Translations under genes and position numbers: made by a program
Notes under the pieces: generated by a model
What the model was told of the DNA's origin: nothing
Database searches by the model: none
What the model saw: the letters and a program-made list of their open reading frames with translations, nothing else
Shown: piece after piece, positions 1 to 64,000 of the stretch
Layout of the letters: each line of letters begins with the position of its first letter
Numbering within the stretch: position 1 is the first letter of the stretch
Origin: Clostridia bacterium
Lineage (GTDB): Bacteria; Bacillota; Clostridia; Saccharofermentanales; UBA5734
NCBI GenBank assembly: GCA_040776905.1
Contig: JAXGZQ010000001.1
Location: forward strand, 795,280 to 859,279
DNA length: 64,000 bases
Direction: 5' to 3'

Positions 1-775
1 CACGCAGGCAGTCGAATTCTTCTGTTTCAATGAAGGCGGGCGGCAGATTGGAAAAATCATCCGCTCTGGCCGGCGCGGCATACGCTCTCCGGCCAAAATC
101 GCCGTCGGCCAGATAGATCGGCCACATCTGCGCGTTCAGATGGGCATTCCAGCCCGGGACATCGGATAAATATCGGCTGGACCAGGTCTGCAGTCGGTCG
201 TCGAGCGCCGGATAAATCAGCAGCTGCAGACGAAGCGGCGGTCCGCCGCGATCTCTCGCCATGAGTGCCAGAGCCGCAGCCAGACCACCACCGGCACTGT
301 CGCCGCCGACGGCGATCCTTTGGGGGTCGATCCCCAGGTGGTCAGCCCGATCATGACACCAGAGCAGAGACTTGTAGCAGTCTTCCACGCCATGGGGAAA
401 TGGATAGGCAGGAGCCAGGCGATAATGGACGAACGCAACCGCGATCCCGGCGTGCCGCGCGTACCAGGCTGCCATTTTATGCATCGCGCCAAATTCACGC
501 ATCATGAAAGCGCCGCCATGACAATACACGAGGCATGGAACCGGCTCATACGTCTCGTCCGGGCGATAGACGGTTATCTTAACCGGATCGTCTTGATAAC
601 CGGCAATTTGATATCTATTCCGGCTGATTCCGGCCTTAGGTCTGAAAAATAAGCAGGTGAGTGCCGCGAACGAATTGATAAAACGCAGCATCCAGGGACG
701 GATCGTCACCTGTCCGAACGCGAAACGTCCGGCGACAGCGAAGTCCTCATGAAAAGAATATTGACCGTGCTTCAC
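1..775 (-). CDS. alpha/beta hydrolase, hormone-sensitive-lipase-type esterase (3' end runs off the window)
   Basis: Own minus-strand translation from GTG at 775 gives ...VYCHGGAFMM... (HGG oxyanion motif) and ...IAVGGDSAGGGLAAA... (GDSAG nucleophile elbow). The frame stays open to position 1. Track ORFs at 217-652 are shadow frames of this gene. Confidence 0.7.
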   Translation of the reverse strand, partial: MKHGQYSFHEDFAVAGRFAFGQVTIRPWMLRFINSFAALTCLFFRPKAGISRNRYQIAGYQDDPVKITVYRPDETYEPVPCLVYCHGGAFMMREFGAMHKMAAWYARHAGIAVAFVHYRLAPAYPFPHGVEDCYKSLLWCHDRADHLGIDPQRIAVGGDSAGGGLAAALALMARDRGGPPLRLQLLIYPALDDRLQTWSSRYLSDVPGWNAHLNAQMWPIYLADGDFGRRAYAAPARADDFSNLPPAFIETEEFDCLR

Positions 776-783
776 ACTTCACC

Positions 784-1965
784 TCACAGGTTCCGCAGCT
801 CATCAGGCAGCAGCATCAGTGCATCGGCCGCCGAACGAATTGAGCTGAACAGGCGGGGCGGCAGCCTTGGTTTTTCCTGCTGCTGCTTCCCCTCAATCAG
901 AATTTCCATCAGAAAAGCGAGCCGCAGCGGTGGCATGAGATGCAGCATCTTGAGTTCGCCACGCCGAATCGCCTGCAGCTTATGCTCAATACGCAGAGCC
1001 GCCCGTTTTTGCTGGTACAGCATCTGATAATCGGCTCTTTTCTGACGAATCGCCTCAATAAAGTTCACATGGTCATAGATCACCAGGCGATCCAGTTCAT
1101 AAATGGTGCCAGCCTGTTCCAGCCCGGCGACCGTTTCATAGCCGAAATCCCGCAGCAGGCGGGCGTAATCGTCCGGCCAGAAAGCGAAGCGATCCCCTTT
1201 CAGGCGGTCGAATGCCTTGAGGGTATCCAGGTAGCCGAGGCGCAGATTGCGCTGCAGGATACCAGGCGTTATATCAAGAAATCCCCCGAGATCTTCGGGG
1301 TCATGGATATAGATCAGCTGTGTATTATCATCAACTTCCCGAGCGCTGGTCGGTTTTTCATTGAGATCGATCGCGACGATCCGGCGCCAGCCGCGGCTGC
1401 GCAGCATGGACACCGGGACATGCTCAGCCAGGCCGCCATCGAGGAATTGCTGACCGTCGATCTCCACAGGGTCGAGACCCGGCAGACGGGCGCTGGCCAT
1501 GATATAGTCAATCAGGCGGCCTTCCGCCATATCCTGAATCCAGACAGGATAACCTCTCAGAGACGGCGTCAGCGTGGTCATCACGCCACATTGAAGCGGA
1601 CTTTCGCGGACAGCCGTCTCCGAGATGTAGCGTTCAAGCAGTTCACGCAGTGGACGTGTGCTCAGCTTTTTTTCATGCAGTAGTTCCCTGGCCAGAAGAT
1701 TCAGATTGCGCAGGCTGAGCAGGTCATCTGACTTGAGGCTCTGGATCTGGGAAAACGCCAGGCATTGCTCCATCTTCAGGTTATCCCACATCTCGATCGC
1801 GTCATCAAAAGAAGCACCACACATCAGGCCGGCGTTGACAGCGCCGATCGAAGTTCCGGCAACCGCGTCAAATTCAATACCTAGTTCCCGAAACGCCTGC
1901 CAGGCTCCCACCTGGAAGATCCCCTTTGCACCGCCGCCACCGAGTGCCAGCGCCATTCCTGCCAT
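784..1965 (-). CDS. patatin-like phospholipase family protein
   Basis: N-terminal GGGGAKG oxyanion loop followed by AGTSIGA (GxSxG lipase motif). 393 aa. Confidence 0.8.
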   Translation of the reverse strand: MAGMALALGGGGAKGIFQVGAWQAFRELGIEFDAVAGTSIGAVNAGLMCGASFDDAIEMWDNLKMEQCLAFSQIQSLKSDDLLSLRNLNLLARELLHEKKLSTRPLRELLERYISETAVRESPLQCGVMTTLTPSLRGYPVWIQDMAEGRLIDYIMASARLPGLDPVEIDGQQFLDGGLAEHVPVSMLRSRGWRRIVAIDLNEKPTSAREVDDNTQLIYIHDPEDLGGFLDITPGILQRNLRLGYLDTLKAFDRLKGDRFAFWPDDYARLLRDFGYETVAGLEQAGTIYELDRLVIYDHVNFIEAIRQKRADYQMLYQQKRAALRIEHKLQAIRRGELKMLHLMPPLRLAFLMEILIEGKQQQEKPRLPPRLFSSIRSAADALMLLPDELRNL

Positions 1966-2077
1966 GACAGATCCCTCCCGTTCTGCGGAAAAATGAAAGC
2001 CCGCCGCGAATCGACTGATTGCGACAGGCCATTCACCTGAATGATGATATCACGAATGAATATGAGGAAGCGATGCC

Positions 2078-2758
2078 TCAGAGGCCCAGTTTCGCTTTCA
2101 TCGCGGTCAGTTCATCCTCAACCGTCGCGTTGATCTCGCTGTTCTGATACTTGTCCTCGAGAGCCTGCGCCTCATCGATCGGAGCGGAATCCAGTTCAGC
2201 TCTGGCATTGGCTTCATCAAGCATTTTATCCGCTTTTTCTTCCATCCGGTTGAACGCGCTGAGGCTGCCCTGCGCCTTTTCGGCTGACGCGCCAATCTTG
2301 TTGAGGCGCTCCTGCGTATTGGCAACCGCGACTTTTGCCTTGATTGACTGCCGGCGGGCATTGAGTGAATTGATGTCCTTAACCAGTTTGTCATGCATCT
2401 GGCGCATCCGCACAGCGTTTTCCTTGGCGGAGGCATAAGCAGTTTCCAGACTGGCACCGATTGAACCGAGCTCCTGCTTCTTGGTCAGGAAGACACGTGC
2501 GTCGTCCTCATTGCCGCTGAGCAGCGCTTTTTTGGCGAGCGCTTCATATTTGGCTTCTTCTTTGTCATTTTCCTCAACGAGACGACGTGTGCGGCTTTCT
2601 TCAGCCATGACTCCGGCGGTTTCCTTTTTGACTTCAGCCAGATCATCCGCGAGGTTGCGCAGATACTGATCAATCATTTTCCCCGGATCTTCTGCTTTGT
2701 CCAGAAGCGCGTTGATGTTTGATGAAATAATGTCCTTGAATCTTGTCAGAATACTCAT
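2078..2758 (-). CDS. pspA: PspA/IM30 (phage-shock protein A / LiaH-like) family protein
   Basis: 226 aa. The all-coiled-coil sequence MSILTRFKDIISSNINALLDKAEDPGKMIDQYLRNL is typical of PspA/IM30. Its start overlaps the upstream stop (ATGA at 2755-2758). Confidence 0.85.
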   Translation of the reverse strand: MSILTRFKDIISSNINALLDKAEDPGKMIDQYLRNLADDLAEVKKETAGVMAEESRTRRLVEENDKEEAKYEALAKKALLSGNEDDARVFLTKKQELGSIGASLETAYASAKENAVRMRQMHDKLVKDINSLNARRQSIKAKVAVANTQERLNKIGASAEKAQGSLSAFNRMEEKADKMLDEANARAELDSAPIDEAQALEDKYQNSEINATVEDELTAMKAKLGL

Positions 2759-3816
2759 TGTTTATCCTCCTGTTTATTGGTTTCAGCCTGTTCGTACTTT
2801 CTCGCGAGGTCGTCCACTTCGCTTTCGCCGAATGTTTCCAGCTTCGTGTTGAGAATCTTGGCCGTTTGTTCTGCTTCCAGATTTTTCTGCTTTTGCCGTT
2901 TCTGCCACCAGATAAAAAGTATGATCAGGATGACCGCCGCACCGGTGACGACCATCACCGGGATCCACGGTGAACGGGTGACCTCCATGATGCGCTTGCC
3001 GGCATCATCGAAAGCCTTGCTGAAGAAAGCCTCTTCAGACAGATCATTATCGTAGTAATAGCGGTCAATATAATCCATCAGGATGTCAGCGGCTTCAGTA
3101 TCGATGACTGAGCGGGCCTGTACTCCGGTCAGGTACCAGGTATGGTATCGTCCCTGGAATTCCTGGAAAATGACCAGCAGATGGGCTTCGTCTTCAAACA
3201 ACCGGTCATAGAGCTGCCCGGCAAAAGCCTCCGCCTGTGCGTCGGTCGGGTTATAATGACCGTCAATCTGATCAGTCAGATACAAATAGGGCTGTACGCC
3301 GGTCGCCTGATAGAAATTTTTCATCCCCGCCAGCAGCTGTGTGCTCTGGCCGATCCAGTCCAGTTCGTCGGTAAAATAATCCGTTTCAATGACACTGCCG
3401 ACGGGAAGCGGTTCTCGCTTGACGGTCGACTTGGTCACAGCCTGTTCAGGATTGCCGGGTCCCGCTGAAAATACAATAGTCAATATGATGACGATGACCA
3501 GTCCGATGATAAAGATCGTCAGGCAGCCGGCGCCTGAGCATCCGCCCATCATACCGCTGGGGCCTGCCATCCGCGGTCCGCTGACTGTGGTCTGCCGACG
3601 ACTGGATCCAAAGATCGGCATCATCGGTATTCCCGGAGTCGTACGACGCCCGGAACCGGTCGAAAATCCGCCAAAAGGACTGCCTGTGTTCCGGCTGCCG
3701 GAAAAGCCTCCGGTTGAACGGCCGGTTCCTCCGCTGCCGCCGGACCGCCCGCCGAACCCGCGGCTGCCGCCTCCGCCGAAACTTCTGCCGCCACCGCCGC
3801 CACCTCGCTTCGCCAT
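2755..3816 (-). CDS. two-TM membrane protein with Gly/Arg/Ser-rich N-terminal tail and TPM-like central domain
   Basis: The ORF is open from 3858. I prefer ATG at 3816 (MAKRGGGGGG...). It has about 70 aa of RGG/SGG low complexity, a first TM, a domain with a TPM-like pattern (YFTDELDWIG...TGVQPYLYL...HLLVIFQE), a second TM and a charged tail. The domain call is by eye only. Confidence 0.45.
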   Translation of the reverse strand: MAKRGGGGGGRSFGGGGSRGFGGRSGGSGGTGRSTGGFSGSRNTGSPFGGFSTGSGRRTTPGIPMMPIFGSSRRQTTVSGPRMAGPSGMMGGCSGAGCLTIFIIGLVIVIILTIVFSAGPGNPEQAVTKSTVKREPLPVGSVIETDYFTDELDWIGQSTQLLAGMKNFYQATGVQPYLYLTDQIDGHYNPTDAQAEAFAGQLYDRLFEDEAHLLVIFQEFQGRYHTWYLTGVQARSVIDTEAADILMDYIDRYYYDNDLSEEAFFSKAFDDAGKRIMEVTRSPWIPVMVVTGAAVILIILFIWWQKRQKQKNLEAEQTAKILNTKLETFGESEVDDLARKYEQAETNKQEDKQ

Positions 3817-4116
3817 GGTCTGACCTAGCCTTTCACGTTGACTGACACCGTGCGCCACGGCTGAGGGCCTGACGGGTGTCGATTAGAATCTGACTATTAT
3901 TATACAACAATTGGCAGCATAAAACTGTAACAATCATCAGAACGCAGACAGCCACAAGAGCCAGCATATCATATATCATATTTGCCATCAGCTGAAATTA
4001 TCACAGAAAATGAATTCGCATGACAGTGCCAGGCCTTGGTGGTAAGATTAAACGTGATTCATTGAGAATCGAGTCAACGGCAGTTATTCACCATTCAGCC
4101 CTTACAGGAGACTTTC

Positions 4117-5862
4117 GTGGCCAATCATTCGAGACCAACCGTGATATCAGCATCTGAAACAGACAGCGCGTCAGATCGCCGCCGCTTTTCTTCTCCTCTG
4201 CTTCTGTTGTTGATGATTCTGATCCTCTATCTCGTTCTGGCAGCAGCCCTTCCCGGGAAGACGATACATCTCAATCAGGGTCGGTATGAAACGCTGGACG
4301 GCCTGTGGACCATCACACTGCCTGACGGACAGGTGGCGGATACCCATCTGCCGGCGACATTCTCCCTGGAAAGAAACGCGCTGATCAAGGCGGATTATGT
4401 CTTTGACCGGGACTATAACGACGGGTCGGTCCTGCAGATCCGTGCTTCGATGCAGCAGGTCAGGGTCCTGCTGGACCAGACGCTGGTCTTTTCCTCAGAT
4501 CAGTCTGCCGAAACACGGTTCACGCTGCCCCAGGCCAGTGTCTGGCATCTGGTTCCGCTGCCTTCCCGATTGGCAGGCCACACCTTGACACTGGAAGTCA
4601 GTTCGCCGGTCGGTGTGATGTCCGGGGTTGTCAATCCGGTCGTGATCGGCAGTGCCAATACCCTGATCTGGCAGTTGTTCATCAGACAGTGGCCAACACT
4701 GCTGATGGTCCTGATGCTTGTGATCGCAGCACTGACCAGCCTTGCGCTCCAGCTTGCCAATCGACTGAATGACGGCCGTCTGCTCTATCTCGGGCTGTTC
4801 GCGCTGTCAGTCGCCATCTGGTTTTTCTCTGAAGCCAGACTGATGCAGCTGATCACAGGCAGCCAGCTGCTCATCGGCAGCATCAGTTATATGATGATCG
4901 CTTTCATTCCGGCTTTTTTTCTGCTCTATCTGCGCGATGCCGTTCTCAGTCATTTCCACCGCCTCCTGACTCTGATCGCCATCGGTTATCTCCTGTGGTG
5001 GCCGGTCACTCTTGGCATTCAGCTGGTTGGTCTGGCCCATTTGATCGACATGGCGGTCTATGTGAATATCGCGACCATCATCACTGTCATCATGATTCTT
5101 GTGCTGCTTTTCATCAGTACCATTCGCGAGCACAGCCGGGCCGCCCGGATCATGTTGTTCGCGTTTATCGGTCTCGGCATTGCCGCGATCAGCGAAGTCA
5201 TCGCATTTCTCCGATCCAACTTCGACGCGACCTCGCATTACAGCCGTTTCGGAATTATCTTTTTCTTTGTCCTGATCCTGGTTGATGCTGTCCGCAGTGT
5301 CCAGCATCTGGTCCAGGCTGACAAGAAAGCACGAATGCTCAGTCAGCTGGCCTATCTCGACGCCATGTCCGGCATCGGCAACCGCCTGGCTTTTGACCGT
5401 GACATTGAGCAGATGGCTGACCGGCCGGATGCAGTTTCATTCCGCCTGATCACCATGGATATCAATGATCTGAAAGCCATCAATGACCACTTCGGACATC
5501 AGGCCGGTGATGAGGCGATCCGCTTGTTCTGCCAGTGTCTGAAAGAGGTTTTTACCGAACCTGACCAGTGCTATCGAACGGGCGGCGATGAATTCTCCGT
5601 CATTTGCCCGCAAACGGACCAGACCCTATATGAAGAAAAGATCCACCGTCTGAAGATATGTCTATCGACCCGCGATGAGCAGCCTTTCCGGCTGATCTCG
5701 GCGATCGGCAGCGGTCTCTACCAACGGGAAAACAAGGAGACGCTGCATGACTTCCTGAACCGGGTCGACCAGTCGATGTATCAGCATAAGCAGAAACTTA
5801 AGCAGCACGATGAGCGAACGGCCGGCAACCGGCCGCTCGACAATGAAAGGAGATCGATATGA
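4117..5862 (+). CDS. membrane diguanylate cyclase (7TM sensor N-terminus + GGDEF domain)
   Basis: GTG start. There is an N-terminal extracellular segment plus about 7 TM helices. The C-terminal part reads ...GIGNRLAFD...DINDLKAINDHFGHQAGD...RTGGDEFSV (intact GGDEF). Confidence 0.85.
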   Translation: MANHSRPTVISASETDSASDRRRFSSPLLLLLMILILYLVLAAALPGKTIHLNQGRYETLDGLWTITLPDGQVADTHLPATFSLERNALIKADYVFDRDYNDGSVLQIRASMQQVRVLLDQTLVFSSDQSAETRFTLPQASVWHLVPLPSRLAGHTLTLEVSSPVGVMSGVVNPVVIGSANTLIWQLFIRQWPTLLMVLMLVIAALTSLALQLANRLNDGRLLYLGLFALSVAIWFFSEARLMQLITGSQLLIGSISYMMIAFIPAFFLLYLRDAVLSHFHRLLTLIAIGYLLWWPVTLGIQLVGLAHLIDMAVYVNIATIITVIMILVLLFISTIREHSRAARIMLFAFIGLGIAAISEVIAFLRSNFDATSHYSRFGIIFFFVLILVDAVRSVQHLVQADKKARMLSQLAYLDAMSGIGNRLAFDRDIEQMADRPDAVSFRLITMDINDLKAINDHFGHQAGDEAIRLFCQCLKEVFTEPDQCYRTGGDEFSVICPQTDQTLYEEKIHRLKICLSTRDEQPFRLISAIGSGLYQRENKETLHDFLNRVDQSMYQHKQKLKQHDERTAGNRPLDNERRSI

Positions 5863-7553
5863 AATCATTCCACGAACTTGAGTATGAACGGCCTGATCTG
5901 AAGGCGTTCATCCGGACCAGCGAAACGCAGCTTGAGCAATTTGAACAGGCCGGCGATTATGAGCAGGCCAGGCAGGCCCTTCTGGCCATGCAGAAAGCGG
6001 AATCATCTCTGGGAACGATGCTGACCATCGCCATGGTCCGCAACACCATTGATACACGGGACTCCTTTTATGAAGGAGAGGCGGAATTCCTCAACGAGCA
6101 GCTTCCGACGCTGATTCCTGTGCAGATCCGCCTGTACCAGGCACTCCTGAAAAGCCCTTTCCGCCAGGATCTGGAGCAGGAATACGGCCGCCAGCTGATG
6201 ACCAACGCGGAAACCGCATTGAAGACCCAGGATCCGGCGATCATGCAGGATAAGGCTGAGGAGGCTAAACTCAGTCACGCCTATCAGAAGCTGACAGCCA
6301 GCTGCCAGACCGAATTTGAAGGACAGACGGTCAATTTCTACGGCCTGCTCAAGCACATGGAAGATACAGATCGTCAACACAGACAGGCAGCCTGTCAGGC
6401 CTGGGCCGCTTTATACGAGGATAACGCGCCTGAACTGGATCGCCTCTTTGACCAGCTGACGGCCGTGCGGGTACGCATGGCCAAAACGCTCGGTTATGAC
6501 AGCTACACCGATCTGGCATACCTGGACCGCCAGCGCACAGACTACACCAGTGAAGACGCCGCAACTTTTCGCCGCCAGATTCTCGATGTCGTGGTTCCTT
6601 TCTGCACTGAACTTCGCCAGCGCCAGGCCCGTCGGCTGGGTGTGGACCGTGTCAAATACTATGATGAGGCACTCCTCTTTCCGGAAGGCAACCCACAGCC
6701 GGCAGCCGATAAAGACCAGATGATCCGCCATGCCCAGACCATGTATCGCGAAATGAGCCCGGAGAGCGCTGATTTTTTCAATTTCATGGTTGATCACCAG
6801 TTATTCGATCTGGACACAAAGCCCGGTAAACGGATGGGCGGCTATTGCACCAGTCTTTCTGACTGGAAAGCGCCATTCATCTTCTCCAATTTTAATGGAA
6901 CATCCGCGGATGTTGATGTTCTGACCCATGAGGCAGGCCATTCCTTTGCCTATTATCTGGCATCACGGGAACAGCCGCTGAATGAATATGAGTTTTCCAC
7001 CAGCGAAATCAATGAAATCCATTCCATGACGATGGAGCATTTCGCCTATCCGTGGATGGACCGTTTCTTCGGTGAGCAGGCTGACCGCTACCGTTATCTG
7101 CATCTGTCCCAGGCTCTGCTGTACCTGCCATACATGGTCTGTGTCGATGAGTTCCAGCATGAAGTCTATGCGCACCCGGAAATGGGCGCGCAGGGTCGCC
7201 GCGAGATCTGGCGTCAGTTGGAAAAGCGTTATATGCCCTGGCGCGATTATGATGGAATCGACTTCCTGGAACAGGGTGGATTCTGGATGCAGAAACAGCA
7301 TATTTTCTCATCACCGTTCTACTATATTGAGTACGCGCTGGCTCAAATGGGGGCCTTTGAGTTTTATGGCCGCATGAAGATCGACCAGGCTCAGGCCTGG
7401 CAGGATTACCTTACCCTCTGCCGTGCCGGCGGCAGCCGATCCTATGTTGAGCTGCTGAAAGTCGCCGGATTGGCTAATCCGTTTGAGAACGGCAGTGTCG
7501 CGAAAGCGGTCCAGCATGTCATCGATGAACTGCGCCAGCATCCGCTGCACTGA
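5859..7553 (+). CDS. pepF: M3-family oligoendopeptidase F
   Basis: 564 aa with the HEAGHSF zinc motif (HExxH) in the typical PepF context. Its start overlaps the GGDEF stop (ATGA at 5859-5862). Confidence 0.85.
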   Translation: MKSFHELEYERPDLKAFIRTSETQLEQFEQAGDYEQARQALLAMQKAESSLGTMLTIAMVRNTIDTRDSFYEGEAEFLNEQLPTLIPVQIRLYQALLKSPFRQDLEQEYGRQLMTNAETALKTQDPAIMQDKAEEAKLSHAYQKLTASCQTEFEGQTVNFYGLLKHMEDTDRQHRQAACQAWAALYEDNAPELDRLFDQLTAVRVRMAKTLGYDSYTDLAYLDRQRTDYTSEDAATFRRQILDVVVPFCTELRQRQARRLGVDRVKYYDEALLFPEGNPQPAADKDQMIRHAQTMYREMSPESADFFNFMVDHQLFDLDTKPGKRMGGYCTSLSDWKAPFIFSNFNGTSADVDVLTHEAGHSFAYYLASREQPLNEYEFSTSEINEIHSMTMEHFAYPWMDRFFGEQADRYRYLHLSQALLYLPYMVCVDEFQHEVYAHPEMGAQGRREIWRQLEKRYMPWRDYDGIDFLEQGGFWMQKQHIFSSPFYYIEYALAQMGAFEFYGRMKIDQAQAWQDYLTLCRAGGSRSYVELLKVAGLANPFENGSVAKAVQHVIDELRQHPLH

Positions 7554-7644
7554 CTGCCGGTGAGGATTGTTCAACGCATACGGGAGTGCTAACATAGGTA
7601 AAATGAAAAAGGGAAAAAAGAGAGAAAATCAGGTACATCGTTCT

Positions 7645-7680
7645 GAAACGCCCCCGCCGCGATCATGGCGGGGGCGTTTC
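7645..7680 (+). terminator. perfect 14-bp GC-rich hairpin between pepF and the MATE gene
   Basis: GAAACGCCCCCGCC-gcgatcat-GGCGGGGGCGTTTC. It lies 92 nt after the pepF stop and ends 7 nt before the preferred MATE start. The U-tract is short. Confidence 0.5.
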
Positions 7681-7686
7681 AGCGGC

Positions 7687-9054
7687 ATGGCCGAACGCTT
7701 CAGTCAGAATACTGAGCGGCAAAGAGTGATCCAGATCGCCTGGCCGGTTCTGGTTGAGCTGCTGCTGAGTTCACTATTCAGCATGATCGACATGATGATG
7801 CTCGGCAATATCCCAATCAAAGAGCTGGCCAACCAGTCAGTTGCCGCGGTCGGCATTGTCAATCAGCCGCTTTTCATCGGCATCTCCCTGGTCCAGTCTC
7901 TGAATGTCGGTGGAACGGCAATCATCGCCCGCTATATGGGTTCAGGCCAGCGCAGCCGGATTGAATCTGTTCTCAAGCATGTTCTGCTGCTCATTTTCGT
8001 CGGTCTAGCGATCCCCTTCTTCATCCTGTTCATGTTCCTGGCGCCGAACATCATGCAGCTGCTCGGGGCTGAACCCGGTGTGATCCGTGTCGGGGCTCCG
8101 TATTTCCGGATCATTCTGATCGGTTTTCTCTTCCAGTCAGTCAATTTTTCCCTGACCGCCGCCCTGCGCGGTGTCGGTGAAACACGGGCACCGATGAAAT
8201 TCAACCTGATCGCCAACTTCTTCAATGTCATCGGCAACGCGGTTCTGATCTACGGCTTGTTCGGCGCACCGAAACTGGGAATTATCGGAGCCGGCATTTC
8301 AACGGTCTTATCCAATATACTGGCGATGACCCTGATGCTGCGGCAGCTGACCAGCGGCCGCAGCCAGATCTATCTCAGTTTCAAAACCCGCTTCAAGTTC
8401 AGTCGGGATACCTTGTACAATTTGATCAAAATCGGTGTGCCGGCAAGCGGTGAGCAGATGATCATGCGTGTCGGCATCCTTCTCTTTGTACGTATCGTGG
8501 CCGGACTGGGAACGGCTGTATTCGCGGCTCATCAGATCGCGCTGAGCATCCTCGGCCTCTCCTTCAATCCGGGACAGGCCTTCGGCATCGCGTCTTCGTC
8601 ACTGGTCGGTTACGCGCTCGGCCGGAAAGACCCGGAACTGGCCAGCCGCTATTCGCGGGAAGCGCGCAGAATCGGCAGTCTGATTTCCAGTCTGATGGCC
8701 GTTATCTTTTTCTTCTTCGCACCTCAGCTGGTCGCACTGTACAACCGGGATCCTGTCGTCATCGCGAATGCCGCCCTGGCGCTTCGTTTGATCGCTGTCA
8801 TCCAGCCGTTCCAATCCTCGCAGCTGATTCTGACCGGTGCGCTGCGCGGCGCAGGCGACACGCTCTGGACCATGATCTCAACGTTTTTCGGTGTTCTGGT
8901 CGTCCGCGTCACACTCGGATTCATTTTTGTCAATCTGCTGCAATGGGGCATTGCCGGTGCCTGGATGGCGGTTCTGATCGACCAATTGATGCGCTGGGTG
9001 ATTATTTATCTGAGATTTCGCAGCGGCCGCTGGCGGTCAATCACGATCCGCTGA
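7687..9054 (+). CDS. MATE family efflux transporter
   Basis: The ORF is open from 7567. I chose the start at MAERFSQNTERQRVIQIAWPVLVELLL because MATE N-termini begin just before this helix. About 12 TM helices are predicted by eye. Confidence 0.8.
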   Translation: MAERFSQNTERQRVIQIAWPVLVELLLSSLFSMIDMMMLGNIPIKELANQSVAAVGIVNQPLFIGISLVQSLNVGGTAIIARYMGSGQRSRIESVLKHVLLLIFVGLAIPFFILFMFLAPNIMQLLGAEPGVIRVGAPYFRIILIGFLFQSVNFSLTAALRGVGETRAPMKFNLIANFFNVIGNAVLIYGLFGAPKLGIIGAGISTVLSNILAMTLMLRQLTSGRSQIYLSFKTRFKFSRDTLYNLIKIGVPASGEQMIMRVGILLFVRIVAGLGTAVFAAHQIALSILGLSFNPGQAFGIASSSLVGYALGRKDPELASRYSREARRIGSLISSLMAVIFFFFAPQLVALYNRDPVVIANAALALRLIAVIQPFQSSQLILTGALRGAGDTLWTMISTFFGVLVVRVTLGFIFVNLLQWGIAGAWMAVLIDQLMRWVIIYLRFRSGRWRSITIR

Positions 9055-9135
9055 TCTGGCAAAGTCGATTGTATCCTCCGCGGAATCACATATAATTGAA
9101 CCATTGACAGATCAGACAGCAGGAGCAGCTTTATC

Positions 9136-10195
9136 ATGTTAATCAGCATCGGACTCATCCTGATCATCGGATTCGGACTCTACGGGGTCTTCGTAAAACT
9201 GCGGCTTCCCGGTCTGCTCGGTCTGCTGCTGGCCGGTATTCTGCTCGGACCACATGCGTTTGATCTGATCGATCCGTCGCTTCTGGCGATTTCTGCCGAT
9301 TTACGTGAAATCGCGTTGATTGTGATCCTGGTGCGAGCCGGACTATCGCTCGACCTGAAAGATCTGCGCAAGGTTGGCCGCTGTCTCGTCTGCGGTCATC
9401 GTCCCGGCCATGCTCAAACTGATGCAGCAGGGATATGGACAGAAAAAGCGCGTTCCGCAATTAGTCATGGCCGGTGCGACAGCCGACGACATCTATGCAC
9501 TCGTACTTTTCTCATCCTCTCTGGCGCTGCTTCAAGGCGGAAGTTTTCAATTGCTCACGCTGCTGAATATCCCGCTGGCTGCCCTGACTGGAATCATTGG
9601 CGGATTGGCCACAGCGTTCATGCTTCATCAGGTTTTTCTCCGTCTGCACATGCGGGATACAGTGAAGGTTCTGCTCATACTGGCTGCGGCCTTCCTGCTG
9701 GTTGGAACTGAATCACTGGCTGCCCGCTTTTTTCCGTTTTCCGGATTGCTGGCGGTCATGGCGCTGGGCATCACATTTCTCAGACTGCGCGGTGAAGTCG
9801 CCAGAAGAATCAGCGGCAAGTTCTCCAAAATATGGGTCGCGGCAGAACTTATTTTATTCGTTCTTCTCGGAGCGGCGGTCGATGTCCGCTATCTGCTGAG
9901 CGCAGGACTTGCAGCGGCCGCAGTGATCGCGGGAGCTTTGCTCATTCGCTCGCTGGGAACCATCGTCAGCCTGAGTGGTACCAATCTCAACAACAAGGAA
10001 AAACTCTTCTGCAATATTGCCTACCTACCGAAAGCCACGGTTCAGGCCGCCGTCGGCGCGATTCCTCTCACGCTCGGACTTCCGGGTGGACAACTCATTC
10101 TCAGCATCGCGGTCCTGTCCATTCTGCTGACAGCCCCGCTCGGGGCAATCGCGATTGAGAAAACCAGTGCCTGGCTGCTGACGGGGGATCGATGA
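9136..10195 (+). pseudogene. cation:proton antiporter (Na_H exchanger family) disrupted by a frame break near 9370-9385
   Basis: The N-terminal 80 aa (to ...LKDLRKVGR) are in frame 1. The rest (AAVSSAVIVPAMLKLMQQGYG...) continues in frame 2 from about 9374. After the break, frame 1 reads as nonsense. Confidence 0.7.
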
Positions 10196-10228
10196 TGAAG
10201 CGCATGAACATGATTTATCAGTCCACCT

Positions 10229-10258
10229 CTGACATATCATCGCTATTTGCGGTAGAAT
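10229..10258 (+). promoter_or_regulatory. candidate sigma-A promoter for the ArsC/Spx-family gene
   Basis: CTGACA, an 18-nt spacer, then TAGAAT. It is followed by an imperfect leader hairpin at 10288-10320. Confidence 0.3.
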
Positions 10259-10338
10259 AGACATGAATACCACATGCCTGATCTGCGCTGAACGGACCCG
10301 ATATCGCTCGGTTCCGTCAGCAGAAAGCGAATGATTGT

Positions 10339-10689
10339 ATGCTGCTGATCTGTTATCCAAAATGTTCAACCTGCCGAAAGGCGGAAGAATGGCTGAAGCA
10401 CCACCAGATTGACTATCGGTATCGCGATATCAAAGCGAATCCTCCGTCTGTCGCTGAACTGACTGAATGGCACCAGGCCAGCGGCCTGCCGCTGAAGCGC
10501 TTCTGGAACACCAGCGGGATGCAGTACCGGGCTTTGAACTTGAAAAGCCGTCTCATTGAGATGAATGAAGCTCAGCAGCTGGCATTGATGTCGACTGACG
10601 GCATGCTGATCCGGCGTCCGATTCTCGTCGGCAATGGATCTGTCCTGGTCGGTTTCCGCGAAAACGAATGGTTTGAGCATTTGCGATAA
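10339..10689 (+). CDS. ArsC/Spx/MgsR-family thioredoxin-fold protein
   Basis: 116 aa. The N-terminal YPKCSTCRKA motif and overall length are typical of the ArsC_like/YffB family. Confidence 0.75.
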   Translation: MLLICYPKCSTCRKAEEWLKHHQIDYRYRDIKANPPSVAELTEWHQASGLPLKRFWNTSGMQYRALNLKSRLIEMNEAQQLALMSTDGMLIRRPILVGNGSVLVGFRENEWFEHLR

Positions 10690-10713
10690 GCACTCACGAA
10701 AGGAGTTTGACTG

Positions 10714-11547
10714 ATGATACAGATTGCCGCACCGTTGTTTATTCTTCGCCATGACTGCCGGGAGGATCTGTTTTCCGTTCTGGAAAGACTGCATGACCTC
10801 GGCTTTGACGGTGTTGAGTTTCTTGGTTTTTTTGGTCACGAGCCCGCGGCCATCCGTGACCATCTCCGCTCTCTTTCACTGACCGCGTTGGGAAACCACG
10901 TCCCCTTTGATCTTTTTTCAAGCCAGACCGATTCCGTCATCCGCGACCATCTGATACTCGGCTGCCGCTATGTCACCGTCAGTGGTCCTCCGAAAGAGTG
11001 GATCGGGCAGCCGGAAAAACTGGAGCAGTATATCCGGGAAATTACGCGGATCGGACGTGAATGCCGACAGCAGGGGCTGCGGCTCCTGTACCATAATCAC
11101 GCGGATGAATTGTACCATCACCAGGACAGCATGAACCTGCTCGATTTCATTTTGGCCCGAACACCCTCAGACAGCATGGCGTTCGAACCGGATCTCGGAT
11201 GGCTCGGTATTGCCGGAGAGAATCCGGAGAAATGGCTTGATCAGTATCAGGACCGCTGCCCGGTCATCCACCTTAAGGATTACTATGCCCGTGACCCGCA
11301 TCGCATCGGTGACATCAGCCGGCTCGGTGACAATCGCGGCGGCTCGGAGAACAGTTTCTTTGAATTTCGGCCGACGGGATATGGCGTTGTCAACACGCCG
11401 GCATTGATGCGCAAAATCATCAACTGCCAGCCGGACTGGCTGGTCGCCGACCATGATCTGGCTTATGAGCGCGACCCCTATCAGGATCTGCGGCTCAGTC
11501 TGAATTATATGCGCGATCTGCTGTCAGTGCATGTCGTGCGCAGTTGA
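10714..11547 (+). CDS. sugar phosphate isomerase/epimerase (xylose-isomerase-like TIM barrel)
   Basis: 277 aa. The LGFDGVEF...H.H...E.D.GW pattern is typical of the AP_endonuc_2 TIM-barrel family. The 3' end overlaps the convergent gene by 24 nt. Confidence 0.65.
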   Translation: MIQIAAPLFILRHDCREDLFSVLERLHDLGFDGVEFLGFFGHEPAAIRDHLRSLSLTALGNHVPFDLFSSQTDSVIRDHLILGCRYVTVSGPPKEWIGQPEKLEQYIREITRIGRECRQQGLRLLYHNHADELYHHQDSMNLLDFILARTPSDSMAFEPDLGWLGIAGENPEKWLDQYQDRCPVIHLKDYYARDPHRIGDISRLGDNRGGSENSFFEFRPTGYGVVNTPALMRKIINCQPDWLVADHDLAYERDPYQDLRLSLNYMRDLLSVHVVRS

Positions 11548-12513
11548 TGTTCTGCGGTCCTGCGCGTCCGCGATTGTCTGATCAAGCAGCTGTCCGTCCC
11601 GGATGATCGTCGCCCGGCTGAGGACCTTGTTCTGGTCAGCCTTCTCTTCTGCCAGAAGATCAAGATAACGTGTCAGTTCCTTGCCGAATGCCCGGGTCGC
11701 TGCGTGAGCGACCAGTGACGGGGTGTGGTCAACCACATAATGAAGAATCCCATCAACCAGATAAACCGGGTCATCGATGGTGGTGGGCCTGCTCGTTTCT
11801 ACCGCTCCTGCTTCATCACAGCTGACATCAATAATCATGGCACCCTGTTTCATGTCGCGCAGATCCTCCCGGTAGATAATGTGGTCCCGCCGCCGTGTAT
11901 CCCACAGGACACAGTTGACGATCACATCATACTGGCTGATATCCTGTCGCAGCAGAGCTTCCATTTTTCTGTTATAGACGACGACATCAGCACCCAGACC
12001 GGCCAGAATCCGATAGGCTCCGTGCGATGTATTCCCCCGGCCAAGCAAGGCAACCCGGCATTCGTAGGGCAGCCGTCCGAACAGCGTGAACGCGTGCATG
12101 ACAGCGGCTTCTCCCGCCAGCTCATTGTTTCGCCAGAAAATGTTCCGTCCATTCTGGAACATGTCCTCCCAGGTGATGACCGTCAGTGATTGCCTGATGA
12201 GTTGATCAGTCAGGGCCTTATTTTGAAGTGCGTGGACATAGCCGAACATGGTTTGTCCCTCATGCAGCTGATCGAGATAGTCCGCGTCACCGATTTTGAC
12301 ATCACTGACAATATCACAGCGGAGAATTTCGCCGGTTGGGGCGATATGAACACCGTGCCGCAGATAGGCTTCATCGGAAAATCCCAGAGCCTGACCATAG
12401 CCGGTTTCAAAATACAACTGGTTGCGATGATGAACCTGAGGCAGCTGGTCGGGCAGTATTGCCCGGCGCCGTTCATTTTCCTTGCGGCTTTTCATGAATC
12501 CGATGGTCTTCAT
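11524..12513 (-). CDS. alanine dehydrogenase/PNT-family oxidoreductase, N5-(carboxyethyl)ornithine-synthase-like
   Basis: 329 aa. The N-terminus reads MKTIGFMKSRKENERRRAILP and there is a Rossmann GRGNTSHGA motif. The family call is from memory of CEOS-like proteins. Confidence 0.5.
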   Translation of the reverse strand: MKTIGFMKSRKENERRRAILPDQLPQVHHRNQLYFETGYGQALGFSDEAYLRHGVHIAPTGEILRCDIVSDVKIGDADYLDQLHEGQTMFGYVHALQNKALTDQLIRQSLTVITWEDMFQNGRNIFWRNNELAGEAAVMHAFTLFGRLPYECRVALLGRGNTSHGAYRILAGLGADVVVYNRKMEALLRQDISQYDVIVNCVLWDTRRRDHIIYREDLRDMKQGAMIIDVSCDEAGAVETSRPTTIDDPVYLVDGILHYVVDHTPSLVAHAATRAFGKELTRYLDLLAEEKADQNKVLSRATIIRDGQLLDQTIADAQDRRTSTAHDMH

Positions 12514-12727
12514 TGACTGACCTCCTGGTCTTGCGATCGCTGTAAATCAGGATCTGGCGGGTCGGCTGTTCCCTTATCAGTATACGCTACTGGCCCGGAT
12601 CAGCAAAAAAACGGCCCGTGCAGCGGTATCTCTCGAAATAATTTCATCAAGCCGTCGCGGCGTGATGTCATAATTTTGTCACGACTGTCCGATACAATTA
12701 AGTAGGATTAAGCCAGGAGGAAAGTGG

Positions 12728-13435
12728 ATGATGAACAGACAGGACGCATCAACGGACCAGCCGTCAGCATCGCCCGTGCCGGATATTCTGCAGGTAGATC
12801 AGGCAATCCAGGCGTTCCAAGCCGCGGAACATGTCTATTCCGCCGCGATCCGTGAAGTTCAGACTAAGTTGGAAATTCTCAGCGATGAATTCTCGCTCAG
12901 TGCGGATCACAACCCGATTCACCATATCGTCACACGCGTCAAGGCTCCGACGAGTATTGCCGCCAAACTGCAGCGTCGTGGCTTTGATCTCAGTGTCAGA
13001 TCCGCACGGCGGCATCTCAGCGACATCGCCGGAGTCAGAGTCATCTGCCAGTATATTGACGATATCTACATGATCGCTGATCTTCTGCTTGCCCAGGATG
13101 ATATCCACCTGATCCGACAGACTGATTACATCAAACGGCCGAAGCCCAACGGTTATCGCAGCCTGCATCTGATCATCTCAGTCCCCGTATATCTCGCCCG
13201 ACGTAAAGAGCAGGTCAAGGTTGAGATTCAGATCCGGACGATCGCCATGGATTTCTGGGCTTCTTTGCAGCACGATCTGGCCTACAAGCTTCCGAACGAA
13301 GTCTCAACCAATATTTTCGCTGAACTGCGCGATTGTGCCGATGTCATCGCGGACACAGACCGCAGAATGCAAAAGCTGAACAATCTGATCGCCAGTCAGA
13401 CCCAGGCAGCCTGTCCGAGAGATGAGTTTTCTTAG
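12728..13435 (+). CDS. small alarmone synthetase (RelA/SpoT-domain GTP pyrophosphokinase, RelQ/RelP type)
   Basis: Motifs seen: RVKAPTSIAAKL, DIAGVRVIC, KPNGYRSLHL, EIQIRTIAMDFWA. A GGAGG sits 7 nt upstream of the ATG. Confidence 0.85.
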   Translation: MMNRQDASTDQPSASPVPDILQVDQAIQAFQAAEHVYSAAIREVQTKLEILSDEFSLSADHNPIHHIVTRVKAPTSIAAKLQRRGFDLSVRSARRHLSDIAGVRVICQYIDDIYMIADLLLAQDDIHLIRQTDYIKRPKPNGYRSLHLIISVPVYLARRKEQVKVEIQIRTIAMDFWASLQHDLAYKLPNEVSTNIFAELRDCADVIADTDRRMQKLNNLIASQTQAACPRDEFS

Positions 13436-13517
13436 GAACATTGCCTGGCTTGACCCGTTAATGATAGACTGAATCTGTTCAGTCCGCACAGACATTCTTC
13501 GAACTGAAAGGGGCGTT

Positions 13518-15011
13518 ATGAAAGTACTGCTGGTTGAGGATGAAGAATATACGCGCAATGGTATTGTCCGTTCCATACCATGGTCAGAGCTTGGCATCGA
13601 TGAAGTCGTCACTGCTGAAGACGGACAGGAAGGGCTGTCTCGCGCTCTGGCCGAACAGCCCCAGATCATCATTACCGATATGCGCATGCCGCGAATGAAC
13701 GGTCATGAGATGGCAAGCATAATTCGTGAGTGCCTCTCAGACTGTTCATTTATCTTTATCAGCGGGTTTACGGATGTTTCATATTTCAAAAGTGCTATTT
13801 CATTATCAGCGGTTGATTACATCACTAAGCCGATCGATATTGAGGAACTTGTGACGGTTCTGACCAGTGCGATCGCCATACAAAATGAAAAGGCCCGAGA
13901 CAATCGAAAAAATGAACGCAACGCAGTGCTGATCCTGACGCAGCCAGATGCGGATCTGACCCTGCTTGATGCGCGATACACGATCGATCCAACGTTGCTT
14001 TCAGTTGTTGTCTGTGTTGCCACAACGGCATCAGATGCCGTTGAATCCGCGATCAGAACCACCGCTGCCCGGTTCCCCTTCAAACTGCTGCTGGCACACT
14101 GGAATCAAAACTACCGGTTGATCATTTCCTGCCCTTCACCGGAAATCGATCAGCTGAAACAGTTCATGAATCAGCTGTCCGAAACCTGCGGTCCAGCCGG
14201 ACCGGCTGTGGTCTCCTGCAGCAGTTGGCGCCAATCAAAACATGAACTTGCCACAGCCTTCACTGAGGCTCAGTTGGCACTGCAGCGCAGTTTTTATCAC
14301 CAGAAACAGCGAGTATTTCTTTACACGGACGCCGCTTCCAGCCTGGAAGTCGAGTATGATCCTGTACCCGAGTTTCGCCGCTATCTGTCACGTTTCGGTC
14401 CGGAGAAAACAATCAGCTGGCTGACTGAACAGTATGATCATATACGGCAGCATGACGGCACCCCGGTTGAAATTGTTCAGAACTGGATTTTCCGGATGCT
14501 GGTTGATTTTGACCTGTTCAGACAGCAGAACCGATCTGATCACAGCCGTCAATCACTGGACAAGACGGCTTTATGGTCTCAGATCAAAGCACGGACGCAG
14601 ATCGCGTCACTTTTTGATTTATTGGTCTGCCAGCTGACAGAAATTGAGGAGACGAACTGTGAAAACACTGTGCTGGACAGTGAGCAGAAGATCGTCATGG
14701 AAGCCCAGAAATTCATCCACAATCATTTTACCGAATCCTCACTGGCCTTGAACCACATCGCAGAACATGTCAATATTTCGACATCTTATCTTTGCAGCCT
14801 CTACAAATCCGTCACCGGACAGACCGTCAAACAATACCTGACGCACTGCCGCATCCAGAAAGCCAGGCGAATGCTCGAAACCACCCGGCTGCACAATCAC
14901 GAAATCTCCCAACAGGCAGGATATTCGGACAGCAACTACTTTGTTAAATCCTTCCGCAAGCACATAGGACTGACGCCCCAGGAATATCGCAGGGAACATT
15001 CAACTCTATGA
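13518..15011 (+). CDS. response regulator with AraC-type HTH output (YesN-like)
   Basis: N-terminal REC domain (MKVLLVEDEE...ITDMRMPRMNG) and a C-terminal AraC HTH (...YSDSNYFVKSFRKHIGLTPQEYR). Confidence 0.85.
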   Translation: MKVLLVEDEEYTRNGIVRSIPWSELGIDEVVTAEDGQEGLSRALAEQPQIIITDMRMPRMNGHEMASIIRECLSDCSFIFISGFTDVSYFKSAISLSAVDYITKPIDIEELVTVLTSAIAIQNEKARDNRKNERNAVLILTQPDADLTLLDARYTIDPTLLSVVVCVATTASDAVESAIRTTAARFPFKLLLAHWNQNYRLIISCPSPEIDQLKQFMNQLSETCGPAGPAVVSCSSWRQSKHELATAFTEAQLALQRSFYHQKQRVFLYTDAASSLEVEYDPVPEFRRYLSRFGPEKTISWLTEQYDHIRQHDGTPVEIVQNWIFRMLVDFDLFRQQNRSDHSRQSLDKTALWSQIKARTQIASLFDLLVCQLTEIEETNCENTVLDSEQKIVMEAQKFIHNHFTESSLALNHIAEHVNISTSYLCSLYKSVTGQTVKQYLTHCRIQKARRMLETTRLHNHEISQQAGYSDSNYFVKSFRKHIGLTPQEYRREHSTL

Positions 15012-16819
15012 GCATGATAAAAAAAGTCCGGCAGAAACTGAAACGTCGTATCGAGCGCATGCCACTACTGCGTAAGTTCATCATCCTGTTCATCATTGCC
15101 TGTATGATTCCCACCATTTTCTCGACGCTTTTTCTTTACAGCTATCTGCGCAACAACACAAAGAACTCCCAGCTCGAGCTCGCCCGGCACAGCCATGAGC
15201 AGATCGCCTCGTTCCTGGATTACAGACTGAAGCAGATTTACCAGTCAAGCCAGAATATCAGTCTGGACCAGACAATTAATCATATCCTGAAAAAGGAATA
15301 TACTGCGGGAACTAATGAGTTTGTCCAATTGAATGATCTGAACACATTGCGGGAAACGATCGAAAAATACCATGACGCCAACGCAACCGATGATTCTATC
15401 CGGCTCTATGTGCCGGACGGCCGTATTTATTCCAATGAGAACAATCTTCTGTTCAATCTGGCAAGCGCACAGGACACCGCGTGGTATCATCGTTCTTTCG
15501 CTGGCTGGGGCTGGACAACAGACTGCCCGCCTGAACTCATGGACACGGACGGTGTCATCGCCATCGTCAAACCGATCCGTGATCTTGAACTGTACAATCA
15601 TATGATCGGAGCCATTCGGACCGATTTATCTCTGGCGTCTGTACAGGAACAGCTGAACAGGTCCAATATATCAGTCAACAGCCTGAGTTATCTGATGTCC
15701 AGTGACGAACTTTTGATCGCGTCTTCTGACACCCGGCTGAATCATCTGATTCAACCGATCCAGACCGGTCTGGACGGACCGACAACCAACGGTGAGTTCA
15801 TTAAGGTTAAATCCTCTTCGGAGGATATCTGGGTTTTATCCAGCCAGATTGACAAATCGGACTGGACATTGGTGACTGCCATCCCTGCCAATGAGCTGTA
15901 CACAACGCTGTTCAGTGCCCAGAGTCAATTTATGCTGACGATTCTTCTTGTTTTCATCATCGTGGTTCTGCTCACGCTTCCGGCGATCAATTCAATTACC
16001 AACCGGGTCAGTCTGTTGATCAAACAGATGCAGGAAGTCCAAAGAGGAAATGTCCGGGCACATCTCACGGTCCATGGCGAAGATGAAATCGGGGTGCTGG
16101 TCACGAATTTCAATGATATGCTGGATCGAATTGAAGATCTGATGTCTCAACGCTATGTCATGGGACAAGAACTGAAATCTGCCGAGCTGAAGGCACTTCA
16201 ATCACAGGTGAACCCCCATTTTCTTTACAACACACTGGAAATGATCAGTTGGTTATCGGAAGAAAATCAACCGGAAAAAGTAAAATCTGTGGTCCAGGCC
16301 ATGGCCAGGTTTTATCGGCTCAGCCTCAATCGAGGAGATGATACCAATACGATTTTCAATGAAATCGAACTGGTCAGGCATTATGTTCTGATACAGAATA
16401 TGCGGTTCAAAGATAAAATCCAACTGATCATCAGCATGCAAAACATTGATCAGTATATCTTACCGAAAATTACCCTGCAGCCGATTGTGGAGAACGCGAT
16501 CAATCACGGGATTCTGGAGAATCCGGATAAAAGCGGAACGATCAGAATGACAGGATTCATTGATGATGATCGCCAGATCCACATCACGATTTCCGATGAT
16601 GGGCAGGGTATTGATGAACATCAACTGAACCTGATGTCAACCGGCCAGGCAGTATCTTCAGATGGCAGCGGGTTCGGCTTCAACAGTATCGGTGAACGGC
16701 TTGCCATCTTTTTCGGAGTCGAAAAAGCGGTTAAGATCTACAGCAAAAAAGGTGTCGGTACATCAGTATCCTTGATTTTTCCGGCTGTGGAACAGCAGGA
16801 CAGCCGTTTTTCACATTAA
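15008..16819 (+). CDS. sensor histidine kinase (YesM-like, two TM + HAMP + His_kinase/HATPase)
   Basis: ATGA overlap with the regulator. QVNPHFLYNTLE is the H-box of the LytS/YesM type. The C-terminal ATPase region reads ...DDGQGI...GFGFNSIGERL. Confidence 0.85.
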   Translation: MSMIKKVRQKLKRRIERMPLLRKFIILFIIACMIPTIFSTLFLYSYLRNNTKNSQLELARHSHEQIASFLDYRLKQIYQSSQNISLDQTINHILKKEYTAGTNEFVQLNDLNTLRETIEKYHDANATDDSIRLYVPDGRIYSNENNLLFNLASAQDTAWYHRSFAGWGWTTDCPPELMDTDGVIAIVKPIRDLELYNHMIGAIRTDLSLASVQEQLNRSNISVNSLSYLMSSDELLIASSDTRLNHLIQPIQTGLDGPTTNGEFIKVKSSSEDIWVLSSQIDKSDWTLVTAIPANELYTTLFSAQSQFMLTILLVFIIVVLLTLPAINSITNRVSLLIKQMQEVQRGNVRAHLTVHGEDEIGVLVTNFNDMLDRIEDLMSQRYVMGQELKSAELKALQSQVNPHFLYNTLEMISWLSEENQPEKVKSVVQAMARFYRLSLNRGDDTNTIFNEIELVRHYVLIQNMRFKDKIQLIISMQNIDQYILPKITLQPIVENAINHGILENPDKSGTIRMTGFIDDDRQIHITISDDGQGIDEHQLNLMSTGQAVSSDGSGFGFNSIGERLAIFFGVEKAVKIYSKKGVGTSVSLIFPAVEQQDSRFSH

Positions 16820-16833
16820 GCGAAAAACGGCTG
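16801..16833. terminator. bidirectional hairpin between convergent kinase and GH2 genes
   Basis: CAGCCGTTTTTC-acattaagc-GAAAAACGGCTG, a 12-bp perfect stem that spans the kinase stop codon. Confidence 0.55.
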
Positions 16834-16876
16834 ATCACATGATGCCTGATGTTGCTCCTGATGTCTTTGCTGATAA

Positions 16877-19240
16877 TCAGGGCTTGATTTCCAGATAGCC
16901 AGAAGTCAAATGATCACCGGTCAGGTGAATCACAACCGGCTGACCAGGATCGGTGATCCTGATCACTGCCATGGCCAGACCGGCCATGGTCCGTCGCGTA
17001 GCTGACTGCATCTGTGTTTTATCCTCAGGATTGCCGTTATCAAGACCGATCAGCGTTGCCGGACCTTCGAGACGGACGGTGATCAGTGGATCTGCCGTCG
17101 GAACAACTTGTCCATCAATGTCTGTGATCCTGATATTGATCAGTGCGACACGTGACTGGTCCAGATCCTGAACCGCATCAAGATCAGCCTCAATATTCAC
17201 AGCGTCTCCCGTCGTCTGTATGACGGTGCGGGTCACGATATCACCCTGACGGGTTCGTCCGACCGCCTCCAGGATCCCCACTTCATAAGGGACATCCCAG
17301 CGAAGGTGCAGATCATTGGTTGTCGTCGCGATATGTGGCAAATCAAAATGCCCATATCGCTCGGTCATTCCCTGCATCGGGAACTCATAGGCCTTGACAC
17401 CAAATGATTTGCCGTTAAGAAACAATTCAACAGTGTCACAGTTGGTGTAGCAGATGACCGGGATGACCGCGTCTGGTTTCTCCTGCCAGTTCCAATGAGG
17501 AAATAGATGAAGTACCGGCTGGCGTGTCCATTGACTCTGGTACAGGTAATAGCCGTCCTTCGGGAAATTGCAGGTGTCGATCACTCCGGAGGACGCGTGT
17601 TTACCAGGCCACCGTGCCTCTCCCAGATAATCAATGCCGGTCCACATGAAATCACCACAGATGTAGTCATGGATCATCGTCTGCTTGAGCAGATGCTCGG
17701 CCCGGATCATGCGGCTGTCGTAACGGAAAGACCACCATTTTCCTGGTTTCGGATCGAGTGCATAATCACCACGGATCCCACCAACACTGCTGTGTTCAGT
17801 GCCCAGAAGAATCATTTCAGGGTACTGGTGTCTGACTTCGTCGTAGGCGGTCTCGGCATGTCGGCGCCATCGATTGATATAATTGAATCCTGCGACATCA
17901 AGCAGCTGCAAGAAGTCGGGAAGGGTCCGCAATGTATTCGCATGGACATTGTCACAGGCAGAAGTCACCAGACGACCCGGGTCCTCCCGGTGGCAGATCT
18001 CGATCAGCTGACGCGCCATCTCCAGACCCTCTTTTCTAGCCTGTTCAGGAATCTCATTGCCGATCGACCAGATCACGATACTGGGATGATTACGGTCTCT
18101 GCGCAACATATCCATCAAATCCTGCCGGCTGTTCTGATCAAAGATCTGGCCATAGCCATAATGTGTCGCGTCGCTTTCACTTTTACGCTTGATCACTTTC
18201 CATTCGTCAAACGCTTCATCCATGACATAAAAGCCGAGCCGATCACACAGATCCAGTACTTCCGGTGCCGGAGGATTATGGGACATGCGGATCGCGTTGC
18301 AGCCCATCAGCTTTAAGCGCTCCAGGCGCCGCCGCCAGATGATTTCAGGAACCGCAGCACCAACGGATCCACCATCATGGTGGATACAGACACCATTCAG
18401 TTTTACTTGCCGGCCGTTGATCAGAAAACCCCGGTCACAGTCAAATTCAATCCGACGGATGCCAAAGGATAGACTGACTTCATCAACCGGCTTTTCCTGT
18501 TCGAGGATGGTGATGGTCAATTGATACAGTTCGGGTGTTTCTGCCGACCATAACACCGGATGAGGAATACTGATTGTCTGTGCCGCATGCCGGACGATGG
18601 CCGACTGTGTTTCAGCGACACGATTGCCTGAAGGATCTGAAATGACGTACCGCACGAACAACGGATCATCTGATGATACGTCGAAGTCAACCGCGAGAAC
18701 AGCAGACACATCTGAGATCTCACTCGTTCGTACATAAAGGCTGTCATCGATCACATGCTGCCGGCTGGTCCGGGTCAGCCAGACATGACGGTAGATGCCC
18801 GAACCGGTATACCATCTGGAATTCGGCTGTTCAGAATTATCAACCCGGACAGCCAGTACATTACCGCTTTGAAGCAGCCGACCGGTCAGATCAACGGTCA
18901 ATCCCGTATAGCCATACTCATGGCGCTTGACATGGTCTCCATTCAGCCAGATATCGCATTTCTGGTAGATGCCATCAAAGGTCAGATAGCTAACATCAAA
19001 ATCGGAACCGGAAAACTGCTTGCGATACCAGCCGATTCCAGCTGGAAGATAAGCGCCGTCTCCGCCAGCCGGATGATCGGCATTGAATTGGCCTTCAATA
19101 CTGAAATCATGAGGCAGATCTACCTGACGCCAATGGCTGTCATCAAACATCTGTGCTTTGGCTTCCAGATTGTCTTCCGGCCAGAATTTCCAATTATCAT
19201 CAAAACATGTTCTCGATCTCATGACTTGACCGCCTTTCAT
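16877..19240 (-). CDS. glycoside hydrolase family 2 (beta-galactosidase/beta-glucuronidase type)
   Basis: 787 aa. N-terminal FDDNWKF...W..V.LPHD, sugar-binding and Ig-like regions, and a catalytic region with ...WSIGNE (acid/base NE). Confidence 0.85.
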   Translation of the reverse strand: MKGGQVMRSRTCFDDNWKFWPEDNLEAKAQMFDDSHWRQVDLPHDFSIEGQFNADHPAGGDGAYLPAGIGWYRKQFSGSDFDVSYLTFDGIYQKCDIWLNGDHVKRHEYGYTGLTVDLTGRLLQSGNVLAVRVDNSEQPNSRWYTGSGIYRHVWLTRTSRQHVIDDSLYVRTSEISDVSAVLAVDFDVSSDDPLFVRYVISDPSGNRVAETQSAIVRHAAQTISIPHPVLWSAETPELYQLTITILEQEKPVDEVSLSFGIRRIEFDCDRGFLINGRQVKLNGVCIHHDGGSVGAAVPEIIWRRRLERLKLMGCNAIRMSHNPPAPEVLDLCDRLGFYVMDEAFDEWKVIKRKSESDATHYGYGQIFDQNSRQDLMDMLRRDRNHPSIVIWSIGNEIPEQARKEGLEMARQLIEICHREDPGRLVTSACDNVHANTLRTLPDFLQLLDVAGFNYINRWRRHAETAYDEVRHQYPEMILLGTEHSSVGGIRGDYALDPKPGKWWSFRYDSRMIRAEHLLKQTMIHDYICGDFMWTGIDYLGEARWPGKHASSGVIDTCNFPKDGYYLYQSQWTRQPVLHLFPHWNWQEKPDAVIPVICYTNCDTVELFLNGKSFGVKAYEFPMQGMTERYGHFDLPHIATTTNDLHLRWDVPYEVGILEAVGRTRQGDIVTRTVIQTTGDAVNIEADLDAVQDLDQSRVALINIRITDIDGQVVPTADPLITVRLEGPATLIGLDNGNPEDKTQMQSATRRTMAGLAMAVIRITDPGQPVVIHLTGDHLTSGYLEIKP

Positions 19241-21564
19241 GATCGCTCGATCTCCACATACATGGTCGCCAGATCTTCCAGCTGATGCCGTTTCAGTTCT
19301 TCTGACCCGGCCAGCCGCTTCCCTTCCGGTGAAAGTGGCCAGAGCCTTACCGGTGCAGGTGCTTCCAGGACGCCTTCAAGCGCATCGATCATCACCGGGC
19401 CGTCACCACTACTAACAAGGACGCGGCTTCCATCAGGATCCTGTTCAAAGACCATATCCTGATTGCCGCACCATCCGAGCGCGACCAGCAGCAGATGGCT
19501 TGATTCGTCGGTCGGTTTGCCATCAAGACTGAGCAGCGACACCGTCATTTTTTCATTGTTGATCTGCAGAACATATTGCCCCAGTTTGATCTCGCCTTTA
19601 ATCTGCCCGGAAATAGTTTTGAGTTGCGGAGTTTCAATCGCAAACCGGCCGCGGCCAAAGTCAAAGTCGAGTTCATCCGTATCGGAAACCAGCCGGCGAT
19701 TATCAATCAGGCCCTGGTTCCGCCGCAACAATCCCCAGTCTTTCAACGCCTGGTCAAGGACCTGCGAATAAGCGTCGCTGCTTTGCTCCAGCATGGCACT
19801 TGCTTCTTCGTCAAGAACTTTGATATTGTCACCGGTTTGTCGATGCATGGTCAGGAATCGGTTCAGTCCATTATATTGATGCGCACCATCGATGTACGGT
19901 TGCCTGGCATAGACAAAGGCATGTTCAGCTCTCCGGTAATCACCGGTCGGTGTGTGTCCGCTGGCAATGGCCACTTGGGCATGGCCCTGGTACTGCAGTC
20001 CGATGAAACGTGCCGCGACGCGGGAAATATAACTGGTATATCCATACGGAGTGATCCAGCTTCTGGGAACGGCGTACAGATCGTCTTCCGAATAGCAGAT
20101 CTCCAGCTGATTCCTGCCCTGTTGAACCAAACCCTTCTGGAAAAGATAGGAACACAGGCCGATCTGTCCCCAAGTCGCGGGATCATTGTACAGGTCAAAG
20201 GGGCCGTTCAGCCGGGTGTCATCATCCAGCTGCATGTCACTGCCGTGATTATAGGCATAAAGGACCATGCCGTCCCAATCCTGAAGACAGGCGTAGGCGG
20301 CCACCATCGGCAAACCATCACTGCGAAAATCCGTCCCGTAGAGAATATTCCATTCCGCGGCGATAAACGGTTTGCCGACAACGCGGTCATGATTCAGCCT
20401 CGTCACCAGATTCAGTTTGAACGGACTGTCGACGATGGTCTGACGCGGGTCATTCTCCACCATGTTGATGGAGTGGTAGCGAGGACGATCCTGGCGAACC
20501 GTATCTGGATGATTCCAATACGCGTTATCTTGATTGACATCTGCGTACCGGTCAATGCTGTAGATATCGGCCGCCCCTTGGGCATGATTGGTGATATTGA
20601 TGGGGCAGCGGACTCCGATTGACAGAAGATGGCTGCGCATTTCCCTGGCAAAATCCAACTGGATGCCCGTTAGAAATTTCGTATAATCCGAGTAGCGGGC
20701 CGGGGAAACGATTTCGTCAGACTGGTCAATATACATCTGTGTTCCTTCAAGGTGAGGAATCCGCCGGACACTGCCAACCGCCGGGTCTTCATCATCTCTC
20801 AGAGCACAGGAACCGACAGCGTCGGTCCACGCAAGCGCCAGTGCCTGTCTCGAACCGTATTTCGCAAGCAGCCAGTGATTGAACCGCTGGTCAAGTTCCT
20901 GACGATACGAAGGCAATCCGACCAGGTCACGGCCTTCATACCAGAAAATCCCATCTTCATTCATCACCTGGACAATCGCGATCGCCGGATCATCCACATA
21001 TCGCAGACCAGTGTACGCATTGAAATGAGTGAGATAGGCTGTCGCATATTCTTTTTGCAGTTCAATCAACCTGCGGTTGAACACATTGGCCTGTTTGTGA
21101 TATTTCATCATATCATCAGGATAATCCAGATCGTCCCCTGGCAGAAATCCGCGATAACAGAAAAGATCGAGCTGAATATAGATACCTTTTTTCTTCAGCT
21201 GATCAATCAAAAAATCAATGCCGTCCCATTTTTCCTGGTTGAACGAGCGGGAGTGGCCTTTTCGATAATCAATCAGGCTGTCTTCTCCATGCCTTGGTAT
21301 GAAATCCTCGGCATGAATACGGACAAAATTGACACCGTGATGGGCCAGCCGATCAGCAATCACCGAAAAATCCTCTTTACCGGACATCAGGTTATGGAAA
21401 GCGATGTTAAATCCATAGAAACGAATCCGATCGGATCCGGCGAAAAAATGACCATCCCGGATTGTGATGAACCCATATTTTCCAGCTGGAGCATCCAGCA
21501 GTCCACTGAAATCAAGCACGCCTTCATTGATTGAATCCTTTTTGAATTTGAATGGATGTTTCAT
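19237..21564 (-). CDS. putative clan GH-A (beta/alpha)8 glycoside hydrolase, family unassigned
   Basis: I chose the start at the ATG (MKHPFKF) with GGAGG 8 nt upstream. The ORF is open to 21597. The N-terminus reads ...RFYGFNI...GVNFVRIH and there is a VMNEDGIFW candidate NE acid/base motif. The stop overlaps the GH2 start (ATGA). Confidence 0.4.
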   Translation of the reverse strand: MKHPFKFKKDSINEGVLDFSGLLDAPAGKYGFITIRDGHFFAGSDRIRFYGFNIAFHNLMSGKEDFSVIADRLAHHGVNFVRIHAEDFIPRHGEDSLIDYRKGHSRSFNQEKWDGIDFLIDQLKKKGIYIQLDLFCYRGFLPGDDLDYPDDMMKYHKQANVFNRRLIELQKEYATAYLTHFNAYTGLRYVDDPAIAIVQVMNEDGIFWYEGRDLVGLPSYRQELDQRFNHWLLAKYGSRQALALAWTDAVGSCALRDDEDPAVGSVRRIPHLEGTQMYIDQSDEIVSPARYSDYTKFLTGIQLDFAREMRSHLLSIGVRCPINITNHAQGAADIYSIDRYADVNQDNAYWNHPDTVRQDRPRYHSINMVENDPRQTIVDSPFKLNLVTRLNHDRVVGKPFIAAEWNILYGTDFRSDGLPMVAAYACLQDWDGMVLYAYNHGSDMQLDDDTRLNGPFDLYNDPATWGQIGLCSYLFQKGLVQQGRNQLEICYSEDDLYAVPRSWITPYGYTSYISRVAARFIGLQYQGHAQVAIASGHTPTGDYRRAEHAFVYARQPYIDGAHQYNGLNRFLTMHRQTGDNIKVLDEEASAMLEQSSDAYSQVLDQALKDWGLLRRNQGLIDNRRLVSDTDELDFDFGRGRFAIETPQLKTISGQIKGEIKLGQYVLQINNEKMTVSLLSLDGKPTDESSHLLLVALGWCGNQDMVFEQDPDGSRVLVSSGDGPVMIDALEGVLEAPAPVRLWPLSPEGKRLAGSEELKRHQLEDLATMYVEIERS

Positions 21565-21620
21565 CTTCTTGACCTCCTCTGATACGATTCTCGACATTTT
21601 TACGGCCTGGCAGGGAACTG

Positions 21621-23090
21621 TCAGCGGATTTCTGACCTTCTGATTTCGCGGATCACCTCACCGGCTGCCACAAGATTCTGATGCTTCATCTCGCCGAACA
21701 CACGACTGAGAACAACCCCCTGCGCACCGCATTGCCAGGTGGTTCTGATCGCGTCCTGAAGTTCATCAGGACGTGTCGGGTGATAACCAGGATGCCCTGC
21801 CGGTCCGCTGGGCATGTCAATGCCGATGCCCGGATAGACTGGAATCTCATGTTTCAAATACTCAAGATAGCTTTTTGTCGACCGTCGGATATAATCCATG
21901 CCCAGGCTTTTCTCCGGCAATTTGTCAAACGGAACTTCCTGCCATCCCAGTATCGTGTTCATAGCGGAATAGGCTTTCTCAAGTGGCCGGTCCGGAAACA
22001 TGGCCTGGGCCATTTTTTCAACCTGGAGATGATAGCGATATCCAACGCTGCCGACATCCATTTTAGGCTTGACCCAGTCGGCATACAGCCTCATGTCGCT
22101 GACATCAAAACTGGCACGCTCAAACAGGCTGTAATCCCTTGGATGCCAGACATGCCATCCGAGTTCACGATCCGGACTGACCGCTTTGACAGTCCCGTAC
22201 AGTTCCTTGAACCAACTGTGAAGACTGCCGTACCACATTTGGTTCCAGGCCAGAATTTCCGGCCAGCGCATCAAAATACGCATGAATTCGATGAAATAAC
22301 CATCAACGGGGGCTGATGCATCTGTCACATCGGTCATCAAAGGGGCCGGACGGCACAGCCAATGCCCGGCTCTTACAGCACTCAACCAGCTTTTTTCTGA
22401 AAATTTCAACAGTTCCAGATACCCGGTCCGGGCTCTTTCCACATTAATACCGAGCCGTGATGCCCTGTCCTGGCAATGCTGACAAAAGCAGGCCGGTGCC
22501 GATGGTTTGCGGGTCGGATATGCGGAACCGAAATTGCCGAGCAGGGTATTTTCAATCGGACCAAACCGTTCAATATTGAAATTAATCCCATCAATCGGAT
22601 AGTTGCGCAGCTGTTCCTCAAGAACAGCTTGATAATAAACTCTGTAATCAGGATGACTCACACACGGTTTATGTCCCTTTCGGCCGAAGACGTCAATTTC
22701 CAGGACTTTGCTCAGATTGGGCAGGACAGCGTTCGGCAGAATTTCATGACCTTGTTCATCAAGGATCCTCTTCCCGCCCAGATGGGAAATAGGCATGGTG
22801 TTCTCATAGGCAAGAACATGGGAGTAAACTTTGATTCCTTTTCTGTGTGCTTTATCGGTAACAGCGGCGAGAACATCATACTCCCCCAGCTGCCGGGGAC
22901 GAACATCGCGCAGGATGGTTCCGTGAAAGAATGAGTCATCCGGGGTGTAATGGCATGTTCCGTAAAATGTATGAGCGTTGACGATCAGGGCATTAACCCC
23001 TGCGGTCTCGCTCAGATAGTCCAGCAGCTCGTTTTCGCCGCGCTCCATCAGATCACTTGTATTGACGGGTAAACCAGTAAAAAATTCCAT
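21621..23090 (-). CDS. uncharacterised protein, possibly a GH-like TIM barrel with a CxCxxC motif
   Basis: The ORF is open to 23135, and the start is ambiguous (23135, 23108 or 23090). It contains ACFCQHCQ. I recognise no family with confidence. Its position in the polysaccharide locus is the only functional hint. Confidence 0.3.
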   Translation of the reverse strand: MEFFTGLPVNTSDLMERGENELLDYLSETAGVNALIVNAHTFYGTCHYTPDDSFFHGTILRDVRPRQLGEYDVLAAVTDKAHRKGIKVYSHVLAYENTMPISHLGGKRILDEQGHEILPNAVLPNLSKVLEIDVFGRKGHKPCVSHPDYRVYYQAVLEEQLRNYPIDGINFNIERFGPIENTLLGNFGSAYPTRKPSAPACFCQHCQDRASRLGINVERARTGYLELLKFSEKSWLSAVRAGHWLCRPAPLMTDVTDASAPVDGYFIEFMRILMRWPEILAWNQMWYGSLHSWFKELYGTVKAVSPDRELGWHVWHPRDYSLFERASFDVSDMRLYADWVKPKMDVGSVGYRYHLQVEKMAQAMFPDRPLEKAYSAMNTILGWQEVPFDKLPEKSLGMDYIRRSTKSYLEYLKHEIPVYPGIGIDMPSGPAGHPGYHPTRPDELQDAIRTTWQCGAQGVVLSRVFGEMKHQNLVAAGEVIREIRRSEIR

Positions 23091-23109
23091 ACTATCACCT
23101 GCGGTCATA

Positions 23110-23868
23110 TTATCCGCTGTATTTTTCAGGATCACTGAAAATCAGATGTGCACCACCGTCCATGATCATGGTCGTGCCGGTCAATGATTGTGTAAACGGT
23201 CCGCAAAGAAACAAAACGACCTGGCCGATTTCTTCGAGAGAAATCCAGCGTCTGAGCGGGATTTCTTGATAAGTCGGTTCCTTTTTGCCCATACGGGGGG
23301 CCCCGGTATCAACATAGCCGGGAGCCAGACAGTTGACTCTGATTCCATAACGGGCAAATTCCATCGCGGCAGCCTGCGTCAGGCGGTTGAGCGCGTACTT
23401 CACGCTGCCGTACAGGGAATTGCCGGGGATGACCATATCAGACTGGTTTGAGCCGATGACAACAATGCTCCCTTTTGTTTCCGTTTCGATCATCCAGCGT
23501 GCCGCCTGCTGGATACAGAAGTAGGTTCCTTTCCAGTTAAGATCACAGATGCGGTCGAATTTCTCTTCTGTTACATTGACGATCAGATCGCCGTCGGTGA
23601 TGCCAGAGTTGTTGACAAAAACATCCAGATGCCCGAACGTTTCACGGGCTGCCGCAAACAGTGCTCGTATCCCTTCCACAGACGCGATGTCCGCCTGGCA
23701 GATCACAGCAGTTCCACCGAAATGTTCAATCCCGGCCTTAAGTGCTTCAGCCCCCTTTGAGCTGCTGTTGTAGTGGATCATAACCGAATATCCGGCCTTC
23801 GCCAGCTCCAGGGCGATGCCATATCCAACCCCCATACCAGCGCCTGTGACCAATGCTGTTTTTCCCAT
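23110..23868 (-). CDS. SDR-family oxidoreductase
   Basis: TALVTGAGMGVGYG (TGxxxGxG), NNSG and the YGSVK (YxxxK) catalytic motif. The start is taken at MGKTALV with GGAGGA upstream. Confidence 0.85.
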   Translation of the reverse strand: MGKTALVTGAGMGVGYGIALELAKAGYSVMIHYNSSSKGAEALKAGIEHFGGTAVICQADIASVEGIRALFAAARETFGHLDVFVNNSGITDGDLIVNVTEEKFDRICDLNWKGTYFCIQQAARWMIETETKGSIVVIGSNQSDMVIPGNSLYGSVKYALNRLTQAAAMEFARYGIRVNCLAPGYVDTGAPRMGKKEPTYQEIPLRRWISLEEIGQVVLFLCGPFTQSLTGTTMIMDGGAHLIFSDPEKYSG

Positions 23869-23923
23869 GCTGTCCTCCATCTGGAATCATATCCTCAATT
23901 CGGTTTGTGGTGACGTTTCAGAC

Positions 23924-23949
23924 GGTGGCTGTTATGATCAACAGCCACC
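23924..23949 (-). terminator. 10-bp perfect hairpin downstream of the binding-protein gene
   Basis: GGTGGCTGTT-atgatc-AACAGCCACC. There is no clear U-tract. Confidence 0.35.
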
Positions 23950-23996
23950 GCCCAGAAACATATCATCAGATTATCGTTGTGTAGACTATCTTCGTG

Positions 23997-25595
23997 TCAG
24001 CCATTCTTGGACTCCAGCCAGGCTTCATACTGCTTCTGGCCTTCCGTCTGAATATCAGCCAGACCTGCGGCTTCCATACGGCTGACCATCTCATCAATGG
24101 TCGCGTTTGGATCCTCAGCCATGCCAAGTGTCAGAATGCCGTAGTACTCATCCTCAAGGGCATTGATCGCTGCCAGTTGGTTTTTTACTGGTTCTTCGTC
24201 AAAGACAAAGCCGCTGGTTGGAACCATTACAATCTTTTCTTCCAATGAAGCTTCCATCTCAACCTGACGCGGGTCCATATCATTCGGTTTCAGATCATCG
24301 CGATTAAGGCCCCAGGCATATGCTTCCCAGCGGTATTTCTCAAAGTCAGGGCCTTCACTTCTATACTGGTCATCGACCTGGATATAGTGCTTTCCTTCAA
24401 TACCACCCTGAATCAGACGATAGTATTTGGTGTCATTTTTCAACAGGTCCAGCACCATGCCGGCCCGATCCGGATTCTTCGACGCCGCTGCTATCGCGAA
24501 GGCGTCATTAACATAGGGCATCGGGTAAACAATTTTATCTTCTGTCAGGTTATAGTATTCAACGGTAACACCGAGATCGGCCTCAGCCCGTTTACCATAG
24601 CTGAAGACGGTTGAGTTCCACAGGATCGAAGCGCCCTGACCATTGGCAAACGCGTCATGTGAGGACACCGTGTTGGTGATCGCGTCCTGTGACCAGACTC
24701 CGGCTTCGCGCAGGTCTTTCGCGATGTCGCAGAACTCACGGAAAATGTCTGAATCCCAGTAGAGGAAGAAATCATCCCAGGCCGGGGTAGACCCGTCACC
24801 ATATTCATAAGTATGATGTTTGACAATGCCAGCCTTATTCAGCGGAACAAGCTCATTCTTTTTGTCCCATAATCCAGCCAGTCCGTCATTAGTCGCGTTG
24901 GACGCATGAGCCCATATGCCTGATTCCGGCGTCTCCTTTTCCGCAATCACCTTGAGGAAATTCATATAGGAATCCCAGTCAGTCAGTTCAGGGATACCGT
25001 GTTTTTCCCGCAGATCCGCTCTGATCGCGACCAGAGTATGCTCAGCAGCGCTGACATTTCTCGGAATCGCGTAAATTTTCCCGCCGAGATTGACTTCAGG
25101 CCATGAATTCGGATTCTGGTTTTCTTTTGTCTGCGGCATCGCCCGGCTTAAAAAATCCTCGGTGATTTCCAGGAACGCGCCTTTGGCTGATTCCGTATAA
25201 TAGTAGGCCCATGAAGAGGTGTACATGATGTCAACATCCTCGCCTCCGGCCAGAACAAGACTATAGCGAGTCTCCCAGTCCGACCATGCAAGAAAATTGA
25301 TTTTCAGGCTGGTGTTGAAGTCCGCCTCAAGATTCTTGTTGATTTCATCATTCACCAGTTCCAGGTCCTGCGGCGTATCGCCGAGGACAAACATATTAAC
25401 CGTATACGGCTTTGATAGATCAATCGCCGAGTATAGTCCACCTTCATCTGTCGGTTCACTGTCCTCGCCGGTTGTTGTTGTTGCGTCATCTCCACCGGCA
25501 GGCGTGGTTGTTGTCGTGTCTGTTGCGCAGCCAGCCAGCAGACTGACGATCAGCGCCAGTGTCAGCAGCATCAGCAAGATTTTTTTCTGCAGCAT
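23997..25595 (-). CDS. ABC transporter extracellular solute-binding lipoprotein (LplA-like)
   Basis: The start is taken at MLQKKILLMLL with GGGAGG 8 nt upstream. It has an LLAGC lipobox followed by a Thr/Gly/Asp-rich linker. The size (about 530 aa) is typical of family-1 SBPs that partner LplBC permeases. Confidence 0.85.
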   Translation of the reverse strand: MLQKKILLMLLTLALIVSLLAGCATDTTTTTPAGGDDATTTTGEDSEPTDEGGLYSAIDLSKPYTVNMFVLGDTPQDLELVNDEINKNLEADFNTSLKINFLAWSDWETRYSLVLAGGEDVDIMYTSSWAYYYTESAKGAFLEITEDFLSRAMPQTKENQNPNSWPEVNLGGKIYAIPRNVSAAEHTLVAIRADLREKHGIPELTDWDSYMNFLKVIAEKETPESGIWAHASNATNDGLAGLWDKKNELVPLNKAGIVKHHTYEYGDGSTPAWDDFFLYWDSDIFREFCDIAKDLREAGVWSQDAITNTVSSHDAFANGQGASILWNSTVFSYGKRAEADLGVTVEYYNLTEDKIVYPMPYVNDAFAIAAASKNPDRAGMVLDLLKNDTKYYRLIQGGIEGKHYIQVDDQYRSEGPDFEKYRWEAYAWGLNRDDLKPNDMDPRQVEMEASLEEKIVMVPTSGFVFDEEPVKNQLAAINALEDEYYGILTLGMAEDPNATIDEMVSRMEAAGLADIQTEGQKQYEAWLESKNG

Positions 25596-25679
25596 GATAT
25601 GATCCTCCCTCTTGTTGTTATTAATTGCCAATTCTGACAAATCAAACCAATGATCTTCGAGATCAGATGAGTTCTCGCA

Positions 25680-26576
25680 TCACCCCTTCACCGCACCAAT
25701 GGTCAAGCCTTTGACGAAATATTTCTGCACAAACGGATAGAGCAGGATAATCGGCCCTGTTGTGACAACCGTCATCGCCATTTTCATTGATTCCATCGGA
25801 AGCTGAGGAACCTCATGGCCGGATTTCTCCGCAACGCGCCGCAGAGCGTCAACACTGCCTAAAACTCTTTGCAAATAATACTGCAGCATGTACATGCTTT
25901 CTTCACGAATAAACAACATGTTGTGATACCAGTCATTCCAATAGGCCAGTGCGGTAAACAGACCAATTGTCGCCAGGAGCGGAACAGAAAGTGGAAGAAT
26001 CAGTTTCAGGTAAATGGTAAAATCATTCGCGCCGTCGATTTTGGCGGATTCAGTAATGGCTTCAGGAATTCCCCTCATGAAACTTTTGGCGATGATCATG
26101 TTCCAAACACTAAAAAGCAATGGAAATATTAGCGCATAATAACGGTTCGTAAAGCCAAGATAGCGGACACACAATATGTACCAGGGAACCAGACCACCAT
26201 TAAAGAGAGTTGTGAAAAAAAAGAAAAATGAGATTTTATTGCGCCAGATGAAATCCTGACGCTGCAGTACATATCCTGTCATGCTTGTGATGAACAGCGA
26301 AATGCCAGTACCTACCAATGTGACAAAAATCGTGTTGAGATAGGATCTTCCGATAATCGCGGGATTACCGATGACAAGTTTATACCCTTCAACGGAAAAT
26401 TCTGGAATGTAGAGGCTGTATCCGTTTTTGATGATATAGCTCTCTGCCGTGAAAGAACTGGTGATGATCAGATAAAAGGGAAGCAGACATAAAATTGCCA
26501 TAAACGCAAGAACAAGATATCCGACCATATTGAATACGATGACATCTCCAGACATTTTTCTTCGACGATTGGCCAT
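25680..26576 (-). CDS. carbohydrate ABC transporter permease (LplC-like)
   Basis: About 6 TM helices, an EAA-loop region (...ESAKIDGANDFTIYLKLILP) and a C-terminal ...YFVKGLTIGAVKG. Confidence 0.85.
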   Translation of the reverse strand: MANRRRKMSGDVIVFNMVGYLVLAFMAILCLLPFYLIITSSFTAESYIIKNGYSLYIPEFSVEGYKLVIGNPAIIGRSYLNTIFVTLVGTGISLFITSMTGYVLQRQDFIWRNKISFFFFFTTLFNGGLVPWYILCVRYLGFTNRYYALIFPLLFSVWNMIIAKSFMRGIPEAITESAKIDGANDFTIYLKLILPLSVPLLATIGLFTALAYWNDWYHNMLFIREESMYMLQYYLQRVLGSVDALRRVAEKSGHEVPQLPMESMKMAMTVVTTGPIILLYPFVQKYFVKGLTIGAVKG

Positions 26577-26591
26577 GAAAATCTCCTCCAG

Positions 26592-27518
26592 TCAGAACAG
26601 TGAATAGTCCGGCTGTATTTTCTTGACAGCTGTATTGGCGATAAGAATTGAAATGAAGCACAGTACAGACTGGTAAAGACCGGCCGCAGCACCCATACCA
26701 ATATCAGAACTCGACATTAAAGCCCTGAATACATAGGTATCGATAATGTCGGTCGTCGGGAGGAGCAGGGCATTGTTGCCGATTAACTGATAGAACTGGC
26801 CAAAGTCGCCCCGGAAGACCTGTCCGAGATTCAAAAGCATTACGATGATGATAGTTGGAATCAAGGACGGCAACGTAATTCTGACGATCTTCTGCCAGAT
26901 ACTCGCACCGTCAATATCCGCGGCTTCATACATTTCCTGATCGATTCCCGCGATCGCGGCAAGGAAAATAACCGATCCATAACCGACCGTCTTCCAGATA
27001 CGAATAAAGACCATCACGATAGGCCAGTAACTGGGATTTGTATACAGATTGACCGGTGTTCCGTCAAACTGCCGCACCAGATTATTGAAGACACCCTTCT
27101 CGAAATTGAAAATATTGTACATGATGGCGGCGACAACAACCCAACTGATGAAATGTGGCAGGAAAATAGACGACTGAGCCACACGTTTGAATAAACGCCC
27201 CCGCACTTCACTCAGAATGATCGCAAGCAGTACCTGTGAAAATAAACCAGTCGCGATAAACGCCAGATTATAAAGAAGTGTGTTGCGGGTCAGGTTCCAT
27301 AGATTCCCAGTCAAGAGAAGAAACTTAAAATTTTCAAACCCTGTCCATGGACTGCCGAAAATTCCGTCGGCGTATCGGAAATTTTTGAAAGCCAGAACAA
27401 TCCCGCCCATTGGAACATAGGCGAATAGTATGATGTAGGCGATACCAGGGAGAAGCATGAGAAGCAAGATACGGTAATCCTTGACATGCTTCCAGAACGA
27501 CTTAACTTTTTGCCCCAT
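26592..27518 (-). CDS. carbohydrate ABC transporter permease (LplB-like)
   Basis: ...YEAADIDGASIWQKIVRITLPSL (EAA loop). About 6 TM helices. Confidence 0.85.
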   Translation of the reverse strand: MGQKVKSFWKHVKDYRILLLMLLPGIAYIILFAYVPMGGIVLAFKNFRYADGIFGSPWTGFENFKFLLLTGNLWNLTRNTLLYNLAFIATGLFSQVLLAIILSEVRGRLFKRVAQSSIFLPHFISWVVVAAIMYNIFNFEKGVFNNLVRQFDGTPVNLYTNPSYWPIVMVFIRIWKTVGYGSVIFLAAIAGIDQEMYEAADIDGASIWQKIVRITLPSLIPTIIIVMLLNLGQVFRGDFGQFYQLIGNNALLLPTTDIIDTYVFRALMSSSDIGMGAAAGLYQSVLCFISILIANTAVKKIQPDYSLF

Positions 27519-27767
27519 CGTATTCCCTCCTGACTCATTTCGTTTGTGTCATACTAACAGGAAGAACTTAAATATCACACAGCAATTTCTTGTAAAACTC
27601 TGCATTTTTGTATGACTTGCACATTTTTATCAGTGATTACATAAACTATTACCCTCAATTGCAAATTAATCCAGACCAGACTGATCGCCCTTCGTGATAC
27701 CATAAGACTCACTGATCAACTACGTGACCAGTGCCTCATCGAAAATGAATAAAAGAGGAGGATCGCA

Positions 27768-28733
27768 ATGAACGTCATGAGTAAAAACGGTTTCTTTGCT
27801 AAAGGTGCAGACATCGGATGGCTTCAGCAGATGGAGATCACGGGATTCAAATTCTACGATCCGGATGGCAAGGAGAAAGATTGCATTAAAATTCTGAAAG
27901 AGCATGGAATCAATAGTGTCCGTTTCCGTGTCTGGGTCAACCCGAATGATGACCCGAGAACAGGCCACAATAGCATTGAGGAAGTCGCTGTTATGGCTAG
28001 AAGGACTCAGGCCGAAGGGCTTAAATTGATGATTGATTTTCATTACAGTGATTCCTGGGCAGATCCAGGTAAACAGAATAAACCTGCTGCCTGGAATGAT
28101 CATACACCAGAGCAGTTGGCAGAAGATGTCTACCAGCACACCTTTGACAGTTTGACCTATCTGAAGAATGAAGGTATTGACGTTGATTGGGTTCAGGTCG
28201 GTAATGAAATATCATACGGCATGTTATGGCCTGACGCACATATTGATCAGTTTGATCATCTCGCTCACATCCTGAATCGTGGGTATGATGCAGTTAAAGA
28301 AGTCTACCCAGTAGCTGAAGTCATTATTCATCTCGATACTGGCAACGACTCAGAGCGCTTTATCCGTTTTTTTGATCAGTTTACGGCCCGGAACGGAAAA
28401 TATGACACAATCGGCATGTCATATTATCCTTACTGGATTAACACAACGTTCACGGAGAATATCGACGATCTTGAAGCCAATATCAAGGACATGATTGTCC
28501 GATATGACAAGGATATCCTGATCACGGAAATCGGCGGCGTTGACAGCGAACCGGATATTACCTATGACATGATTGTTAATGTGATTGATCGGCTGCGCGC
28601 CATCCCGGATAACAGAGCCTACGGTGTTTTCTACTGGGAGCCACAGGGGGCAGAAATCTGGAGCCATTACAAACTTAGTGCTTGGGGGGCTGATGGCAGG
28701 CCGACACGTGCGATGAAAGCCTTTCTCCACTAA
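27768..28733 (+). CDS. GH53 arabinogalactan endo-beta-1,4-galactanase (no signal peptide)
   Basis: FAKGADIGWLQQME...GINSVRFRVWVNP...DFHYSDSWADPGKQ...VQVGNE...ITEIG are hallmark GH53 motifs, including both catalytic Glu contexts. Confidence 0.85.
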   Translation: MNVMSKNGFFAKGADIGWLQQMEITGFKFYDPDGKEKDCIKILKEHGINSVRFRVWVNPNDDPRTGHNSIEEVAVMARRTQAEGLKLMIDFHYSDSWADPGKQNKPAAWNDHTPEQLAEDVYQHTFDSLTYLKNEGIDVDWVQVGNEISYGMLWPDAHIDQFDHLAHILNRGYDAVKEVYPVAEVIIHLDTGNDSERFIRFFDQFTARNGKYDTIGMSYYPYWINTTFTENIDDLEANIKDMIVRYDKDILITEIGGVDSEPDITYDMIVNVIDRLRAIPDNRAYGVFYWEPQGAEIWSHYKLSAWGADGRPTRAMKAFLH

Positions 28734-28741
28734 ATGTAGCG

Positions 28742-28787
28742 GAAAAAAGATCGTCAGAACGTCCTACAGTTCAGGTGATCTTTTTTC
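28742..28787 (+). terminator. candidate terminator of the GH53 gene
   Basis: GAAAAAAGATC ... GATCTTTTTTC outer arms with inner GAAC/GTTC pairing. The 3' arm ends in a T6 run. Confidence 0.4.
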
Positions 28788-28797
28788 ATGTCAGTTT

Positions 28798-28819
28798 TCA
28801 GACATTTTCGTCAACCTTG
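28798..28819. repeat. left half of 44-bp direct repeat DR-L (interrupted by IS256)
   Basis: TCAGACATTTTCGTCAACCTTG is identical to 37649-37670. The last 9 bp, TCAACCTTG, are the IS target duplication. Confidence 0.85.
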
Positions 28820-30184
28820 GTAGTGTCAAGGTTTATGCGCACTTTCAGTTCTCACTTGGCAGCTGGTGATCAGCCAGCGGTCAGATCGGCTGCAACCTCC
28901 ATCTCCAGTTCCATCGCATCGAGGTGTTTCATATTAAGATAAAGTTTTGTCCCCCAAAGCGAATCTTCCATATAGCGAAGCCTAGCACAAACCAGCATCA
29001 AGGCCGAGTTCGAGTCAGGAAAGGCACCAACCACCCGGGTTCTTCGTCGGATCTCACGGTTGAGCCGCTCAATGGCGTTGTTGCTGCGGATCTTCATCCA
29101 ATGCTCATGCGGGAAGCCCATATAGGTCAGCGTTTCAGCAATCGAGTTCTCAACCTTCTTCGCGGCTTCCTTCAGCTTCATTTCTCTGAGTTTAATGACG
29201 ACCGCCTTCGCTTTCTCCAGGGCTGCTGCCTTATCTTCCTGAGCGTGAATCGCCTTGAGCATCGCCGCCACATCCTTCATCTTGCTCCTGGGTACCACCG
29301 TGAACACATTGCGATAGAAATGGACGGTGCAGCGCTGGTATTGGCTTTGCGGGAAGACCGTGTTAATCGCGTCCAGAAGCCCCAGACACTTATCACCAAT
29401 AAACAATCGGGTGCCAGTCAGTCCTCGCTGTTTGAGACTGACCAGGAAGCTATGCCAACTTGCCTGATCTTCCTTCATGCCTTCAGCCGCTCCGATCACT
29501 TCACGCTGTCCATCTTCATTGACCGCCATCGCGACCAGAATCGCGACGTTTTCGTAGTTGCCACCCCAGTTTCGCTTCAGATAGATCCCATCCAGATAGA
29601 CATAGGGATAGGCCATCAACAGCTTGCGGTTACGCCATTCCTCAATCTTGGTATAGACTTTCTGGTTCAGCTTGCTGACGGTACCCGCACTGACCTTGGC
29701 TCCCCACAGCGCTTCGGTGATATCTTCCACTCGGCGGACAGAAACGCCGGCCAGATACATCTCGACAAGAGCTTCTTCCACGCTGATTTCCCGGCGCTGG
29801 TAACGCTGGATGATCGCCGTTTCAAACGGCAGAGACCGAAGCCTGGGGATCTTCAGTTGTACCTCACCGGATTTGGTCAACAGGCGTCTCCTGTAGCTGC
29901 CGGATCGCGTGTCCAGCCTTTTGTCTGTTCGTTCGTAGCGTGTCGCGTTAGTCAGGCGATCCGCTTCTTCATCGAGCAGCGTGTTCAGGGTATCCTCGAC
30001 GCTTTGACGGACCAGTTCTCCCAGTTCCTGCTTTATCGCACCTTCATTAAGCGTTATAATCTTCTCAGACATGGTTCGGTCTCCTTTGCTTGGCTTGATG
30101 TTTTGTTCGTACTTTACATTTTAACCAAGCGAGACCGGTCATGTCTTTTCTTTTTTCAAAGTGCGCAATTTATGATACGTCATC
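28820..30184 (-). mobile_element. IS256-family insertion sequence (about 1.37 kb) with 9-bp target-site duplication
   Basis: TCAACCTTG occurs at 28811-28819 and again at 30185-30193. The uninterrupted target sequence is present at 37649-37692. Both ends carry TGCGCACTTT 16-17 nt in, within imperfect terminal inverted repeats. There is a single transposase ORF. Confidence 0.85.
28870..30072 (-). CDS. IS256-family (Mutator-like) transposase
   Basis: 400 aa. ...RYERTDKRLDTRSGSYRRRLLTKSGEVQLKIPRLRSLPFETAIIQRYQRRE..., VEEALVEMYLAGVSVRRVEDI and ...CTVHFYRNV are typical of IS256 transposases. Confidence 0.9.
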   Translation of the reverse strand: MSEKIITLNEGAIKQELGELVRQSVEDTLNTLLDEEADRLTNATRYERTDKRLDTRSGSYRRRLLTKSGEVQLKIPRLRSLPFETAIIQRYQRREISVEEALVEMYLAGVSVRRVEDITEALWGAKVSAGTVSKLNQKVYTKIEEWRNRKLLMAYPYVYLDGIYLKRNWGGNYENVAILVAMAVNEDGQREVIGAAEGMKEDQASWHSFLVSLKQRGLTGTRLFIGDKCLGLLDAINTVFPQSQYQRCTVHFYRNVFTVVPRSKMKDVAAMLKAIHAQEDKAAALEKAKAVVIKLREMKLKEAAKKVENSIAETLTYMGFPHEHWMKIRSNNAIERLNREIRRRTRVVGAFPDSNSALMLVCARLRYMEDSLWGTKLYLNMKHLDAMELEMEVAADLTAG

Positions 30185-30215
30185 TCAACCTTGCTCAGCC
30201 ATCGGCCGCCTGTCC
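30185..30215. repeat. right half of DR-L (TSD copy plus 22 bp)
   Basis: TCAACCTTGCTCAGCCATCGGCCGCCTGTCC matches 37662-37692 with one mismatch (C at 30209 against G at 37686). Confidence 0.85.
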
Positions 30216-30247
30216 TGAATGATGCAATCATTATCCACCCAATAACA

Positions 30248-30298
30248 CAGATATAGAAAAACGGCGTATCCAGTTAATCACGCCGTTTTCTATATCTG
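30248..30298 (-). terminator. strong hairpin terminator of the low-GC ABC/two-component block
   Basis: CAGATATAGAAAAACGGCGT-atccagttaatc-ACGCCGTTTTCTATATCTG. It lies 35 nt downstream of the permease stop and is T-rich on the minus strand. Confidence 0.75.
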
Positions 30299-30333
30299 TA
30301 TGCAAGTTATACAAAGAATATAATATACTGATT

Positions 30334-31251
30334 TTAGCCTTTAACACCTCCAAGTGTTAATCCCTTTACGAAATATTTCTGCAGGAATGGATAGGAGAAC
30401 AAGATTGGAACTGTTGCAATGATAGTCATTGCGGCACGGATTGAATTAGGTGTTACCATTCCCTGCTGTGAAATACCCAGAGCATCCGCAGCATCGGCCG
30501 TGGCGCCAGTCATTGTGCGAGTTGATGAAAGCAACTTCTGCAACTCAAACTGAAGGGTGCTCAGTTTTGGTCGGCTGGAGCAATAAAGCATGGTATCAAA
30601 CCATGAGTTCCATTGAGTGACTGCAACAAAAAGAATAATCGTCGCAATAACTGGCAGGCTTAGAGGCATGATGATTTTAAACAAAACACGATACTCACTG
30701 GCACCATCAATTTTAGCTGCTTCAATCAGGCTGTCAGGCATTCCTTCGATGTAGCTTCGCATAATCATAACATTGTAAGCGCTCACCATAGTCGGCAGAA
30801 TGTAGACAAGAAAATTGTTGATTAAGCCTAACTGGCGCATCAACAGGTAGACAGGAATTATTCCACCGCTGAAGTACATCGTATAAACAAGAAATTTAGT
30901 CAGAAATTTACGAAGGACAAAATCTCTTCTTGATAGAGTATATGCAACCATCAGACAGGCAAACATACTAGTGACGGCCCCCGTGACAGCTCTGGCTGCC
31001 GAGATGAACAATGAGTTCGTTATATTTTTATTTTCAGTTAGAATAACCTCATAATTTCGTATAGAAAACTCACGGGGAACGAGATAAATGTGACCGCGAA
31101 TTGCATCAGTAGCGTCATTTAAAGATATCGCCATCGTGTTGATAAAAGGGTAAAGTGTCGCGACACAGAGGATCATCAACAAAATGTAGTTGACCGAATC
31201 GAAAACTACATCCTCTGTAGTCAGTTTTCGCATTTTTCTACCTGAAGCCAT
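30334..31251 (-). CDS. carbohydrate ABC transporter permease (LplC-like, second copy)
   Basis: ...EAAKIDGASEYRVLFKIIMP...YFVKGLTLGGVKG. It is a paralogue of 25680-26576 but the DNA is much more AT-rich. Confidence 0.85.
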   Translation of the reverse strand: MASGRKMRKLTTEDVVFDSVNYILLMILCVATLYPFINTMAISLNDATDAIRGHIYLVPREFSIRNYEVILTENKNITNSLFISAARAVTGAVTSMFACLMVAYTLSRRDFVLRKFLTKFLVYTMYFSGGIIPVYLLMRQLGLINNFLVYILPTMVSAYNVMIMRSYIEGMPDSLIEAAKIDGASEYRVLFKIIMPLSLPVIATIILFVAVTQWNSWFDTMLYCSSRPKLSTLQFELQKLLSSTRTMTGATADAADALGISQQGMVTPNSIRAAMTIIATVPILFSYPFLQKYFVKGLTLGGVKG

Positions 31252-31275
31252 AAAGCAATCTCCTTCTACAAATAT

Positions 31276-32211
31276 TTACAGAACACCTTCGCCATCGATC
31301 TTTTTAGATACTAAGTTCGCAACTGTAATCAAAATGAAGGCTACAGCAGAGTTAAAAATTCCAATCGCAGTTCCGTATGAATAACGAAAGTACTTAAGCG
31401 CATAATTGTATACATAGATTTCAAGTGTTGTCGCCACTTCATGAACAGAGGCATTGCCAAGCAAGAATAACTGTTCAAATCCGGCATTCATTAGCCAGCC
31501 TATGTTCAAAATCAGGAGAATTTTTATTGTTGGCATAATTGAAGGAATTGTAATGGCAAAAATTTTCCGCATTCTGCCTGCACCATCAATTGATGCAGAT
31601 TCATATAGCTCAGGATCGATCGCGGTCATCGCAGATAGATAGATGATCGCATTATATCCAACCGTTTTCCATACCGAAGATAAGGCGACAATCATATAGA
31701 AATAATTCTTGACGCCCATAAAAGGAATTGGAGAATCGGTAAGTTTCAGCGTCATTAGCACCTGATTAATAATTCCATCTTCAGGAGATAGAGACATATA
31801 GACAATATTTGCAGCAACAACCCATGAAACAAAATATGGTAGATATGAAATAGTCTGCACCGTCCGCTTAAATATCATATTTTTGACTTCATTCAGCATA
31901 ACTGCCAGTGTTATCGCAGAGAAGAAATTGAAAACCAGCCTTAGAGAACTGACAGCTAATGTATTTTTAAGGGCACGGTAAAAATTGTAGTCCTTGAATA
32001 ACTCCTTAAAGTTATCCAATCCGACCCATGGTGATTTCGCGAGACCGATACCTGGGTTATAGTTCATGAGGGCAAGAATCCAGCCCCAGATCGGTAGATA
32101 ATGGAAAACCAACACTAGAACCATAAATGGTATTGACAAAACCAATAGTTGGCGTTGTTGAAAAAGTTTGGCCCAAAAGCTCTTCTCTCTCGTCTTCATT
32201 AACTGTTCCAT
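31276..32211 (-). CDS. carbohydrate ABC transporter permease (LplB-like, second copy)
   Basis: ...YESASIDGAGRMRKIFAITIPS (EAA loop). About 6 TM helices. Confidence 0.85.
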   Translation of the reverse strand: MEQLMKTREKSFWAKLFQQRQLLVLSIPFMVLVLVFHYLPIWGWILALMNYNPGIGLAKSPWVGLDNFKELFKDYNFYRALKNTLAVSSLRLVFNFFSAITLAVMLNEVKNMIFKRTVQTISYLPYFVSWVVAANIVYMSLSPEDGIINQVLMTLKLTDSPIPFMGVKNYFYMIVALSSVWKTVGYNAIIYLSAMTAIDPELYESASIDGAGRMRKIFAITIPSIMPTIKILLILNIGWLMNAGFEQLFLLGNASVHEVATTLEIYVYNYALKYFRYSYGTAIGIFNSAVAFILITVANLVSKKIDGEGVL

Positions 32212-32293
32212 CAGTGCTGACTCCTTCTATTGAAAAGGAGAGCATGTCCGGAGACATGCTCTCCTCTCAAATGTATTATTATCTCAGATATGA

Positions 32294-34015
32294 TCAGTTG
32301 CCATCTTGATAATATTGAGCGCCTTCTTTTAGTTTTTCTGTCATTTCTGCTTCAAAGGCGGCCAAGTCAAGAGATGCCAGACGGCTCTGATACTCGTCCC
32401 ATACATTGGTGAAATCTGCTGTGTCAGCCATAATGACCTGCGGCAAATACTCAACGGCCAATTCAAGTGCCTGTTCTACAGCAATTTTACCGGAGAAATC
32501 AGCAGGCATTTTTGTTCTGATCGCCCAGCCTGGTTCATACCTTGCAGGATATGAGGGTTGATAAAAATCGTTAAATGTTTTGATGTTATATTTCGCAAGC
32601 AAATCTTTTTCGTAATCTTTATATCGGACATCCAGGTACTCATCCCACTGTGTCGGGGATACGGGGTGCCCATCAGAGAATACACCATAATCGGACTTAA
32701 CATCTTCACGACGTGGGAATTGATCAAACTGGTTAATCCCCTGATTTTTCTGATAGTCAAGATCGATGTAATTATTCCATTGATCTAGTGTTTTGCTTGG
32801 AACACCATCTTCCAATGAATAATCTTCGCCATCGATGCCCCATTTGCTGAGGCGGTTTATGTCCTCTGCTGCCATTCTATCAAGAAATTTGAAAGCAGCT
32901 TCCGGGTCCTCACACTTTGAGCTGATCGCAATTCCTGACTGAGTCGCAAATGCGCGCGGACCACGATAATATTCATTTTCCACACCTTCAAGAACAACCG
33001 GGAAAGCAACTAATGTGCGATCATAAAGTTCCTGTGCTTCAAGTGCATGGATCCCGTCGATAAACATGCTTCTCTGGTCATATACACCAGCAACACGGCC
33101 GGAACTGATTTTGGCTAGATACTGGTCATTAGTCTGCATGAACATTTCTTTATCAAGATATCCGCGATTCCACATATCATTGAGGAATTCAAGGAATGGC
33201 AGATTAAAATCCTGTGTCATGATTGTTTTCGCCTCGAGTGTCTCCTGATCAACACAGGATGGTCCATCGTTGGGGAAACCAGCCATGAATCTTGCAGCAC
33301 CATACTGAAGACCTGACATTCGCCAGCCTTCCGCCGGAAGTGTAAATCCTATTGTTGGATTTCCTTCATATTCAGGATTTTTCTCAATGTAATCAATCAG
33401 GATTTCTTTGTATTCATCAAATGTCTTGATGACCGGCCAATCAGCCTGTTCCAGTACGTCCGCAGCCAGATAGAAGCCAGCCGAAGGATAAAGCGAATCT
33501 TCACTCGCACGTGAACCGCTGATGTAATATGTCTTGCCATATTGCATTTTCAGCAGGCCAAGTTCTGAGGGTCTGTAAGCTTTCTTAATATTTTCTCCAT
33601 ATTGTTCCAGGTAATCATCAAGGGGAATTAAGGCATTTGCAGCGACATATTCGCCTGTTGCTTCACCGGGAACAATAAGGTCAGGATAATCGCCGGATGC
33701 GATCATGATTCCTGCTTTCTGGCGTGCATCTGTTCCTACCAGATATTCGGTTTGTAGTTTGACACCTGTCAGTTTTGTGATTTCTTCACCAACAGGTGTA
33801 TCCCATGGATCAACCATTGACGTCAAAGCATAATTAAAGAATGCGGTAAACGTCTTGACCTCTGCCGGATCTTCATCATCTTGCGAAGGTTTCGTTGTCT
33901 GCTCACCACCGCCGCCTTCTGTTCCGGGTGCTGTTGTTTCAGAACCAGCACAGCCTGCCAACAGCATGACAGCCATTGTGAGAACAATCAAAATAGAAAG
34001 GACTCGCTTCAGCAT
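32294..34015 (-). CDS. ABC transporter solute-binding lipoprotein (LplA-like, second copy)
   Basis: MLKRVLSILIVLTMAVMLLAGCAGS lipoprotein signal. 573 aa. Confidence 0.85.
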   Translation of the reverse strand: MLKRVLSILIVLTMAVMLLAGCAGSETTAPGTEGGGGEQTTKPSQDDEDPAEVKTFTAFFNYALTSMVDPWDTPVGEEITKLTGVKLQTEYLVGTDARQKAGIMIASGDYPDLIVPGEATGEYVAANALIPLDDYLEQYGENIKKAYRPSELGLLKMQYGKTYYISGSRASEDSLYPSAGFYLAADVLEQADWPVIKTFDEYKEILIDYIEKNPEYEGNPTIGFTLPAEGWRMSGLQYGAARFMAGFPNDGPSCVDQETLEAKTIMTQDFNLPFLEFLNDMWNRGYLDKEMFMQTNDQYLAKISSGRVAGVYDQRSMFIDGIHALEAQELYDRTLVAFPVVLEGVENEYYRGPRAFATQSGIAISSKCEDPEAAFKFLDRMAAEDINRLSKWGIDGEDYSLEDGVPSKTLDQWNNYIDLDYQKNQGINQFDQFPRREDVKSDYGVFSDGHPVSPTQWDEYLDVRYKDYEKDLLAKYNIKTFNDFYQPSYPARYEPGWAIRTKMPADFSGKIAVEQALELAVEYLPQVIMADTADFTNVWDEYQSRLASLDLAAFEAEMTEKLKEGAQYYQDGN

Positions 34016-34192
34016 GATTTCTCCTCCTTACCTTGTGTGAAGCAGTCAACCTGCTTCTACTATTATCATAGAAAACGCCGCACTAAAGGAAAAGGCGAAA
34101 AACTATAGATTCACGCTGAATTATTTAAGCATTTCAAACATTCAAAGGTCATCTTCACGAACTATTTTGTGCATATTAAACAACTACTGTCA

Positions 34193-35779
34193 TCATGAAT
34201 GTGTTTTTCGATATTGATGGGGTGTCATCTTCTCTTGTTTCTGAAATTTATTGCTAAAGTAATTATCATCTCGGTAACCAATCCTGATCGCGATTTCTGA
34301 TATACGAAGCTCTGAATTGAGCAATAGCTGTTTTGCCTTTTCTATTCTCAATTTGTGCAGATAATCATTAAAGTAAACGCCTAATTCTTTGCGGAATATC
34401 TGGCCGAGATAAACCGGATTTATATGGAAACGTTCAGCGATTGTCTTAAGTGTCAAATTGCTAGAATAATTACGGATAACGTAATCTTCCACCTGGCTGA
34501 CCAAGCTTGCAGAACTGTTTTCTTTGTTCTGCTTGACGTATTTTGCTGCGTTTTCACAAAAAATCAGTAGTCGTTGCCTAAATAATTGAAAATTCATCAC
34601 TTGGATGGATTCAGTGACCGAGGAAAGTTCAATGACCAAAACCTTTGAATCTGCATTGAATGTCTGAATAATTTTCAGAATCTCGTACGCGATGTAGTCC
34701 AACAAGATTCTGATTGTCTCAGGTGCCAATTTCAATCGATAAATTTCATGACATAAAACAGATACTTGATGCCCGGCAGTCTCAACATCACCTGATGCAA
34801 TCGTGTTAATCAAGTCGATGATACTTTTAGACTCCTGAATGTGATAAGTATAATTTGATTGGCTATGGTCATAACTTTGATCAATGTGATGGTTTGCGTA
34901 GAATTGTCGTTGTTCGAGAATTTTTGCGGCCTGCAGGTAACTTTTTCTTATCTGATCAAATGACGCTTCTACCGAACCAGAAGCGACAAAAATATGGTGG
35001 CCGGTCTGTAGTTCAAGTCGTTTTCTCGTCTGATCACTTAGTTGGTCGACACTCATCAGACACCGATCAATCAAATATTGATTGACCAGAAGGCCATATC
35101 GATTCGTTTGATCCTGAAATACATGTACGAGCCGAGACTCACCGATTATCTGAATAAACACTTGCCTGATCAGAGAGGCTAGTTCCGGTGATGTTAGTTC
35201 GGTCAATGGGCTATCATTCCCATGTGGTACTATGGCAAATAATAAAACCTGCAGTTTATCTTGTTCAACTATGTGAAGTTTTTCCATGATCTCAGAAGGT
35301 TTAATATTCAAAAATTCTCCATCTGCTATTTTTTTCAGATACTGTCCAATCAGATCCTCCTGTATGCGCATATGGGTATTTTTTTCCTGATTTATTTCCT
35401 GAATATCTTTATGGATACCAGATAACGCGTTCTGTAACTCCTCCTCGTCAATTGGTTTCAACAGGTAATAATTGACATGGTATCGCATAGCAATTCGAGC
35501 ATAAGAAAATTCACTAAATCCGCTCAGTATAATAAAATGGATAGTATTACCATACTTTTCCCGGCATATTCGAATGAAATCAAGACCATCCATACCTGGC
35601 ATTCTGATATCAGTTATCACCAAATGTGGATGATATACGTCTATTTTGCTGAGAGCTTCCTGTCCGTCCTCAGCCTCTGCGCATATTTCAAACCCGAATT
35701 GATCCCAATGGATCAATTTTTTGATTCCTTTTCGAATAAAAGGCTCATCATCAACAATCAAAACTTTATATTGATCCAT
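34193..35779 (-). CDS. response regulator with AraC-type HTH (YesN-like, second copy)
   Basis: The start is taken at MDQYKVLIVDDEPF with GAGGA 8 nt upstream. The ORF is open to 35839. C-terminal ...GYRDDNYFSNKFQKQEKMTPHQYR. Confidence 0.85.
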   Translation of the reverse strand: MDQYKVLIVDDEPFIRKGIKKLIHWDQFGFEICAEAEDGQEALSKIDVYHPHLVITDIRMPGMDGLDFIRICREKYGNTIHFIILSGFSEFSYARIAMRYHVNYYLLKPIDEEELQNALSGIHKDIQEINQEKNTHMRIQEDLIGQYLKKIADGEFLNIKPSEIMEKLHIVEQDKLQVLLFAIVPHGNDSPLTELTSPELASLIRQVFIQIIGESRLVHVFQDQTNRYGLLVNQYLIDRCLMSVDQLSDQTRKRLELQTGHHIFVASGSVEASFDQIRKSYLQAAKILEQRQFYANHHIDQSYDHSQSNYTYHIQESKSIIDLINTIASGDVETAGHQVSVLCHEIYRLKLAPETIRILLDYIAYEILKIIQTFNADSKVLVIELSSVTESIQVMNFQLFRQRLLIFCENAAKYVKQNKENSSASLVSQVEDYVIRNYSSNLTLKTIAERFHINPVYLGQIFRKELGVYFNDYLHKLRIEKAKQLLLNSELRISEIAIRIGYRDDNYFSNKFQKQEKMTPHQYRKTHS

Positions 35780-37547
35780 CTGCTGATTCCTCATCTGTGT
35801 TATCAACTGGTACCCTGATCTCAACTTTCGTTCCTTCATCTACTTTACTGCGGATATCAAAAAATAGATCATCACCATATAGAAGAAGAAGTCGGCGATA
35901 AGCATTTGAAATTCCAACCCTTACTGGATGACCCTGAACTTCGCGTATACTTTCAAGTAATTTGGCCAATTCTGATTCTTCTATGCCGATCCCATTGTCG
36001 ATAACTGCAATGGACATGAAATTGCGATCAATCTCAATCTTCACTGTAATATGCCCTTCTCTCTTAACCCCTTCAATGCCGTGTATACATGCATTTTCGA
36101 CAAACGGCTGTATGGCCATTTTGGGGATTCGGTATACCATTACTGAATCATCAGCAATAATATTGTAATTTATCTTATCATTGAATCGATATTGTTGAAT
36201 TTTCAGAAAATCTTCAATATAGCTGATCTCTTCTCGAATGGTGATGTATTCACTATCCCAGACCAAAGAGTGGCGGATAGACTTGGAAAGATACTTGATC
36301 ATCGTTGCCGTTTCATATTCATCTTTCATAATTGAACGCATGCGAATTGCTTCCAATGTATTAAACAAAAAATGCGGATTGATCTGAGTCTGCAGCGCAT
36401 TGATCTCAGCTTGCTTTCTAGCAAGGTCAAGATTCTTCTTCTGAATGTCGGCCTGATATACGTTATGTATCAACTCACGAATTCTGGTGGCCATACGATT
36501 GAATGCGTCAAACAACTTGCCGATTTCATCCTCACCCGAAGCATGATCAATTAGATCGAATTTTTGATGACGAATTCCCTCCATGTGGTGGGCAAGTAAA
36601 TGTAATCGAGATGTCAAAGACTTCGCGATGATCAAAATGATAGAAGTTGAAAACAAGATGTTTATAAAGGCCATAATCTTAATATATGAAACTGATTCAT
36701 CTCCCACATGATGAAGATTATCTTCCGAGAACAATCCAATGATCTTCCATCCCGCCATATTGTATGTATTAGGGAATTTATTCTGCAGTATAAATTGTGT
36801 TGCTTCATTATGTTCTTTGTATAATGCCCACTGATCAGGGAAAATACTATTGGATTCGGAATCAAAAACACGTTTATTATATCTGTCAATTAAATAAATT
36901 CGTCCATCCAGTCGTTCTTCATTAATTATTCGAGTAATAAAATGATAAGTCAGATCAATTTTTAGTATTTTTTCATATGATTGATCGACTCCAGGACGGT
37001 TCAAACCACGAATGATGCAGAAAATTGGTTCATTTCCTCGAAATGTTCGCTCAATGTAAGAGTAAACAAGAATTTCGTTATCATTTTTCTTCCAGGCTTT
37101 GTACCATTCAGAGTCAATGATATCTGAATCAATAACCTGAAAGCCCGATGAGTTGCTTATTGATGTATTGTCAGTGAATATCGTAACATTACTTATATTG
37201 GGATAAACATGAATATATCGGGTCAACGCATTCCCAAGATATTGACGAAATGCCGTATAAAGATCGGTTGTGCTGTCATAATGTTCATCCAGAGCATTAA
37301 TCAAGGATCGGTCAGTGTAAAGACTATGGGAAAGCGTGATGCTGTCCATGATAGTTTTGTTGATGTTATCCTCGATACGAGCGAGGGAATTATTAAGATG
37401 CTCTATTTCACGTTTATGAAGATCATGACTCACCATTGAATAAAATGCAATATTGGTTGTCAGAATCGGTAGTAATACACAAAAAACATAAAGAAGCAGC
37501 AACTTCTCCCGGACTCCAATGTCATCTAGTCTTTTTACTTTACGCAT
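35766..37547 (-). CDS. sensor histidine kinase (YesM-like, second copy)
   Basis: QINPHFLFNTLE H-box and DNGIGI ATPase motif. The start is taken at MRKVKRLDD, but TTG at 37601 is an alternative. Confidence 0.8.
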   Translation of the reverse strand: MRKVKRLDDIGVREKLLLLYVFCVLLPILTTNIAFYSMVSHDLHKREIEHLNNSLARIEDNINKTIMDSITLSHSLYTDRSLINALDEHYDSTTDLYTAFRQYLGNALTRYIHVYPNISNVTIFTDNTSISNSSGFQVIDSDIIDSEWYKAWKKNDNEILVYSYIERTFRGNEPIFCIIRGLNRPGVDQSYEKILKIDLTYHFITRIINEERLDGRIYLIDRYNKRVFDSESNSIFPDQWALYKEHNEATQFILQNKFPNTYNMAGWKIIGLFSEDNLHHVGDESVSYIKIMAFINILFSTSIILIIAKSLTSRLHLLAHHMEGIRHQKFDLIDHASGEDEIGKLFDAFNRMATRIRELIHNVYQADIQKKNLDLARKQAEINALQTQINPHFLFNTLEAIRMRSIMKDEYETATMIKYLSKSIRHSLVWDSEYITIREEISYIEDFLKIQQYRFNDKINYNIIADDSVMVYRIPKMAIQPFVENACIHGIEGVKREGHITVKIEIDRNFMSIAVIDNGIGIEESELAKLLESIREVQGHPVRVGISNAYRRLLLLYGDDLFFDIRSKVDEGTKVEIRVPVDNTDEESADGSI

Positions 37548-37648
37548 TTGGGTTGACCAGTCCTCTTTGTGTGAGCAGTTGACATCATAAACCTTAATCA
37601 ATCACTCTACTAATGCAAGTCTATCATAGTCTACCTGACAGAGTCCGG

Positions 37649-37692
37649 TCAGACATTTTCGTCAACCTTGCTCAGCCATCGGCCGGCTGTCC
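37649..37692. repeat. 44-bp direct repeat DR-R (intact copy)
   Basis: TCAGACATTTTCGTCAACCTTGCTCAGCCATCGGCCGGCTGTCC equals 28798-28819 plus 30194-30215, with 43 of 44 bases identical. Confidence 0.85.
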
Positions 37693-37719
37693 GATAGACG
37701 AGAATGCTTAGACTCATCC

Positions 37720-38928
37720 TCAGGCATCAACCGGTTCATTGGCCTGTTTCTTCTTTTGATGGACCAGCCAGATGCCGAGCAGCAACAGGATTGGAAAAAC
37801 AACAGCGGTCAGTATGCCAAACTTCAGACTGCCCGAGAATACACCGCTCATCAGGCCAACCAGGGTTGGTCCGGCTGCGCAGCCAACATCACCGGCCAGG
37901 GCAAGAAAAGCAAACATCATGGTGCCTCCGGCCGGCAGCCGGGCCGCGGACAGACTGAAGGTCCCGGGCCACATGATGCCGACAGCCAGTCCACAGATCG
38001 CACAGCCGATCAGACTGAGCACAGCACCCGGAGAAAGGGATATCAAAAAATAACTGACCAGACAAAGGACCGCGCTCAAGGCCATGAAACGTTCCAGCTT
38101 CAAGCGGGCGCCATAGCGCCCGTAATACAGGCGTGACAACCCCATCATAACGGCAAACATCATCGGACCGGCTAAATCCCCGATGGTTTTGTTGACACCG
38201 AGTCCCTGTTCCGCGAACGCGGATGCCCACTGGCTGACCGCTTGTTCACTGGCACCGGCGGCGATCATCAGCATCACAAGAATCCAGAACAGCCGGTTAC
38301 GCAACAGCTGGGTGAGGGAAAATCCCTTGAGATGGGAGCCGACCGGAGCCGCCAGCGGTACGCGGGCAAAAAAGAATGTGTTGAACAGCGGAACGATGGC
38401 CCAGAACAAGGCCAGCCACGGCCAGTTTTCAATACCCGCCAGAACAAAAAAAATCGTTGAGATCAAGACAACACCAACATGCCCCCAGCAATAAAATGAA
38501 TGGAGAAGGCTCATCGTTGATTCCTTGTGATCACTCGGACAGGCCTCGACAATAGGACTGACGAGGACTTCCAGCAATCCGCCGCCGGCAGCATAGATCA
38601 TGACCGACAACAGCAGTCCATGGAACGGGTTGGCAAACAGCCCCGGCAGGATAATAAGGCCGACCAGTCCGGCCGTCGCGAAAAGATGGGCCGCGACGAT
38701 CGAGACGCGATAGCCGATTTTATCAACAAAAAACGCCGCGAGAAAATCGACCAGCAGCTGAAAACCGAAATTGAGTGTCACCAGCAGCGTTATCTGCGTC
38801 AGCGGAATCTGATAGATTGATTGAAAGGTCAGGAATAACAGCGGAACGAAATTGTTGATCACTGCCTGAACGATGTAAGCCGTAAAACTGGCATAAATGG
38901 TGTGCTGATAGGTCAGACCTTTAGGCAT
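37720..38928 (-). CDS. MFS transporter
   Basis: 402 aa with about 12 TM helices and a typical MFS layout. The start overlaps the upstream gene by 8 nt. Confidence 0.75.
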   Translation of the reverse strand: MPKGLTYQHTIYASFTAYIVQAVINNFVPLLFLTFQSIYQIPLTQITLLVTLNFGFQLLVDFLAAFFVDKIGYRVSIVAAHLFATAGLVGLIILPGLFANPFHGLLLSVMIYAAGGGLLEVLVSPIVEACPSDHKESTMSLLHSFYCWGHVGVVLISTIFFVLAGIENWPWLALFWAIVPLFNTFFFARVPLAAPVGSHLKGFSLTQLLRNRLFWILVMLMIAAGASEQAVSQWASAFAEQGLGVNKTIGDLAGPMMFAVMMGLSRLYYGRYGARLKLERFMALSAVLCLVSYFLISLSPGAVLSLIGCAICGLAVGIMWPGTFSLSAARLPAGGTMMFAFLALAGDVGCAAGPTLVGLMSGVFSGSLKFGILTAVVFPILLLLGIWLVHQKKKQANEPVDA

Positions 38929-39436
38929 CGCGCTGCCTCCCTGCCGGCAGCATCACGATCTGCCATTGCTTCAGTTTTTCTTCATATGACATGGTATGGG
39001 CCGGGCTGGTTGACGGCAGCCGGGCCAGGATCAGGCCATTTCGCTGAGATGGTGAAAGTCCGGGAAGAATCAGGCGGCGAAACAAGGATTCAGCGGCAGC
39101 ACCATTATAGAAAACTGCTTGTATTTTGGTATATCGCGCAAAAAACGATAAAAAATCATGAGGGTCCGGCTCACGGATTGCCTGATCAAGGCTACCCTGC
39201 CGCTCACAGTGGTGCAGCACATCCCACAGTCCGATATCATGATCAAGCAGCAGACGGCAGCGGCTTTCATAATCACTGAGATCAGGCCGGCCTGCCAACT
39301 GGGTCATGATTGGCCAGAACTGGTTGCGCGGATGCGCGTAATACTGCTGTTTTTGCAGCGAGATGGCCCCGGGCATTGAACCGAGAATCAATGTCCGGCA
39401 ATTTTCATGAATCAGCGGGTCAAACGCGGTCAGCAT
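38921..39436 (-). CDS. uracil-DNA-glycosylase-superfamily protein, DNA-deoxyinosine (hypoxanthine) glycosylase type
   Basis: 171 aa. LILGSMPGAISLQKQQYYAHPRNQFWPIM matches my memory of the hypoxanthine-DNA glycosylase family signature. Confidence 0.6.
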   Translation of the reverse strand: MLTAFDPLIHENCRTLILGSMPGAISLQKQQYYAHPRNQFWPIMTQLAGRPDLSDYESRCRLLLDHDIGLWDVLHHCERQGSLDQAIREPDPHDFLSFFARYTKIQAVFYNGAAAESLFRRLILPGLSPSQRNGLILARLPSTSPAHTMSYEEKLKQWQIVMLPAGRQRDA

Positions 39437-39581
39437 GCTCTCACTCCATCCTGATCAACATTAAGTGAAAGTATGGCATATTGTCAGATAAGATGTAAAG
39501 TCTGACCGGAGGAGCCAAAGCTGCCATGATCGGTTATACTGGAGACAACTCAGGGTCCGGCAGATTCAGGGAGGTGTCTGA

Positions 39582-40313
39582 ATGAGTGTCTGTGCCGCTT
39601 TTTTTGATGTTGACGGAACCATAACCCGCGAGGGACTGATCAGCGAACTGTTCCGCAAGATGGTCAAATATGAGCTGATTGATGACGCGAAATGGCATGA
39701 ACATGTCAAACCGGCCTTTTCACGCTGGAATCGGCGGGTCGGCGAATATGATCACTATCTGCAGCGGATGGTTGATATCTATCTGGACACCGTACGCAAT
39801 ACCAACCCGGTTCACATCGACTATATCGCGCGAAAAGTGATTGAACAGAACGGTGAAAGGGTCTACACCTTCACCCGGGAACGGCTGCGCTGGCATAAAA
39901 AGCAGGGCCATCTGCTGATCGCGATTTCCGGCTCACCGGTGGAGCTGGTCCGCGAGATGGCGAAACTGTACGATATGGATGATTTTCGCGGCACCGTCTA
40001 CGAAATCGGTGAGGACGGCCTGTACAGCGGACAGATTACACCGATGTGGGATTCCCGCAGCAAACGGAAAGCCGTGCTGGAAATGGCGGTCAAGCATCAG
40101 ATCGATCTGGATGCCAGTTATGCCTATGGCGATACGACCGGAGATTATACGATGCTGAAACTGGTCGGCCATCCGCACGCCATCAATCCAACCCGGGAAC
40201 TGCTCGGGAAAATCCTCTCTGACAGTGAATTACGTGATCTGGTGACCCTCATTGTTGAGCGCAAGGATGTCACCTATCAGCTCGATCCCGACTGCCTCAA
40301 ACTGATTCATTGA
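39582..40313 (+). CDS. HAD-IB family hydrolase (SerB-like phosphatase)
   Basis: FFDVDGTIT (motif I), AISGSP (motif II) and K...YGDTTGD (motifs III/IV). Confidence 0.75.
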   Translation: MSVCAAFFDVDGTITREGLISELFRKMVKYELIDDAKWHEHVKPAFSRWNRRVGEYDHYLQRMVDIYLDTVRNTNPVHIDYIARKVIEQNGERVYTFTRERLRWHKKQGHLLIAISGSPVELVREMAKLYDMDDFRGTVYEIGEDGLYSGQITPMWDSRSKRKAVLEMAVKHQIDLDASYAYGDTTGDYTMLKLVGHPHAINPTRELLGKILSDSELRDLVTLIVERKDVTYQLDPDCLKLIH

Positions 40314-41860
40314 GCAACCGGGTCCGGTACAGGGTCCACCTTCAGATAGTGAAATGAAGCAATACCCTGCTGAGCACACAAACCCGTCCACGTCCCGGTA
40401 AAGGTCATCACATGCGTTCCTTCTGTACAAAGGCCTGCGGTCAGCCCCTTGCCGGCGAACTGCCAGTCCGCGTCTTCGCCCGTCCGCCAATAGAAGCGAT
40501 AATCCGTTGTATCCGCAGTCATACGAAGCTCGACCCCTGACAACAGCGCTGCATCCGGCAGACGGACACGTTCCGATTCACTGATAAGATCATGTACTTT
40601 GCGGCGCAGAGTCAGCCAGCTGCCATCCGCTCGTTTTTCCACCAGCAGAGCATAATAATAATCATGGGTATAATAGGCGGTCAGACCGGCGGAACAAGTC
40701 TGCTCGTTTGTGATGACCACTTTTGTCATTGCCTGAACGGCAAAGGATTTCTGACGCACCATCATCAGACAGGGATCCGGATCATCGAGGTGCTTCCCCT
40801 GTCCGTCCAGAAAGCAGGCACCGGGGTTCAGCTGATACCGTTCGCGATCCGGATTGCGGACGAAGGTCCACTCCGGATTGAGACCCGGAGATTGAAAATC
40901 ATCGAAGAACGCATCGGATACAGGATGATCTGATACTGCGGCACCGTCGGCGGGAGGCTGCGGCAGAGGGCCGGACATGCACAGCGCGATATGTCCGTCA
41001 TCACCGACAACCGGCCAGCCATCGTCCTGCCAGTCCATCGGTGCGAGAAAGGTTTCCCGTCCCAGATGATGCAAAAGCCGGCCCGGCAGCTGACGGATGG
41101 CCAGACAGACGAGCCACCAGTGGCCGGCACGATCCTCAACCAGATCGGCATGCCCTGTCGCCTGAATCGGTGAATGGCCAAAATCACGATGACTGAGAAC
41201 AGGCTGTCTCGGACACGGCTCAAATGGACCGAAAGGCCCGGGCCCGCGAAATAACGTCACCTGGTGGCCGTACTCTGTTCCTCCTTCTGCCAGCAAAAGA
41301 TAATAATGTCGGCCGATTCGGTACAGATGAGGGGCTTCAGGGTGTCGCCCGCCCGATCCCCGGCTGATCACAACTTTATCACTGAGGCGCCGGCCTGTTT
41401 TCGGTTCGATGACGAACGCGGTAATCGCCGGTTCGCCGTCAACCTCGCTGGTCCCGCAAAAATACGCCGTACCATCATGATCGAAAAACAAGGATGGATC
41501 GATCCCTGCCTGATCAACCCACTGCGGCTCAGACCATTCGCCACGGATATCATTGGTGTAGACAATAAAGTTACCGCCATGACTGACATTTGTTGTTATC
41601 ATATAGAAAGTTCCATCATGCCAGCGCAGTGTCGGAGCGTAGATACCGCCGGAACTGCGACAACCGCGCAACGGCAGCTGGCTGTCCCGGGTGAGACAGT
41701 GTCCGATCAGCTGCCAATCCGTCAGATTGCGGCTATGGTAGATCGGAACACCGGGAAAAAACTCAAAGGTCGATGTCACGAGGTAGAAGTCATCACCGAC
41801 CCGGCAGATACTCGGATCAGGATTGAATCCGGCAATGATCGGATTATGATAGGCTTTCAC
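40307..41860 (-). CDS. GH43 beta-xylosidase/alpha-L-arabinofuranosidase
   Basis: NPIIAGFNPDPSICRVGDDFYLVTSTFEFFPGVPIYHSRNLTDW is the hallmark GH43 N-terminus. 517 aa with a C-terminal beta-sandwich. Confidence 0.85.
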   Translation of the reverse strand: MKAYHNPIIAGFNPDPSICRVGDDFYLVTSTFEFFPGVPIYHSRNLTDWQLIGHCLTRDSQLPLRGCRSSGGIYAPTLRWHDGTFYMITTNVSHGGNFIVYTNDIRGEWSEPQWVDQAGIDPSLFFDHDGTAYFCGTSEVDGEPAITAFVIEPKTGRRLSDKVVISRGSGGRHPEAPHLYRIGRHYYLLLAEGGTEYGHQVTLFRGPGPFGPFEPCPRQPVLSHRDFGHSPIQATGHADLVEDRAGHWWLVCLAIRQLPGRLLHHLGRETFLAPMDWQDDGWPVVGDDGHIALCMSGPLPQPPADGAAVSDHPVSDAFFDDFQSPGLNPEWTFVRNPDRERYQLNPGACFLDGQGKHLDDPDPCLMMVRQKSFAVQAMTKVVITNEQTCSAGLTAYYTHDYYYALLVEKRADGSWLTLRRKVHDLISESERVRLPDAALLSGVELRMTADTTDYRFYWRTGEDADWQFAGKGLTAGLCTEGTHVMTFTGTWTGLCAQQGIASFHYLKVDPVPDPVAQ

Positions 41861-41926
41861 TGTTGATACCTCCGCTGTCGTACCAGACTGATAAAGTCAA
41901 GCATTAGGAAAAAAGGTGAACACGAA

Positions 41927-42373
41927 ATGATATATCTCGACTATAACGCAACAACACCCATTGATCCAGCGGTCGCGGATGTGATGGAACCATTTATCCG
42001 TCAACATTTCGGTAATCCGTCGAGCCTTCATCCGGAAGGGAGTTTCGCCCGCAGGGCGGTTGAACAGGCCCGGGAACAGACAGCGCTGCTGCTGGGTGCC
42101 GCACCGGATGAGATTGTTTTCACCAGCGGAGGCAGTGAGTCCAATAACATGGCGCTGAAAGGGGCGATCGCGGATAGCGGCCGCCGCAAAGCTCATCTGA
42201 TCACATCAGTGACGGAACATCCCTCTGTCCTCAATGTCTGCCGCTGGCTGGAACGTCAGGGGCATGACATCACATACCTCCCTGTCGACCACTACGGCCG
42301 TGTCCGCGCAGCGGAGGCATCGGCAGCTGGGATGATCTGTGATAAAATAACCACTGATATGAACATCCGCTGA
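41927..42373 (+). pseudogene. 5' fragment of a class-V aminotransferase / cysteine desulfurase (NifS/IscS-like)
   Basis: MIYLDYNATTPIDP...GNPSSLH...IVFTSGGSESNN...SVTEHPSV matches the first third or so of cysteine desulfurases. The ORF stops at 148 aa before the PLP-Lys and catalytic Cys regions. There is no continuation in another frame. Confidence 0.65.
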
Positions 42374-42404
42374 ATGACAGATATCCGGAAGTGAGGATGA
42401 TAGC

Positions 42405-43043
42405 ATGAGTCAATGGATCGATCGGATCGCGGCGCGTATGAAACGGCTGGCCATTCCGAGCCTGATGAAATATCTTGTGATCTGCATGGGCGCCGTGTTC
42501 GTGCTGGATCTTGTTTTCGCCGGGCAGTTGAGCAGTCTTCTGTTTTTCAGCCGGGACGCGATTTTCGGCGGACAGATCTGGCGGCTGGTTACCTTTATTT
42601 TCCTGCCGATCAGCAGCAGCCCGCTTTTCGTTGTCTTTGTCCTTTATTTCTATTATATGATCGGCGAAGCACTGGAGCACGAATGGGGCGTCGCCCGCTT
42701 CAACCTGTTTTATCTGACCGGACTGATCGGTACGATCATCGCCGGGTTCATTTCCGGTTTTGCGACCAATCATTACTTGAATCTCTCACTCTTCTTTGCC
42801 TACGCGATTTTATATCCGGAGACCGAACTCCGCCTGTTTTTTGTTCTGCCGGTTAAAATCAAGTGGTTGGCCTGGCTCAACGCAGCGTACTTCGCTTATC
42901 AGCTGATCGTCGCGTCCTGGTCCTTCCGGCTGGCCCTGCTTGTCTCCATCGCGAATCTTATTCTGTTCTTTCAGGGTGATGTCCGCCGCCGGATCGCCAA
43001 TGAACGGCGGCGGCGCGAGTGGCAGAAACATTTCCGCCGCTGA
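42405..43043 (+). CDS. polytopic membrane protein, rhomboid-like fold without an obvious catalytic dyad
   Basis: 212 aa. A GQIWRLVTFIFLP (WR..T) motif resembles rhomboid TM2. There is no clear GxSG/His pair, and the tail is basic. Confidence 0.35.
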   Translation: MSQWIDRIAARMKRLAIPSLMKYLVICMGAVFVLDLVFAGQLSSLLFFSRDAIFGGQIWRLVTFIFLPISSSPLFVVFVLYFYYMIGEALEHEWGVARFNLFYLTGLIGTIIAGFISGFATNHYLNLSLFFAYAILYPETELRLFFVLPVKIKWLAWLNAAYFAYQLIVASWSFRLALLVSIANLILFFQGDVRRRIANERRRREWQKHFRR

Positions 43044-43046
43044 CGG

Positions 43047-43084
43047 CAAAAGAAAAACCCGCCGGAATCTTCATTCCAACGGGT
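43047..43084 (-). terminator. osmC terminator (also faces the upstream plus-strand gene)
   Basis: Minus-strand hairpin ACCCGTTGGAAT-gaag-ATTCCGGCGGGT (10 bp with a 2-nt internal mismatch), followed by TTTTTCTTTT. Confidence 0.65.
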
Positions 43085-43125
43085 CTGTTTCCAATCTCAC
43101 AGATCGCGGTTTATCTGATGGCTGC

Positions 43126-43560
43126 TCAGCCAAGCTGTACACTGACCGGCGTCTCATGACTGAGGTTATCGCTGACCGGGCAGCGGCTTTCAACGGCCAG
43201 GCGCCATTTTTCCTTCGTTGCCGCGTCCGCATCGGTATCAGGCCGCAGAGTCACGCGGATGGACTGATAGCCTGCCCGTTCCGCGTCGGACATTCCCATG
43301 AACTTGGCCGGGTTCAAATCACCTTCGAGGTCAATCTTGACCCCATTCAGGTTCATGTCCAGTTCTTTGGCGACCACATGGCCGACCACGTTGAGACAGC
43401 CGGCCAGCGCGGCCAGAACATAATCCACGGGGGTCGGGCCTTCGTTGGTACCGCCCTGGTTCTTCGGTTCATCGACGATAACAGTAAACCCGTTGGTTCG
43501 AACCACGGTCTTGGTCGGATTCTCACTGTGCGCTTGAGCTTTGAATGTTACTTTCGGCAT
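43126..43560 (-). CDS. OsmC/Ohr-family peroxiredoxin
   Basis: 144 aa. ...GPTPVDYVLAALAGCLNV... and ...AVESRCPVS carry the two conserved Cys of the OsmC family. Confidence 0.8.
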   Translation of the reverse strand: MPKVTFKAQAHSENPTKTVVRTNGFTVIVDEPKNQGGTNEGPTPVDYVLAALAGCLNVVGHVVAKELDMNLNGVKIDLEGDLNPAKFMGMSDAERAGYQSIRVTLRPDTDADAATKEKWRLAVESRCPVSDNLSHETPVSVQLG

Positions 43561-43746
43561 TTTACATATCTCCTATATAATTAGTGTTTTTATATTTAAT
43601 TATACTGAGTATCCGGACACTTGTCAATCATCATCCGCTAGTCAATGATAATCATACGATCGACGGTTGGAAACATTTCCGTCAGCAGAACCGTCAAAGC
43701 AACTGAATGATCGATGAAGCTCACGCAATGATCGAGGTGATCAAAA

Positions 43747-45087
43747 ATGAAACAGTCAACCATGATCCGACTGGCCCTCCTGGTCGTCATGAGCCTGCTG
43801 CTGAGCAGCTGCTCCGCAATCGGCTTTCTCAATCCTTCTTCCACATCAGCAACAGCCGACCCGACCGGCAGTACCGGGCCGGACCGGCCGCCCCTGCCAG
43901 AGGACGGGGATTTGATGGCTGACATTGTTCCTGCGGCCTGGACCGCACCCGCTGATACAGATCCTGAGCTGGCCGCGTCCATGATGCGCTTCGCTGATGA
44001 ACTGCTGCTGAGTTCTCTCGATAATGATCAAAACGTTCTGATTTCTCCGGCATCAGTCTTTCTGGCGTTGGCGATGACCATGAACGGCGCGGATAAAGCG
44101 ACACGTGACGCGATGATCCGCGTTTTGACCGGGGCCGGCTTTACAGCAGATGCGATCAACAACTTCAGCCGCGGCTGGATTCAGCATCTGACATCATCCG
44201 GCGGCGAAAAGACCGCGATCTCTATCGCCAACTCAATCTGGTTCCGGGAAGGGTTCGACGCAGATCCTGATTTTCTGCAGATGAACGCTGATTTCTTCGG
44301 TGCCGGTGCCCGGTCCCTCGATTTCGCAGATCCAACTTCGCTGGAGATCATCAATGACTGGGTTGATGCCAACACGAACGGCCTGATCAGGAAAATTATC
44401 GAAAAGATCAACCCGACCACCATCATGTACCTGGTCAACACCGTCTACTTCAAGTCTGACTGGCAGCAGCCTTTTCTCTGGCAAGATACGATAAGCGGCA
44501 ATTTCCAGACTGATCAGGGTGATGTCACATATGATTTCATGAATCAGACCACGTTGTTTCCCTATTTTGCCATCAGCGGAGGACAAGGTGTCGTACTGCC
44601 TTACGATAACGGCCGCTACGCTTATGTCGCGATTCTTCCAGATGCCGGGACGGATCCCCGGGCCTGGCTGTCTGCCCGCGAGCCGGGGGAAATCAGTTCG
44701 CAGATATTTGCCAAAGCCGCTCAGGCCGAATCGGCTGTGGTTCAATTGAGCCTGCCGAAATATGAAGCCGCCTATGAGGATACACTGAATGACGAACTGA
44801 TGAGGATGGGCATGGAAATCGCTTTTGACGGTGGCTCCGCTGATTTTTCACTGATGAACCAGGAACGGCGGACCGGCCTTTATATCAGTGAGGTCCGGCA
44901 TAAAACCACCATCATCGTTGATGAAGAGGGAACCGAGGCCGCCGCCGCGACATCGGTCGCGATCGACGAAAGCGCGATGATGACGGAGCATGAACTGGTC
45001 TTCAACCGGCCATTCATCTACACAATCATCGATCTTGAGAATGGACTTCCCTTGTTCACGGGTATCCTGGATCATCCCGCCGGCTGA
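43747..45087 (+). CDS. serpin-family protease inhibitor, lipoprotein
   Basis: Signal plus lipobox LLLSSCSA. The serpin body reads NVLISPASVFLALAM...NSIWF...YFKSDW. The hinge and reactive-centre loop read VDEEGTEAAAATSVAIDESAMMTEHELVFNRPF. Confidence 0.85.
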   Translation: MKQSTMIRLALLVVMSLLLSSCSAIGFLNPSSTSATADPTGSTGPDRPPLPEDGDLMADIVPAAWTAPADTDPELAASMMRFADELLLSSLDNDQNVLISPASVFLALAMTMNGADKATRDAMIRVLTGAGFTADAINNFSRGWIQHLTSSGGEKTAISIANSIWFREGFDADPDFLQMNADFFGAGARSLDFADPTSLEIINDWVDANTNGLIRKIIEKINPTTIMYLVNTVYFKSDWQQPFLWQDTISGNFQTDQGDVTYDFMNQTTLFPYFAISGGQGVVLPYDNGRYAYVAILPDAGTDPRAWLSAREPGEISSQIFAKAAQAESAVVQLSLPKYEAAYEDTLNDELMRMGMEIAFDGGSADFSLMNQERRTGLYISEVRHKTTIIVDEEGTEAAAATSVAIDESAMMTEHELVFNRPFIYTIIDLENGLPLFTGILDHPAG

Positions 45088-45101
45088 TAGCCTGTATCTG
45101 C

Positions 45102-46550
45102 TCAGGCTTTGACAATCACGGATTCAATACCGAGAATATCCGCGATCTTCCGGAGCGTCTCAGCATGATGCCCGACTCCCAGCGCATAATGATGGGTCGG
45201 TCCCTCCATCACCCATGCCTTGACAAACGCTCTGGTGTTCGGTGCGAAAAACGCGCGCGTATTCGTGTTGCCGGTTGGCGGGATCGGCCCTTTCCGGCTG
45301 ATCCCCTCCCCGATGACAAACTTGAACGCGCCAGTAGCGGTCTGGGTCAGGCCCAGCATGGTGATCGGACCTTCCTTTATCTTGAACTCAACTGAAGCAC
45401 CGTGACCGGGTTTGCCATGGAACTTTTTCAGGCTGCGCAGAATCGGCCGATCTTCGGCGATCGCCATATGATGCGGCCCGTCATGTCCGACCAGGATAAA
45501 ATCCTCAATAAAATCAAACGGATGAAACTCAGCGAAACTTCCGCCGATATTCAATCGATCCATGATCAGCATCGCCAGACACGTTTTCAAATCAAATTCA
45601 CCACACATCGGGATGCCCCGGGCGTTGAGCATTGTATTGCCGGCGATCAGCGAGCTGATCACCCGCTGCTGCGGACTGTCCGGCCGGCCTTCATAGTAGT
45701 AGGCAAGCCCTGTCAGATCATGGCGTTCAACCAGAGCGTCCAACGCGGCCGCACCGACCGCCGCCTGATGAAGATCCTCGTCCGTCAGCGTTTCGGTCAG
45801 AGGATCAGTCCGGGGGTCCGGACGGTCAAATTCAGCCAGAATCAGCTGCTTCTTCTGTTCGATCGCAAGCGGATCCGCATGATCAAATTCTCTGACCAGG
45901 TCATCAATCTCCAGCTGCGCGACATGAACACCGAATGCGGCTGAAATCGCGGTCGGGTCGGTATGCATATCGTACATTGCTTCCATCACATGGCCCATCA
46001 GGCCGATTCGTGCGTCTTTCAGCGCATGCAGCACACAGGCGATGTCACACCAGGATTGAATCTCCTGAGCGGCAGCCGGATCATCGACCAGGGTTCCAAT
46101 CACAACATCAGCGACCGGCCGGCCCAGACGGATCGCCACGCCGGTAAACTCTGGAACTGAACAGATATTGTCATTCTCCAGCTGCATGACGGTCGATGCC
46201 CGGCTGTAGTCCATCGCGGCCCGGGGCTGCAGCGCAAGCAGAACCACCGGCTGTGTTGTTCCCAGAATAATCGGAGCAAAGGTCGCCGATGTCGCGTATG
46301 TGGCCATATTGCAGAAAATCAGGTCAAGCTGGTCCCGGCGCATTCTGGCCGCGATGGCGGCAGCCGCGGGCTGTCCGTTCGCGAACCCATAATCGATCAG
46401 ATTGATTTCATAGCCGGCCAGCTGTTCTTTCAAGGTCTGATGATAATCCTCGAGTGTGGCCTGCAAACCGTCAAACTGTGCATAGTATGTATCGTGAACC
46501 ACGGCGAATAATCCGATATTCGCTGTTCGTCCTGCTGTTCGCTCAATCAT
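45102..46550 (-). CDS. L-arabinose/L-fucose isomerase family protein
   Basis: 482 aa. The overall pattern (IGLFAV..D.Y...; ...LMGHVMEAMYDMHTD...; ...EFHPFDF...VGHDGP) matches my recollection of this family. Confidence 0.6.
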   Translation of the reverse strand: MIERTAGRTANIGLFAVVHDTYYAQFDGLQATLEDYHQTLKEQLAGYEINLIDYGFANGQPAAAAIAARMRRDQLDLIFCNMATYATSATFAPIILGTTQPVVLLALQPRAAMDYSRASTVMQLENDNICSVPEFTGVAIRLGRPVADVVIGTLVDDPAAAQEIQSWCDIACVLHALKDARIGLMGHVMEAMYDMHTDPTAISAAFGVHVAQLEIDDLVREFDHADPLAIEQKKQLILAEFDRPDPRTDPLTETLTDEDLHQAAVGAAALDALVERHDLTGLAYYYEGRPDSPQQRVISSLIAGNTMLNARGIPMCGEFDLKTCLAMLIMDRLNIGGSFAEFHPFDFIEDFILVGHDGPHHMAIAEDRPILRSLKKFHGKPGHGASVEFKIKEGPITMLGLTQTATGAFKFVIGEGISRKGPIPPTGNTNTRAFFAPNTRAFVKAWVMEGPTHHYALGVGHHAETLRKIADILGIESVIVKA

Positions 46551-46569
46551 GATCGCAACCTCTTTCCGG

Positions 46570-48783
46570 TCAGGTGTAGAAAATCAGCCGGTATTCGCTC
46601 GAGAGACGGCCACATTCCAAAACCAGTTTCAATTCGCTTGGCACCCGTCCTTTTAGTTGAACAGCATCCGTGTTCAACGGCGTCAATTTCTGCCGGTCCT
46701 CTTCATGATTGAATTCCGGCAGACGGTAGCGCAAGGTCGGTCCGGCCAGATTGATGTTCGGCAGTCCGGCCGCATAGGACCAGTTGAGAACAAAATGCCG
46801 TTTTCCGCCAAATTCCAGCCAGGCGGTCACCTCTCCGGCTTCTGATGGCTGGCATCCGTCATTCAGAAGCCACAAGTCGGCTTCAAACAGCTCACCGGGC
46901 CGCCAGGTGAATTTGGTAATTCTCGCGCTGATCAACTGCCCGCGGCAGCTGGCAGATACCGCGTCATAAGCCGGCTTTGGACTGGCAGGATAATTGATCA
47001 GTGAATTGTTGGCAAGCGTCGGCCACGGTTCATTGTAGCACCAGTTCAGGGCCATCGAACAATAAGGCTTTTGCCGGCGCGCCTCTTCATAAATCGCCTT
47101 GTACCCCTCACTCTGCAGCCACTGGCTCCATTCGATCAACTGCTCCAGCCGGTCCGGACGGCCAAAATAATCTTCGATCAGGGACTGGCAGGACCAGGTG
47201 TCCGTATCCCCCCACGATCTGAAGGCGTGATGGCTGATCGTCAGTTCGTTTTCAAGCAAAGGAAACAGATTGTCTTTTTCACTGATCTTCAGACAACAGT
47301 CCAGATTCGACAGTGAAGGAACGCCGAATTCTGTATAGGCGGTGTAATGCGCTTCGGCCATTGCCTGATACACTTCCCGCCCGTCCGGATAACGAAACAG
47401 ATAGCAGCCGTGTGCCATGCCCATCAGCGGCGATGTCGCCAGAAAAGGCCGCTGCGGATCGAGCTCATAGCACACCTTGTTCAGCAGACGCAGAGCCGCG
47501 GACTGATCCGTCATTTTTGACCAGCTGTTGAACAGTTCGTTCCCACCGCACCAGAGTGCCAGGCTGGCCCGGCCGCGCAGCCGTCGGATCACCGCCCGGG
47601 CTTCCTGTTCCAGGACGGCGAGATACGATTTCGTTCCGCGGTACTGGTTGCAGGCAAGCGGGAATTCCTGCCAGACCATCAGCCCCATCTCATCACACAG
47701 GTCGAAAAAACTGTCTTTATTGACGATGCCGCCACCCCAGACCCGCAGCAGATTCATGTGGGCGTCTTTTGCCAGCTGCAGCAGCGGCTGATAAGTTTCT
47801 TTGCGGATCGTTCCCGGAAAAACCTCCGGATTGACCCAGTTGCTGCCCTTGCAGAATACCGGTACATTGTTCAGTGTCACCGTGATCGGGACATGGCTGC
47901 GGGATTTTGGAAATCCAACCGGCTCATTCCAGGTTCCCTCATTCATTTCCAGTGTCAGGGTGCGAAAGCCGATCCGGCCGCTTTTTACATCGCATAGGAC
48001 CTGTTTGTGAACCAGCCGCGCTTCCCAGCGGTAGAGATTCGCGTCCCCGTAGCCGTTGCACCACCATAGTTTCGGTTGATCGACGCAGCCGATTTCGCCT
48101 TGCCTGTCAGTCTTGAGAATTTCATGGCCAGCCGGATCGTAGAGCGCGACGCTCAGCTCCCCCTCGCCGTCGATCGCCGCCGCGAAGCCCAGGAGGGCTT
48201 GGTCCAGCCGCTCATTCAGTTCATAGGTCAGTTCAGCCTGACGGATCCGGTTGACCGAACGGATCTTCAATCCCGTCTCATCCCAGATCCCGAGTGGAAT
48301 CAGCCTGGGATGCCAGTCCCAGCCATAGCTGACCGCCGGTTTACAGGATTGCTGTGCTTCCTGCCGGGTGCCGGCAAGCCCTGTCGGATCTTTCGGGGCC
48401 GGATGGACTCGAATCTGCAGTTCGCTACCCATATCGCCGCTCAAGTCCAATTCAAATGAACTGAACATGCCTTCGTGGCTGTATCTGAGATGACCGTTCA
48501 CCAGTATGTCGCAGCGGTAGTCAACGCCCTGGCTGACCAGCCACAAACGCTGATCCGGCCGCAGGTCCAGCGCTGGAATTTCCGCCCGATAGATCCAGAA
48601 CCGGTCTTCCGTCCAGTGAAACAACTGATAATTCGTGCCGTGCCGCCAGTCCGGCCAATTTTCCGCGACAGCCCAGTCGAGGTTGGCCGCTCCCGGGACC
48701 GTCGCCGCGACCCAGCGGTCAGGTTGGATTTCCGGCTGGCCCGTATGGCCAACAGTCCAGTTCAGCGCTATATCTGTCATCAT
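46570..48783 (-). CDS. glycoside hydrolase family 2 (beta-mannosidase/exo-glucosaminidase-like)
   Basis: 737 aa. ...YGWDWHPRLIPLGIWDETGL...LLRVWGGG...WCGGNELFNSW (NE acid/base). Confidence 0.8.
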   Translation of the reverse strand: MMTDIALNWTVGHTGQPEIQPDRWVAATVPGAANLDWAVAENWPDWRHGTNYQLFHWTEDRFWIYRAEIPALDLRPDQRLWLVSQGVDYRCDILVNGHLRYSHEGMFSSFELDLSGDMGSELQIRVHPAPKDPTGLAGTRQEAQQSCKPAVSYGWDWHPRLIPLGIWDETGLKIRSVNRIRQAELTYELNERLDQALLGFAAAIDGEGELSVALYDPAGHEILKTDRQGEIGCVDQPKLWWCNGYGDANLYRWEARLVHKQVLCDVKSGRIGFRTLTLEMNEGTWNEPVGFPKSRSHVPITVTLNNVPVFCKGSNWVNPEVFPGTIRKETYQPLLQLAKDAHMNLLRVWGGGIVNKDSFFDLCDEMGLMVWQEFPLACNQYRGTKSYLAVLEQEARAVIRRLRGRASLALWCGGNELFNSWSKMTDQSAALRLLNKVCYELDPQRPFLATSPLMGMAHGCYLFRYPDGREVYQAMAEAHYTAYTEFGVPSLSNLDCCLKISEKDNLFPLLENELTISHHAFRSWGDTDTWSCQSLIEDYFGRPDRLEQLIEWSQWLQSEGYKAIYEEARRQKPYCSMALNWCYNEPWPTLANNSLINYPASPKPAYDAVSASCRGQLISARITKFTWRPGELFEADLWLLNDGCQPSEAGEVTAWLEFGGKRHFVLNWSYAAGLPNINLAGPTLRYRLPEFNHEEDRQKLTPLNTDAVQLKGRVPSELKLVLECGRLSSEYRLIFYT

Positions 48784-48920
48784 CTTCTATTCCTCTCTAC
48801 AACGTCATCCTGTGCGATCTGATTCCATCGGTTGATCAGATCCCCATGCTACTGATTATTATAACGGTTTTCCCTGGTCTGTAACGGTCTGCGGCCCGGT
48901 TTCTAAGCCACATAAAGAAT

Positions 48921-48950
48921 AAACCCCGGAACACCTTGTTTCCGGGGTTT
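48921..48950 (-). terminator. tRNA-Ser terminator
   Basis: AAACCCCGGAA-caccttgt-TTCCGGGGTTT (11-bp stem). On the minus strand it is followed by ATTCTTTAT. It starts 7 nt after the tRNA 3' end. Confidence 0.7.
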
Positions 48951-48956
48951 ATCGTC

Positions 48957-49047
48957 TGGCGGAGGGCAAGAGATTTGAACTCTCGTTACGCTATTAACGT
49001 AAACACGATTTCCAATCGTGCGCCTTAAGCCGCTCGGCCAACCCTCC
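48957..49047 (-). tRNA. tRNA-Ser (anticodon GGA), CCA encoded
   Basis: Hand-folded 91-nt sequence: acceptor GGAGGGT/GCCCTCC, 3-bp D stem, anticodon stem CACGA/TCGTG with loop TTGGAAA, long variable arm TTACG-ttaatag-CGTAA, T arm GAGAG-TTCAAAT-CTCTT, then GCCA. Confidence 0.9.
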
Positions 49048-49096
49048 ACGCAATGATCGGATGATACGGATATCAGATCTGATATCAGCAAAGGAA

Positions 49097-49125
49097 ATCT
49101 TATCATTGCATACTGGAAATGTCAA
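49097..49125 (-). promoter_or_regulatory. sigma-A-type promoter of tRNA-Ser
   Basis: On the minus strand, TTGACA (49125-49120), a 17-nt spacer, then TAAGAT (49102-49097). Confidence 0.55.
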
Positions 49126-49269
49126 CGAAAGCGGCTAGAAAAGCCGCCTTCTTGCGCTTTGCCGGGCAGAGCATGATAATGGGATCAGGCTTATGTGACC
49201 AAATGCACGGATGATTGGCCGTTCAGCCGTTATCCTGATGAGGAGTCAAAAACTTTGGAGGGATTGCCT

Positions 49270-50259
49270 ATGGATTTCAGTCTGAATCTCAGCTCCGGCC
49301 TGTTCGCCAACGATCAGAAGTTCAAGACATTTGAACAGGGGCATGTATACGATCTGATCATCATCGGGGGTGGACCGGCCGGTCTGACGGCCGCTGTCTA
49401 CGCGATGCGCAAGGGATTGAGCACCGGCCTGATTACACGCAATGTCGGTGGGCAGGTCGCGGATACCGCGGGAATCGAGAACTATCTCGGCTATCGCTAT
49501 ATTGACGGCAGTGAACTGGTGGATAAATTCCGTGAACAGGTCCTCCAGTTCAGTATCGCGTTTGAATCGGACAGTACCGTTCAGTCACTGACACCTGGCC
49601 AGCCCATACAGATCACGCTTGAAGACGGACGTATTCTCAAGGCTCGTTCTCTGATCATCGCGTCCGGCAAACAATCGAAGAAATTGGGAATACCGGGAGA
49701 AGATAAACTGGTCGGACATGGTGTCGCCTATTGCGCGATCTGTGACGCACCCTTTTTCGTCGATCAGAGAGTCGTAGTGGTCGGCGGAGGCAATTCAGGC
49801 GTCGAAGCGGCGATTGATCTGGCCAAGGTAGCCCGTCATGTCACCCTGATCCAGCGCAGAGACCACCTGACCGCCGATCAGATCGTCATCGACAAGCTGA
49901 AAGCGTACGAGAATGTTGATTATCTGTTTGAGCATATTGTGACTGAGATTCGCGGTGATCAACATGTCAGCAGTGTGATGGTCCAGAATCGCCAGACCGG
50001 GGAAGTCCATGAGATGATGACCGATGGGATTTTTGTTCAGATCGGTTTGATTCCCAACAGCGCGTTCGCAAAAAATGTACTGGACATGAATGAGTACAAT
50101 GAGATCGTCATCGATGAATCCTGCCGCACAAGCGAGCCGGGAATATTTGCCGCCGGAGATGTGACGACGACGCGTTACAAGCAGATCATCATCGCCAGCG
50201 GCGAAGGCGCGACCGCTGCTCTGTCAGCTGCGGACTTCTTGCTGAATCAACCGTCCTGA
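49270..50259 (+). CDS. thioredoxin-reductase-like / AhpF-C-terminal-like FAD/NAD(P)H disulfide oxidoreductase
   Basis: The start is taken at ATG 49270 with GGAGGG upstream. The track ORF begins at GTG 49195. Motifs: DLIIIGGGPAGLTAAVY (FAD), a CAIC redox pair, VVVGGGNSGVEAA (NAD(P)H) and GDVT. Confidence 0.8.
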   Translation: MDFSLNLSSGLFANDQKFKTFEQGHVYDLIIIGGGPAGLTAAVYAMRKGLSTGLITRNVGGQVADTAGIENYLGYRYIDGSELVDKFREQVLQFSIAFESDSTVQSLTPGQPIQITLEDGRILKARSLIIASGKQSKKLGIPGEDKLVGHGVAYCAICDAPFFVDQRVVVVGGGNSGVEAAIDLAKVARHVTLIQRRDHLTADQIVIDKLKAYENVDYLFEHIVTEIRGDQHVSSVMVQNRQTGEVHEMMTDGIFVQIGLIPNSAFAKNVLDMNEYNEIVIDESCRTSEPGIFAAGDVTTTRYKQIIIASGEGATAALSAADFLLNQPS

Positions 50260-50389
50260 AACGGGAACCAGCGATACGGAAATATCGTAATATTGTCTTA
50301 TAATTAAATACGATAATGATTGATAAATTTGATTAACACAATCATATCAACGGTTTTAATAAATAATTAATAATACGGAGGATTAGAAC

Positions 50390-51031
50390 ATGGCTTTATT
50401 TGATGATAACATTCAAAAACAACTGAAAGAAATTCTTGACCAGATGGTTGGAGATGTCACCTTATTGTTCTTTACACAGGAGATTGAGTGCCAGACATGT
50501 AAAGACACCCATGATTTCGTCAACGAAATTGCCGGTCTCAATGATAAGCTGAACGTCAAAACGTACAATTTTGTCAATGATAAAGAAAAAGCAGAAGCAT
50601 ATGGCGTTGATAAGGTCCCGGCCATCGTTCTGCTTGATAAGGACGGCCAGGATACCCGTATGAAATATTACGGTATCCCCGGCGGCTACGAAATCAATTC
50701 ATTCCTGGCCGGTATTCTGATGGCATCCGGCCGCGATGAACAGATTCCCGCCGAGCTGAAAAAACGGATTGCTGCGATTGACAAGCCCGTCCATATCCAG
50801 GTTTTCGTTTCGCTCGGTTGCCCGCACTGCCCCAACGCGGTGATGACAGCGCATCTGCTGGCCCTGGAAAACGAGAATGTCAAAGCAGACATGGTGGAAA
50901 CCAGTACATTTACCCACCTGGCTGTCCGCTATAATGTCAGCAGTGTTCCGAAGATCGTGATCAATGAAGAGCATGATTTTGTTGGTGCGCAGCCCCTGCC
51001 CCATTTTCTTGATGTCATCGAAAAAGCCTGA
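50390..51031 (+). CDS. two-domain thioredoxin-fold protein disulfide oxidoreductase (AhpF-N-terminal / glutaredoxin-like PDO type)
   Basis: 213 aa with two thioredoxin-like halves carrying CQTC and CPHC motifs. GGAGG sits upstream. Confidence 0.65.
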   Translation: MALFDDNIQKQLKEILDQMVGDVTLLFFTQEIECQTCKDTHDFVNEIAGLNDKLNVKTYNFVNDKEKAEAYGVDKVPAIVLLDKDGQDTRMKYYGIPGGYEINSFLAGILMASGRDEQIPAELKKRIAAIDKPVHIQVFVSLGCPHCPNAVMTAHLLALENENVKADMVETSTFTHLAVRYNVSSVPKIVINEEHDFVGAQPLPHFLDVIEKA

Positions 51032-51072
51032 CCTGTCCCTCGGCACCACATGATCCGGAGGAGAAATGAATC

Positions 51073-51102
51073 AAAGGGCATCCGTGAAAACGGATGCCCT
51101 TT
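51073..51102. terminator. bidirectional terminator between convergent PDO-like and amidohydrolase genes
   Basis: AAAGGGCATCCGT-gaaa-ACGGATGCCCTTT, a perfect 13-bp stem. Confidence 0.7.
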
Positions 51103-51128
51103 GTGCTGTCGAATGAAGGAGACGGACG

Positions 51129-52340
51129 TCAGTTCAGATTCATCAACTGACGCGTATTGCTGCCGAGGATCCGGCATCCGATCCGCTCAGCTTCAGTGAT
51201 GTCGTAATAACCGCTGGCCACCTGTTCTGCCAGTGCCGCGGCCAGACAATGGCGGACGGCCAACAGCGCGCCATAACTTTCTTCGCTGGTCCATGTGTCG
51301 CAGCCCCAGACAATCCGTCTGGCATCTGAGACCTCTGTCGCTTCCCTGATGAACTGAATGGCCCTTGCCGGAGAAATAATCGGCAGCCAGCACAGGTCGA
51401 TGTAGACATTCTGGAACACATGGGCCAGTGCCAGAATATCGTCTGTCCAGGGGAATGACCCGTGAAACAGATCAAACCTGACATTCTGATGCCGGCTGAT
51501 CAGGGGACGCAGATTCATCGCGGCCGTTCCGTCCAGCTGACCCAGGCCCGTGTGGATCTGTACCGGCAGCCGTAAATCAGCCGCGATGGACATCAACTCA
51601 TCCATCAGAAGATCGTGGAATGCCCGGACGTCCTGCAAAGCTGCATCGGTTTGTCCAAAAGCCCGTTCAGCTTTTGTCCGGTCAGGCGGCAGAAACAGCA
51701 AGTCGCGCTCATATGCCATCGCGACCTTGATCGCCACAGTATGATGTGAATCACGCGCCTGCGTGATCGTCAGCCGGATGGCAGCCAGATACTCATCCAG
51801 CGACAGATCTGACGAAAGGCCCAGTACGTCATAAGGGCTGACACCGTCGTGATCACGTGCGCCGCGGTCATAGCCGCTGAAGAAAGCGTCGCATCGAAAC
51901 GTCGGATGGAAGATTTCCGGATGTCCGTTGTCGGATCCGGGATCACGGTACTGATCAAGAATCACGGCCTGATAGCGGCAGCGATTATGCAGTACATCAA
52001 GGTGATGTGTTTCTGTTTCATGCGCCAGCCGGATCGCCCGGTCGTAATCCTCCCAACTGTCCGCATTCAGCGGCTGTTCTTGCGGGTACAGTGCTTCAAT
52101 CGCCTGGAACAGCCAGAAAGAATAGCTGTTGCAGCGAAAATCATCAAAAAATCGGCGGCGCGCTTCACGATCATGAACGTCAGAACGCGAAGCCATCCAG
52201 CCGACATAGGACTGCTGCAGCAGCCGGGACAGAGTCAGTGATTGCATCTCCTGATCCGGCAGATGATGGCAGTGGGTATTATAGACAGGCACTGTCTGCC
52301 AGTTCTCCAGCAAACGGTGCCGGATCATCTCAAGCGGCAT
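51129..52340 (-). CDS. amidohydrolase-superfamily (metal-dependent TIM-barrel hydrolase) protein
   Basis: 403 aa. N-terminal ...YNTHCHHLPD (HxH metal motif), later ...HTG...FHGSFPW... The family call is by pattern only. Confidence 0.5.
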   Translation of the reverse strand: MPLEMIRHRLLENWQTVPVYNTHCHHLPDQEMQSLTLSRLLQQSYVGWMASRSDVHDREARRRFFDDFRCNSYSFWLFQAIEALYPQEQPLNADSWEDYDRAIRLAHETETHHLDVLHNRCRYQAVILDQYRDPGSDNGHPEIFHPTFRCDAFFSGYDRGARDHDGVSPYDVLGLSSDLSLDEYLAAIRLTITQARDSHHTVAIKVAMAYERDLLFLPPDRTKAERAFGQTDAALQDVRAFHDLLMDELMSIAADLRLPVQIHTGLGQLDGTAAMNLRPLISRHQNVRFDLFHGSFPWTDDILALAHVFQNVYIDLCWLPIISPARAIQFIREATEVSDARRIVWGCDTWTSEESYGALLAVRHCLAAALAEQVASGYYDITEAERIGCRILGSNTRQLMNLN

Positions 52341-52447
52341 GGAAAACCCTCCCGGTTGGTTTGGCGGTTCAGTCTTTTGAACCGTCGTGATGGATGGATC
52401 ATGTTCATTGTATCAGGGATCCCGTCAGGCGTTAAGTCTGGCCCCTG

Positions 52448-52456
52448 TGCTATAAT
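52448..52456 (+). promoter_or_regulatory. extended -10 element (TGCTATAAT) upstream of the nucleosidase/radical-SAM pair
   Basis: TGnTATAAT matches exactly, 64 nt upstream of the ATG at 52520. Confidence 0.35.
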
Positions 52457-52519
52457 CACGATGCATCGGACAAGCTGAATCGTCCGTGATGGTGTAGCTT
52501 GCAGACCGGAGGAGTTCAT

Positions 52520-53455
52520 ATGAGCATCAGCCTTTCGACAACTGAATATTCCGGCCGGATTCTCTGGGTCGTCGCGCTTCAGATTGAAGCGAAACCTCTG
52601 ATTCAGCGCTTCAATCTCCGACGCGACATGGACGAACACCACTGGCCGGTCTATGGGAATGGATCGCACCGTCTGATCATCAGCGGTGTCGGTCAACTGA
52701 ACGCGGCCATGGCAGTGACCTGGCTGCTGGCAAGAGAGGATGAAATGCCGGCCGCCCTGATCAATGTCGGGCTCTGTGGCAGCAATCATCCCGATCTGCC
52801 CCAAGGGACACTCCTTCAGGCGAGTTCAATCACTGACGCGGCATCGCGGCGGATGTTCCTGCCGGATCTTTATACAGACTGGCCGCTGCCGCGGCATCCC
52901 CTGACCTGTTTTGATCAGGTGGTCGACGGCCGTTCCCAGGTGTCCGATGAACCGCTCACCTGTGATATGGAGTCAGCGGGAATCATGACGGCCGGACGGC
53001 GTTTTCTGCAGACGCATCAAGTCCATCTGTTTAAGGTGGTCTCGGATCGGCTGGATCCCCGGTCCGTTGACCGAGATCGGATCAGCCACTGGCTGGACGA
53101 TGCGGTTTGCCGGATCGCTGATTTTCTGCCCGATATCATGTCGCTTGCCGGGCAGGCGGATTCGGATGACACCCGGGAAACAGAGGCCATCCTGGCGATG
53201 GCTGAGACAAAGCTCCAGCCCAGCGGGTCAATGCGCCGGCAGATTCAACAGGAAGTCCGACTCGCCCTTCTGCGCGGACTCAGCCAGGAATATATCATCA
53301 GCCAGCTGCCGTCCGTTCCGGTCACCAGCCGGTATCAGGGCAAGCAGGAACTGCAGCGCTGGCGCGACGCACTGGTGACGGCGGCCGCAGAGCAGAAACA
53401 GCATCAGGTTCAATCTGGCCAGGATGGCCGGACCGGTTCAGGCAGAACGATATGA
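52520..53455 (+). CDS. PNP_UDP_1-superfamily nucleosidase (MTA/SAH-nucleosidase-like) with about 110-aa C-terminal extension
   Basis: The start is at an ATG with GGAGG 7 nt upstream. ...IISGVGQLNAAMAV... and ...CDMESAGI... resemble the MTAN/Pfs phosphate-ribose and catalytic motifs. I do not recognise the last 110 aa or so. Confidence 0.55.
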   Translation: MSISLSTTEYSGRILWVVALQIEAKPLIQRFNLRRDMDEHHWPVYGNGSHRLIISGVGQLNAAMAVTWLLAREDEMPAALINVGLCGSNHPDLPQGTLLQASSITDAASRRMFLPDLYTDWPLPRHPLTCFDQVVDGRSQVSDEPLTCDMESAGIMTAGRRFLQTHQVHLFKVVSDRLDPRSVDRDRISHWLDDAVCRIADFLPDIMSLAGQADSDDTRETEAILAMAETKLQPSGSMRRQIQQEVRLALLRGLSQEYIISQLPSVPVTSRYQGKQELQRWRDALVTAAAEQKQHQVQSGQDGRTGSGRTI

Positions 53456-54483
53456 AGCGGCTTTACCGGACAGTCTACCTGGAAAAACAGGCCAAAGAAC
53501 GGCCGCTGACGAGCCGGATCCTGGAACGACTGCCGGACTGTCCAGTGGTGGTTGTTGAGAATTACAAGCAGGCCTTCAACCGGCCCGGGCAGAATCAGCG
53601 GCTTCAGAAACAGTCTCCCGCTCTCATTCTGGCGGTTCATCCCGATCCACCGATCTATCCCGGACCGGCCATCTGCCAGAATTTCGGCCAGACGCGATTT
53701 GTTTATACCTCGTTTGTCCAGAATTGCCCGTTTGACTGCAGCTACTGCTTTCTTCAGGGTCTTTATCCGTCGTCGGATCAACTGATTTTTGTTAATCCGG
53801 AAGACTGGGCACACCGTCTTGCGCAGATGGCCGAAGACGGTCCCCTTTACGCGGCGTTATCACATGATTCGGATCTTCTTGCGCTGCAGGCCCGGTTTCC
53901 CCTGCTCGACCCGCTCGGTGATGATTGGCCTCAATCACCATCGATTCAGGCTGAAATACGAACAAAAAGCAGCTGGACCGGTTATTATACGCAGCATCAG
54001 CCACGTCAGAATCTGATCTTCGCTTTCTCGCTCGCGCCGCAGCCGCTGATTGATCTGTACGAACCGGTCACGCCGACATTGCGCTCCCGGCTGCTGGCGG
54101 CTCGTACCGCGCTCGATCACGGACACCCGGTGCGGCTCTGCTTTGACCCTGTCTTTGCTGATCCGGTCTATGATCACCTCTACGAGACTTTTTTCACGGA
54201 GGTTTTCCAGACCCTCGACCCTACCCGGCTGCACGATGCCAGCTATGGCTTCCTCCGGCTGCCCCGAACACTGTATCGACGGATCATTCAGCGGCGTCCG
54301 AACGCGCCATTCCTGGCTGAATCCTTGCAGCTAAGCGGTGAGACCGTCGGCTACGCGGCTGTGCGGCAGGCTGAAATTCGCCAGCGGCATCTGAACTGGC
54401 TGTCATCTTATCTCAGGAAAGATCAGATCTTTCTGGTTGAAGACACCGAAGCATCATGTCAGTTTGCTGATCAGACCCCGTAA
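53452..54483 (+). CDS. spore-photoproduct-lyase-family radical SAM protein
   Basis: ATGA overlap with the upstream gene. It carries a CPFDCSYC (CxxxCxxC) cluster motif. The length (343 aa) and N-terminal layout are collinear with my memory of B. subtilis SplB. Confidence 0.7.
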   Translation: MKRLYRTVYLEKQAKERPLTSRILERLPDCPVVVVENYKQAFNRPGQNQRLQKQSPALILAVHPDPPIYPGPAICQNFGQTRFVYTSFVQNCPFDCSYCFLQGLYPSSDQLIFVNPEDWAHRLAQMAEDGPLYAALSHDSDLLALQARFPLLDPLGDDWPQSPSIQAEIRTKSSWTGYYTQHQPRQNLIFAFSLAPQPLIDLYEPVTPTLRSRLLAARTALDHGHPVRLCFDPVFADPVYDHLYETFFTEVFQTLDPTRLHDASYGFLRLPRTLYRRIIQRRPNAPFLAESLQLSGETVGYAAVRQAEIRQRHLNWLSSYLRKDQIFLVEDTEASCQFADQTP

Positions 54484-55052
54484 TCCGCGACATATTCAAT
54501 CGCGGCTACCATATCCTCTTCCATCAGAAACAGGAGGATCGACTCGCCGCGATGATAAGCCAGAGCGGTTCCCTGTAATTCGTACTCATCACCATACGCT
54601 TCGATGACATCCTCTCGAGTTGAGCCGATCCGGATCCCCTCCTCAGTCGCGACGGTGTCATCCAGCAGGACAATCAGCGAGATATGATCCTCTCCACCTT
54701 CCGGAACAGTTGAGATCTCAAAACTGCTGTAGGTATAGATTTTATCCAGTCCCGCAAAAGCACAGCTCTCCGCTTCAAAATAGCTCATGGCTTCGCCCAG
54801 GTCGTCAATCACTTGATCCGCCAGGGCAAATGGCGCGATTTTCACCGACTGGTAAGTGAATGTGAACAGATCATCGGCAGCATCGCCATTCGGAGTTGTC
54901 GCAGGCTGGCCGGTTCCGGACGGCGCTTCTGCGGTGCCGGAAGTGGCGGCGGAACCACAGCCTGATATGACCAGCCCGCAGATGATCAGGATGATCAGTA
55001 AAGGCCAGTGTTTCCCAGAAATATTCTTTTTTGATTGATTCATTTGCATCAT
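54471..55052 (-). CDS. lipoprotein of unknown function (last gene of the dlt-like operon)
   Basis: LIILIICGLVISGCGS lipobox. GGAGG sits 5 nt upstream. There is a 71-nt gap from the upstream gene on the same strand. Confidence 0.6.
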   Translation of the reverse strand: MMQMNQSKKNISGKHWPLLIILIICGLVISGCGSAATSGTAEAPSGTGQPATTPNGDAADDLFTFTYQSVKIAPFALADQVIDDLGEAMSYFEAESCAFAGLDKIYTYSSFEISTVPEGGEDHISLIVLLDDTVATEEGIRIGSTREDVIEAYGDEYELQGTALAYHRGESILLFLMEEDMVAAIEYVADYGV

Positions 55053-55123
55053 TTCATCCTCCAGTGTGTCCCGACTTCATTCGCCGGATCTAATTTTGAT
55101 AAATCCCCGGGTCAGGTTATTTT

Positions 55124-56221
55124 CTACTGCTCATCTTCCGGCTCCGGCGCACGGGCACCAAAGCTTTTCAAGTAGCCATACTGTTCAATCTCCCGATGCT
55201 GGGCGGCCGCCATTTCATCGTAGCGGTTCACTTTTTTCTCCCAGACCGCACTGAGCCGCGGATCATTGCGATGATCTTCCAGATTATAGGCAGCCTGCAG
55301 AAGCGGACCGAAATAATGAGACATCTTCTCAGCGCCGCTCAGATTAAGATGAAGTCCGCTGTCATACGTGTCCTGCGTAAAATCGAGTCCGATGTCATCA
55401 ATTACTTCGAGAAAGTTGATGTACATCAGCTGATGTTCGTCCGCGTAGACCCGCATCTGTTCATCCCACTGATCATACCAGTATGGGTAGAGGCTGGGAG
55501 CTTTAATCAGGACCAGTTCGATATCATGCTGTTCACACAGTTCGACCATTTTATCCAGATAGGCATAGGCACGATCACCAAACTGGTAATCCGGCAGCGG
55601 TCGTCCAACCGGAACGTTTTCCGCCGGACGGACATCGGCCCGCATCAGGAAACCATTATGTGCGACCGGGTCGCGGCGGAACAGATATCTGACATCCTCA
55701 CTGGTCAGTTCACTCCAGCGGGCTTTATAGCGAAGCAGTGGAAAAAAATAAGAGATCAGGCTCTCATCTTCGGTCATCGACGCCATCGCGGAACGGATCT
55801 TCGGCAGACCGAGCCGCATCCCGTCAATATTCAGCCGATTATACGGCTCGCTCTGCGGCTGGTCATACTGCATGCCGAGCGCACTGAAAATAACAACCCG
55901 CGGTGTTTCATAACGGAGAATTTCCTCCAGCATATGGTAAGACTGCCAGATCAGCTGCTGGCCGCTGCCACTGATGTAGCTGGTCAGGCCATATTCCCGC
56001 CATAACGTGATCGGTGAGAAATTTTCATAAACCTCACAGTCACCGATGAAAATGATATCGTTATCGCCGGTGTTCTCATAATACTCAGCAATTAATGCTC
56101 CTTCGGGAATTTCCGACATATATTTCGGCATGACCAGCTCCTGCAGAACCAGCAGGATGCTGATCAGCAGGACGATCGCGACAAGATATCGAAAAAAGGT
56201 TCCTGTTCTCTTTTTTGTCAT
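55124..56221 (-). CDS. membrane-anchored SGNH/DltD-like protein (Cys at the block-I nucleophile position)
   Basis: N-terminal TM. Block-I-like IIFIGDCEVY and block-V-like YDSGLHLN (DxxH). AGGAG RBS. It follows the MBOAT gene after 10 nt. Confidence 0.5.
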   Translation of the reverse strand: MTKKRTGTFFRYLVAIVLLISILLVLQELVMPKYMSEIPEGALIAEYYENTGDNDIIFIGDCEVYENFSPITLWREYGLTSYISGSGQQLIWQSYHMLEEILRYETPRVVIFSALGMQYDQPQSEPYNRLNIDGMRLGLPKIRSAMASMTEDESLISYFFPLLRYKARWSELTSEDVRYLFRRDPVAHNGFLMRADVRPAENVPVGRPLPDYQFGDRAYAYLDKMVELCEQHDIELVLIKAPSLYPYWYDQWDEQMRVYADEHQLMYINFLEVIDDIGLDFTQDTYDSGLHLNLSGAEKMSHYFGPLLQAAYNLEDHRNDPRLSAVWEKKVNRYDEMAAAQHREIEQYGYLKSFGARAPEPEDEQ

Positions 56222-56231
56222 TCAAATGCTC

Positions 56232-57824
56232 CTAGAACTGATTATAGATAAATTGAGTCGAGTCGTAACCGATACCATAAGCGCCAAACAGCAGAATCGC
56301 GATCAGCAGCAATGAGTAAAGCGCGTAGCGCAGCGCGAACGGCCGCTGCCGGATGCGTTCACGTACACCGCCGGACCGCTGTACCAGACTGACGACGGCC
56401 AACAGCACAATTCCCGCCAGAAGAACCAGGTAGTCCGCCCGGTTCAGACCCAGCTGCAGCAGCGACCCATCTGTAAAGACCTCAAGCTTGAACCGGGTGA
56501 AGACAGACGTGTACATGCTCAGGGCTGTACCGATATCCCGGTAGATGTCAAAGATTCGAATTGAACACATGATCCAGAACATACGAGTCACCTGGAACAG
56601 GCGGAACCAGGTGGTTTGCTGCACAGAAAACCGGGCATGGAACCGGCGGTACAGCGGAATCATTTCCTGAGATACAAGAATGACCAGGCAATTGGCCATT
56701 CCCCAGGCGACGAAATTCCAGCTCGCGCCGTGCCAGATTCCGGTCGTCAGCCAGACCAGAATGGTTGCCAGATAGACGGGCAGCCGCTTACCGACCGCGT
56801 CACCAAGATGTTTACGTGCCCAGCCGGACAGACGCAGCATCGGCTGACTGACCGAGATCGGATAAAAGAGGTATTCCTTGAACCAGGTGCCCAGTGTGAT
56901 ATGCCAGCGGCGCCAGTATTCGGTGATGGATTTCGCGAAAAACGGCCGCTGGAAATTCTCAGTCACCTTAATGCCCAGCATCTGGGCGATGCCGATGGTG
57001 ATATCGATTCCACCGGTAAAATCAGCATACAGCTGAACCGCGTAATAGACCATGGCAATCAGGACATAGCTGCCCTGATATTGTTGCGGGTCACCGATGA
57101 TTGTTGAGACCGCGACCACAATCCGGTCGGCAATGACCATTTTCTTAAAATAGCCCCAGAGAATTCGCTGCAGACCATAGCTGACGGCCTGCCGGTCGAA
57201 TCCGTGCGGCTGGTACAGCGACTGCGCCAGATCATCGTATCGGCTGATCGGTCCTTGAATCAATTGGGGAAAGAACGAAACAAACAGCGCCAGACGGAAG
57301 ATATTACGTTCTGCAGGGTACTTGCCGCGGTGGACATCAATCACATAGCCCATACTCTGGAATGTATAAAAAGAGATACCGAGCGGCAGGGCGAGATTCA
57401 TGAATGTTAAGGTTTTTCCGCTGCCAAAGACCTGCAGCAGCGCATTGATATTGCCGATTGTGAAATTTCCGTATTTCAAAACACCGAGCAGGCCGAAATT
57501 AATCAGCAGGCACAGCAGCAGCCAGCGCCAGCGGACTGATCTTGCCTTATCACGGAAACTGCGTTTTTCCTGGCGGGACAGGCCGGCCTGATGCTCACTG
57601 AACCACTGTTTTTCCCGATCACGCAGCCGCTGCAGCTGCCGGCCGATCAGATAAGTGGATCCGGTCGTTATGAGCAGATAGGCCATGAACTGCAGACCGG
57701 CAAAACTGTAGAACAGATAACTGGCGGCCAGCAGCAGCATCCATTGATACCGCTTTGGAATCAGATAATAGGCAGCAAATAGCAATCCCAGAAACAGGAT
57801 AAACTCAAACGATACAAAACTCAT
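56232..57824 (-). CDS. MBOAT-family membrane O-acyltransferase (DltB/AlgI-like)
   Basis: 530 aa, polytopic. ...ITEYWRRWHITLGTWFKEYLFYP contains the conserved MBOAT His. Confidence 0.85.
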   Translation of the reverse strand: MSFVSFEFILFLGLLFAAYYLIPKRYQWMLLLAASYLFYSFAGLQFMAYLLITTGSTYLIGRQLQRLRDREKQWFSEHQAGLSRQEKRSFRDKARSVRWRWLLLCLLINFGLLGVLKYGNFTIGNINALLQVFGSGKTLTFMNLALPLGISFYTFQSMGYVIDVHRGKYPAERNIFRLALFVSFFPQLIQGPISRYDDLAQSLYQPHGFDRQAVSYGLQRILWGYFKKMVIADRIVVAVSTIIGDPQQYQGSYVLIAMVYYAVQLYADFTGGIDITIGIAQMLGIKVTENFQRPFFAKSITEYWRRWHITLGTWFKEYLFYPISVSQPMLRLSGWARKHLGDAVGKRLPVYLATILVWLTTGIWHGASWNFVAWGMANCLVILVSQEMIPLYRRFHARFSVQQTTWFRLFQVTRMFWIMCSIRIFDIYRDIGTALSMYTSVFTRFKLEVFTDGSLLQLGLNRADYLVLLAGIVLLAVVSLVQRSGGVRERIRQRPFALRYALYSLLLIAILLFGAYGIGYDSTQFIYNQF

Positions 57825-57847
57825 CCACGACTCCTCATCGCAAGTGA

Positions 57848-58084
57848 TTACTCATCAAGCAGCCGTGAGACCATCGCGGCCAGAGCCGGCGCCGAATTGA
57901 AATTCTCCGGTACGATCTCATTGGCGGGAATGGTCACATCAAACTCATTGCTCATTTCCGCGATCAGTGTCACGATATCGAATGAGTCGAGGATCTTATC
58001 ATCGATCAATGTCTGATGTGACGTGAAGTCAACATCCGGGTGCATTTCACTGAGAATTTCCATAATATCATCAACGAGTGCCAT
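57848..58084 (-). CDS. DltC-like aminoacyl carrier protein
   Basis: 78 aa. ...KILDSFDIVTLIAEM contains the phosphopantetheine Ser in a DS motif. The start overlaps the adenylase gene by 14 nt, with GAGGAG upstream. Confidence 0.8.
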   Translation of the reverse strand: MALVDDIMEILSEMHPDVDFTSHQTLIDDKILDSFDIVTLIAEMSNEFDVTIPANEIVPENFNSAPALAAMVSRLLDE

Positions 58085-59636
58085 GTTTCTCCTCTTTCTC
58101 CCCGGCCGGGCTTTTCCGGTCAGGCTTTGTCTGATCCAGCAGTCGGCGCAGCGACTGCCGGTCGATCTTCCGGTTGCTCGTCAGGGGCATGGTGTCAAGC
58201 TGGCGGACCACATTCGGCAGCATGTATCGGGGCAGCCGGCCGCGCAGAAACCGGCTAACATCAGCGGCCGGGGCCGAACCAACATAAAAGAGCCAGATTT
58301 TCTGCTTATCATGATCATACAGGCAGCCAGTATGCTCGACACCGCTGTACATGCCGGCGATGACTTCAATCTCACCCAGTTCTATCCGATGCCCCATATG
58401 CTTGATCTGCTGATCCAGCCGGGACATGAAAACCAGTTCGCCCCGTTCATTCAGCCGCCCCAGGTCACCGGTACGATAGATCAGTTCAGTGTAGGCATCG
58501 TTGAGCGGGTTCTGGACAAAGGCGGCCTGTGTTTTTTCAGGATCACGATAATATCCCATGGTCAAAGAGGTCCCGCGGATGCAGATCTCTCCGGGCTGAC
58601 CAGGGGCCGGGATCTTCTGATGTTCATCAAGCAGAAGGATTTCGGTATTCGGGAAGGGGCGGCCGATCGGAATGACTTCATTCAGTTGAAATTCCCGGTC
58701 AACTTCATAATAACAGCAGACACCCGTCGTCTCCGTCGGACCATACAAATTGATAAAGCGGGCCTCCGGCAGGGCCTGGCGCCATCGGTTGAACTGCTTG
58801 ATCGGAAAGACTTCGCTGGCGAAGGCGATTGTCTTCAGATGCTCCGGTAACAGCTGCTCGAGAACGCCCAGCCCGGATACCATGGTCAGGGCGGAGACGA
58901 CCCAGCAGATCGTGTTGATCCGATGCGTATTGAGATACTCGACCAGACGGAGCGGAAACATGAACAGCTGCTTCGGAATAATATAGGTGGTCGCGCCGAA
59001 TTTTAAGGTCGGGATGATTTCCTTGAGACAGGCATCGAAATACAACGGGGTCTGATTGCCGAATACCGTATCCGGGCCAAAATCGAGAAGTTCGGACAAG
59101 GTTTCAACATAACGGATCACCGATCGATGATTGGCGATGACGCCTTTGGGAATGCCGGTCGATCCTGATGTGAAGACGATATAAGCCGGATCGGTATCAA
59201 TCGCGCGGGTCTGCCTGTCAGCCAGCCGGTCTGCGTCTTCCGCGGCCAGGATCATCTCATTATAATGATACATCGCACTGTCCGGTGACAATTCCGCCGC
59301 CAGTTCACATGTCGAGTCATCACAGATCAGAGCCTTTGGCCGCAATTCGCGTAAAATCAGTTCGATCCGGTGAGCCGGCATTTCCTGATCGAGCGCGACA
59401 TAATAACAACCGGCGTACAGTACACCGAAAAAGGCGACGATCGGCCGGGGGCCTCGCGCCATGAAGACGACAACCGGTTCACGGTCATGCCCGTGAGCTG
59501 ACAAAAATGAGCCGATACGCCTTGCCTGTTCCCGTGTTTCGTGAAATGTCAGACTGGTCTCGCCATCGCTGAACGCCAGTTTTTCCGGCACCCGCTGTAC
59601 GATCATATCAAGATATTCCATCAGATGTTTCTGCAT
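58071..59636 (-). CDS. DltA-like amino-acid adenylation enzyme (ANL superfamily)
   Basis: A-domain core motifs are present: YIVFTSGSTGIPKG (A3), FDACLKE (A4), NLYGPTE (A5), YRTGD (A7), GRxDxQIKxxGxRIELGEIE-like (A8) and PLTSNRKIDR (A10). Confidence 0.85.
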   Translation of the reverse strand: MQKHLMEYLDMIVQRVPEKLAFSDGETSLTFHETREQARRIGSFLSAHGHDREPVVVFMARGPRPIVAFFGVLYAGCYYVALDQEMPAHRIELILRELRPKALICDDSTCELAAELSPDSAMYHYNEMILAAEDADRLADRQTRAIDTDPAYIVFTSGSTGIPKGVIANHRSVIRYVETLSELLDFGPDTVFGNQTPLYFDACLKEIIPTLKFGATTYIIPKQLFMFPLRLVEYLNTHRINTICWVVSALTMVSGLGVLEQLLPEHLKTIAFASEVFPIKQFNRWRQALPEARFINLYGPTETTGVCCYYEVDREFQLNEVIPIGRPFPNTEILLLDEHQKIPAPGQPGEICIRGTSLTMGYYRDPEKTQAAFVQNPLNDAYTELIYRTGDLGRLNERGELVFMSRLDQQIKHMGHRIELGEIEVIAGMYSGVEHTGCLYDHDKQKIWLFYVGSAPAADVSRFLRGRLPRYMLPNVVRQLDTMPLTSNRKIDRQSLRRLLDQTKPDRKSPAGEKEEKHGTR

Positions 59637-59671
59637 GCAGTCTGTTATCTCCTTAAGCTGTAGGTTTTTCT

Positions 59672-60415
59672 TCAGGACACGATCAGCGATTCGTGATCGT
59701 CTCTCAGCGCAGCTCCGCTGGCAATCACCGCGGCCCGGGCCAATATTCCCATCGCGTCATGAAAACCCGGCCCCAGTGTCCGGCGCATCTGAACCACAGA
59801 TAATTCCGTGCAGCCGAGAACAATGGTCTGGGCTCCTTTTTGCCGCAGCGCGCCGCTGATCTCTGTGAGTTTTTGCCGGTCAACCGGCCGTTCTGCCTTG
59901 ACCTGGTCATAGATGATGTTCATCAGGTCCTGTTGATGGACCGCGTCTGGCAGAACAATGGCCAAACCGGCTTCATCAGCCGCGCTTTGAAACAGTCGGC
60001 TGCTGACGGTTCCATCCGTCGCCAGCAGTCCGATTTTTTCGAATGATTGGTTCCTCAGGTAGCGGACGGTCTCCCCGACCAGATGAATGACCGGAATCGG
60101 CAGCGCTGTACTGAGCTGATCGTAGAAGTAGTGGGCGGTAATACAGGGGATCGCGATCCTGTCCGCACCGAGGGCAGCCAGCATACGTCCCGCTTCAATC
60201 AGGGCGGGAACCGGACTGACCGCATGGTCCGGATCAAGAATATAGCGGGTCCGGTCAGGAATTTCCGGATGGCTGTGGATCATTACCTGCAAATGATCCT
60301 GATCAGCCGAGGCATCGGTCATACGGACGACCTGCTCATAAAAGCTGGCCGTCGCCAGGGGGCCGAGACCGCCGATCACACCGAGAATCTGCTTTGAGCG
60401 GCCGCGTACTGTCAT
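59672..60415 (-). CDS. Asp/Glu/hydantoin-racemase-family amino-acid racemase (aspartate-racemase type)
   Basis: GVIGGLGPLATASFY, IPCITAHYF and LGCTELS carry the two catalytic-Cys motifs of cofactor-independent racemases. This is not the MurI pattern. Confidence 0.75.
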   Translation of the reverse strand: MTVRGRSKQILGVIGGLGPLATASFYEQVVRMTDASADQDHLQVMIHSHPEIPDRTRYILDPDHAVSPVPALIEAGRMLAALGADRIAIPCITAHYFYDQLSTALPIPVIHLVGETVRYLRNQSFEKIGLLATDGTVSSRLFQSAADEAGLAIVLPDAVHQQDLMNIIYDQVKAERPVDRQKLTEISGALRQKGAQTIVLGCTELSVVQMRRTLGPGFHDAMGILARAAVIASGAALRDDHESLIVS

Positions 60416-61698
60416 GGCCGGGCCTCCGGCGTCGCCGGATATTTTTCCGGGTCCCAGACATGGCTGCCACGATGTTCATCTGAATAGGCAGTGATCTCAG
60501 CGTCGGTCAGCATGAAGAACTCACCGCCGCCGACACGGGGCGTCGTGTCAAAATGATACCAGCCATACCCGAGATTGATCAGGCTCCAGAAATGGCCTTC
60601 ATCGGTACGGATCACATCAATCGACTCGATCCCGGCTCTGGTCAGCAGAATCTTCGCCGTCGCGAAATAGTTGAAACAGTCGCCATATGCTTCGGTTATG
60701 CCATGGTGGGCAGCATTGATCCAACTGGATTTATCGGATTCATTGACATAGCGAATGTGGCCCCGCGTCCAGTGATAAATCGCTTCAGCCCTGGCCTCAG
60801 GCGTCATGTCAGGGGTCAGGATGTCGGTCAGAATCTGGTCAGCGAGATCGTCAACAACCGCCGGGTCTACACTGCCGGGCACCGGCTCGACCACCGTGAT
60901 CGTCGCGCTGACCTGAGTTTTGTTTCCGGCCTTGTCCGCCGCGATATAGTGAACCGGATAGGTGCCGGGTACACGCAGATTGACCTGGCTGTTGTCTATG
61001 ATCAGCTCAGGCTCGACATCCCGGTTATCGGAAACGGTGACGCCCTGCCGGTAGGCAACGGTCGAGCCGGCAAACACCGTCTGGCTCTCCACGCCTTCAA
61101 TAAGAGGGGGCTGTGTATCTTCATACAGCGTCAACACAGCGGTGAGCACGGTCTGATTGCCGCCGAGATCCGTCAGGACGATGTCCACCGGCTGATCGCC
61201 GATCACCGAGAGGTCAGGGGCCCGCGCATAAGCGATCTCAACCGAGGTCGCGTCCTGAACATCCTCAACAAAGTCCGCCGCGGCAAACGGCTCATCAAGC
61301 CAGAAAGCCCGATTGACCGCCCGTCCGGTCGGCGCGGTCGTGTCTGAGACTTTGACAACGGTATCATAGGTATGCTGATTGACCGCGACGCGCAGTGGAT
61401 AATAACCGGGCACATGCGTATTCACGCTGGCCGGATCTGACAGCCAGCGGGCTTCTGCCGCCGGATCAAGCAGGAAATCGCCGAGATCAAGGGATTCCTT
61501 GCCGGCTTCAATGACCACGGACGCCTCAACCAGCGCTGGTTTGGGGCTGAGCCACGGCTGAACCCGCGGACCGATATACAGCGCCAGAGTGACAAGCACC
61601 AGCGTGCCGGTCAGAAAGATCAGGATCCGGTCAATATGCGGCCGTCGTTTTCGTCGGCCACTGAATTGATTTTTTTCTCGTCTACTACTCATTGTCAT
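60412..61698 (-). CDS. membrane-anchored surface protein: Ig-like (DUF5011-type) repeats + transglutaminase-like Cys-protease core
   Basis: N-terminal basic tail plus a TM. ...PGTYPVHYIAADKAGNKTQVSATITVV is an Ig-like module. The C-terminal YGDCFNYF...GHFWSL...WYHFD gives a Cys-His-Asp transglutaminase core. The stop overlaps the racemase start (ATGA). Confidence 0.7.
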   Translation of the reverse strand: MTMSSRREKNQFSGRRKRRPHIDRILIFLTGTLVLVTLALYIGPRVQPWLSPKPALVEASVVIEAGKESLDLGDFLLDPAAEARWLSDPASVNTHVPGYYPLRVAVNQHTYDTVVKVSDTTAPTGRAVNRAFWLDEPFAAADFVEDVQDATSVEIAYARAPDLSVIGDQPVDIVLTDLGGNQTVLTAVLTLYEDTQPPLIEGVESQTVFAGSTVAYRQGVTVSDNRDVEPELIIDNSQVNLRVPGTYPVHYIAADKAGNKTQVSATITVVEPVPGSVDPAVVDDLADQILTDILTPDMTPEARAEAIYHWTRGHIRYVNESDKSSWINAAHHGITEAYGDCFNYFATAKILLTRAGIESIDVIRTDEGHFWSLINLGYGWYHFDTTPRVGGGEFFMLTDAEITAYSDEHRGSHVWDPEKYPATPEARP

Positions 61699-61901
61699 CT
61701 CGTTTCATACCATGCTGATGCCGCAATGACGACCAGCCTGAAACTCGAGGAGGCGTCATCTGCTGTCTTTATACGAGGAATCTGCCATAAATGTTCCTGA
61801 TGCCAGCAGGGTGCGCCAGGATCAGACACATATAGGCTATTTTATCGCGCATTGGCTAAAATGACAATGAAACCATATTACGATCTGGTCACAATGATCA
61901 A

Positions 61902-62762
61902 TCAGGTGATTTCGCCATCCGATCCTGACCGTTGCGACACCGCCTCTTGCAGTAAACGGATTTCCCGGGCATAGCCATCGTTCTCATTGGGTGTTTCCAG
62001 ATAGAAGGGCAGGCGGCGCAGAGCCGGGTGTGTGATCAGCCGGACCAGCGCTTCCAGTCCGATCTCACCTTCACCGATCCGGGCATGCCGGTCTTTATGG
62101 CTGTCCAGTGGGGTCATGCTGTCATTCAGGTGAATCGCCTTCAGGCGCGGCAGACCGACAATCCGGTCGAACTCAGCCAATACACCTTCCAGATTCTCCG
62201 CGACATCGTAGCCGGCAGCATAGAGATGGCAGGTATCAAGACAGACGCCAAGTCGCTCGCCCAGCTGCGCCCGGTCGATGATCATCCGCAGTTCTTCAAA
62301 GCGGCCTCCGACCTCGCTGCCGCGGCCGGACATGCCCTCGAGCAGAATGATGACGGGGTGGTCCGGCTGCTGAACCTGATCGAGCATCTGTGCGATCAGG
62401 TTGACGCCAGTGTCAATGCCCTGTCCGACATGGCTGCCGGGATGAAAATTATACAGCACACCGGGAATCGGCCGGATCCGCTCCAGATCATCACGCATCA
62501 GATCCGCGGCCAGTTGGCGCAGCTGCGGATCGGCCGAACACGGATTCATGGTATAGGGCGCATGCGCCAGAACCGGCGCGAATCCATGTTCATCCAGCAA
62601 AGCGCACAGTGCTGACATATCCGCAGGGTCAATCGCCTTGGCCTTGCTTCCCCTGGGATTGCGCGAGAAAAACTGAAAGGTATTGGCACCGATGTCCAGA
62701 GCTTCCCTGGCCATATTGGCATAGCCGCGAGATACCGATAAATGACAGCCGATATTGAGCAT
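61902..62762 (-). CDS. nfo: deoxyribonuclease IV (endonuclease IV)
   Basis: 286 aa. MLNIGCHLS...ANTFQFFSRNPRG...HAPY...HPGS...LE...HLND matches the Nfo TIM-barrel metal-ligand pattern. Confidence 0.85.
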   Translation of the reverse strand: MLNIGCHLSVSRGYANMAREALDIGANTFQFFSRNPRGSKAKAIDPADMSALCALLDEHGFAPVLAHAPYTMNPCSADPQLRQLAADLMRDDLERIRPIPGVLYNFHPGSHVGQGIDTGVNLIAQMLDQVQQPDHPVIILLEGMSGRGSEVGGRFEELRMIIDRAQLGERLGVCLDTCHLYAAGYDVAENLEGVLAEFDRIVGLPRLKAIHLNDSMTPLDSHKDRHARIGEGEIGLEALVRLITHPALRRLPFYLETPNENDGYAREIRLLQEAVSQRSGSDGEIT

Positions 62763-62893
62763 GATGACCTCCTGGACCGCTTGATGATTCTTATCCTGAT
62801 CACCTGATTATATCGCTGATCGCAGAAATGGTCATCTTCTGCCGAAAGCATACTGTTCATGCTACAATGAATTTTGTATCGGAGGTGCCGGGT

Positions 62894-64000
62894 TTGAAGA
62901 AATCAGGATGGTTCAACCGAAAAAATAAAACCAGTTTTCTTGCGGCCGCTGTTATGGTCAGCCTGCTGATTTCCCTGTGTGTTCTGACCGCCTGTAAGCC
63001 TGCTATATCAAGCGAAATAACAGCGCCTGGCCAGACGTCCAGCGATAAAGCGGCTCCTGCCCGGACGACTGAACCTGCCGCCTCTCCGACCCCACAGCCC
63101 CCGCGCAGCCGTCCGGCGCTGATCGGAACCAGTCCTCTGACTGCCGTGATCGGACAGCCCGTCAGCCTGCTCGCCGGGGTTCATGCCAGCGACACGGTTG
63201 ACGGCAGCCTGAATGACCAGATCAATATCAGCGGGATCGTTGACTGGCTGACGCCGGGAACCTACGAACTGAACTATTCCGTCAGCAACAGCGCCGGCCT
63301 GCGCCAGGACGCGGTCCGCACGGTCACCGTTCAAGACCCATATGCTGATCTGCGGGCCGCCAACCAGATTGAGGCCAGTCCCGATCCTGATATCCAGAGG
63401 CTGCTGGCGCTGACTCTCGATCAGCTCGGATCCCTGACCGGCCAGATCGGCCTGGTTTTTGAAGAACTCGACAGCGGCCGCTATTTTACGATCAATGACC
63501 AGCGGCAGTTCCGCTCCGCCAGTACCGCGAAGCTTTTTGTCGTCATGGCTCTGTATGAAGAGATCGCGGCCGGCCGTCTGGCGATTGATCAGACCATGAC
63601 CTACACACAGGCTGACTATGAAGGCGGCTCCGGCCTTCTCCAGGAGATGGATCTCAGCCAGAGCTATTCACTCGGCACACTGGCTGATTACGCGATCCGC
63701 TATTCAGACAACATCGCCTTCCACATGATCATACGCATCGTCGGGCGTGATCGTGTCTATGACTACTATGAGTCCGTCATCGGCCATCCGACCAACCGTT
63801 CCCACACCGAAATGAGCGCGGCTGATGCCGGCCGATTGCTGCGCCATCTGTATCAGTCGGATAATCCGTGGTTCGCTCACATGCTCGATGTGATGCGTAA
63901 AACGGTTTTTGAACAGGCAATCCCCGGATTATTGCCGCCCGGAACCGTGTCCAATAAGATCGGCTTCTACGCGGAATATTTCCATGACGCGGCGATTGTC
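62894..64000 (+). CDS. lipoprotein with Ig-like (DUF5011-type) module fused to a class-A beta-lactamase-fold serine hydrolase (3' end outside window)
   Basis: Own translation from TTG 62894, with GGAGG 7 nt upstream. LISLCVLTAC lipobox, Pro-rich linker, ...PGTYELNYSVSNSAGLRQDAVRTVTV, then SASTAKLF (SxxK), YSDN (SDN) and SNKIGF (KTG-like). The frame is open to 64000. It is not in the ORF track because there is no stop in the window. Confidence 0.7.
   Translation, partial: MKKSGWFNRKNKTSFLAAAVMVSLLISLCVLTACKPAISSEITAPGQTSSDKAAPARTTEPAASPTPQPPRSRPALIGTSPLTAVIGQPVSLLAGVHASDTVDGSLNDQINISGIVDWLTPGTYELNYSVSNSAGLRQDAVRTVTVQDPYADLRAANQIEASPDPDIQRLLALTLDQLGSLTGQIGLVFEELDSGRYFTINDQRQFRSASTAKLFVVMALYEEIAAGRLAIDQTMTYTQADYEGGSGLLQEMDLSQSYSLGTLADYAIRYSDNIAFHMIIRIVGRDRVYDYYESVIGHPTNRSHTEMSAADAGRLLRHLYQSDNPWFAHMLDVMRKTVFEQAIPGLLPPGTVSNKIGFYAEYFHDAAIV

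Follow-up and report, generated by a model that had tools for sequence, protein, structure and literature searches.

Two integrase-less carbohydrate cassettes of an uncultured Clostridia lineage, probably stacked where an alarmone synthetase gene ends

The low-GC importer block that lies between two copies of a 44-nt direct repeat, in a 64,000-nt stretch of Clostridia DNA (the window), represents a known kind of feature, an ordinary genomic islet without an integrase, and not a new kind of mobile element; its 44-mer repeat is an att-like duplication and not a free-standing element. Our best explanation, held with moderate confidence, is that two integrase-less cargo cassettes were stacked at one att-like site and are now lost via the repeats that flank them. 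The two 44-mers would be the junctions of one foreign cargo cassette, and a second accessory cassette, a galactan-utilisation module with a GH53 gene, shares the same strain-variable slot between the genes for a small alarmone synthetase (SAS) and for an MFS transporter.

Anatomy of the slot and its direct repeats

The features of the slot, in window positions, are the following.

12728..13435, + strand: SAS gene, RelA_SpoT domain, 235 aa (PF04607, 1e-33)
13405..13435, + strand: core copy 1 GGCAGCCTGTCC (13405-13416) and replaced SAS 3' end GAGAGATGAGTTTTCTTAG (..CPRDEFS*)
13436..13450: spacer GAACATTGCCTGGCT, retained in all alleles
13451..28797: accessory module A (galactan), G+C 0.49, with genes (Pfam) for an AraC-type response regulator, a dCache kinase, GH2, a GH42-like protein, a 504-aa protein, an SDR, an SBP (DUF3502), two permeases and a GH53 galactanase
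13461..13501, + strand: degenerate third partial copy (R1), comprising the block right end and the first 13 nt of the 44-mer (local alignment)
28798..28819, + strand: left 44-mer, first 22 nt (sequence match)
28820..30184, - strand: IS256-family insertion sequence, 1365 nt (PF00872, 8e-109; NCBIfam NF033543, 356.6 bits against a profile cut-off of 150 bits)
28870-30072, - strand: IS256-family transposase, within the insertion sequence
30194..30215, + strand: left 44-mer, last 22 nt, with core copy 2 GGCCGCCTGTCC (30204-30215)
30216..37648, - strand: low-GC cargo block, five genes (Pfam), G+C 0.398
about 30246-30300: terminator hairpin (folding z = -5.7)
30334-31251, - strand: permease (BPD_transp_1, Pfam)
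31276-32211, - strand: permease (BPD_transp_1, Pfam)
32294-34015, - strand: SBP, 573 aa (Pfam)
34193-35839, - strand: AraC-type response regulator (Response_reg and AraC, Pfam)
35766-37601, - strand: histidine kinase (His_kinase/HATPase_c, Pfam)
37649..37692, + strand: right 44-mer, with core copy 3 GGCCGGCTGTCC at 37681-37692
37681..37711, + strand: displaced original SAS 3' end, ..AGCPIDENA*, stop codon at 37709-37711
37720..38928, - strand: MFS transporter gene, right slot border (PF07690)

The true slot reaches from the 3' end of the SAS gene to that of the convergent MFS gene, and the SAS 3' end is the insertion target. The SAS product also matches an NCBIfam GTP diphosphokinase YjbM-like profile, below its cut-off. 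The gene end at the target has been reconstituted and the original one displaced, the latter consisting of the last 12 nt of the 44-mer and the next 19 nt. When compared to the sister species, these 19 nt (37693-37711) match at 18/19 positions and the 19 nt that now follow core copy 1 at 13/19; the C-terminus of the sister-species SAS protein (P0374), ..AACPTDENA, likewise matches the displaced DENA* end, and positions 2039-2070 of the sister-species contig L101 align to both the 37681-37711 region and 13405-13436. The window contains the motif GGCMGSCTGWCC exactly three times (13405, 30204 and 37681), in the arrangement B-O-P' / P-O-P' / P-O-B', and the sister-species empty site contains it once.

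The 44-mer TCAGACATTTTCGTCAACCTTGCTCAGCCATCGGCCGGCTGTCC is intact at 37649-37692, as described in the initial annotation; this is the sole intact copy in the 64-kb window, where none is expected by chance. The second copy is indeed split into 28798-28819 and 30194-30215, with 43 of 44 positions equal. The mismatch is a SNP that only the right copy of the window's strain carries, the right copy of strain L084 being identical to the window's left one. The limits of the block coincide exactly with these direct repeats, which carry target sequence at both block ends in the manner of attL and attR. The 44-mer is a composite of 17 nt from the common right end of the cargo modules (37649-37665), 15 nt of local scar and 12 nt of SAS 3' end. 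Its right 27 nt (37666-37692), single-copy in the empty-site strains, are the slot's own sequence, which in turn belongs to a 54-nt stretch duplicating the SAS 3' end in diverged form. A local alignment of R1 to 37623-37661 gave a score reached by 4 of 5000 shuffles. Similarity did not exceed chance between the sequences just upstream of the two 44-mers, nor between the left ends of the two modules. Two further candidates were dropped: the 32 nt upstream of the core as a diverged copy of SAS coding sequence (p about 0.2), and a long left flank of donor origin, which finds no support, the two sides of the slot being similarly close to the sister species (identity 0.83-0.84 and 0.82-0.88).

Foreign cargo and the alleles that carry it

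Judged from its sequence, the block encodes a predicted ABC sugar importer together with a YesM/YesN-type two-component system. Pfam returned the two permeases, SBP, regulator and kinase previously described, and the strong terminator reported between the repeat copies is real. The low G+C first noted from hand counts survives a proper analysis, at 39.8% versus 54.4% in the flanks, and GC3 ranges from 0.35 to 0.43 in the block and from 0.56 to 0.64 in the flanks. The proposal that the block was horizontally acquired is borne out by this foreign composition and by its closest homologues, which lie in ~41% G+C contigs of other Clostridia; the closest SBP homologue is 73% identical and stands in the same five-gene order (contig L096, 41% GC), and the homologous five-gene unit in 41%-GC Clostridia adjoins rpsD and secA. 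The view of the block as a paralogue of the module at 13.5-27.5 kb holds at the family level but not as a closer kinship, amino-acid identities being 24-42%. A search for a plasmid-borne relative of the block found none. The block as a recent arrival was rejected, as its divergence between strains (0.43-0.58%) is about equal to that of the flanks (0.66-1.1%). For the galactan module, a GH53 homologue at 66% identity belongs to a similar module in an unrelated context.

Three alleles coexist in the species: no cassette, block only, and galactan module plus block. The block-only (D) allele was found in L084, L085 and L088, and the no-cassette (N) allele, in which the block is absent and one 27-mer is kept, in L185, L189 and L191. 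Module A is absent from all six of these and from the sister species, so that GH53 and the 13.5-27.5 kb module, which the initial annotation had taken for resident genes, are missing from ~99% identical strains. The empty site predicted from that reading (GH53, one repeat, MFS), an allele with the galactan module alone, was looked for and not found. Relatives do have empty sites, of two forms: within the species the order is SAS-27mer-MFS, and in the sister species MFS directly adjoins SAS (L100 and L101, with 9 nt between the two genes). MFS neighbours SAS in L100, L101, L185, L189 and L191. The possibility that all relatives carry the block fails because ~99% identical conspecifics without it keep one copy of the right 27 nt of the 44-mer.

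The junctions were resolved to the base. Every indel has its left junction at CCTGGCT (13444-13450): in the D and N alleles alike, each BLAST breakpoint falls at 13450 with a 7-nt overlap, and all allele junctions use CCTKGCT; the junction in L189 is the T variant, the form found in the cassette-side repeat copies. The 54 extra nt of the no-cassette allele align to the native 48 nt as a single contiguous, diverged copy, and for the part of this duplicate after the stop codon p is about 0.01. The right flank of no-cassette L185 is identical (0/1295 nt) to that of block-carrying L186 and to that of L188, and is one SNP away from the block-only strains. Two contigs, L188 and L193, stop at 37670, within the right repeat and near the point of allele divergence, which is consistent with alleles coexisting in one sample.

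How the cassettes may have come and gone

As the initial annotation had stated, no recombinase is present in the window: Pfam and NCBIfam found none in the block, among the 13.4-37.7 kb genes or in the ~50 longest ORFs, the sole hit of this kind being the IS256 transposase. Neither cassette contains mobility-gene remnants, and the intergenic gaps are too short for a hidden recombinase relic. The left 22-nt repeat arm had no exact match in 185,579 GTDB species genomes, in JGI metagenome contigs or in IMG/VR, so no active relative is known; an exact scan of IMG/VR with the right 22 nt of the repeat (the core half) was also negative. Scans for the locus, in genomes with the MFS protein and in metagenomes with the SAS protein, found relatives at no more than 65% identity, the source species being absent from those collections.

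We suggest that the two cassettes were most likely joined successively at the same short core, by Campbell-type or site-specific recombination whose recombinase would have been lost or be encoded elsewhere, in a CIME-like tandem accretion. Neither cassette would be self-mobile today; they would be lost when the flanking repeats recombine, and would spread through homologous recombination in the conserved flanks. Excision as a circle would yield junctions in which ...GTCAACCTTGCT is joined to CAGCCATCGGCCGCCTGWCCTGAATG (block) or to TGACCCGTTAATG (galactan module). The allele patterns seen agree with such repeat-to-repeat loss. Counting against this explanation are the absence of a recombinase and of any known active relative, and a common core that is short and imperfect (7-12 nt). 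In addition, the galactan module is flanked only by a 6/7 repeat that might just as well mark where a microhomology deletion ended, and 100% arm identity beside unrelated cargo fits better with a duplication event than with two independent elements.

One possible, although less probable, history involves deletions only and no att function. A single old insertion, illegitimate or homology-facilitated, would have put both modules between SAS and MFS with the 44-nt duplication as its by-product, and the block-only and no-cassette alleles would be later deletions at a 7-nt microhomology present by chance and at the direct repeats that the insertion had left. The lack of a recombinase, of mobility-gene remnants and of any related element with the repeat arm speaks for such a history, as do a junction overlap limited to CCTGGCT versus CCTTGCT and a block as diverged between strains as its flanks, and hence old. 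However, the same 7-nt site would have been needed repeatedly and independently, against the left and the right 44-mer and again for the L189 variant, and the contiguous diverged copy of the native 48 nt would have to be restored by chance (p about 0.01); the no-cassette allele is moreover found on three different flank haplotypes, and a perfect 44-nt duplication still requires a target-duplicating insertion mechanism.

A more ambitious scenario, which we regard as improbable, is a dedicated cassette system of this uncultured Clostridia lineage, in which a recombinase encoded elsewhere stacks and removes sugar-utilisation modules at the SAS end. The observation behind it is that the right termini of two unrelated carbohydrate modules are identical over 17-24 nt (TCAGACATTTTCGTCAA+CCTTGCT) and that both modules are joined at the same short core. 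If true, metabolic cargo would be arrayed here in the manner of SCC or of an integron. A trans-acting recombinase would make the site a defined landing pad; otherwise it represents ordinary genome plasticity.

Under the stacked-cassette explanation the locus can be placed among known systems. Integrase-less genomic islets occupy hot spots of recombination between conserved core genes, where homologous recombination and repeat-mediated deletion bring them in and remove them. The cassettes resemble them in being present or absent between fixed flanking genes, in their foreign composition and metabolic cargo, and in lacking mobility genes; unlike simple islets, they have a duplicated gene end at their junctions and two unrelated cargos with termini identical over 17-44 nt, which simple flank-mediated replacement does not predict. 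CIMEs (cis-mobilizable elements) keep attL and attR and have lost their integration and transfer genes, and tandem accretion at a gene 3' end is known for the ICESt1/ICESt3 family at fda of Streptococcus thermophilus (PMC5704250). Here, too, cargo units without integration or transfer genes lie between att-like direct repeats at the duplicated 3' end of a conserved gene, in two tandem units with a hybrid junction between them, and strains carry 0, 1 or 2 units. In contrast to CIMEs, no related integrase-bearing element using the same att site was found in the collections scanned, the core is short (7-12 nt) and imperfect, decayed mobility genes are lacking, and excision is putative. SCC composite islands of staphylococci, in which pseudo-SCC units lacking ccr sit where orfX/rlmH ends (3' end; PMC3900703), are similar in that several cassettes are stacked at one gene end, each bounded by direct repeats with the gene's terminal sequence, and in that some have no recombinase and depend on one in trans; the present locus differs in its target gene (SAS), repeat sequence and host class, in having no detectable ccr-type serine recombinase, and in carrying carbohydrate uptake instead of resistance. 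With 0, 1 or 2 modules at a single site of one species and all junctions base-resolved, it is a clean natural case of polysaccharide-utilisation module shuffling in uncultured anaerobic Clostridia, and it illustrates how a repeat pair read in one genome can mislead on which genes are resident.

Dispersed repeats and the IS256-family element

It is very unlikely that the 44-mer belongs to a dispersed intergenic repeat, or serves as a regulatory element or terminator, with its two copies here unrelated to the arrival of the block. The right junction does fold into an imperfect hairpin (z = -3.4 and -2.7), but the 44-mer alone folds no better than shuffles (z about -1), and promoter and terminator scans showed nothing specific to it. 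The 64 kb contain only two copies, and in 2.4 Mb of fetched loci no copy lies outside this locus; the left copy sits between two convergent terminators with no apparent regulatory role, and part of the 44-mer is a gene-end relic.

Least credible, and largely refuted already, is mobility driven by the IS256-family element, with the block or the galactan module as its composite or one-ended transposon: the element does sit inside the left repeat, its insertion site overlaps the right endpoint of the 15-kb indel by 5 nt, and an IS256-family transposase also comes after the GH53 homologue in an unrelated MAG (L093), but only one IS is present where a composite transposon has two bracketing its cargo, its intact 9-bp target duplication (TCAACCTTG at 28811-28819 and 30185-30193) marks a simple insertion, block-carrying strains without it exist (L084 and L085), and the repeat and all three alleles are accounted for without it. 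The element is found at the same site in L002, L087 and L090, and L089 ends at its boundary. It is recent, as it occurs only in contigs 100% identical to the window, and it probably entered the left repeat later, in the window's lineage. Its plasmid matches were only distant ones. The only Rfam match in the window was a tRNA at 48960-49047.

Organisation of the accessory region

The initial annotation described a low-GC five-gene block between a 44-bp direct repeat and a split second copy of it; all of these elements were confirmed by sequence, domain and composition data. The actual feature is larger and comprises two cassettes, in an accessory region of 24.3 kb (13436-37711) that adjoins the end of the small alarmone synthetase (SAS) gene.

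Features of the locus
12728-13435, plus strand: SAS gene
13451-28797: galactan module, ending with the GH53 galactanase gene (13.45-28.8 kb: G+C 0.49, GC3 0.50-0.59)
28798-28819 and 30194-30215: left 44-mer, 43/44 positions identical to the right copy
28870-30072, minus strand: IS256-family transposase (PF00872, 8e-109; NCBIfam IS256, 356.6 bits, cut-off 150 bits)
30216-37648: block (G+C 0.398, GC3 0.35-0.43)
37649-37692: intact right 44-mer, the sole full copy in the window (chance expectation, none)
37720-38928, minus strand: MFS transporter gene
Flanks: G+C 0.544, GC3 0.56-0.64

The five minus-strand genes of the block encode two permeases, a 573-aa binding protein, a receiver and AraC regulator, and a His_kinase/HATPase_c kinase, with a strong hairpin 3' of the last permease gene (z = -5.7). 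The block had been called a paralogue of the module at 13.5-27.5 kb; family and architecture are indeed common to both, but with a protein identity of only 24-42% between counterparts they are not recent paralogues. Homologues of the binding protein were found first in the same species, then at 73-74% identity, then at 62% (Mahella australiensis). A kinase-regulator-SBP-permease-permease unit like that of the block lies between rpsD-region genes and secA in L096, a JGI contig of another member of the Clostridia with 41% G+C along its whole length. This unit and the homologue identities make the block look like DNA of a low-GC Clostridia lineage within a 54% G+C host. No plasmid-borne relative of the block was found, and the host species, an uncultured member of the Clostridia, was not found among GTDB species representatives, judged by this locus. 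In L085 (2427-4148; MAG GCA_028698955.1) the gene for the binding protein is split into two ORF calls of 233 and 308 aa, compared to 573 aa, which may reflect pseudogenisation or an assembly error.

The left 44-mer is interrupted by a 1365-nt IS256-family element with a 9-bp target duplication, TCAACCTTG, at 28811-28819. All contigs in which this element was found are 100% identical to the window, which makes its insertion the latest event at the locus. In the middle of the left 44-mer, 5 nt of the target duplication also belong to the 15-kb indel's right endpoint (CCTTGCT, 30189-30195); the overlap may be fortuitous or may mark a fragile or preferred site. An IS256-family transposase also lies directly downstream of a GH53 homologue in L093 (11242-12450), from an unrelated 39%-GC Clostridiales MAG of a biogas fermenter, and is missing from the otherwise identical L092.

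Three structural alleles in the species

Same-species contigs, recovered by exact-protein look-ups and 99.0-100% identical to the window, displayed three structural alleles.

Structural alleles and their junctions
W: SAS - galactan module - GH53 - 44-mer - block - 44-mer - MFS; window, L002, L003, L087, L089, L090, L098, L099
W, left: ...GAACATTG CCTGGCT TGACCCG(module)...GTCAGTTT TCAGACATTTTCGTCAA CCTTGCTCAGCCATCGGCCGCCTGTCC TGAATGATG(block)
D: 13451-30188 absent, block directly after SAS; L084 (SRR22315502), L085 (GCA_028698955.1), L088
D, left: ...GAACATTG CCTGGCTCAGCCATCGGCCGCCTGACC TGAATGATG(block)
D and W, right: (block)GAGTCCGG TCAGACATTTTCGTCAA CCTTGCTCAGCCATCGGCCGSCTGTCC GATAGAC
N: 13451-37665 absent, neither module; L185 (ERZ27250894), L189 (SRR29457800), L191 (SRR30999027)
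N: ...cttag GAACATTG CCTGGCTCAGCCATCGGCCGCCTGTCC GATAGACGAGAATGCTTAG; in L189, CCTTGCTAAGCC replaces CCTGGCTCAGCC

The galactan module, also carried by L001, is missing from D and N strains and is thus not resident, contrary to what had been assumed. Nor was the predicted empty site (GH53, one repeat copy, MFS) observed: N strains and the sister species have SAS beside MFS, and neither module. In allele W the IS is present wherever contigs cover the left 44-mer (L002, L087, L090). Judging from the junction sequences, these alleles cannot be assembly collapses, because the longest exact stretch common to the two D copies (20 nt) is shorter than the k-mer sizes used. Two contigs, L188 and L193, end at 37670, within the right repeat and a few bases from the point of allele divergence, consistent with more than one allele in a single sample.

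The block diverges by 0.43-0.58% between W and D strains, compared to 0.66-1.1% for the flanks, and has resided in the species for roughly the whole time over which the sampled strains diverged. Three distinct flank haplotypes carry allele N. Over 1295 nt, the flank of L185 (N) shows no difference from those of L188 and of block-carrying L186, and it is one SNP from D strains.

Composition of the repeat

Among the SAS proteins clustered at 90% identity are variants ending in ..CPTDENA and ..CPTDEKV, compared to ..CPRDEFS. In the contigs of these variants (sister-species L100 and L101, 79-90% identical to the window) SAS ends 9 nt from the convergent MFS end, with UDG, HAD and GH43 next in order, just as in the window, and L101 2039-2070 aligns with both 13405-13436 and 37681-37712. 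The terminal 12 nt of the right 44-mer and the 19 nt after it read ..AGCPIDENA*, matching the sister species at 18/19 nt after the 12-nt core GGCMGSCTGWCC, and are the displaced original SAS 3' end; the present end matches at only 13/19 nt and is therefore a replacement. Three copies of the core are present in the window (13405, 30204, 37681), compared to one in the empty site. Its arrangement, B-O-P', P-O-P', P-O-B', is the pattern that two tandem units inserted at one core would produce.

Allele N has 54 nt more than the sister species; they can be aligned as a single uninterrupted but diverged copy of the native 48-nt stretch between the core and CTCAGGCATC (p ~0.01 for the portion past the stop codon). 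Taken with the displaced SAS end, this scar shows that the 44-mer, proposed to be a simple att site, is a composite of 17 nt common to both cargo right ends, 15 nt of the scar and 12 nt of gene end.

A diverged third partial copy (13461-13501 against 37623-37661) comprises the block right end and 13 nt from the start of the 44-mer; 4/5000 shuffles reached its alignment score. It lies in the spacer ahead of the first galactan-module gene and is missing from D and N; an arm-type repeat and a relic of an older junction are possible readings. The right junction (37630-37725) folds as a long imperfect hairpin (z = -3.4 plus strand, -2.7 minus strand), in which ACATTTTCGTC of the repeat pairs with GACGAGAATG of the displaced SAS end; with no U-tract, it was rejected as a canonical terminator.

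History of the locus and its neighbourhood

We lean towards a history of insertion, in which an N-like slot between SAS and MFS would have taken up the block with a 27-nt duplication, and the galactan module would have entered at CCTGGCT, bringing an identical right end of 24 nt. The modules would then act as cassettes that have a terminus in common and were joined at the same core, resembling CIME accretion (PMC5704250) and ccr-less SCC units (PMC3900703). This history is supported by the contiguous scar in N, the several N haplotypes, the common terminus of unrelated cargoes and the recurrent use of a single core, also in its L189 variant. A less likely scenario, which the data also fit, is that a two-module ancestor lost the galactan module through 6-of-7-nt microhomology and the block through its direct repeats. 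The shortness of the core is in its favour, as is the lack of a recombinase: no site-specific recombinase domain (integrase, resolvase or other) was found in either module or in the ~50 longest ORFs of the window, and intergenic gaps within the 24-kb insertion (at most ~260 nt) are too short for a recombinase relic. The repeat arm had zero exact matches in IMG/VR, in JGI metagenome contigs and among 185,579 species genomes. The 44-mer is unlikely to be a dispersed or regulatory repeat, being confined to this locus in the window and in 2.4 Mb of fetched loci and, by itself, folding no better than shuffles. An IS256-driven origin is close to excluded by the single IS, its intact target duplication and the presence of the block in IS-free strains.

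Under both the insertion and the deletion history the block is a discrete unit limited by repeats, and the simplest way from D to N is loss through these repeats. The view of the block as foreign, repeat-bounded, recombinase-less and missing from some relatives was borne out by G+C, N strains and domain scans. Genome plasticity of this kind is known, and the allele set here is unusually well resolved; its significance would be greater than moderate to low if a trans-acting recombinase were found.

Other changes were observed nearby. In some contigs (SAS cluster proteins P0365, P0367, P0371 and P0372; JGI, Logan and NCBI) a 227-aa ORF (MLELLAQGKDV...EPDILQVDG) is fused in frame to SAS at the common residues PDILQVD, which suggests that the 5' end of the gene has undergone a further rearrangement or insertion. 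At ~9375-9381, L084 and L085 carry ~115 nt more than the window; their Na+/H+ exchanger has 393 aa, compared to 273 aa for the window ORF (9374-10195), which matches the Pfam model from position 109 and looks truncated. A protein of 406 aa from the same 90% MFS cluster (L182, 303-1523) lies among DUF2087, VWA, PP2C, kinase, ankyrin and radical-SAM genes, and MFS is therefore not always beside SAS in related lineages. Finally, identity to L100 rises from ~0.8 elsewhere to 0.91-0.98 at 40300-42300, over the GH43 gene and just beyond, which suggests recent recombination between species in this segment.

Follow-up and report, generated by a model that had tools for sequence, protein, structure and literature searches.

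Two adjacent genes, here called ORF A and ORF B, lie on the forward strand of the window (i.e., the whole stretch of 64,000 nucleotides that was analysed), with the following features:

52448-52456, forward strand: extended -10-like element TGCTATAAT, the sole exact match in the window and the candidate promoter of the pair
52509-52513, forward strand: GGAGG ribosome-binding site of ORF A, read directly from the sequence, 6 nt 5' of the ATG
52520-53455, forward strand: ORF A, 311 aa (ATG at 52520, stop ending at 53455), with an MTAN-like and a helical domain
52559-53047, forward strand: MTAN/futalosine-hydrolase-like short alpha/beta domain, ORF A residues 14-176 (AF2 model and Foldseek)
53072-53431, forward strand: helical domain, ORF A residues 185-304 (AF2 secondary structure; helices 185-232, 236-251, 256-261 and 271-304)
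53452-53455, forward strand: ATGA shared by the stop codon of ORF A and the start codon of ORF B, predicted translational coupling
53452-54483, forward strand: ORF B, 343 aa (ATG at 53452, stop ending at 54483), an SPL-fold radical SAM protein
53725-53748, forward strand: radical SAM cluster motif C92-PFD-C96-SY-C99, invariant in 79 of 79 relatives

Homologues of the two reading frames reach E 1e-204 and 1e-234 and thus, going by sequence comparison, both are genuine genes. The ATGA overlap with a 343-aa CxxxCxxC radical SAM reading frame, which an earlier note on this DNA had described, is confirmed. The exact extended -10 element that it had reported upstream does occur once, 64 nt from the ORF A start codon, and is a plausible promoter of the pair, though at least one copy of TGCTATAAT turns up in 22 of 100 shuffles, which makes it weak evidence by itself; a consensus scan called no -35 element for it. 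No riboswitch or leader was found 5' of the pair, as an Rfam scan of the whole window returned tRNA only.

From sequence alone the assignment of ORF A is weak, i.e., PF01048 scores 30.6 bits and covers residues 51-114 only. The domain assignment is nevertheless firm because the predicted structure agrees: the AF2 model (pLDDT 92.6) is matched in Foldseek to MTAN, futalosine hydrolase and CT263 at E ~1e-12, the best length-normalised matches being the short Chlamydia MTAN CT263 (TMt 0.71-0.74) and futalosine hydrolase. Residues of catalytic type (E23, D149-M150-E151, K172 and S175-D176) are invariant or nearly so in alignments of 30 and 38 sequences, and E12, M173/E174 and S196/D197 of E. coli MTAN correspond to E23, M150/E151 and S175/D176 of ORF A (hhalign, probability 96), so that a proper profile alignment, which the earlier note had wanted as a check, finds the catalytic residues in place. 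The same note had called this a 311-aa PNP_UDP-superfamily protein on the strength of the motifs GVGQLNAAMAV and CDMESAGI; both motifs are present, and ORF A belongs to the MTAN/PNP_UDP_1 superfamily by its fold and by the presence of the catalytic Glu for water activation, the Glu for ribose and the Asp for N7 protonation. The retained residues make the hydrolase look active.

It is, however, no member of the characterised families. Scores stay far below the cut-offs of the MtnN equivalogs (NF004079, 18.8 bits vs 169; TIGR01704, 15.9 vs 73.8), of MqnB (TIGR03664, 36.2 vs 124.7) and of the HpnG equivalog (15.8 vs 187). Within the family the commonest weak NCBIfam match is futalosine hydrolase (27 of 30 members, all under the cut-off), followed by the short PRK05634 nucleosidase (24 of 30) and MTAN (18 of 30), and two of the 30 members tested weakly match HpnG, at up to 1.6e-11. 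MtnN (Pfs) has its fold and catalytic residues in common with ORF A but differs in that its S76 is not conserved in the ORF A family, which has an invariant Lys in place of R193, a segment for the 5'-alkylthio and adenine pocket that is shorter by ~40 residues, the additional ~120-aa helical domain and the coupling to the SPL-like gene. The possibility that the gene is the housekeeping Pfs sitting there by chance is thus dismissed, given the NF004079 score, the extra domain and its co-inheritance with the radical SAM gene. The family is large (2,652 clusters at 50% identity, E<=1e-30), and our best guess is that ORF A is a putative dedicated adenine-nucleoside N-ribosyl hydrolase.

The C-terminus of ORF A had been described as unrecognisable. 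This holds insofar as the last ~125 aa find no match in Pfam, in NCBIfam or among PDB sequences, but in fact they form a helical domain that is kept by every family member aligned. Pfam gave no matches to it in 30 family members, and its profile retrieved only designed helical proteins and noise from the PDB sequences; the single Foldseek run on ORF A was dominated by the MTAN domain. Where the nucleosidase domain is absent, the last ~70 residues of the helical domain stay fused to, or directly 5' of, the SPL-like gene. The helical domain is thus tied to the radical SAM partner, and would dock onto or serve ORF B.

ORF B falls in the radical SAM superfamily by C92, C96 and C99, the CxxxCxxC motif that in this superfamily binds the [4Fe-4S] cluster in a partial TIM-barrel core, and by an AF2 model matching radical SAM structures; the sequence-only call to SPL is weak (PF20903, 25.3 bits where the gathering score is 27). 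Its assignment is firm because the predicted structure (pLDDT 94.0) matches SPL, with 4fhc and 4k9r aligned at TM 0.78-0.80 over ~345 columns (E 8e-21), the next fold reaching E 1e-4 only. The likeness to SplB proposed in the earlier note is therefore borne out, and it extends over the full length, including the N-terminal region and the C-terminal beta-hairpin. SplB (PF20903; TIGR04070; 4fhc/4fhd, Geobacillus thermodenitrificans) has in common with ORF B the whole-chain fold, the N-terminal region, the CxxxCxYC motif with a Tyr before the third Cys (Y98, likewise invariant among the 79 relatives and equivalent to G. thermodenitrificans Y96) and several aligned polar residues (D141, K172, E204 and R213). 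At the same time, identity to SPL is 16%, and neither SplB equivalog cut-off is reached (TIGR04070, 30.3 bits vs 400; TIGR03886, 26.7 vs 437). The region noted earlier as reading AALSHDSD in place of the SPL catalytic Cys context is present in ORF B and puts H138 at the H-donor position of Bacillus C141 and Geobacillus C140; among the 79 relatives this position is taken by Tyr in 64, by His in 13 and never by Cys. C75, in contrast, aligns with the engineered Cys of 4rh0 (the C140A/S76C SPL mutant), in a gappy stretch, and is Cys in 55 of the 79 relatives but missing from the non-Firmicute subfamily; it may stand at the Clostridium-type H-donor position (the equivalent of Geobacillus S76). SplB further differs in its partner, which is SplA rather than a nucleosidase/helical-domain protein usually joined by an SDR, and in its restriction to endospore formers, whereas the ORF B family, with a median pI of ~7.2, also occurs in non-sporeformers. 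By comparison of sequences and of the model, ORF B belongs to a distinct, uncharacterised subfamily with the SPL fold and is no SPL orthologue.

The pairing of the two genes was followed in 83 loci with an SPL-like gene, from at least eight phyla. A nucleosidase-like gene lies directly 5' of the SPL-like gene in 76 of them, including three single-ORF cases, of which two (L015 and L019) are clear fusions and the third is interrupted by a contig end. In 62 of 63 measurable loci the SPL-like gene has its conserved Tyr9 codon starting no more than 29 nt past the nucleosidase stop, which leaves no space for an intergenic gap. Pairs are present in Clostridia, Fusobacterium, Leptospira, Balneolales, Opitutales, Neomarinimicrobiota, Bdellovibrionales and Brevinematales; the SPL-like partner occurs in at least 538 of 185,579 species-representative genomes, many of them human-gut and rumen Lachnospiraceae. 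The conservation in other genomes on which the earlier note had made its proposal depend is thus found, and the pairing is not due to chance. Exceptions run in both directions: a Methylomonas member of the ORF A family has no SPL-like neighbour, and the nucleosidase domain is lost or degraded with the SPL-like gene kept in L009, L010, L052, L061, L006 and L073, which designates this domain as not strictly essential.

In at least 62 of the 83 loci, Opitutales and Balneolales included, a classical SDR gene follows the radical SAM gene and overlaps with its 3' end. This SDR gene is absent from the present window and from ~16 assessable loci; the window holds only a generic SDR at 23110-23880 on the reverse strand (82 bits, vs ~290-395 for module SDRs) and none of the module type. 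Among the loci with a degraded nucleosidase domain the SDR is retained in most, L006 and L073 being without it. Apart from the SDR, clustering of the ORFs within 7 kb of the 83 loci yielded no other informative conserved neighbours: the minor clusters, each in at most 16 loci, comprise ABC ATPases, TrpRS/TyrRS, a small radical SAM activase-like protein and a heterogeneous cluster with a LacI-type regulator as an example, and the genes directly 5' of the module are mutually unrelated (MerR, ABC-F, YfhO, sulfatase, Na:Ala symporter and others). A role in defence was rejected, as PADLOC matched neither of the two ORFs, nor the SDR, nor a fused protein, and so was a phage origin, as viral contigs hold only distant SPL-like proteins (22-27% identity) that are N-terminally shorter and have no nucleosidase partner. 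Nothing around the module, be it a riboswitch, a defence or phage gene or a further conserved neighbour, hints at a different role. The earlier note had seen neither the SDR as third gene, nor that the C-terminal extension is a conserved domain linked with the radical SAM partner, nor C75.

Directly observed are the conserved coupling, the fusions, the kept catalytic residues and the SPL fold, and also that the two proteins are no orthologues of SplB and MtnN. Beyond this, we consider that the two genes probably form the core of a small-molecule module, widespread and as yet uncharacterised, and do not serve spore DNA repair. The DNA-repair or SP-repair framing of the earlier note finds no support in view of the TIGR04070 score, the want of a Bacillus-type Cys, the occurrence in Leptospira, Fusobacterium, Balneolales and Opitutales and the SDR that is usually next to the pair; the alternative that it had offered, a nucleoside-type module other than SP repair, fits better. 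Owing to the conserved SDR partner, a small-molecule carbonyl step is favoured over DNA repair.

For the chemistry we tentatively prefer, as a reading that falls somewhat short of probable, a route like that of MqnE/MqnB or HpnH/HpnG, i.e., a radical SAM product containing adenosine would be made, its adenine removed and an SDR reduction would follow. ORF B would cleave SAM reductively, and the 5'-deoxyadenosyl radical would join covalently to, or act on, an adenosine-type substrate, giving a 5'-C-substituted adenosine; ORF A would then strip the adenine, as MqnB/MTAN does after MqnE and HpnG after HpnH, and the exposed ribosyl carbonyl or another keto group would be reduced by the SDR or, in the present genome, by an unlinked reductase. 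We infer both the order of these steps and the adenosylation chemistry. The menaquinone futalosine pathway offers the same functional pairing of a radical SAM enzyme (MqnE) with an adenine-releasing hydrolase of the MTAN superfamily (MqnB/MTAN), and the frequent futalosine hydrolase matches of the ORF A family, in sequence and in structure, speak for this route. The fold of MqnE differs from the SPL fold of ORF B (6xig is matched at E 1e-2 only), ORF A has the additional helical domain besides falling short of the MqnB cut-off, and no mqn genes are among the conserved neighbours of the module. In hopanoid synthesis, radical adenosylation by HpnH (adenosylhopane synthase) is followed by adenine removal by HpnG (nucleosidase/phosphorylase) and by reduction of the ring-opened ribose to a polyol, from ribosylhopane to bacteriohopanetetrol (PMC13459092), a sequence that would map on radical SAM enzyme, nucleosidase and SDR. 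In the source cited, adenine removal after adenosylating radical SAM enzymes is carried out by futalosine hydrolase/MTAN and by HpnG, and the hopanoid reduction step has no assigned enzyme and is predicted to be non-enzymatic (PMC13459092). HpnH belongs to a radical SAM family other than the SPL-fold family of ORF B, no hopanoid genes or squalene-hopene cyclase were found among the module's neighbours, and most module hosts are anaerobic Firmicutes.

Against the adenosylation route stand the similarities to MqnB and HpnG, all far under the family cut-offs, and the loss of the nucleosidase domain in some lineages, which fits a by-product scavenger at least as well, although a housekeeping MTAN could also stand in, as it does for aminofutalosine in some bacteria. 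The absence of the SDR here and from ~16 assessable loci, and the Methylomonas member without an SPL-like neighbour, count against it too. We know of no SPL-fold enzyme that adenosylates a substrate, SPL chemistry being hydrogen abstraction. The bolder form of the proposal, a third independent radical SAM adenosylation route after MqnE and HpnH, built from an SPL fold, a dedicated adenine-removing hydrolase and an SDR and yielding a C5-sugar- or polyol-extended product, we regard as unlikely. Should this bolder form be true, such an extended metabolite would be made by thousands of lineages of anaerobic and gut bacteria, and the SDR would be the first reductase known for the step from ribosyl to polyol.

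Somewhat doubtful, but still a serious contender, is a scavenging role, in which ORF B abstracts a hydrogen from a small molecule, the SDR handles the carbonyl product or precursor, and ORF A, tethered by its helical domain, hydrolyses the inhibitory 5'-deoxyadenosine upon release. Abstraction is what SPL-type enzymes do, ORF A keeps the MTAN catalytic residues, the tight gene coupling and the fusions agree with such tethering, and the shortened 5'-alkylthio pocket segment is compatible with a small 5'-methyl substrate. The dispensability of the nucleosidase domain in some lineages, with the helical segment and the SPL-like gene staying behind, would likewise be expected if a housekeeping MTAN takes over. 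This explanation, however, leaves the main reaction wholly unaccounted for, along with the ~2,650 clusters that keep a strongly diverged enzyme matching futalosine hydrolase more often than MTAN. To our knowledge no dedicated 5'-deoxyadenosine nucleosidase co-evolves with one radical SAM enzyme, the generic MtnN usually doing this job.

We find it improbable that the nucleosidase acts first, i.e., that ORF A frees a base or a (modified) ribose, which the SPL-like lyase then cleaves or rearranges and the SDR finishes, in a salvage or catabolic pathway with the logic of QueK followed by QueL. The gene order of nucleosidase, radical SAM and SDR would suit it, as would the radical SAM dehydratase and reductase pairing of AprD4/AprD3. 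MTAN-type Asp protonates adenine N7, and thus 7-deazapurines are unlikely substrates of ORF A. That the helical domain occurs fused to the radical SAM enzyme moreover suggests a complex and not a freely diffusing intermediate, and the module has no linked transporter, tgt, kinase or riboswitch. A hydrolase combined with a radical SAM lyase does have a precedent in preQ1 salvage (PMC11477304, PMC11570991), where C. difficile, as in the module, has a nucleoside hydrolase (QueK, queuosine hydrolase) and a radical SAM lyase (QueL, queuine lyase) in one operon, which also carries the QrtT transporter and a preQ1 riboswitch (PMC11477304). QueK, though, belongs to another hydrolase family (IPR023186), and QueL is set apart from ORF B by its domain listing, which is the generic IPR006638 only, with no SPL family. 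An identity of the module with queuosine salvage was rejected on this generic listing and because no QrtT, tgt or preQ1 riboswitch is linked.

A divergent lyase for spore photoproduct or another DNA lesion, with the nucleosidase as helper, has the full-length SPL fold, the invariant Y98 and C75 in its favour, but we hold it very improbable in view of the SplB equivalog scores, the 16% identity, the Bacillus-type position that is never Cys, the gappy alignment of C75 and its lack in the non-Firmicute subfamily, the presence in non-sporeforming phyla, a near-neutral median pI and an SDR partner that makes no sense for DNA repair.

A full-text literature search found no published description of the module, and current annotations of both proteins are limited to "hypothetical protein", "DNA photolyase" and "SPL family radical SAM protein". 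Recognizing that it does not serve spore DNA repair would correct a widespread mis-annotation, and solving its chemistry would give a function to a large radical SAM subfamily. It would bring to light either a new pathway of the adenosylation type or a 5'-deoxyadenosine scavenger that is the first to be dedicated to a single radical SAM enzyme. The conserved fusions are ready-made constructs for such biochemistry; that of L015 is 643 aa long and carries both PF01048 and PF20903.

The nucleosidase-like gene of the window (ORF A) and the radical SAM gene that it overlaps by ATGA (ORF B, with the fold of spore photoproduct lyase, i.e., SPL or SplB) very probably form a real, conserved and uncharacterised module that is distinct from both SplB and MtnN.

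Features of the gene pair (window coordinates)
52448-52456: TGCTATAAT, plausible promoter, single copy in the window
52509-52513, forward: GGAGG before the ORF A ATG
52520-53455, forward: ORF A, 311 aa, with GVGQLNAAMAV and CDMESAGI
53452-54483, forward: ORF B, 343 aa, with C92-PFD-C96-SY-C99 and AALSHDSD

The motifs (CxxxCxxC of ORF B included), ORF sizes and ATGA overlap that an earlier note had read from the sequence are all present as described. The extended -10 element that it placed upstream, TGCTATAAT, is there as an exact copy, but a promoter role is only plausible, because such a 9-mer is also found in 22 of 100 shuffles and no -35 was called. Rfam gave no RNA element upstream of the pair.

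Scanning GTDB with one genome for each species yielded at least 538 ORF B relatives. We retrieved 80 loci, called their ORFs with a simple six-frame caller, and used an HMM of the ORF A family to search the ORFs from 83 sources. A nucleosidase-like gene lies directly upstream on the same strand in 76 of the 83 (counting the single-ORF cases L015, a 643-aa fused protein matching PF01048 and PF20903, L019, and L024, whose locus begins at a contig end so that only the last nucleosidase-domain residues are detectable), i.e., the pairing is conserved beyond this genome. Overlap, and with it translational coupling, is the rule, since the SPL-like gene has its conserved Tyr9 codon at most 29 nt past the nucleosidase stop in 62 of the 63 loci where the distance could be measured. 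Carriers include Lachnospiraceae, Oscillospiraceae, Clostridiaceae, Caloramator and Caldicoprobacter, as well as Fusobacterium, Leptospira, Balneolales, Opitutales, Neomarinimicrobiota, Bdellovibrionales, and Brevinematales. An exhaustive profile search (E ≤ 1e-30) recovered 2,652 ORF A family clusters at 50% identity, typically 270-290 aa and matching end to end. In their source records the proteins go by "hypothetical protein", "DNA photolyase" or "SPL family radical SAM protein". Methylomonas (L084/L085, 8001-8837; CP043929.1, CP160405.1) departs from the pairing: its nucleosidase/helical-domain member has no adjacent SPL-like gene and is flanked by a UPF0182 protein and a His_Phos_1 phosphatase.

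Fold assignments of both proteins are weak from sequence models alone but confident from the predicted structures (pLDDT 92.6 for ORF A and 94.0 for ORF B), which are decisive here. In ORF A, PF01048 covers just residues 51-114 (30.6 bits), and the NCBIfam equivalogs for MtnN (19 bits, cut-off 169) and futalosine hydrolase (36 bits, cut-off 125) are both missed, the former speaking against a housekeeping Pfs that sits here by chance. In the predicted structure a short MTAN-like alpha/beta domain spans residues 14-176 and four helices come after it (185-304); Foldseek matches it, in the N-domain only, to MTANs, futalosine hydrolase and the short Chlamydia MTAN CT263 (E about 1e-12). In a profile alignment (probability 96), E23, D149-M150-E151, K172, and S175-D176 of ORF A, invariant or almost so across the family, correspond to E12, E172-M173-E174, R193, and S196-D197 of E. 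coli MTAN, so the catalytic residues are kept in this alignment; MTAN S76 is not conserved, and the segment forming the 5'-alkylthio and adenine pocket is ~40 residues shorter than in MTAN. Of 30 family members, 27 match futalosine hydrolase, 24 the short PRK05634 nucleosidase and 18 MTAN, which are the commonest NCBIfam matches and all fall below cut-off. Taken together, residue conservation, the shorter pocket and the sub-cut-off matches suggest that ORF A is an active adenine-nucleoside hydrolase from a new subfamily rather than a housekeeping Pfs.

ORF B matches PF20903 (SPL) at 25.3 bits, under the gathering score, and the SPL equivalog at 30 bits (cut-off 400, NCBIfam). Geobacillus SPL matches its predicted structure over the whole length (TM 0.78-0.80, E 8e-21), whereas other radical SAM folds do no better than E 1e-4. 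The family shares with SPL the fold, CxxxCxYC and several aligned polar residues, and the family-invariant Y98 equals Geobacillus SPL Y96. However, the position of the Bacillus-type catalytic Cys, where AALSHDSD had already been noted, is Tyr in 64, His in 13 and Cys in none of 79 relatives. A caveat is C75, within "PGPxVCQxFG", which aligns (the alignment being gappy there) to the engineered Cys of 4rh0, a C140A/S76C SPL mutant that we take to mimic the Clostridium-type H-donor; 55 of the 79 relatives have this Cys, the non-Firmicute subfamily being without it. The alignment of ORF B relatives shows two sequence subtypes, a Firmicute one with "PGPxVCQxFG" and Cys75, and a second with "P.P.GFGIG..NYYFSH" and no Cys75, often with a Cys two residues past the SPL C140-equivalent position (12/79).

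The C-terminal extension of ORF A, called unknown in the earlier note, indeed has no sequence relatives in Pfam or PDB, yet this helical domain occurs in every family member. When the nucleosidase and helical domains were tracked with separate HMMs, the last ~70 helical residues were found to remain where the nucleosidase domain is absent or degraded, either joined to the SPL-like N-terminus or just ahead of the SPL-like protein (L006, L073, L009, L010, and L061; metagenomic proteins P0074, P0075, and P0091); in L013 and L052 alone was neither domain found. The helical domain is thus the constant partner of the radical SAM enzyme, and we infer that it docks onto this enzyme or completes it.

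Neighbour clustering across the 83 loci revealed a third gene, a classical SDR (~240 aa, PF00106, no specific NCBIfam family), and no other conserved neighbour. At least 62 of the 83 loci, Balneolales and Opitutales included, have this SDR gene overlapping the SPL-like gene or immediately after it. It is absent next to the pair studied here (the sole SDR of the window is generic and 29 kb away), in the close relatives L002 and L083, several Clostridiaceae, and Leptospira. Nucleosidase and SDR are each dispensable in some lineages. Downstream of the three-gene module in Fusobacterium gastrosuis (L042, 8978-11620), the same strand encodes an MBL-fold hydrolase, a family-4 uracil-DNA-glycosylase-like protein (match below cut-off) and 5-formyltetrahydrofolate cyclo-ligase, with a flavodoxin upstream on the opposite strand; no other locus shows this arrangement.

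To our knowledge, a radical SAM enzyme is tied to an MTAN-superfamily hydrolase in two established cases only, MqnE-MqnB/MTAN and HpnH-HpnG, and for this reason we tentatively prefer an analogous scheme of adenosylation, adenine removal and reduction. In both systems the 5'-deoxyadenosyl radical adds to the substrate before adenine is removed; hopanoid synthesis continues with opening of the ribose and its reduction to a polyol, a step without an assigned enzyme (PMC13459092). By analogy with HpnH/HpnG, ORF B would add the 5'-deoxyadenosyl radical to a substrate, ORF A would remove adenine from the adenosylated product, and the SDR could perform a reduction corresponding to the ribose-to-polyol step; the MqnE/MqnB likeness lies in futalosine hydrolase being the most frequent match of the ORF A family. 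The main rival, close to the clean-up nucleosidase of the earlier note, makes ORF A a tethered scavenger of 5'-deoxyadenosine; we consider it somewhat less likely. It accounts more naturally for lineages that do without the nucleosidase domain, but has no known precedent and leaves the main reaction unexplained. Salvage in QueK/QueL style, with the nucleosidase acting first, is improbable, given that no transporter, tgt or riboswitch is linked and that QueL is not in an SPL family listing. Spore-photoproduct repair, the other framing of the earlier note, is very improbable because of the SDR partner, the non-sporeformer hosts and the 370-bit shortfall of ORF B against the SPL equivalog, which leaves standing its alternative of a module that is not SP repair.

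A defence role was tested and rejected, as was a phage origin: the SPL-superfamily radical SAM proteins of IMG/VR viral contigs (L088-L098) are distant (22-27% identity), match only profile positions ~85-260 (few reach ~337) with the N-terminal region absent, and have no nucleosidase or SDR partner.

Genes surrounding the pair (window coordinates)
48960-49047, reverse: single tRNA gene, sole Rfam match in the 64-kb window
49195-51031, forward: thioredoxin-reductase/AhpF-C-terminal-like flavoprotein, then protein disulfide oxidoreductase
51129-52340, reverse: 403-aa Amidohydro_2 protein, divergent from ORF A
54471-55052, reverse: 193-aa ORF, lipoprotein-like N-terminus, no Pfam family
56232-57824, reverse: MBOAT/DltB-like protein (139 bits vs 375)
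57848-58084, reverse: 78-aa carrier-protein-like ORF of the Dlt-like operon
58071-59636, reverse: adenylation enzyme (DltA models 249-256 bits, cut-offs 476-560)

The 193-aa ORF, also found in L002 and L083, is convergent with ORF B and their 3' ends overlap by 13 nt, so there is no terminator room after ORF B. The Dlt-like operon (55124-59636, reverse), likewise convergent with the pair and with the same synteny in L002, also has a 365-aa ORF without family match and seems to be a divergent system for D-alanylation or acylation, not canonical dltABCD. The Amidohydro_2 gene is syntenic in L083, at some distance in L002, and elsewhere not conserved with the module. The flavoprotein (TIGR01292, 323 bits, slightly under cut-off) and the protein disulfide oxidoreductase (TIGR02187, 261 bits, above cut-off) look like a split AhpF-like pair.

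Follow-up and report, generated by a model that had tools for sequence, protein, structure and literature searches.

Gram-positive bacteria adjust the charge of their surface, their resistance to cationic peptides and their interaction with the host by D-alanylation, for which the Dlt system is the textbook route. The system (DltA, DltC, DltB, DltX and DltD) acts on the teichoic acids of Firmicutes, where a small carrier receives its amino acid from a stand-alone adenylation enzyme, followed by an MBOAT protein (DltB), an FXYXXF acyl-shuttle motif carried on the microprotein DltX, and a membrane-anchored SGNH-fold protein that is the presumed final transferase. A different route brings D-aspartate to the envelope of enterococci and lactococci, in which an aspartate racemase and the ATP-grasp D-aspartate ligase Aslfm provide residues for peptidoglycan cross-bridges. 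The locus described here shares with that route a dedicated, PLP-independent aspartate racemase, but the enterococcal and lactococcal pathway is cytoplasmic, uses an ATP-grasp enzyme on UDP-MurNAc-peptide, and has no adenylation enzyme, carrier or MBOAT. Systems for O-acetylation of the PatA/PatB type (also AlgI/AlgJ and WssH) likewise combine an MBOAT with a separate SGNH-fold partner, and take acetyl-CoA as the donor. The FXYXXF motif has been defined, and its role in DltX and PatA described, in a study which states that, with the exception of Dlt, MBOAT-SGNH systems "lack a similar carrier protein" (PMC12148441).

The window analyzed is a 64,000 nt stretch of a Clostridia bacterium contig (JAXGZQ010000001.1), and the features of interest are collected in Table 1. 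Seven genes are found in the order transglutaminase-like protein, racemase, adenylation enzyme, carrier, MBOAT, SGNH protein (with a GDC motif) and lipoprotein. The start of the racemase gene overlaps the stop of the gene upstream by 4 bases, and the racemase is translationally coupled within the operon; between the adenylation and carrier genes, the overlap amounts to 14 bases. The best promoter match upstream of the first gene is weak evidence, and promoter-like sites are in total no more numerous across this region than expected from shuffling. The cassette was found in about 85 loci, some of them in cultured species (Lachnospira intestinalis CLA-AA-H89B, Mobilitalea sibirica, Proteiniborus ethanoligenes and Cuneatibacter sp. 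NSJ-177 among the carriers), and all seven genes are conserved, with unrelated flanks, in Oscillospiraceae, Lachnospiraceae, Proteiniborus and Tissierellaceae. It is a widespread clostridial cassette that has apparently escaped description: a literature search (Dlt-like systems, aspartate racemase with MBOAT, D-aspartate on teichoic acid) retrieved nothing on it. None of the PADLOC defence models matched.

Table 1. Features of the seven-gene cassette and its surroundings (positions are those of the window).
Feature	Position	Strand	Basis
Sigma-70-like promoter match, TTGTCA-17-TAAAAT, upstream of first cassette gene	61839..61867	-	10/12 matches; weak
Membrane-anchored surface protein, Ig-like and transglutaminase-like core domains, first cassette gene	60412..61698	-	Pfam Transglut_core, Bact_surface_Ig-like
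PLP-independent aspartate-type amino-acid racemase, 247 aa	59672..60415	-	Pfam Asp_Glu_race E=2.6e-43; TIGR00035 194 bits; 1JFL E=1.8e-46
Stand-alone adenylation enzyme, 521 aa, code DAKCAALGVK	58071..59636	-	Pfam AMP-binding E=5.8e-72; TIGR01733 342.8 bits
A4 core motif YFDACLKE of adenylation enzyme	59019..59042	-	Translation and alignments; Asp201 = GrsA 235, Ala202 = 236, Lys205 = 239
Lys205 codon, Stachelhaus position 239	59022..59024	-	Translates to K; invariant in homologues and loci
Carrier protein, 78 aa, phosphopantetheine Ser34 in LDSFD	57848..58084	-	Pfam PP-binding 22.2 bits
MBOAT membrane acyltransferase, 530 aa	56232..57824	-	Pfam MBOAT E=3.3e-16
FXYXXF acyl-shuttle motif FIYNQF, C-terminal hexapeptide of MBOAT	56235..56252	-	Sequence
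Membrane-anchored SGNH/GDSL-fold protein, 365 aa, presumed extracytoplasmic transferase	55124..56221	-	Weak Pfam Lipase_GDSL_2 match
G60-D61-C62, SGNH block I with Cys for the family's nucleophilic Ser	56036..56044	-	Sequence
Predicted lipoprotein, 193 aa, lipobox ISGC, last conserved cassette gene	54471..55052	-	Sequence

An earlier note on this DNA had read the codons at 59042-59019 of the minus strand as Y-F-D-A-C-L-K-E and had aligned them by hand to the A4 motif of GrsA-PheA. The translation is identical and in frame within the open reading frame 59636-58071. The alignment was repeated with verified reference sequences. That of GrsA departs from chain A of PDB 1AMU, within residues 1-556, at residue 2 alone, and those of DltA were checked against 3E7W and 3FCC; the latter read FDLSVMD, in agreement with the FDLSV(M) given in the note. 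Three MAFFT runs and a HMMER pairwise alignment, the last with top posterior probability over the motif, agree on its placement, and FDACLKE pairs without gaps with FDASVWE of GrsA and FDLSVMD of DltA. Asp201 falls at position 235 and Lys490 at position 517 (the A10 lysine) in every multiple alignment, which supports the proposed role of Asp235 as the anchor of the alpha-amino group. The spacing between Asp235 and position 278 is 43 residues in the query, GrsA and DltA alike, and positions 299, 301 and 322 lie inside the conserved motifs IAFASEV and INLYGPTE. These alignments reproduce the hand assignment of Asp235, Ala236 and Lys239, and confirm at the level of sequence that Lys205 lies not outside the pocket but at position 239, a side-chain-selecting position of an amino-acid-activating enzyme.

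The ten-residue code that had been approximated by hand, D-A-K-C-A-A-L-G-V-K, was recovered letter for letter when the stretch after YGPTETT was left ungapped (two MAFFT runs, and HMMER against DltA). When a one-residue gap is placed in GrsA (one MAFFT run, and HMMER against GrsA), the code ends in V-C, and the ambiguity, set by the placement of this single indel, is confined to positions 330/331. Every one of 120 database homologues has Lys239, as do all 85 cassette loci, which share 53-98% identity with the query, and Asp235 is kept in 84 of the 85. Two residues upstream of the lysine, position 237 varies freely (C, Y, P, W, I or S), and the invariance of Lys239 beside such a variable residue argues that the A4 motif is no chance match. 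The pattern for the cassette family as a whole is DAKC[ACGV][AGV]LG[IMV]K.

The adenylation enzyme passes the TIGR01733 model for amino-acid adenylation domains (cutoff 317.4 bits). Its AlphaFold2 model (pLDDT 79.7) has GrsA PheA (1AMU_A, E=7.7e-41) as its best Foldseek match, and the top matches, which include 1AMU, Txo2, PltF and DltA (E values from 1e-41 to 1e-35), support a predicted two-domain adenylating-enzyme fold. Residues 200-206 are helical in the model, and residues 201, 202 and 205 (i, i+1 and i+4) would therefore lie on one face. Although A4 aligns without gaps to that of GrsA PheA, the two proteins are only about 27% identical; Trp239 is replaced by lysine, and its neighbours in the query are small (C278, A299 and A301). 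A search of protein representatives listed 150 matches, each a giant NRPS of several modules that owed its rank to summed scores, and this listing is uninformative on sister families. Relative to DltA, with the code DLMT[ML]CTVAK, the query differs at all eight variable positions. Residues are smaller in the query (A, C, A, A, G) than in DltA (L, T, L/M, C, V), and the substrate is therefore likely to be larger than alanine. Position 301 is Ala273 in the query and Cys269 in DltA, where the roles of Asp197, Cys269 (the enantiomer gate) and Lys492 have been described (PMC4176424). Without such a gate, discrimination between enantiomers by the cassette enzyme may be absent.

Downstream of the adenylation enzyme, the carrier proteins of the cassettes carry a DS motif in 78 of 80 cases. 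The MBOAT consists of a DltB-like core that is extended at its C-terminus by about 100 residues, among them two hydrophobic helices. Its only PDB matches are DltB structures (8JEM and 6BUG, E about 1e-22), and its RWH (His308) and WHG (His365) motifs align to the DltB histidines. F[IV]YxxF forms the terminal hexapeptide in 71 of 78 cassette MBOATs; in six more, FIY lies within a few residues of the C-terminus, and one is without it. The AlphaFold2 model of the SGNH protein (pLDDT 85) matches SGNH hydrolases in Foldseek, with PatB at ranks 29-36; DltD is not among the top 50 matches, and no Pfam match to DltD was obtained at E<=1. A conserved D..H pair (D287, H291) accompanies Cys62, which stands in place of the expected serine. 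The GDC motif is invariant in 31 of 31 aligned homologues and extends to GDCE[VIL]YE in 73 of 75 loci, while the SGNH protein taken alone has some 6,000 database matches at E<=1e-5. The gene for the lipoprotein, a protein that matched no Pfam family, follows the SGNH gene in most loci. At the other end of the cassette, the transglutaminase-like protein has the triad Cys341, His369 and Asp384 in the motifs GDC, GHFW and HFDT; it has no sequence homologue in the PDB, and the GxC motif is kept in 82 of 85 cassette proteins.

The succession of adenylation enzyme, carrier, MBOAT and SGNH protein resembles dltABCD, the best NCBIfam matches include, by name, models for DltA, DltB and DltC, and one source labels a homologue (P0043) "D-alanine--poly(phosphoribitol) ligase subunit 1". 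An ordinary dlt operon, in which DltA activates D-alanine for the D-alanylation of teichoic acid, was nevertheless rejected and is left with a very small chance, since the Dlt equivalog scores are far below their cutoffs: 248.9 against 559.85 bits for DltA (TIGR01734; a second DltA model, NF003417, gave 256.5 against 476), 138.6 against 375 for DltB (TIGR04091) and 34.7 against 68 for DltC. Besides the altered pocket, the shuttle motif is part of the MBOAT, DltX being absent, the SGNH protein is one other than DltD with cysteine for serine, and the cassette adds a transglutaminase-like protein, a lipoprotein and a racemase of the aspartate, not the alanine, type. The system would be Dlt-like in its working, yet, having another pocket, no Cys269 gate, no DltX and no DltD, it is not a dlt operon.

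In its membrane components the cassette also recalls PatA/PatB. The PatA-type MBOAT has the same two extra C-terminal helices and a terminal FXYXXF motif (FIYANF in PatA, FIYNQF here), and PatB is among the fold matches of the SGNH protein. The difference lies in the donor, which is acetyl-CoA in PatA-type systems; here, an adenylation enzyme and a carrier are invariably found beside the MBOAT, and an aminoacyl-S-carrier donor is therefore implied. The same two proteins could be imagined to feed a soluble product in a small NRPS-like secondary-metabolite pathway, separate from the envelope, and by sequence as well as by fold the adenylation enzyme is indeed best matched by NRPS A domains such as LgrA, GrsA and Txo2. 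This explanation was rejected, and can be given next to no probability, because none of the approximately 85 loci contains a condensation, thioesterase or reductase domain, and the invariant partners are instead the MBOAT with its shuttle motif and three extracytoplasmic, membrane-anchored proteins.

The neighbouring racemase, which the earlier note took to be of the aspartate type, indeed belongs there. Its best PDB match is the Pyrococcus horikoshii enzyme 1JFL, equivalents of both catalytic cysteines of which (Cys82 and Cys194) are present as Cys91 and Cys202, along with Arg56 of the PDRT motif. TIGR00035 is passed at 194.2 bits (cutoff 93.1), whereas models for glutamate racemase (MurI type) reach about 29 bits at most. 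The protein also passes the NCBIfam model NF052483 for the cysteate racemase CuyB (209.4 against a cutoff of 190), as do two cassette racemases from other genomes (226.8 and 192.3), which weakens the argument for D-aspartate. D-Cysteate, or some other sulfonated or anionic analogue of aspartate, would then be the substrate, and its sulfonate would pair with Lys239 too. However, CuyB is a member of the aspartate racemase family that is defined by its genomic linkage to the D-cysteate sulfo-lyase CuyA (PMC11193023), and no CuyA is found in the cassette; TIGR00035 scores similarly to the CuyB model, and higher for one of the cassette racemases (L087). A cysteate-like substrate thus has only a small chance of being correct.

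Of 83 non-duplicate loci, 59 have the racemase gene, which occupies any of three positions in the cassette. Its translational coupling, together with its retention at three positions across lineages, argues for a functional linkage to the cassette. In Proteiniborus (L086), the cassette racemase adjoins an ATP-grasp protein and a Mur ligase. Lys239 is also kept, without a nearby racemase, in at least 11 cassettes flanked on each side by 3 kb or more of sequence, which weakens the case for D-aspartate, and presence or absence of the racemase does not co-vary with Lys239, which is invariant across cassettes. Position 301 alone tracks racemase linkage, a correlation confounded by phylogeny. All determinable cassettes with Ala or Val at 301 have the racemase, and Gly301 is found in all 11 racemase-less cassettes as well as in 14 that carry the gene. 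The invariance of Lys239 with or without a racemase could mean that it reads no acidic side chain at all, and instead fills the pocket, bonds by hydrogen to a neutral polar substrate (Ser, Asn or Thr), or has a structural role, in which case the proximity of the racemase would be uninformative; specificity codes are also known to predict poorly for stand-alone, non-NRPS adenylation enzymes. We consider this improbable, given the coupling and retention of the racemase just described, the energetic oddity of a buried, unpaired lysine, and the presence of Asp235 and Lys517, which point to normal binding of an alpha-amino acid.

The only precedent for Lys239 known to us is the glutamate code D-A-K-D-L-G-V-V-D-K, reportedly given by Stachelhaus in 1999. 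The query would share with it 4 of 10 positions (D235, A236, K239 and K517), short of the eight set for an assignment to that code, and so a cationic pocket floor, but differs at the other six (C, A, A, L, G, V here; D, L, G, V, V, D there), and it is a stand-alone enzyme outside any assembly line with an associated racemase of the aspartate type. The canonical NRPS code for aspartate, DLTKVGHIGK, uses Lys278 and His322 and not Lys239, which weakens the argument for an aspartate substrate. A close variant, DLTKVGHVGK, is quoted in a paper in whose tables and supplement no D-A-K code was found (PMC12283262), and a literature text search for the glutamate code gave no match. Glutamate, either D-Glu from a housekeeping MurI or L-Glu, might therefore be the substrate, with Lys239 contacting the gamma-carboxylate and the racemase being dispensable or serving another purpose. 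A longer side chain would find room among the small pocket residues, and the 11 or more cassettes that keep Lys239 without a racemase all have Gly301, which makes for a roomier pocket and agrees with the glutamate code. Nonetheless, the racemase is not of the MurI type and occurs in most of the loci, including the 14 with Gly301, and two of the four matching code positions are invariant in all alpha-amino-acid domains. Glutamate is on balance unlikely.

Returning to D-aspartate, the cassette probably attaches an acidic amino acid, with D-Asp as the best guess, to the cell envelope, by analogy with the transfer of D-alanine by Dlt. We infer both the acidic nature of the substrate and its D configuration. 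The reading of the earlier note, in which a cationic residue in the pocket suits an acidic side chain, is supported in part; that note did not take in the surrounding MBOAT-SGNH cassette. In the proposed pathway, the racemase would supply an acidic amino acid, most likely aspartate, in its D form. The adenylation enzyme would bind it through three residues: Asp201 would hold the alpha-amine and Lys490 (position 517) the alpha-carboxylate, while the side-chain carboxylate would be neutralized by Lys205 on the floor of the pocket. Ser34 of the carrier would then be loaded. The DltB-like MBOAT may carry the aminoacyl group through the membrane to the tyrosine in its C-terminal FIYNQF motif, as suggested by analogy with DltB/DltX and PatA, from where the SGNH-fold protein, with cysteine in place of serine, would take it and pass it to an acceptor in the envelope. 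The surface protein with its transglutaminase-like Cys-His-Asp triad and the lipoprotein are presumed to be conserved accessory components. That Lys205 is a pocket residue of the entry enzyme in a carrier-dependent MBOAT-SGNH pathway of envelope aminoacylation is a proposal to which we give even odds.

A wider reading, which we put forward tentatively and hold to be somewhat less probable than its opposite, is that Clostridia of the gut and rumen (Oscillospiraceae, Lachnospiraceae and Tissierellia) decorate a surface polymer with an acidic D-amino acid, D-Asp, by the first carrier-dependent MBOAT-SGNH system other than Dlt, combining a Dlt-type donor, a self-shuttling MBOAT of the PatA type and cysteine nucleophiles, with Lys239 as the specificity switch. 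If so, the GDC motif of the SGNH protein and the cysteine of the transglutaminase-like protein could mean that thioester intermediates are involved, and possibly an amide rather than an ester linkage, and Lys239 would redirect a Dlt-like machine from D-Ala, which adds charge, to a residue that is zwitterionic or anionic. The cassette contradicts the published generalization on MBOAT-SGNH systems (PMC12148441), as an adenylation enzyme and a carrier here accompany an MBOAT with its own shuttle motif, and the pocket is one for a residue other than alanine. It is abundant in gut and rumen Clostridia, and the Lys239 codon offers a simple handle on specificity. Should the cassette transfer D-Asp or another acidic residue, surface charge would be shifted in the direction opposite to that produced by D-Ala, and the cassette would represent a new bacterial sink or source for D-aspartate in the gut.

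The codons of the A4 motif, read as YFDACLKE in the earlier note, were found to lie in frame within a 521 aa ORF whose product matches Pfam AMP-binding (E = 5.8e-72) and scores 342.8 bits against the NCBIfam model TIGR01733 ("amino acid adenylation domain"; cutoff 317.4). By these matches, it is a genuine adenylation enzyme. Its register was taken from three MAFFT alignments and one HMMER pairwise alignment (maximal posterior probability over the motif), using a GrsA sequence identical to PDB 1AMU chain A (residues 1-556) save at residue 2, a B. subtilis DltA that agrees with 3E7W apart from three residues, and B. cereus DltA from 3FCC. All kept the placement previously made by eye, with Asp201 at GrsA position 235, Ala202 at 236 and Lys205 at 239, and a gap-free match of FDACLKE to FDASVWE (GrsA) and FDLSVMD (DltA). 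Positions 235 and 278 are separated by 43 residues in GrsA, DltA and the query alike, 299 and 301 fall within IAFASEV (aligned to LITAGSA of GrsA and FLFCGEV of DltA), and 322 is within INLYGPTE. In B. cereus DltA, Asp197, Cys269 and Lys492 are placed at 235, 301 and 517, and the register is supported by the fit of this numbering to published residue roles (PMC4176424). The full code suggested in the earlier note, DAKCAALGVK, is regained with no gap after YGPTETT (two MAFFT alignments; HMMER against DltA), while it ends V-C when GrsA is gapped by one residue (one MAFFT alignment; HMMER against GrsA), so that uncertainty is confined to positions 330/331. In the AlphaFold model (pLDDT 79.7; top PDB structural match 1AMU, E = 7.7e-41) residues 200-206 form a helix, and residues 201, 202 and 205 (i, i+1, i+4) therefore point the same way. 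We are highly confident that Lys205 lines the substrate pocket. The A10 motif is NRKIDR (residue 489) versus NGKIDR in homologues and GrsA, the catalytic lysine being retained and the preceding Gly replaced by Arg.

The enzyme family is very large in Clostridia, and the first four code positions are D-A-K-C in all 120 best database homologues (60–98% identity). A scan of species-representative genomes gave 80 loci (53–65% identity) in Oscillospiraceae (many Faecousia), Lachnospiraceae (including the cultured Lachnospira intestinalis), Acutalibacteraceae and others. Among 85 cassette copies, which follow the pattern DAKC[ACGV][AGV]LG[IMV]K, Lys239 is invariant and Asp235 occurs in 84, whereas position 237 is unconstrained (C, Y, P, W, I, S); it follows that selection acts on Lys239, which is no mere passenger of overall similarity. 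One locus (L077) additionally holds a paralogue of the enzyme, likewise stand-alone (457 bits to the query), whose clearly different code, DNLFYCMDVK, shares with DltA a Cys at 301; a 74 aa ORF comes next, with no MBOAT close by.

The gene belongs to a seven-gene cassette, and every long locus examined has the same gene set between unrelated flanks. Searches with the 365 aa protein also reached cassettes in Proteiniborus ethanoligenes, a Mobilitalea-like genome and a Tissierellaceae MAG. The transglutaminase-like protein has no PDB sequence homologue, and its gene is doubled in some loci (L003, L013, L032, L046). Some genomes hold two complete cassettes: L024 and L025 in one MAG, and L072 and L075 on JAEVYT010000017.1, about 146 kb apart, with adenylation enzymes 81% identical and the same code. 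The cassette, otherwise clostridial, also occurs (59% identity) on a 243 kb contig labelled "Burkholderiales bacterium" (L056, JBLNCA010000045.1), likely a MAG contig that was mis-binned or mislabelled.

Positions of the cassette genes, motifs and neighbouring features, in the window or in loci of other genomes
Feature	Sequence	Positions	Strand	Remarks
Ig-like and transglutaminase-like protein	window	61698-60412	-	membrane-anchored; Cys-His-Asp motifs intact; first cassette gene
Asp/Glu-family racemase	window	60415-59672	-	start overlaps preceding stop by 4 bases
Adenylation enzyme, 521 aa	window	59636-58071	-	AMP-binding, TIGR01733
A4 motif	window	59042-59019	-	YFDACLKE
Carrier protein, 78 aa	window	58084-57848	-	LDSFD serine; 14-base overlap with adenylation gene
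MBOAT, 530 aa	window	57824-56232	-	DltB matches in PDB
MBOAT C-terminal motif	window	56235-56252	-	FIYNQF
Membrane-anchored protein, 365 aa	window	56221-55124	-	SGNH-like fold (model and fold search)
Block I of the SGNH-like protein	window	56036-56044	-	GDC
Lipoprotein, 193 aa	window	55052-54471	-	conserved cassette member
Radical SAM protein, weakly spore-photoproduct-lyase-like	window	53452-54483	+	convergent, downstream of cassette; overlaps 3' end of lipoprotein gene by 13 bases
ATP-grasp protein (Ddl-C-like), divergent	L086	113-1303	-	with Mur ligase, adjoins racemase
Mur ligase	L086	1-78	-	
Paralogous adenylation enzyme	L077	2266-3777	+	
Extra MBOAT and SGNH-like pair	L038	19-2015		near cassette; no adenylation enzyme
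Extra MBOAT and SGNH-like pair	L075	15957-17439		near cassette; no adenylation enzyme

An ordinary dlt operon was rejected, as the NCBIfam models for DltA, DltB and DltC all scored far under their cutoffs. The DltA pocket, DLMT[ML]CTVAK, has only two universal residues in common with that of the query. The D-selectivity of DltA is enforced by Cys269, located near the C-alpha of the substrate, and C269A relaxes the preference (PMC4176424); the equivalent of Cys269 is Ala in the query and never Cys in the cassette family. The pocket residues of the query are mostly smaller than those of DltA, implying a substrate larger than alanine.

In the PDB, the MBOAT has sequence matches to DltB alone (8JEM and 6BUG, E about 1e-22), and the RWH and WHG histidines are kept. 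Compared with DltB, it is about 100 residues longer, with two additional hydrophobic helices and a terminal FIYNQF, an example of the FXYXXF acyl-shuttle motif, the tyrosine of which carries the acyl group (PMC12148441); the hexapeptide F[IV]YxxF forms the C-terminal end in 71 of 78 cassette MBOATs. In Dlt the motif is located on the microprotein DltX. Acetyl-CoA-dependent MBOATs, PatA (FIYANF) among them, carry it as a fused tail behind two extra helices, and these other pathways are described as lacking a carrier protein (PMC12148441). The cassette MBOAT resembles PatA and differs from Dlt in carrying the motif itself but, unlike PatA-type enzymes, it is invariably adjoined by an adenylation enzyme and a carrier protein, so the architecture is a hybrid of both known types. 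The model of the 365 aa protein (pLDDT 85) matches SGNH/GDSL hydrolases, with PatB at ranks 29–36; DltD was absent from the top 50 fold matches, and there was no DltD Pfam match. Its block I is GDC, not GDS (73 of 75 loci), and the cysteine (Cys62) is present in 31/31 aligned homologues, which suggests a thioester intermediate. The extra MBOAT and SGNH-like pairs near two cassettes are presumably O-acetylation systems of the acetyl-CoA type.

The earlier note had described the adjacent gene as an aspartate-type racemase, and this assignment holds: the closest PDB entry is 1JFL, an aspartate racemase from P. horikoshii (E = 1.8e-46), the two catalytic cysteines and the PDRT arginine of this PLP-independent type are present, and glutamate-racemase models reach about 29 bits at most. 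The NCBIfam model "cysteate racemase CuyB" scores 209.4 (cutoff 190), and automated annotation would probably use that name despite the lack of CuyA in the cassette. CuyB belongs to this racemase family as well and owes its definition to linkage with the sulfo-lyase CuyA (PMC11193023); the name looks over-specific here. The racemase gene occurs in 59 of 83 non-duplicate loci, in three positions (between the transglutaminase-like and adenylation genes, upstream of the former, or at the 3' end), while 11 cassettes flanked by 3 kb or more on each side lack it and keep Lys239. Where position 301 is Ala or Val, a racemase is found in 45/45 determinable cassettes; all 11 racemase-less cassettes have Gly301, yet so do 14 with a racemase, and this association, which is confounded by phylogeny, could reflect a different cargo, e.g., D-Glu from MurI. 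In Proteiniborus ethanoligenes (L086), the racemase adjoins an ATP-grasp protein with weak generic ATP-grasp NCBIfam matches alone; this protein may act in peptidoglycan synthesis as a D-aspartate ligase, sharing the racemase with the cassette.

Several features would favour an acidic cargo: an otherwise small, apolar pocket whose floor bears a conserved cationic residue, the normal alpha-amino-acid binding mode indicated by Asp235 and Lys517, and the translationally coupled aspartate-type racemase retained in most loci. As a fourth point, Lys239 is not known from any NRPS code other than one for glutamate. The single-residue observation of the earlier note was correct and a useful pointer, and its functional reading is plausible. 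We moderately favour an acidic cargo, and propose D-Asp specifically as a tentative candidate. The latter is less sure because the racemase-less cassettes keep Lys239, because the missing Cys269 gate may let in both enantiomers, and because the canonical Asp code, DLTKVGHIGK, relies on Lys278 and His322 instead of Lys239. PMC12283262 gives a code close to it, DLTKVGHVGK. Our confidence levels for pocket, pathway, acidic cargo and D-Asp are nested estimates.

In the proposed mechanism, the racemase would produce D-Asp, which the adenylation enzyme would activate and load onto Ser34 of the carrier. By analogy with experiments on DltX and PatA (PMC12148441), the MBOAT would pass the aminoacyl group to the Tyr of its own FIYNQF tail, from which the GDC-type SGNH protein would take it, possibly as a thioester, and hand it to an envelope acceptor. 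These steps assign no role to two further conserved members, the lipoprotein and the transglutaminase-like enzyme; with two extracytoplasmic cysteine enzymes, one may speculate that amide rather than ester products are possible. No description of this cassette was found in the literature searched, and Dlt is explicitly treated as the sole carrier-protein-dependent MBOAT-SGNH pathway (PMC12148441). We consider it likely that the cassette specifies a carrier-dependent MBOAT-SGNH pathway for envelope aminoacylation.
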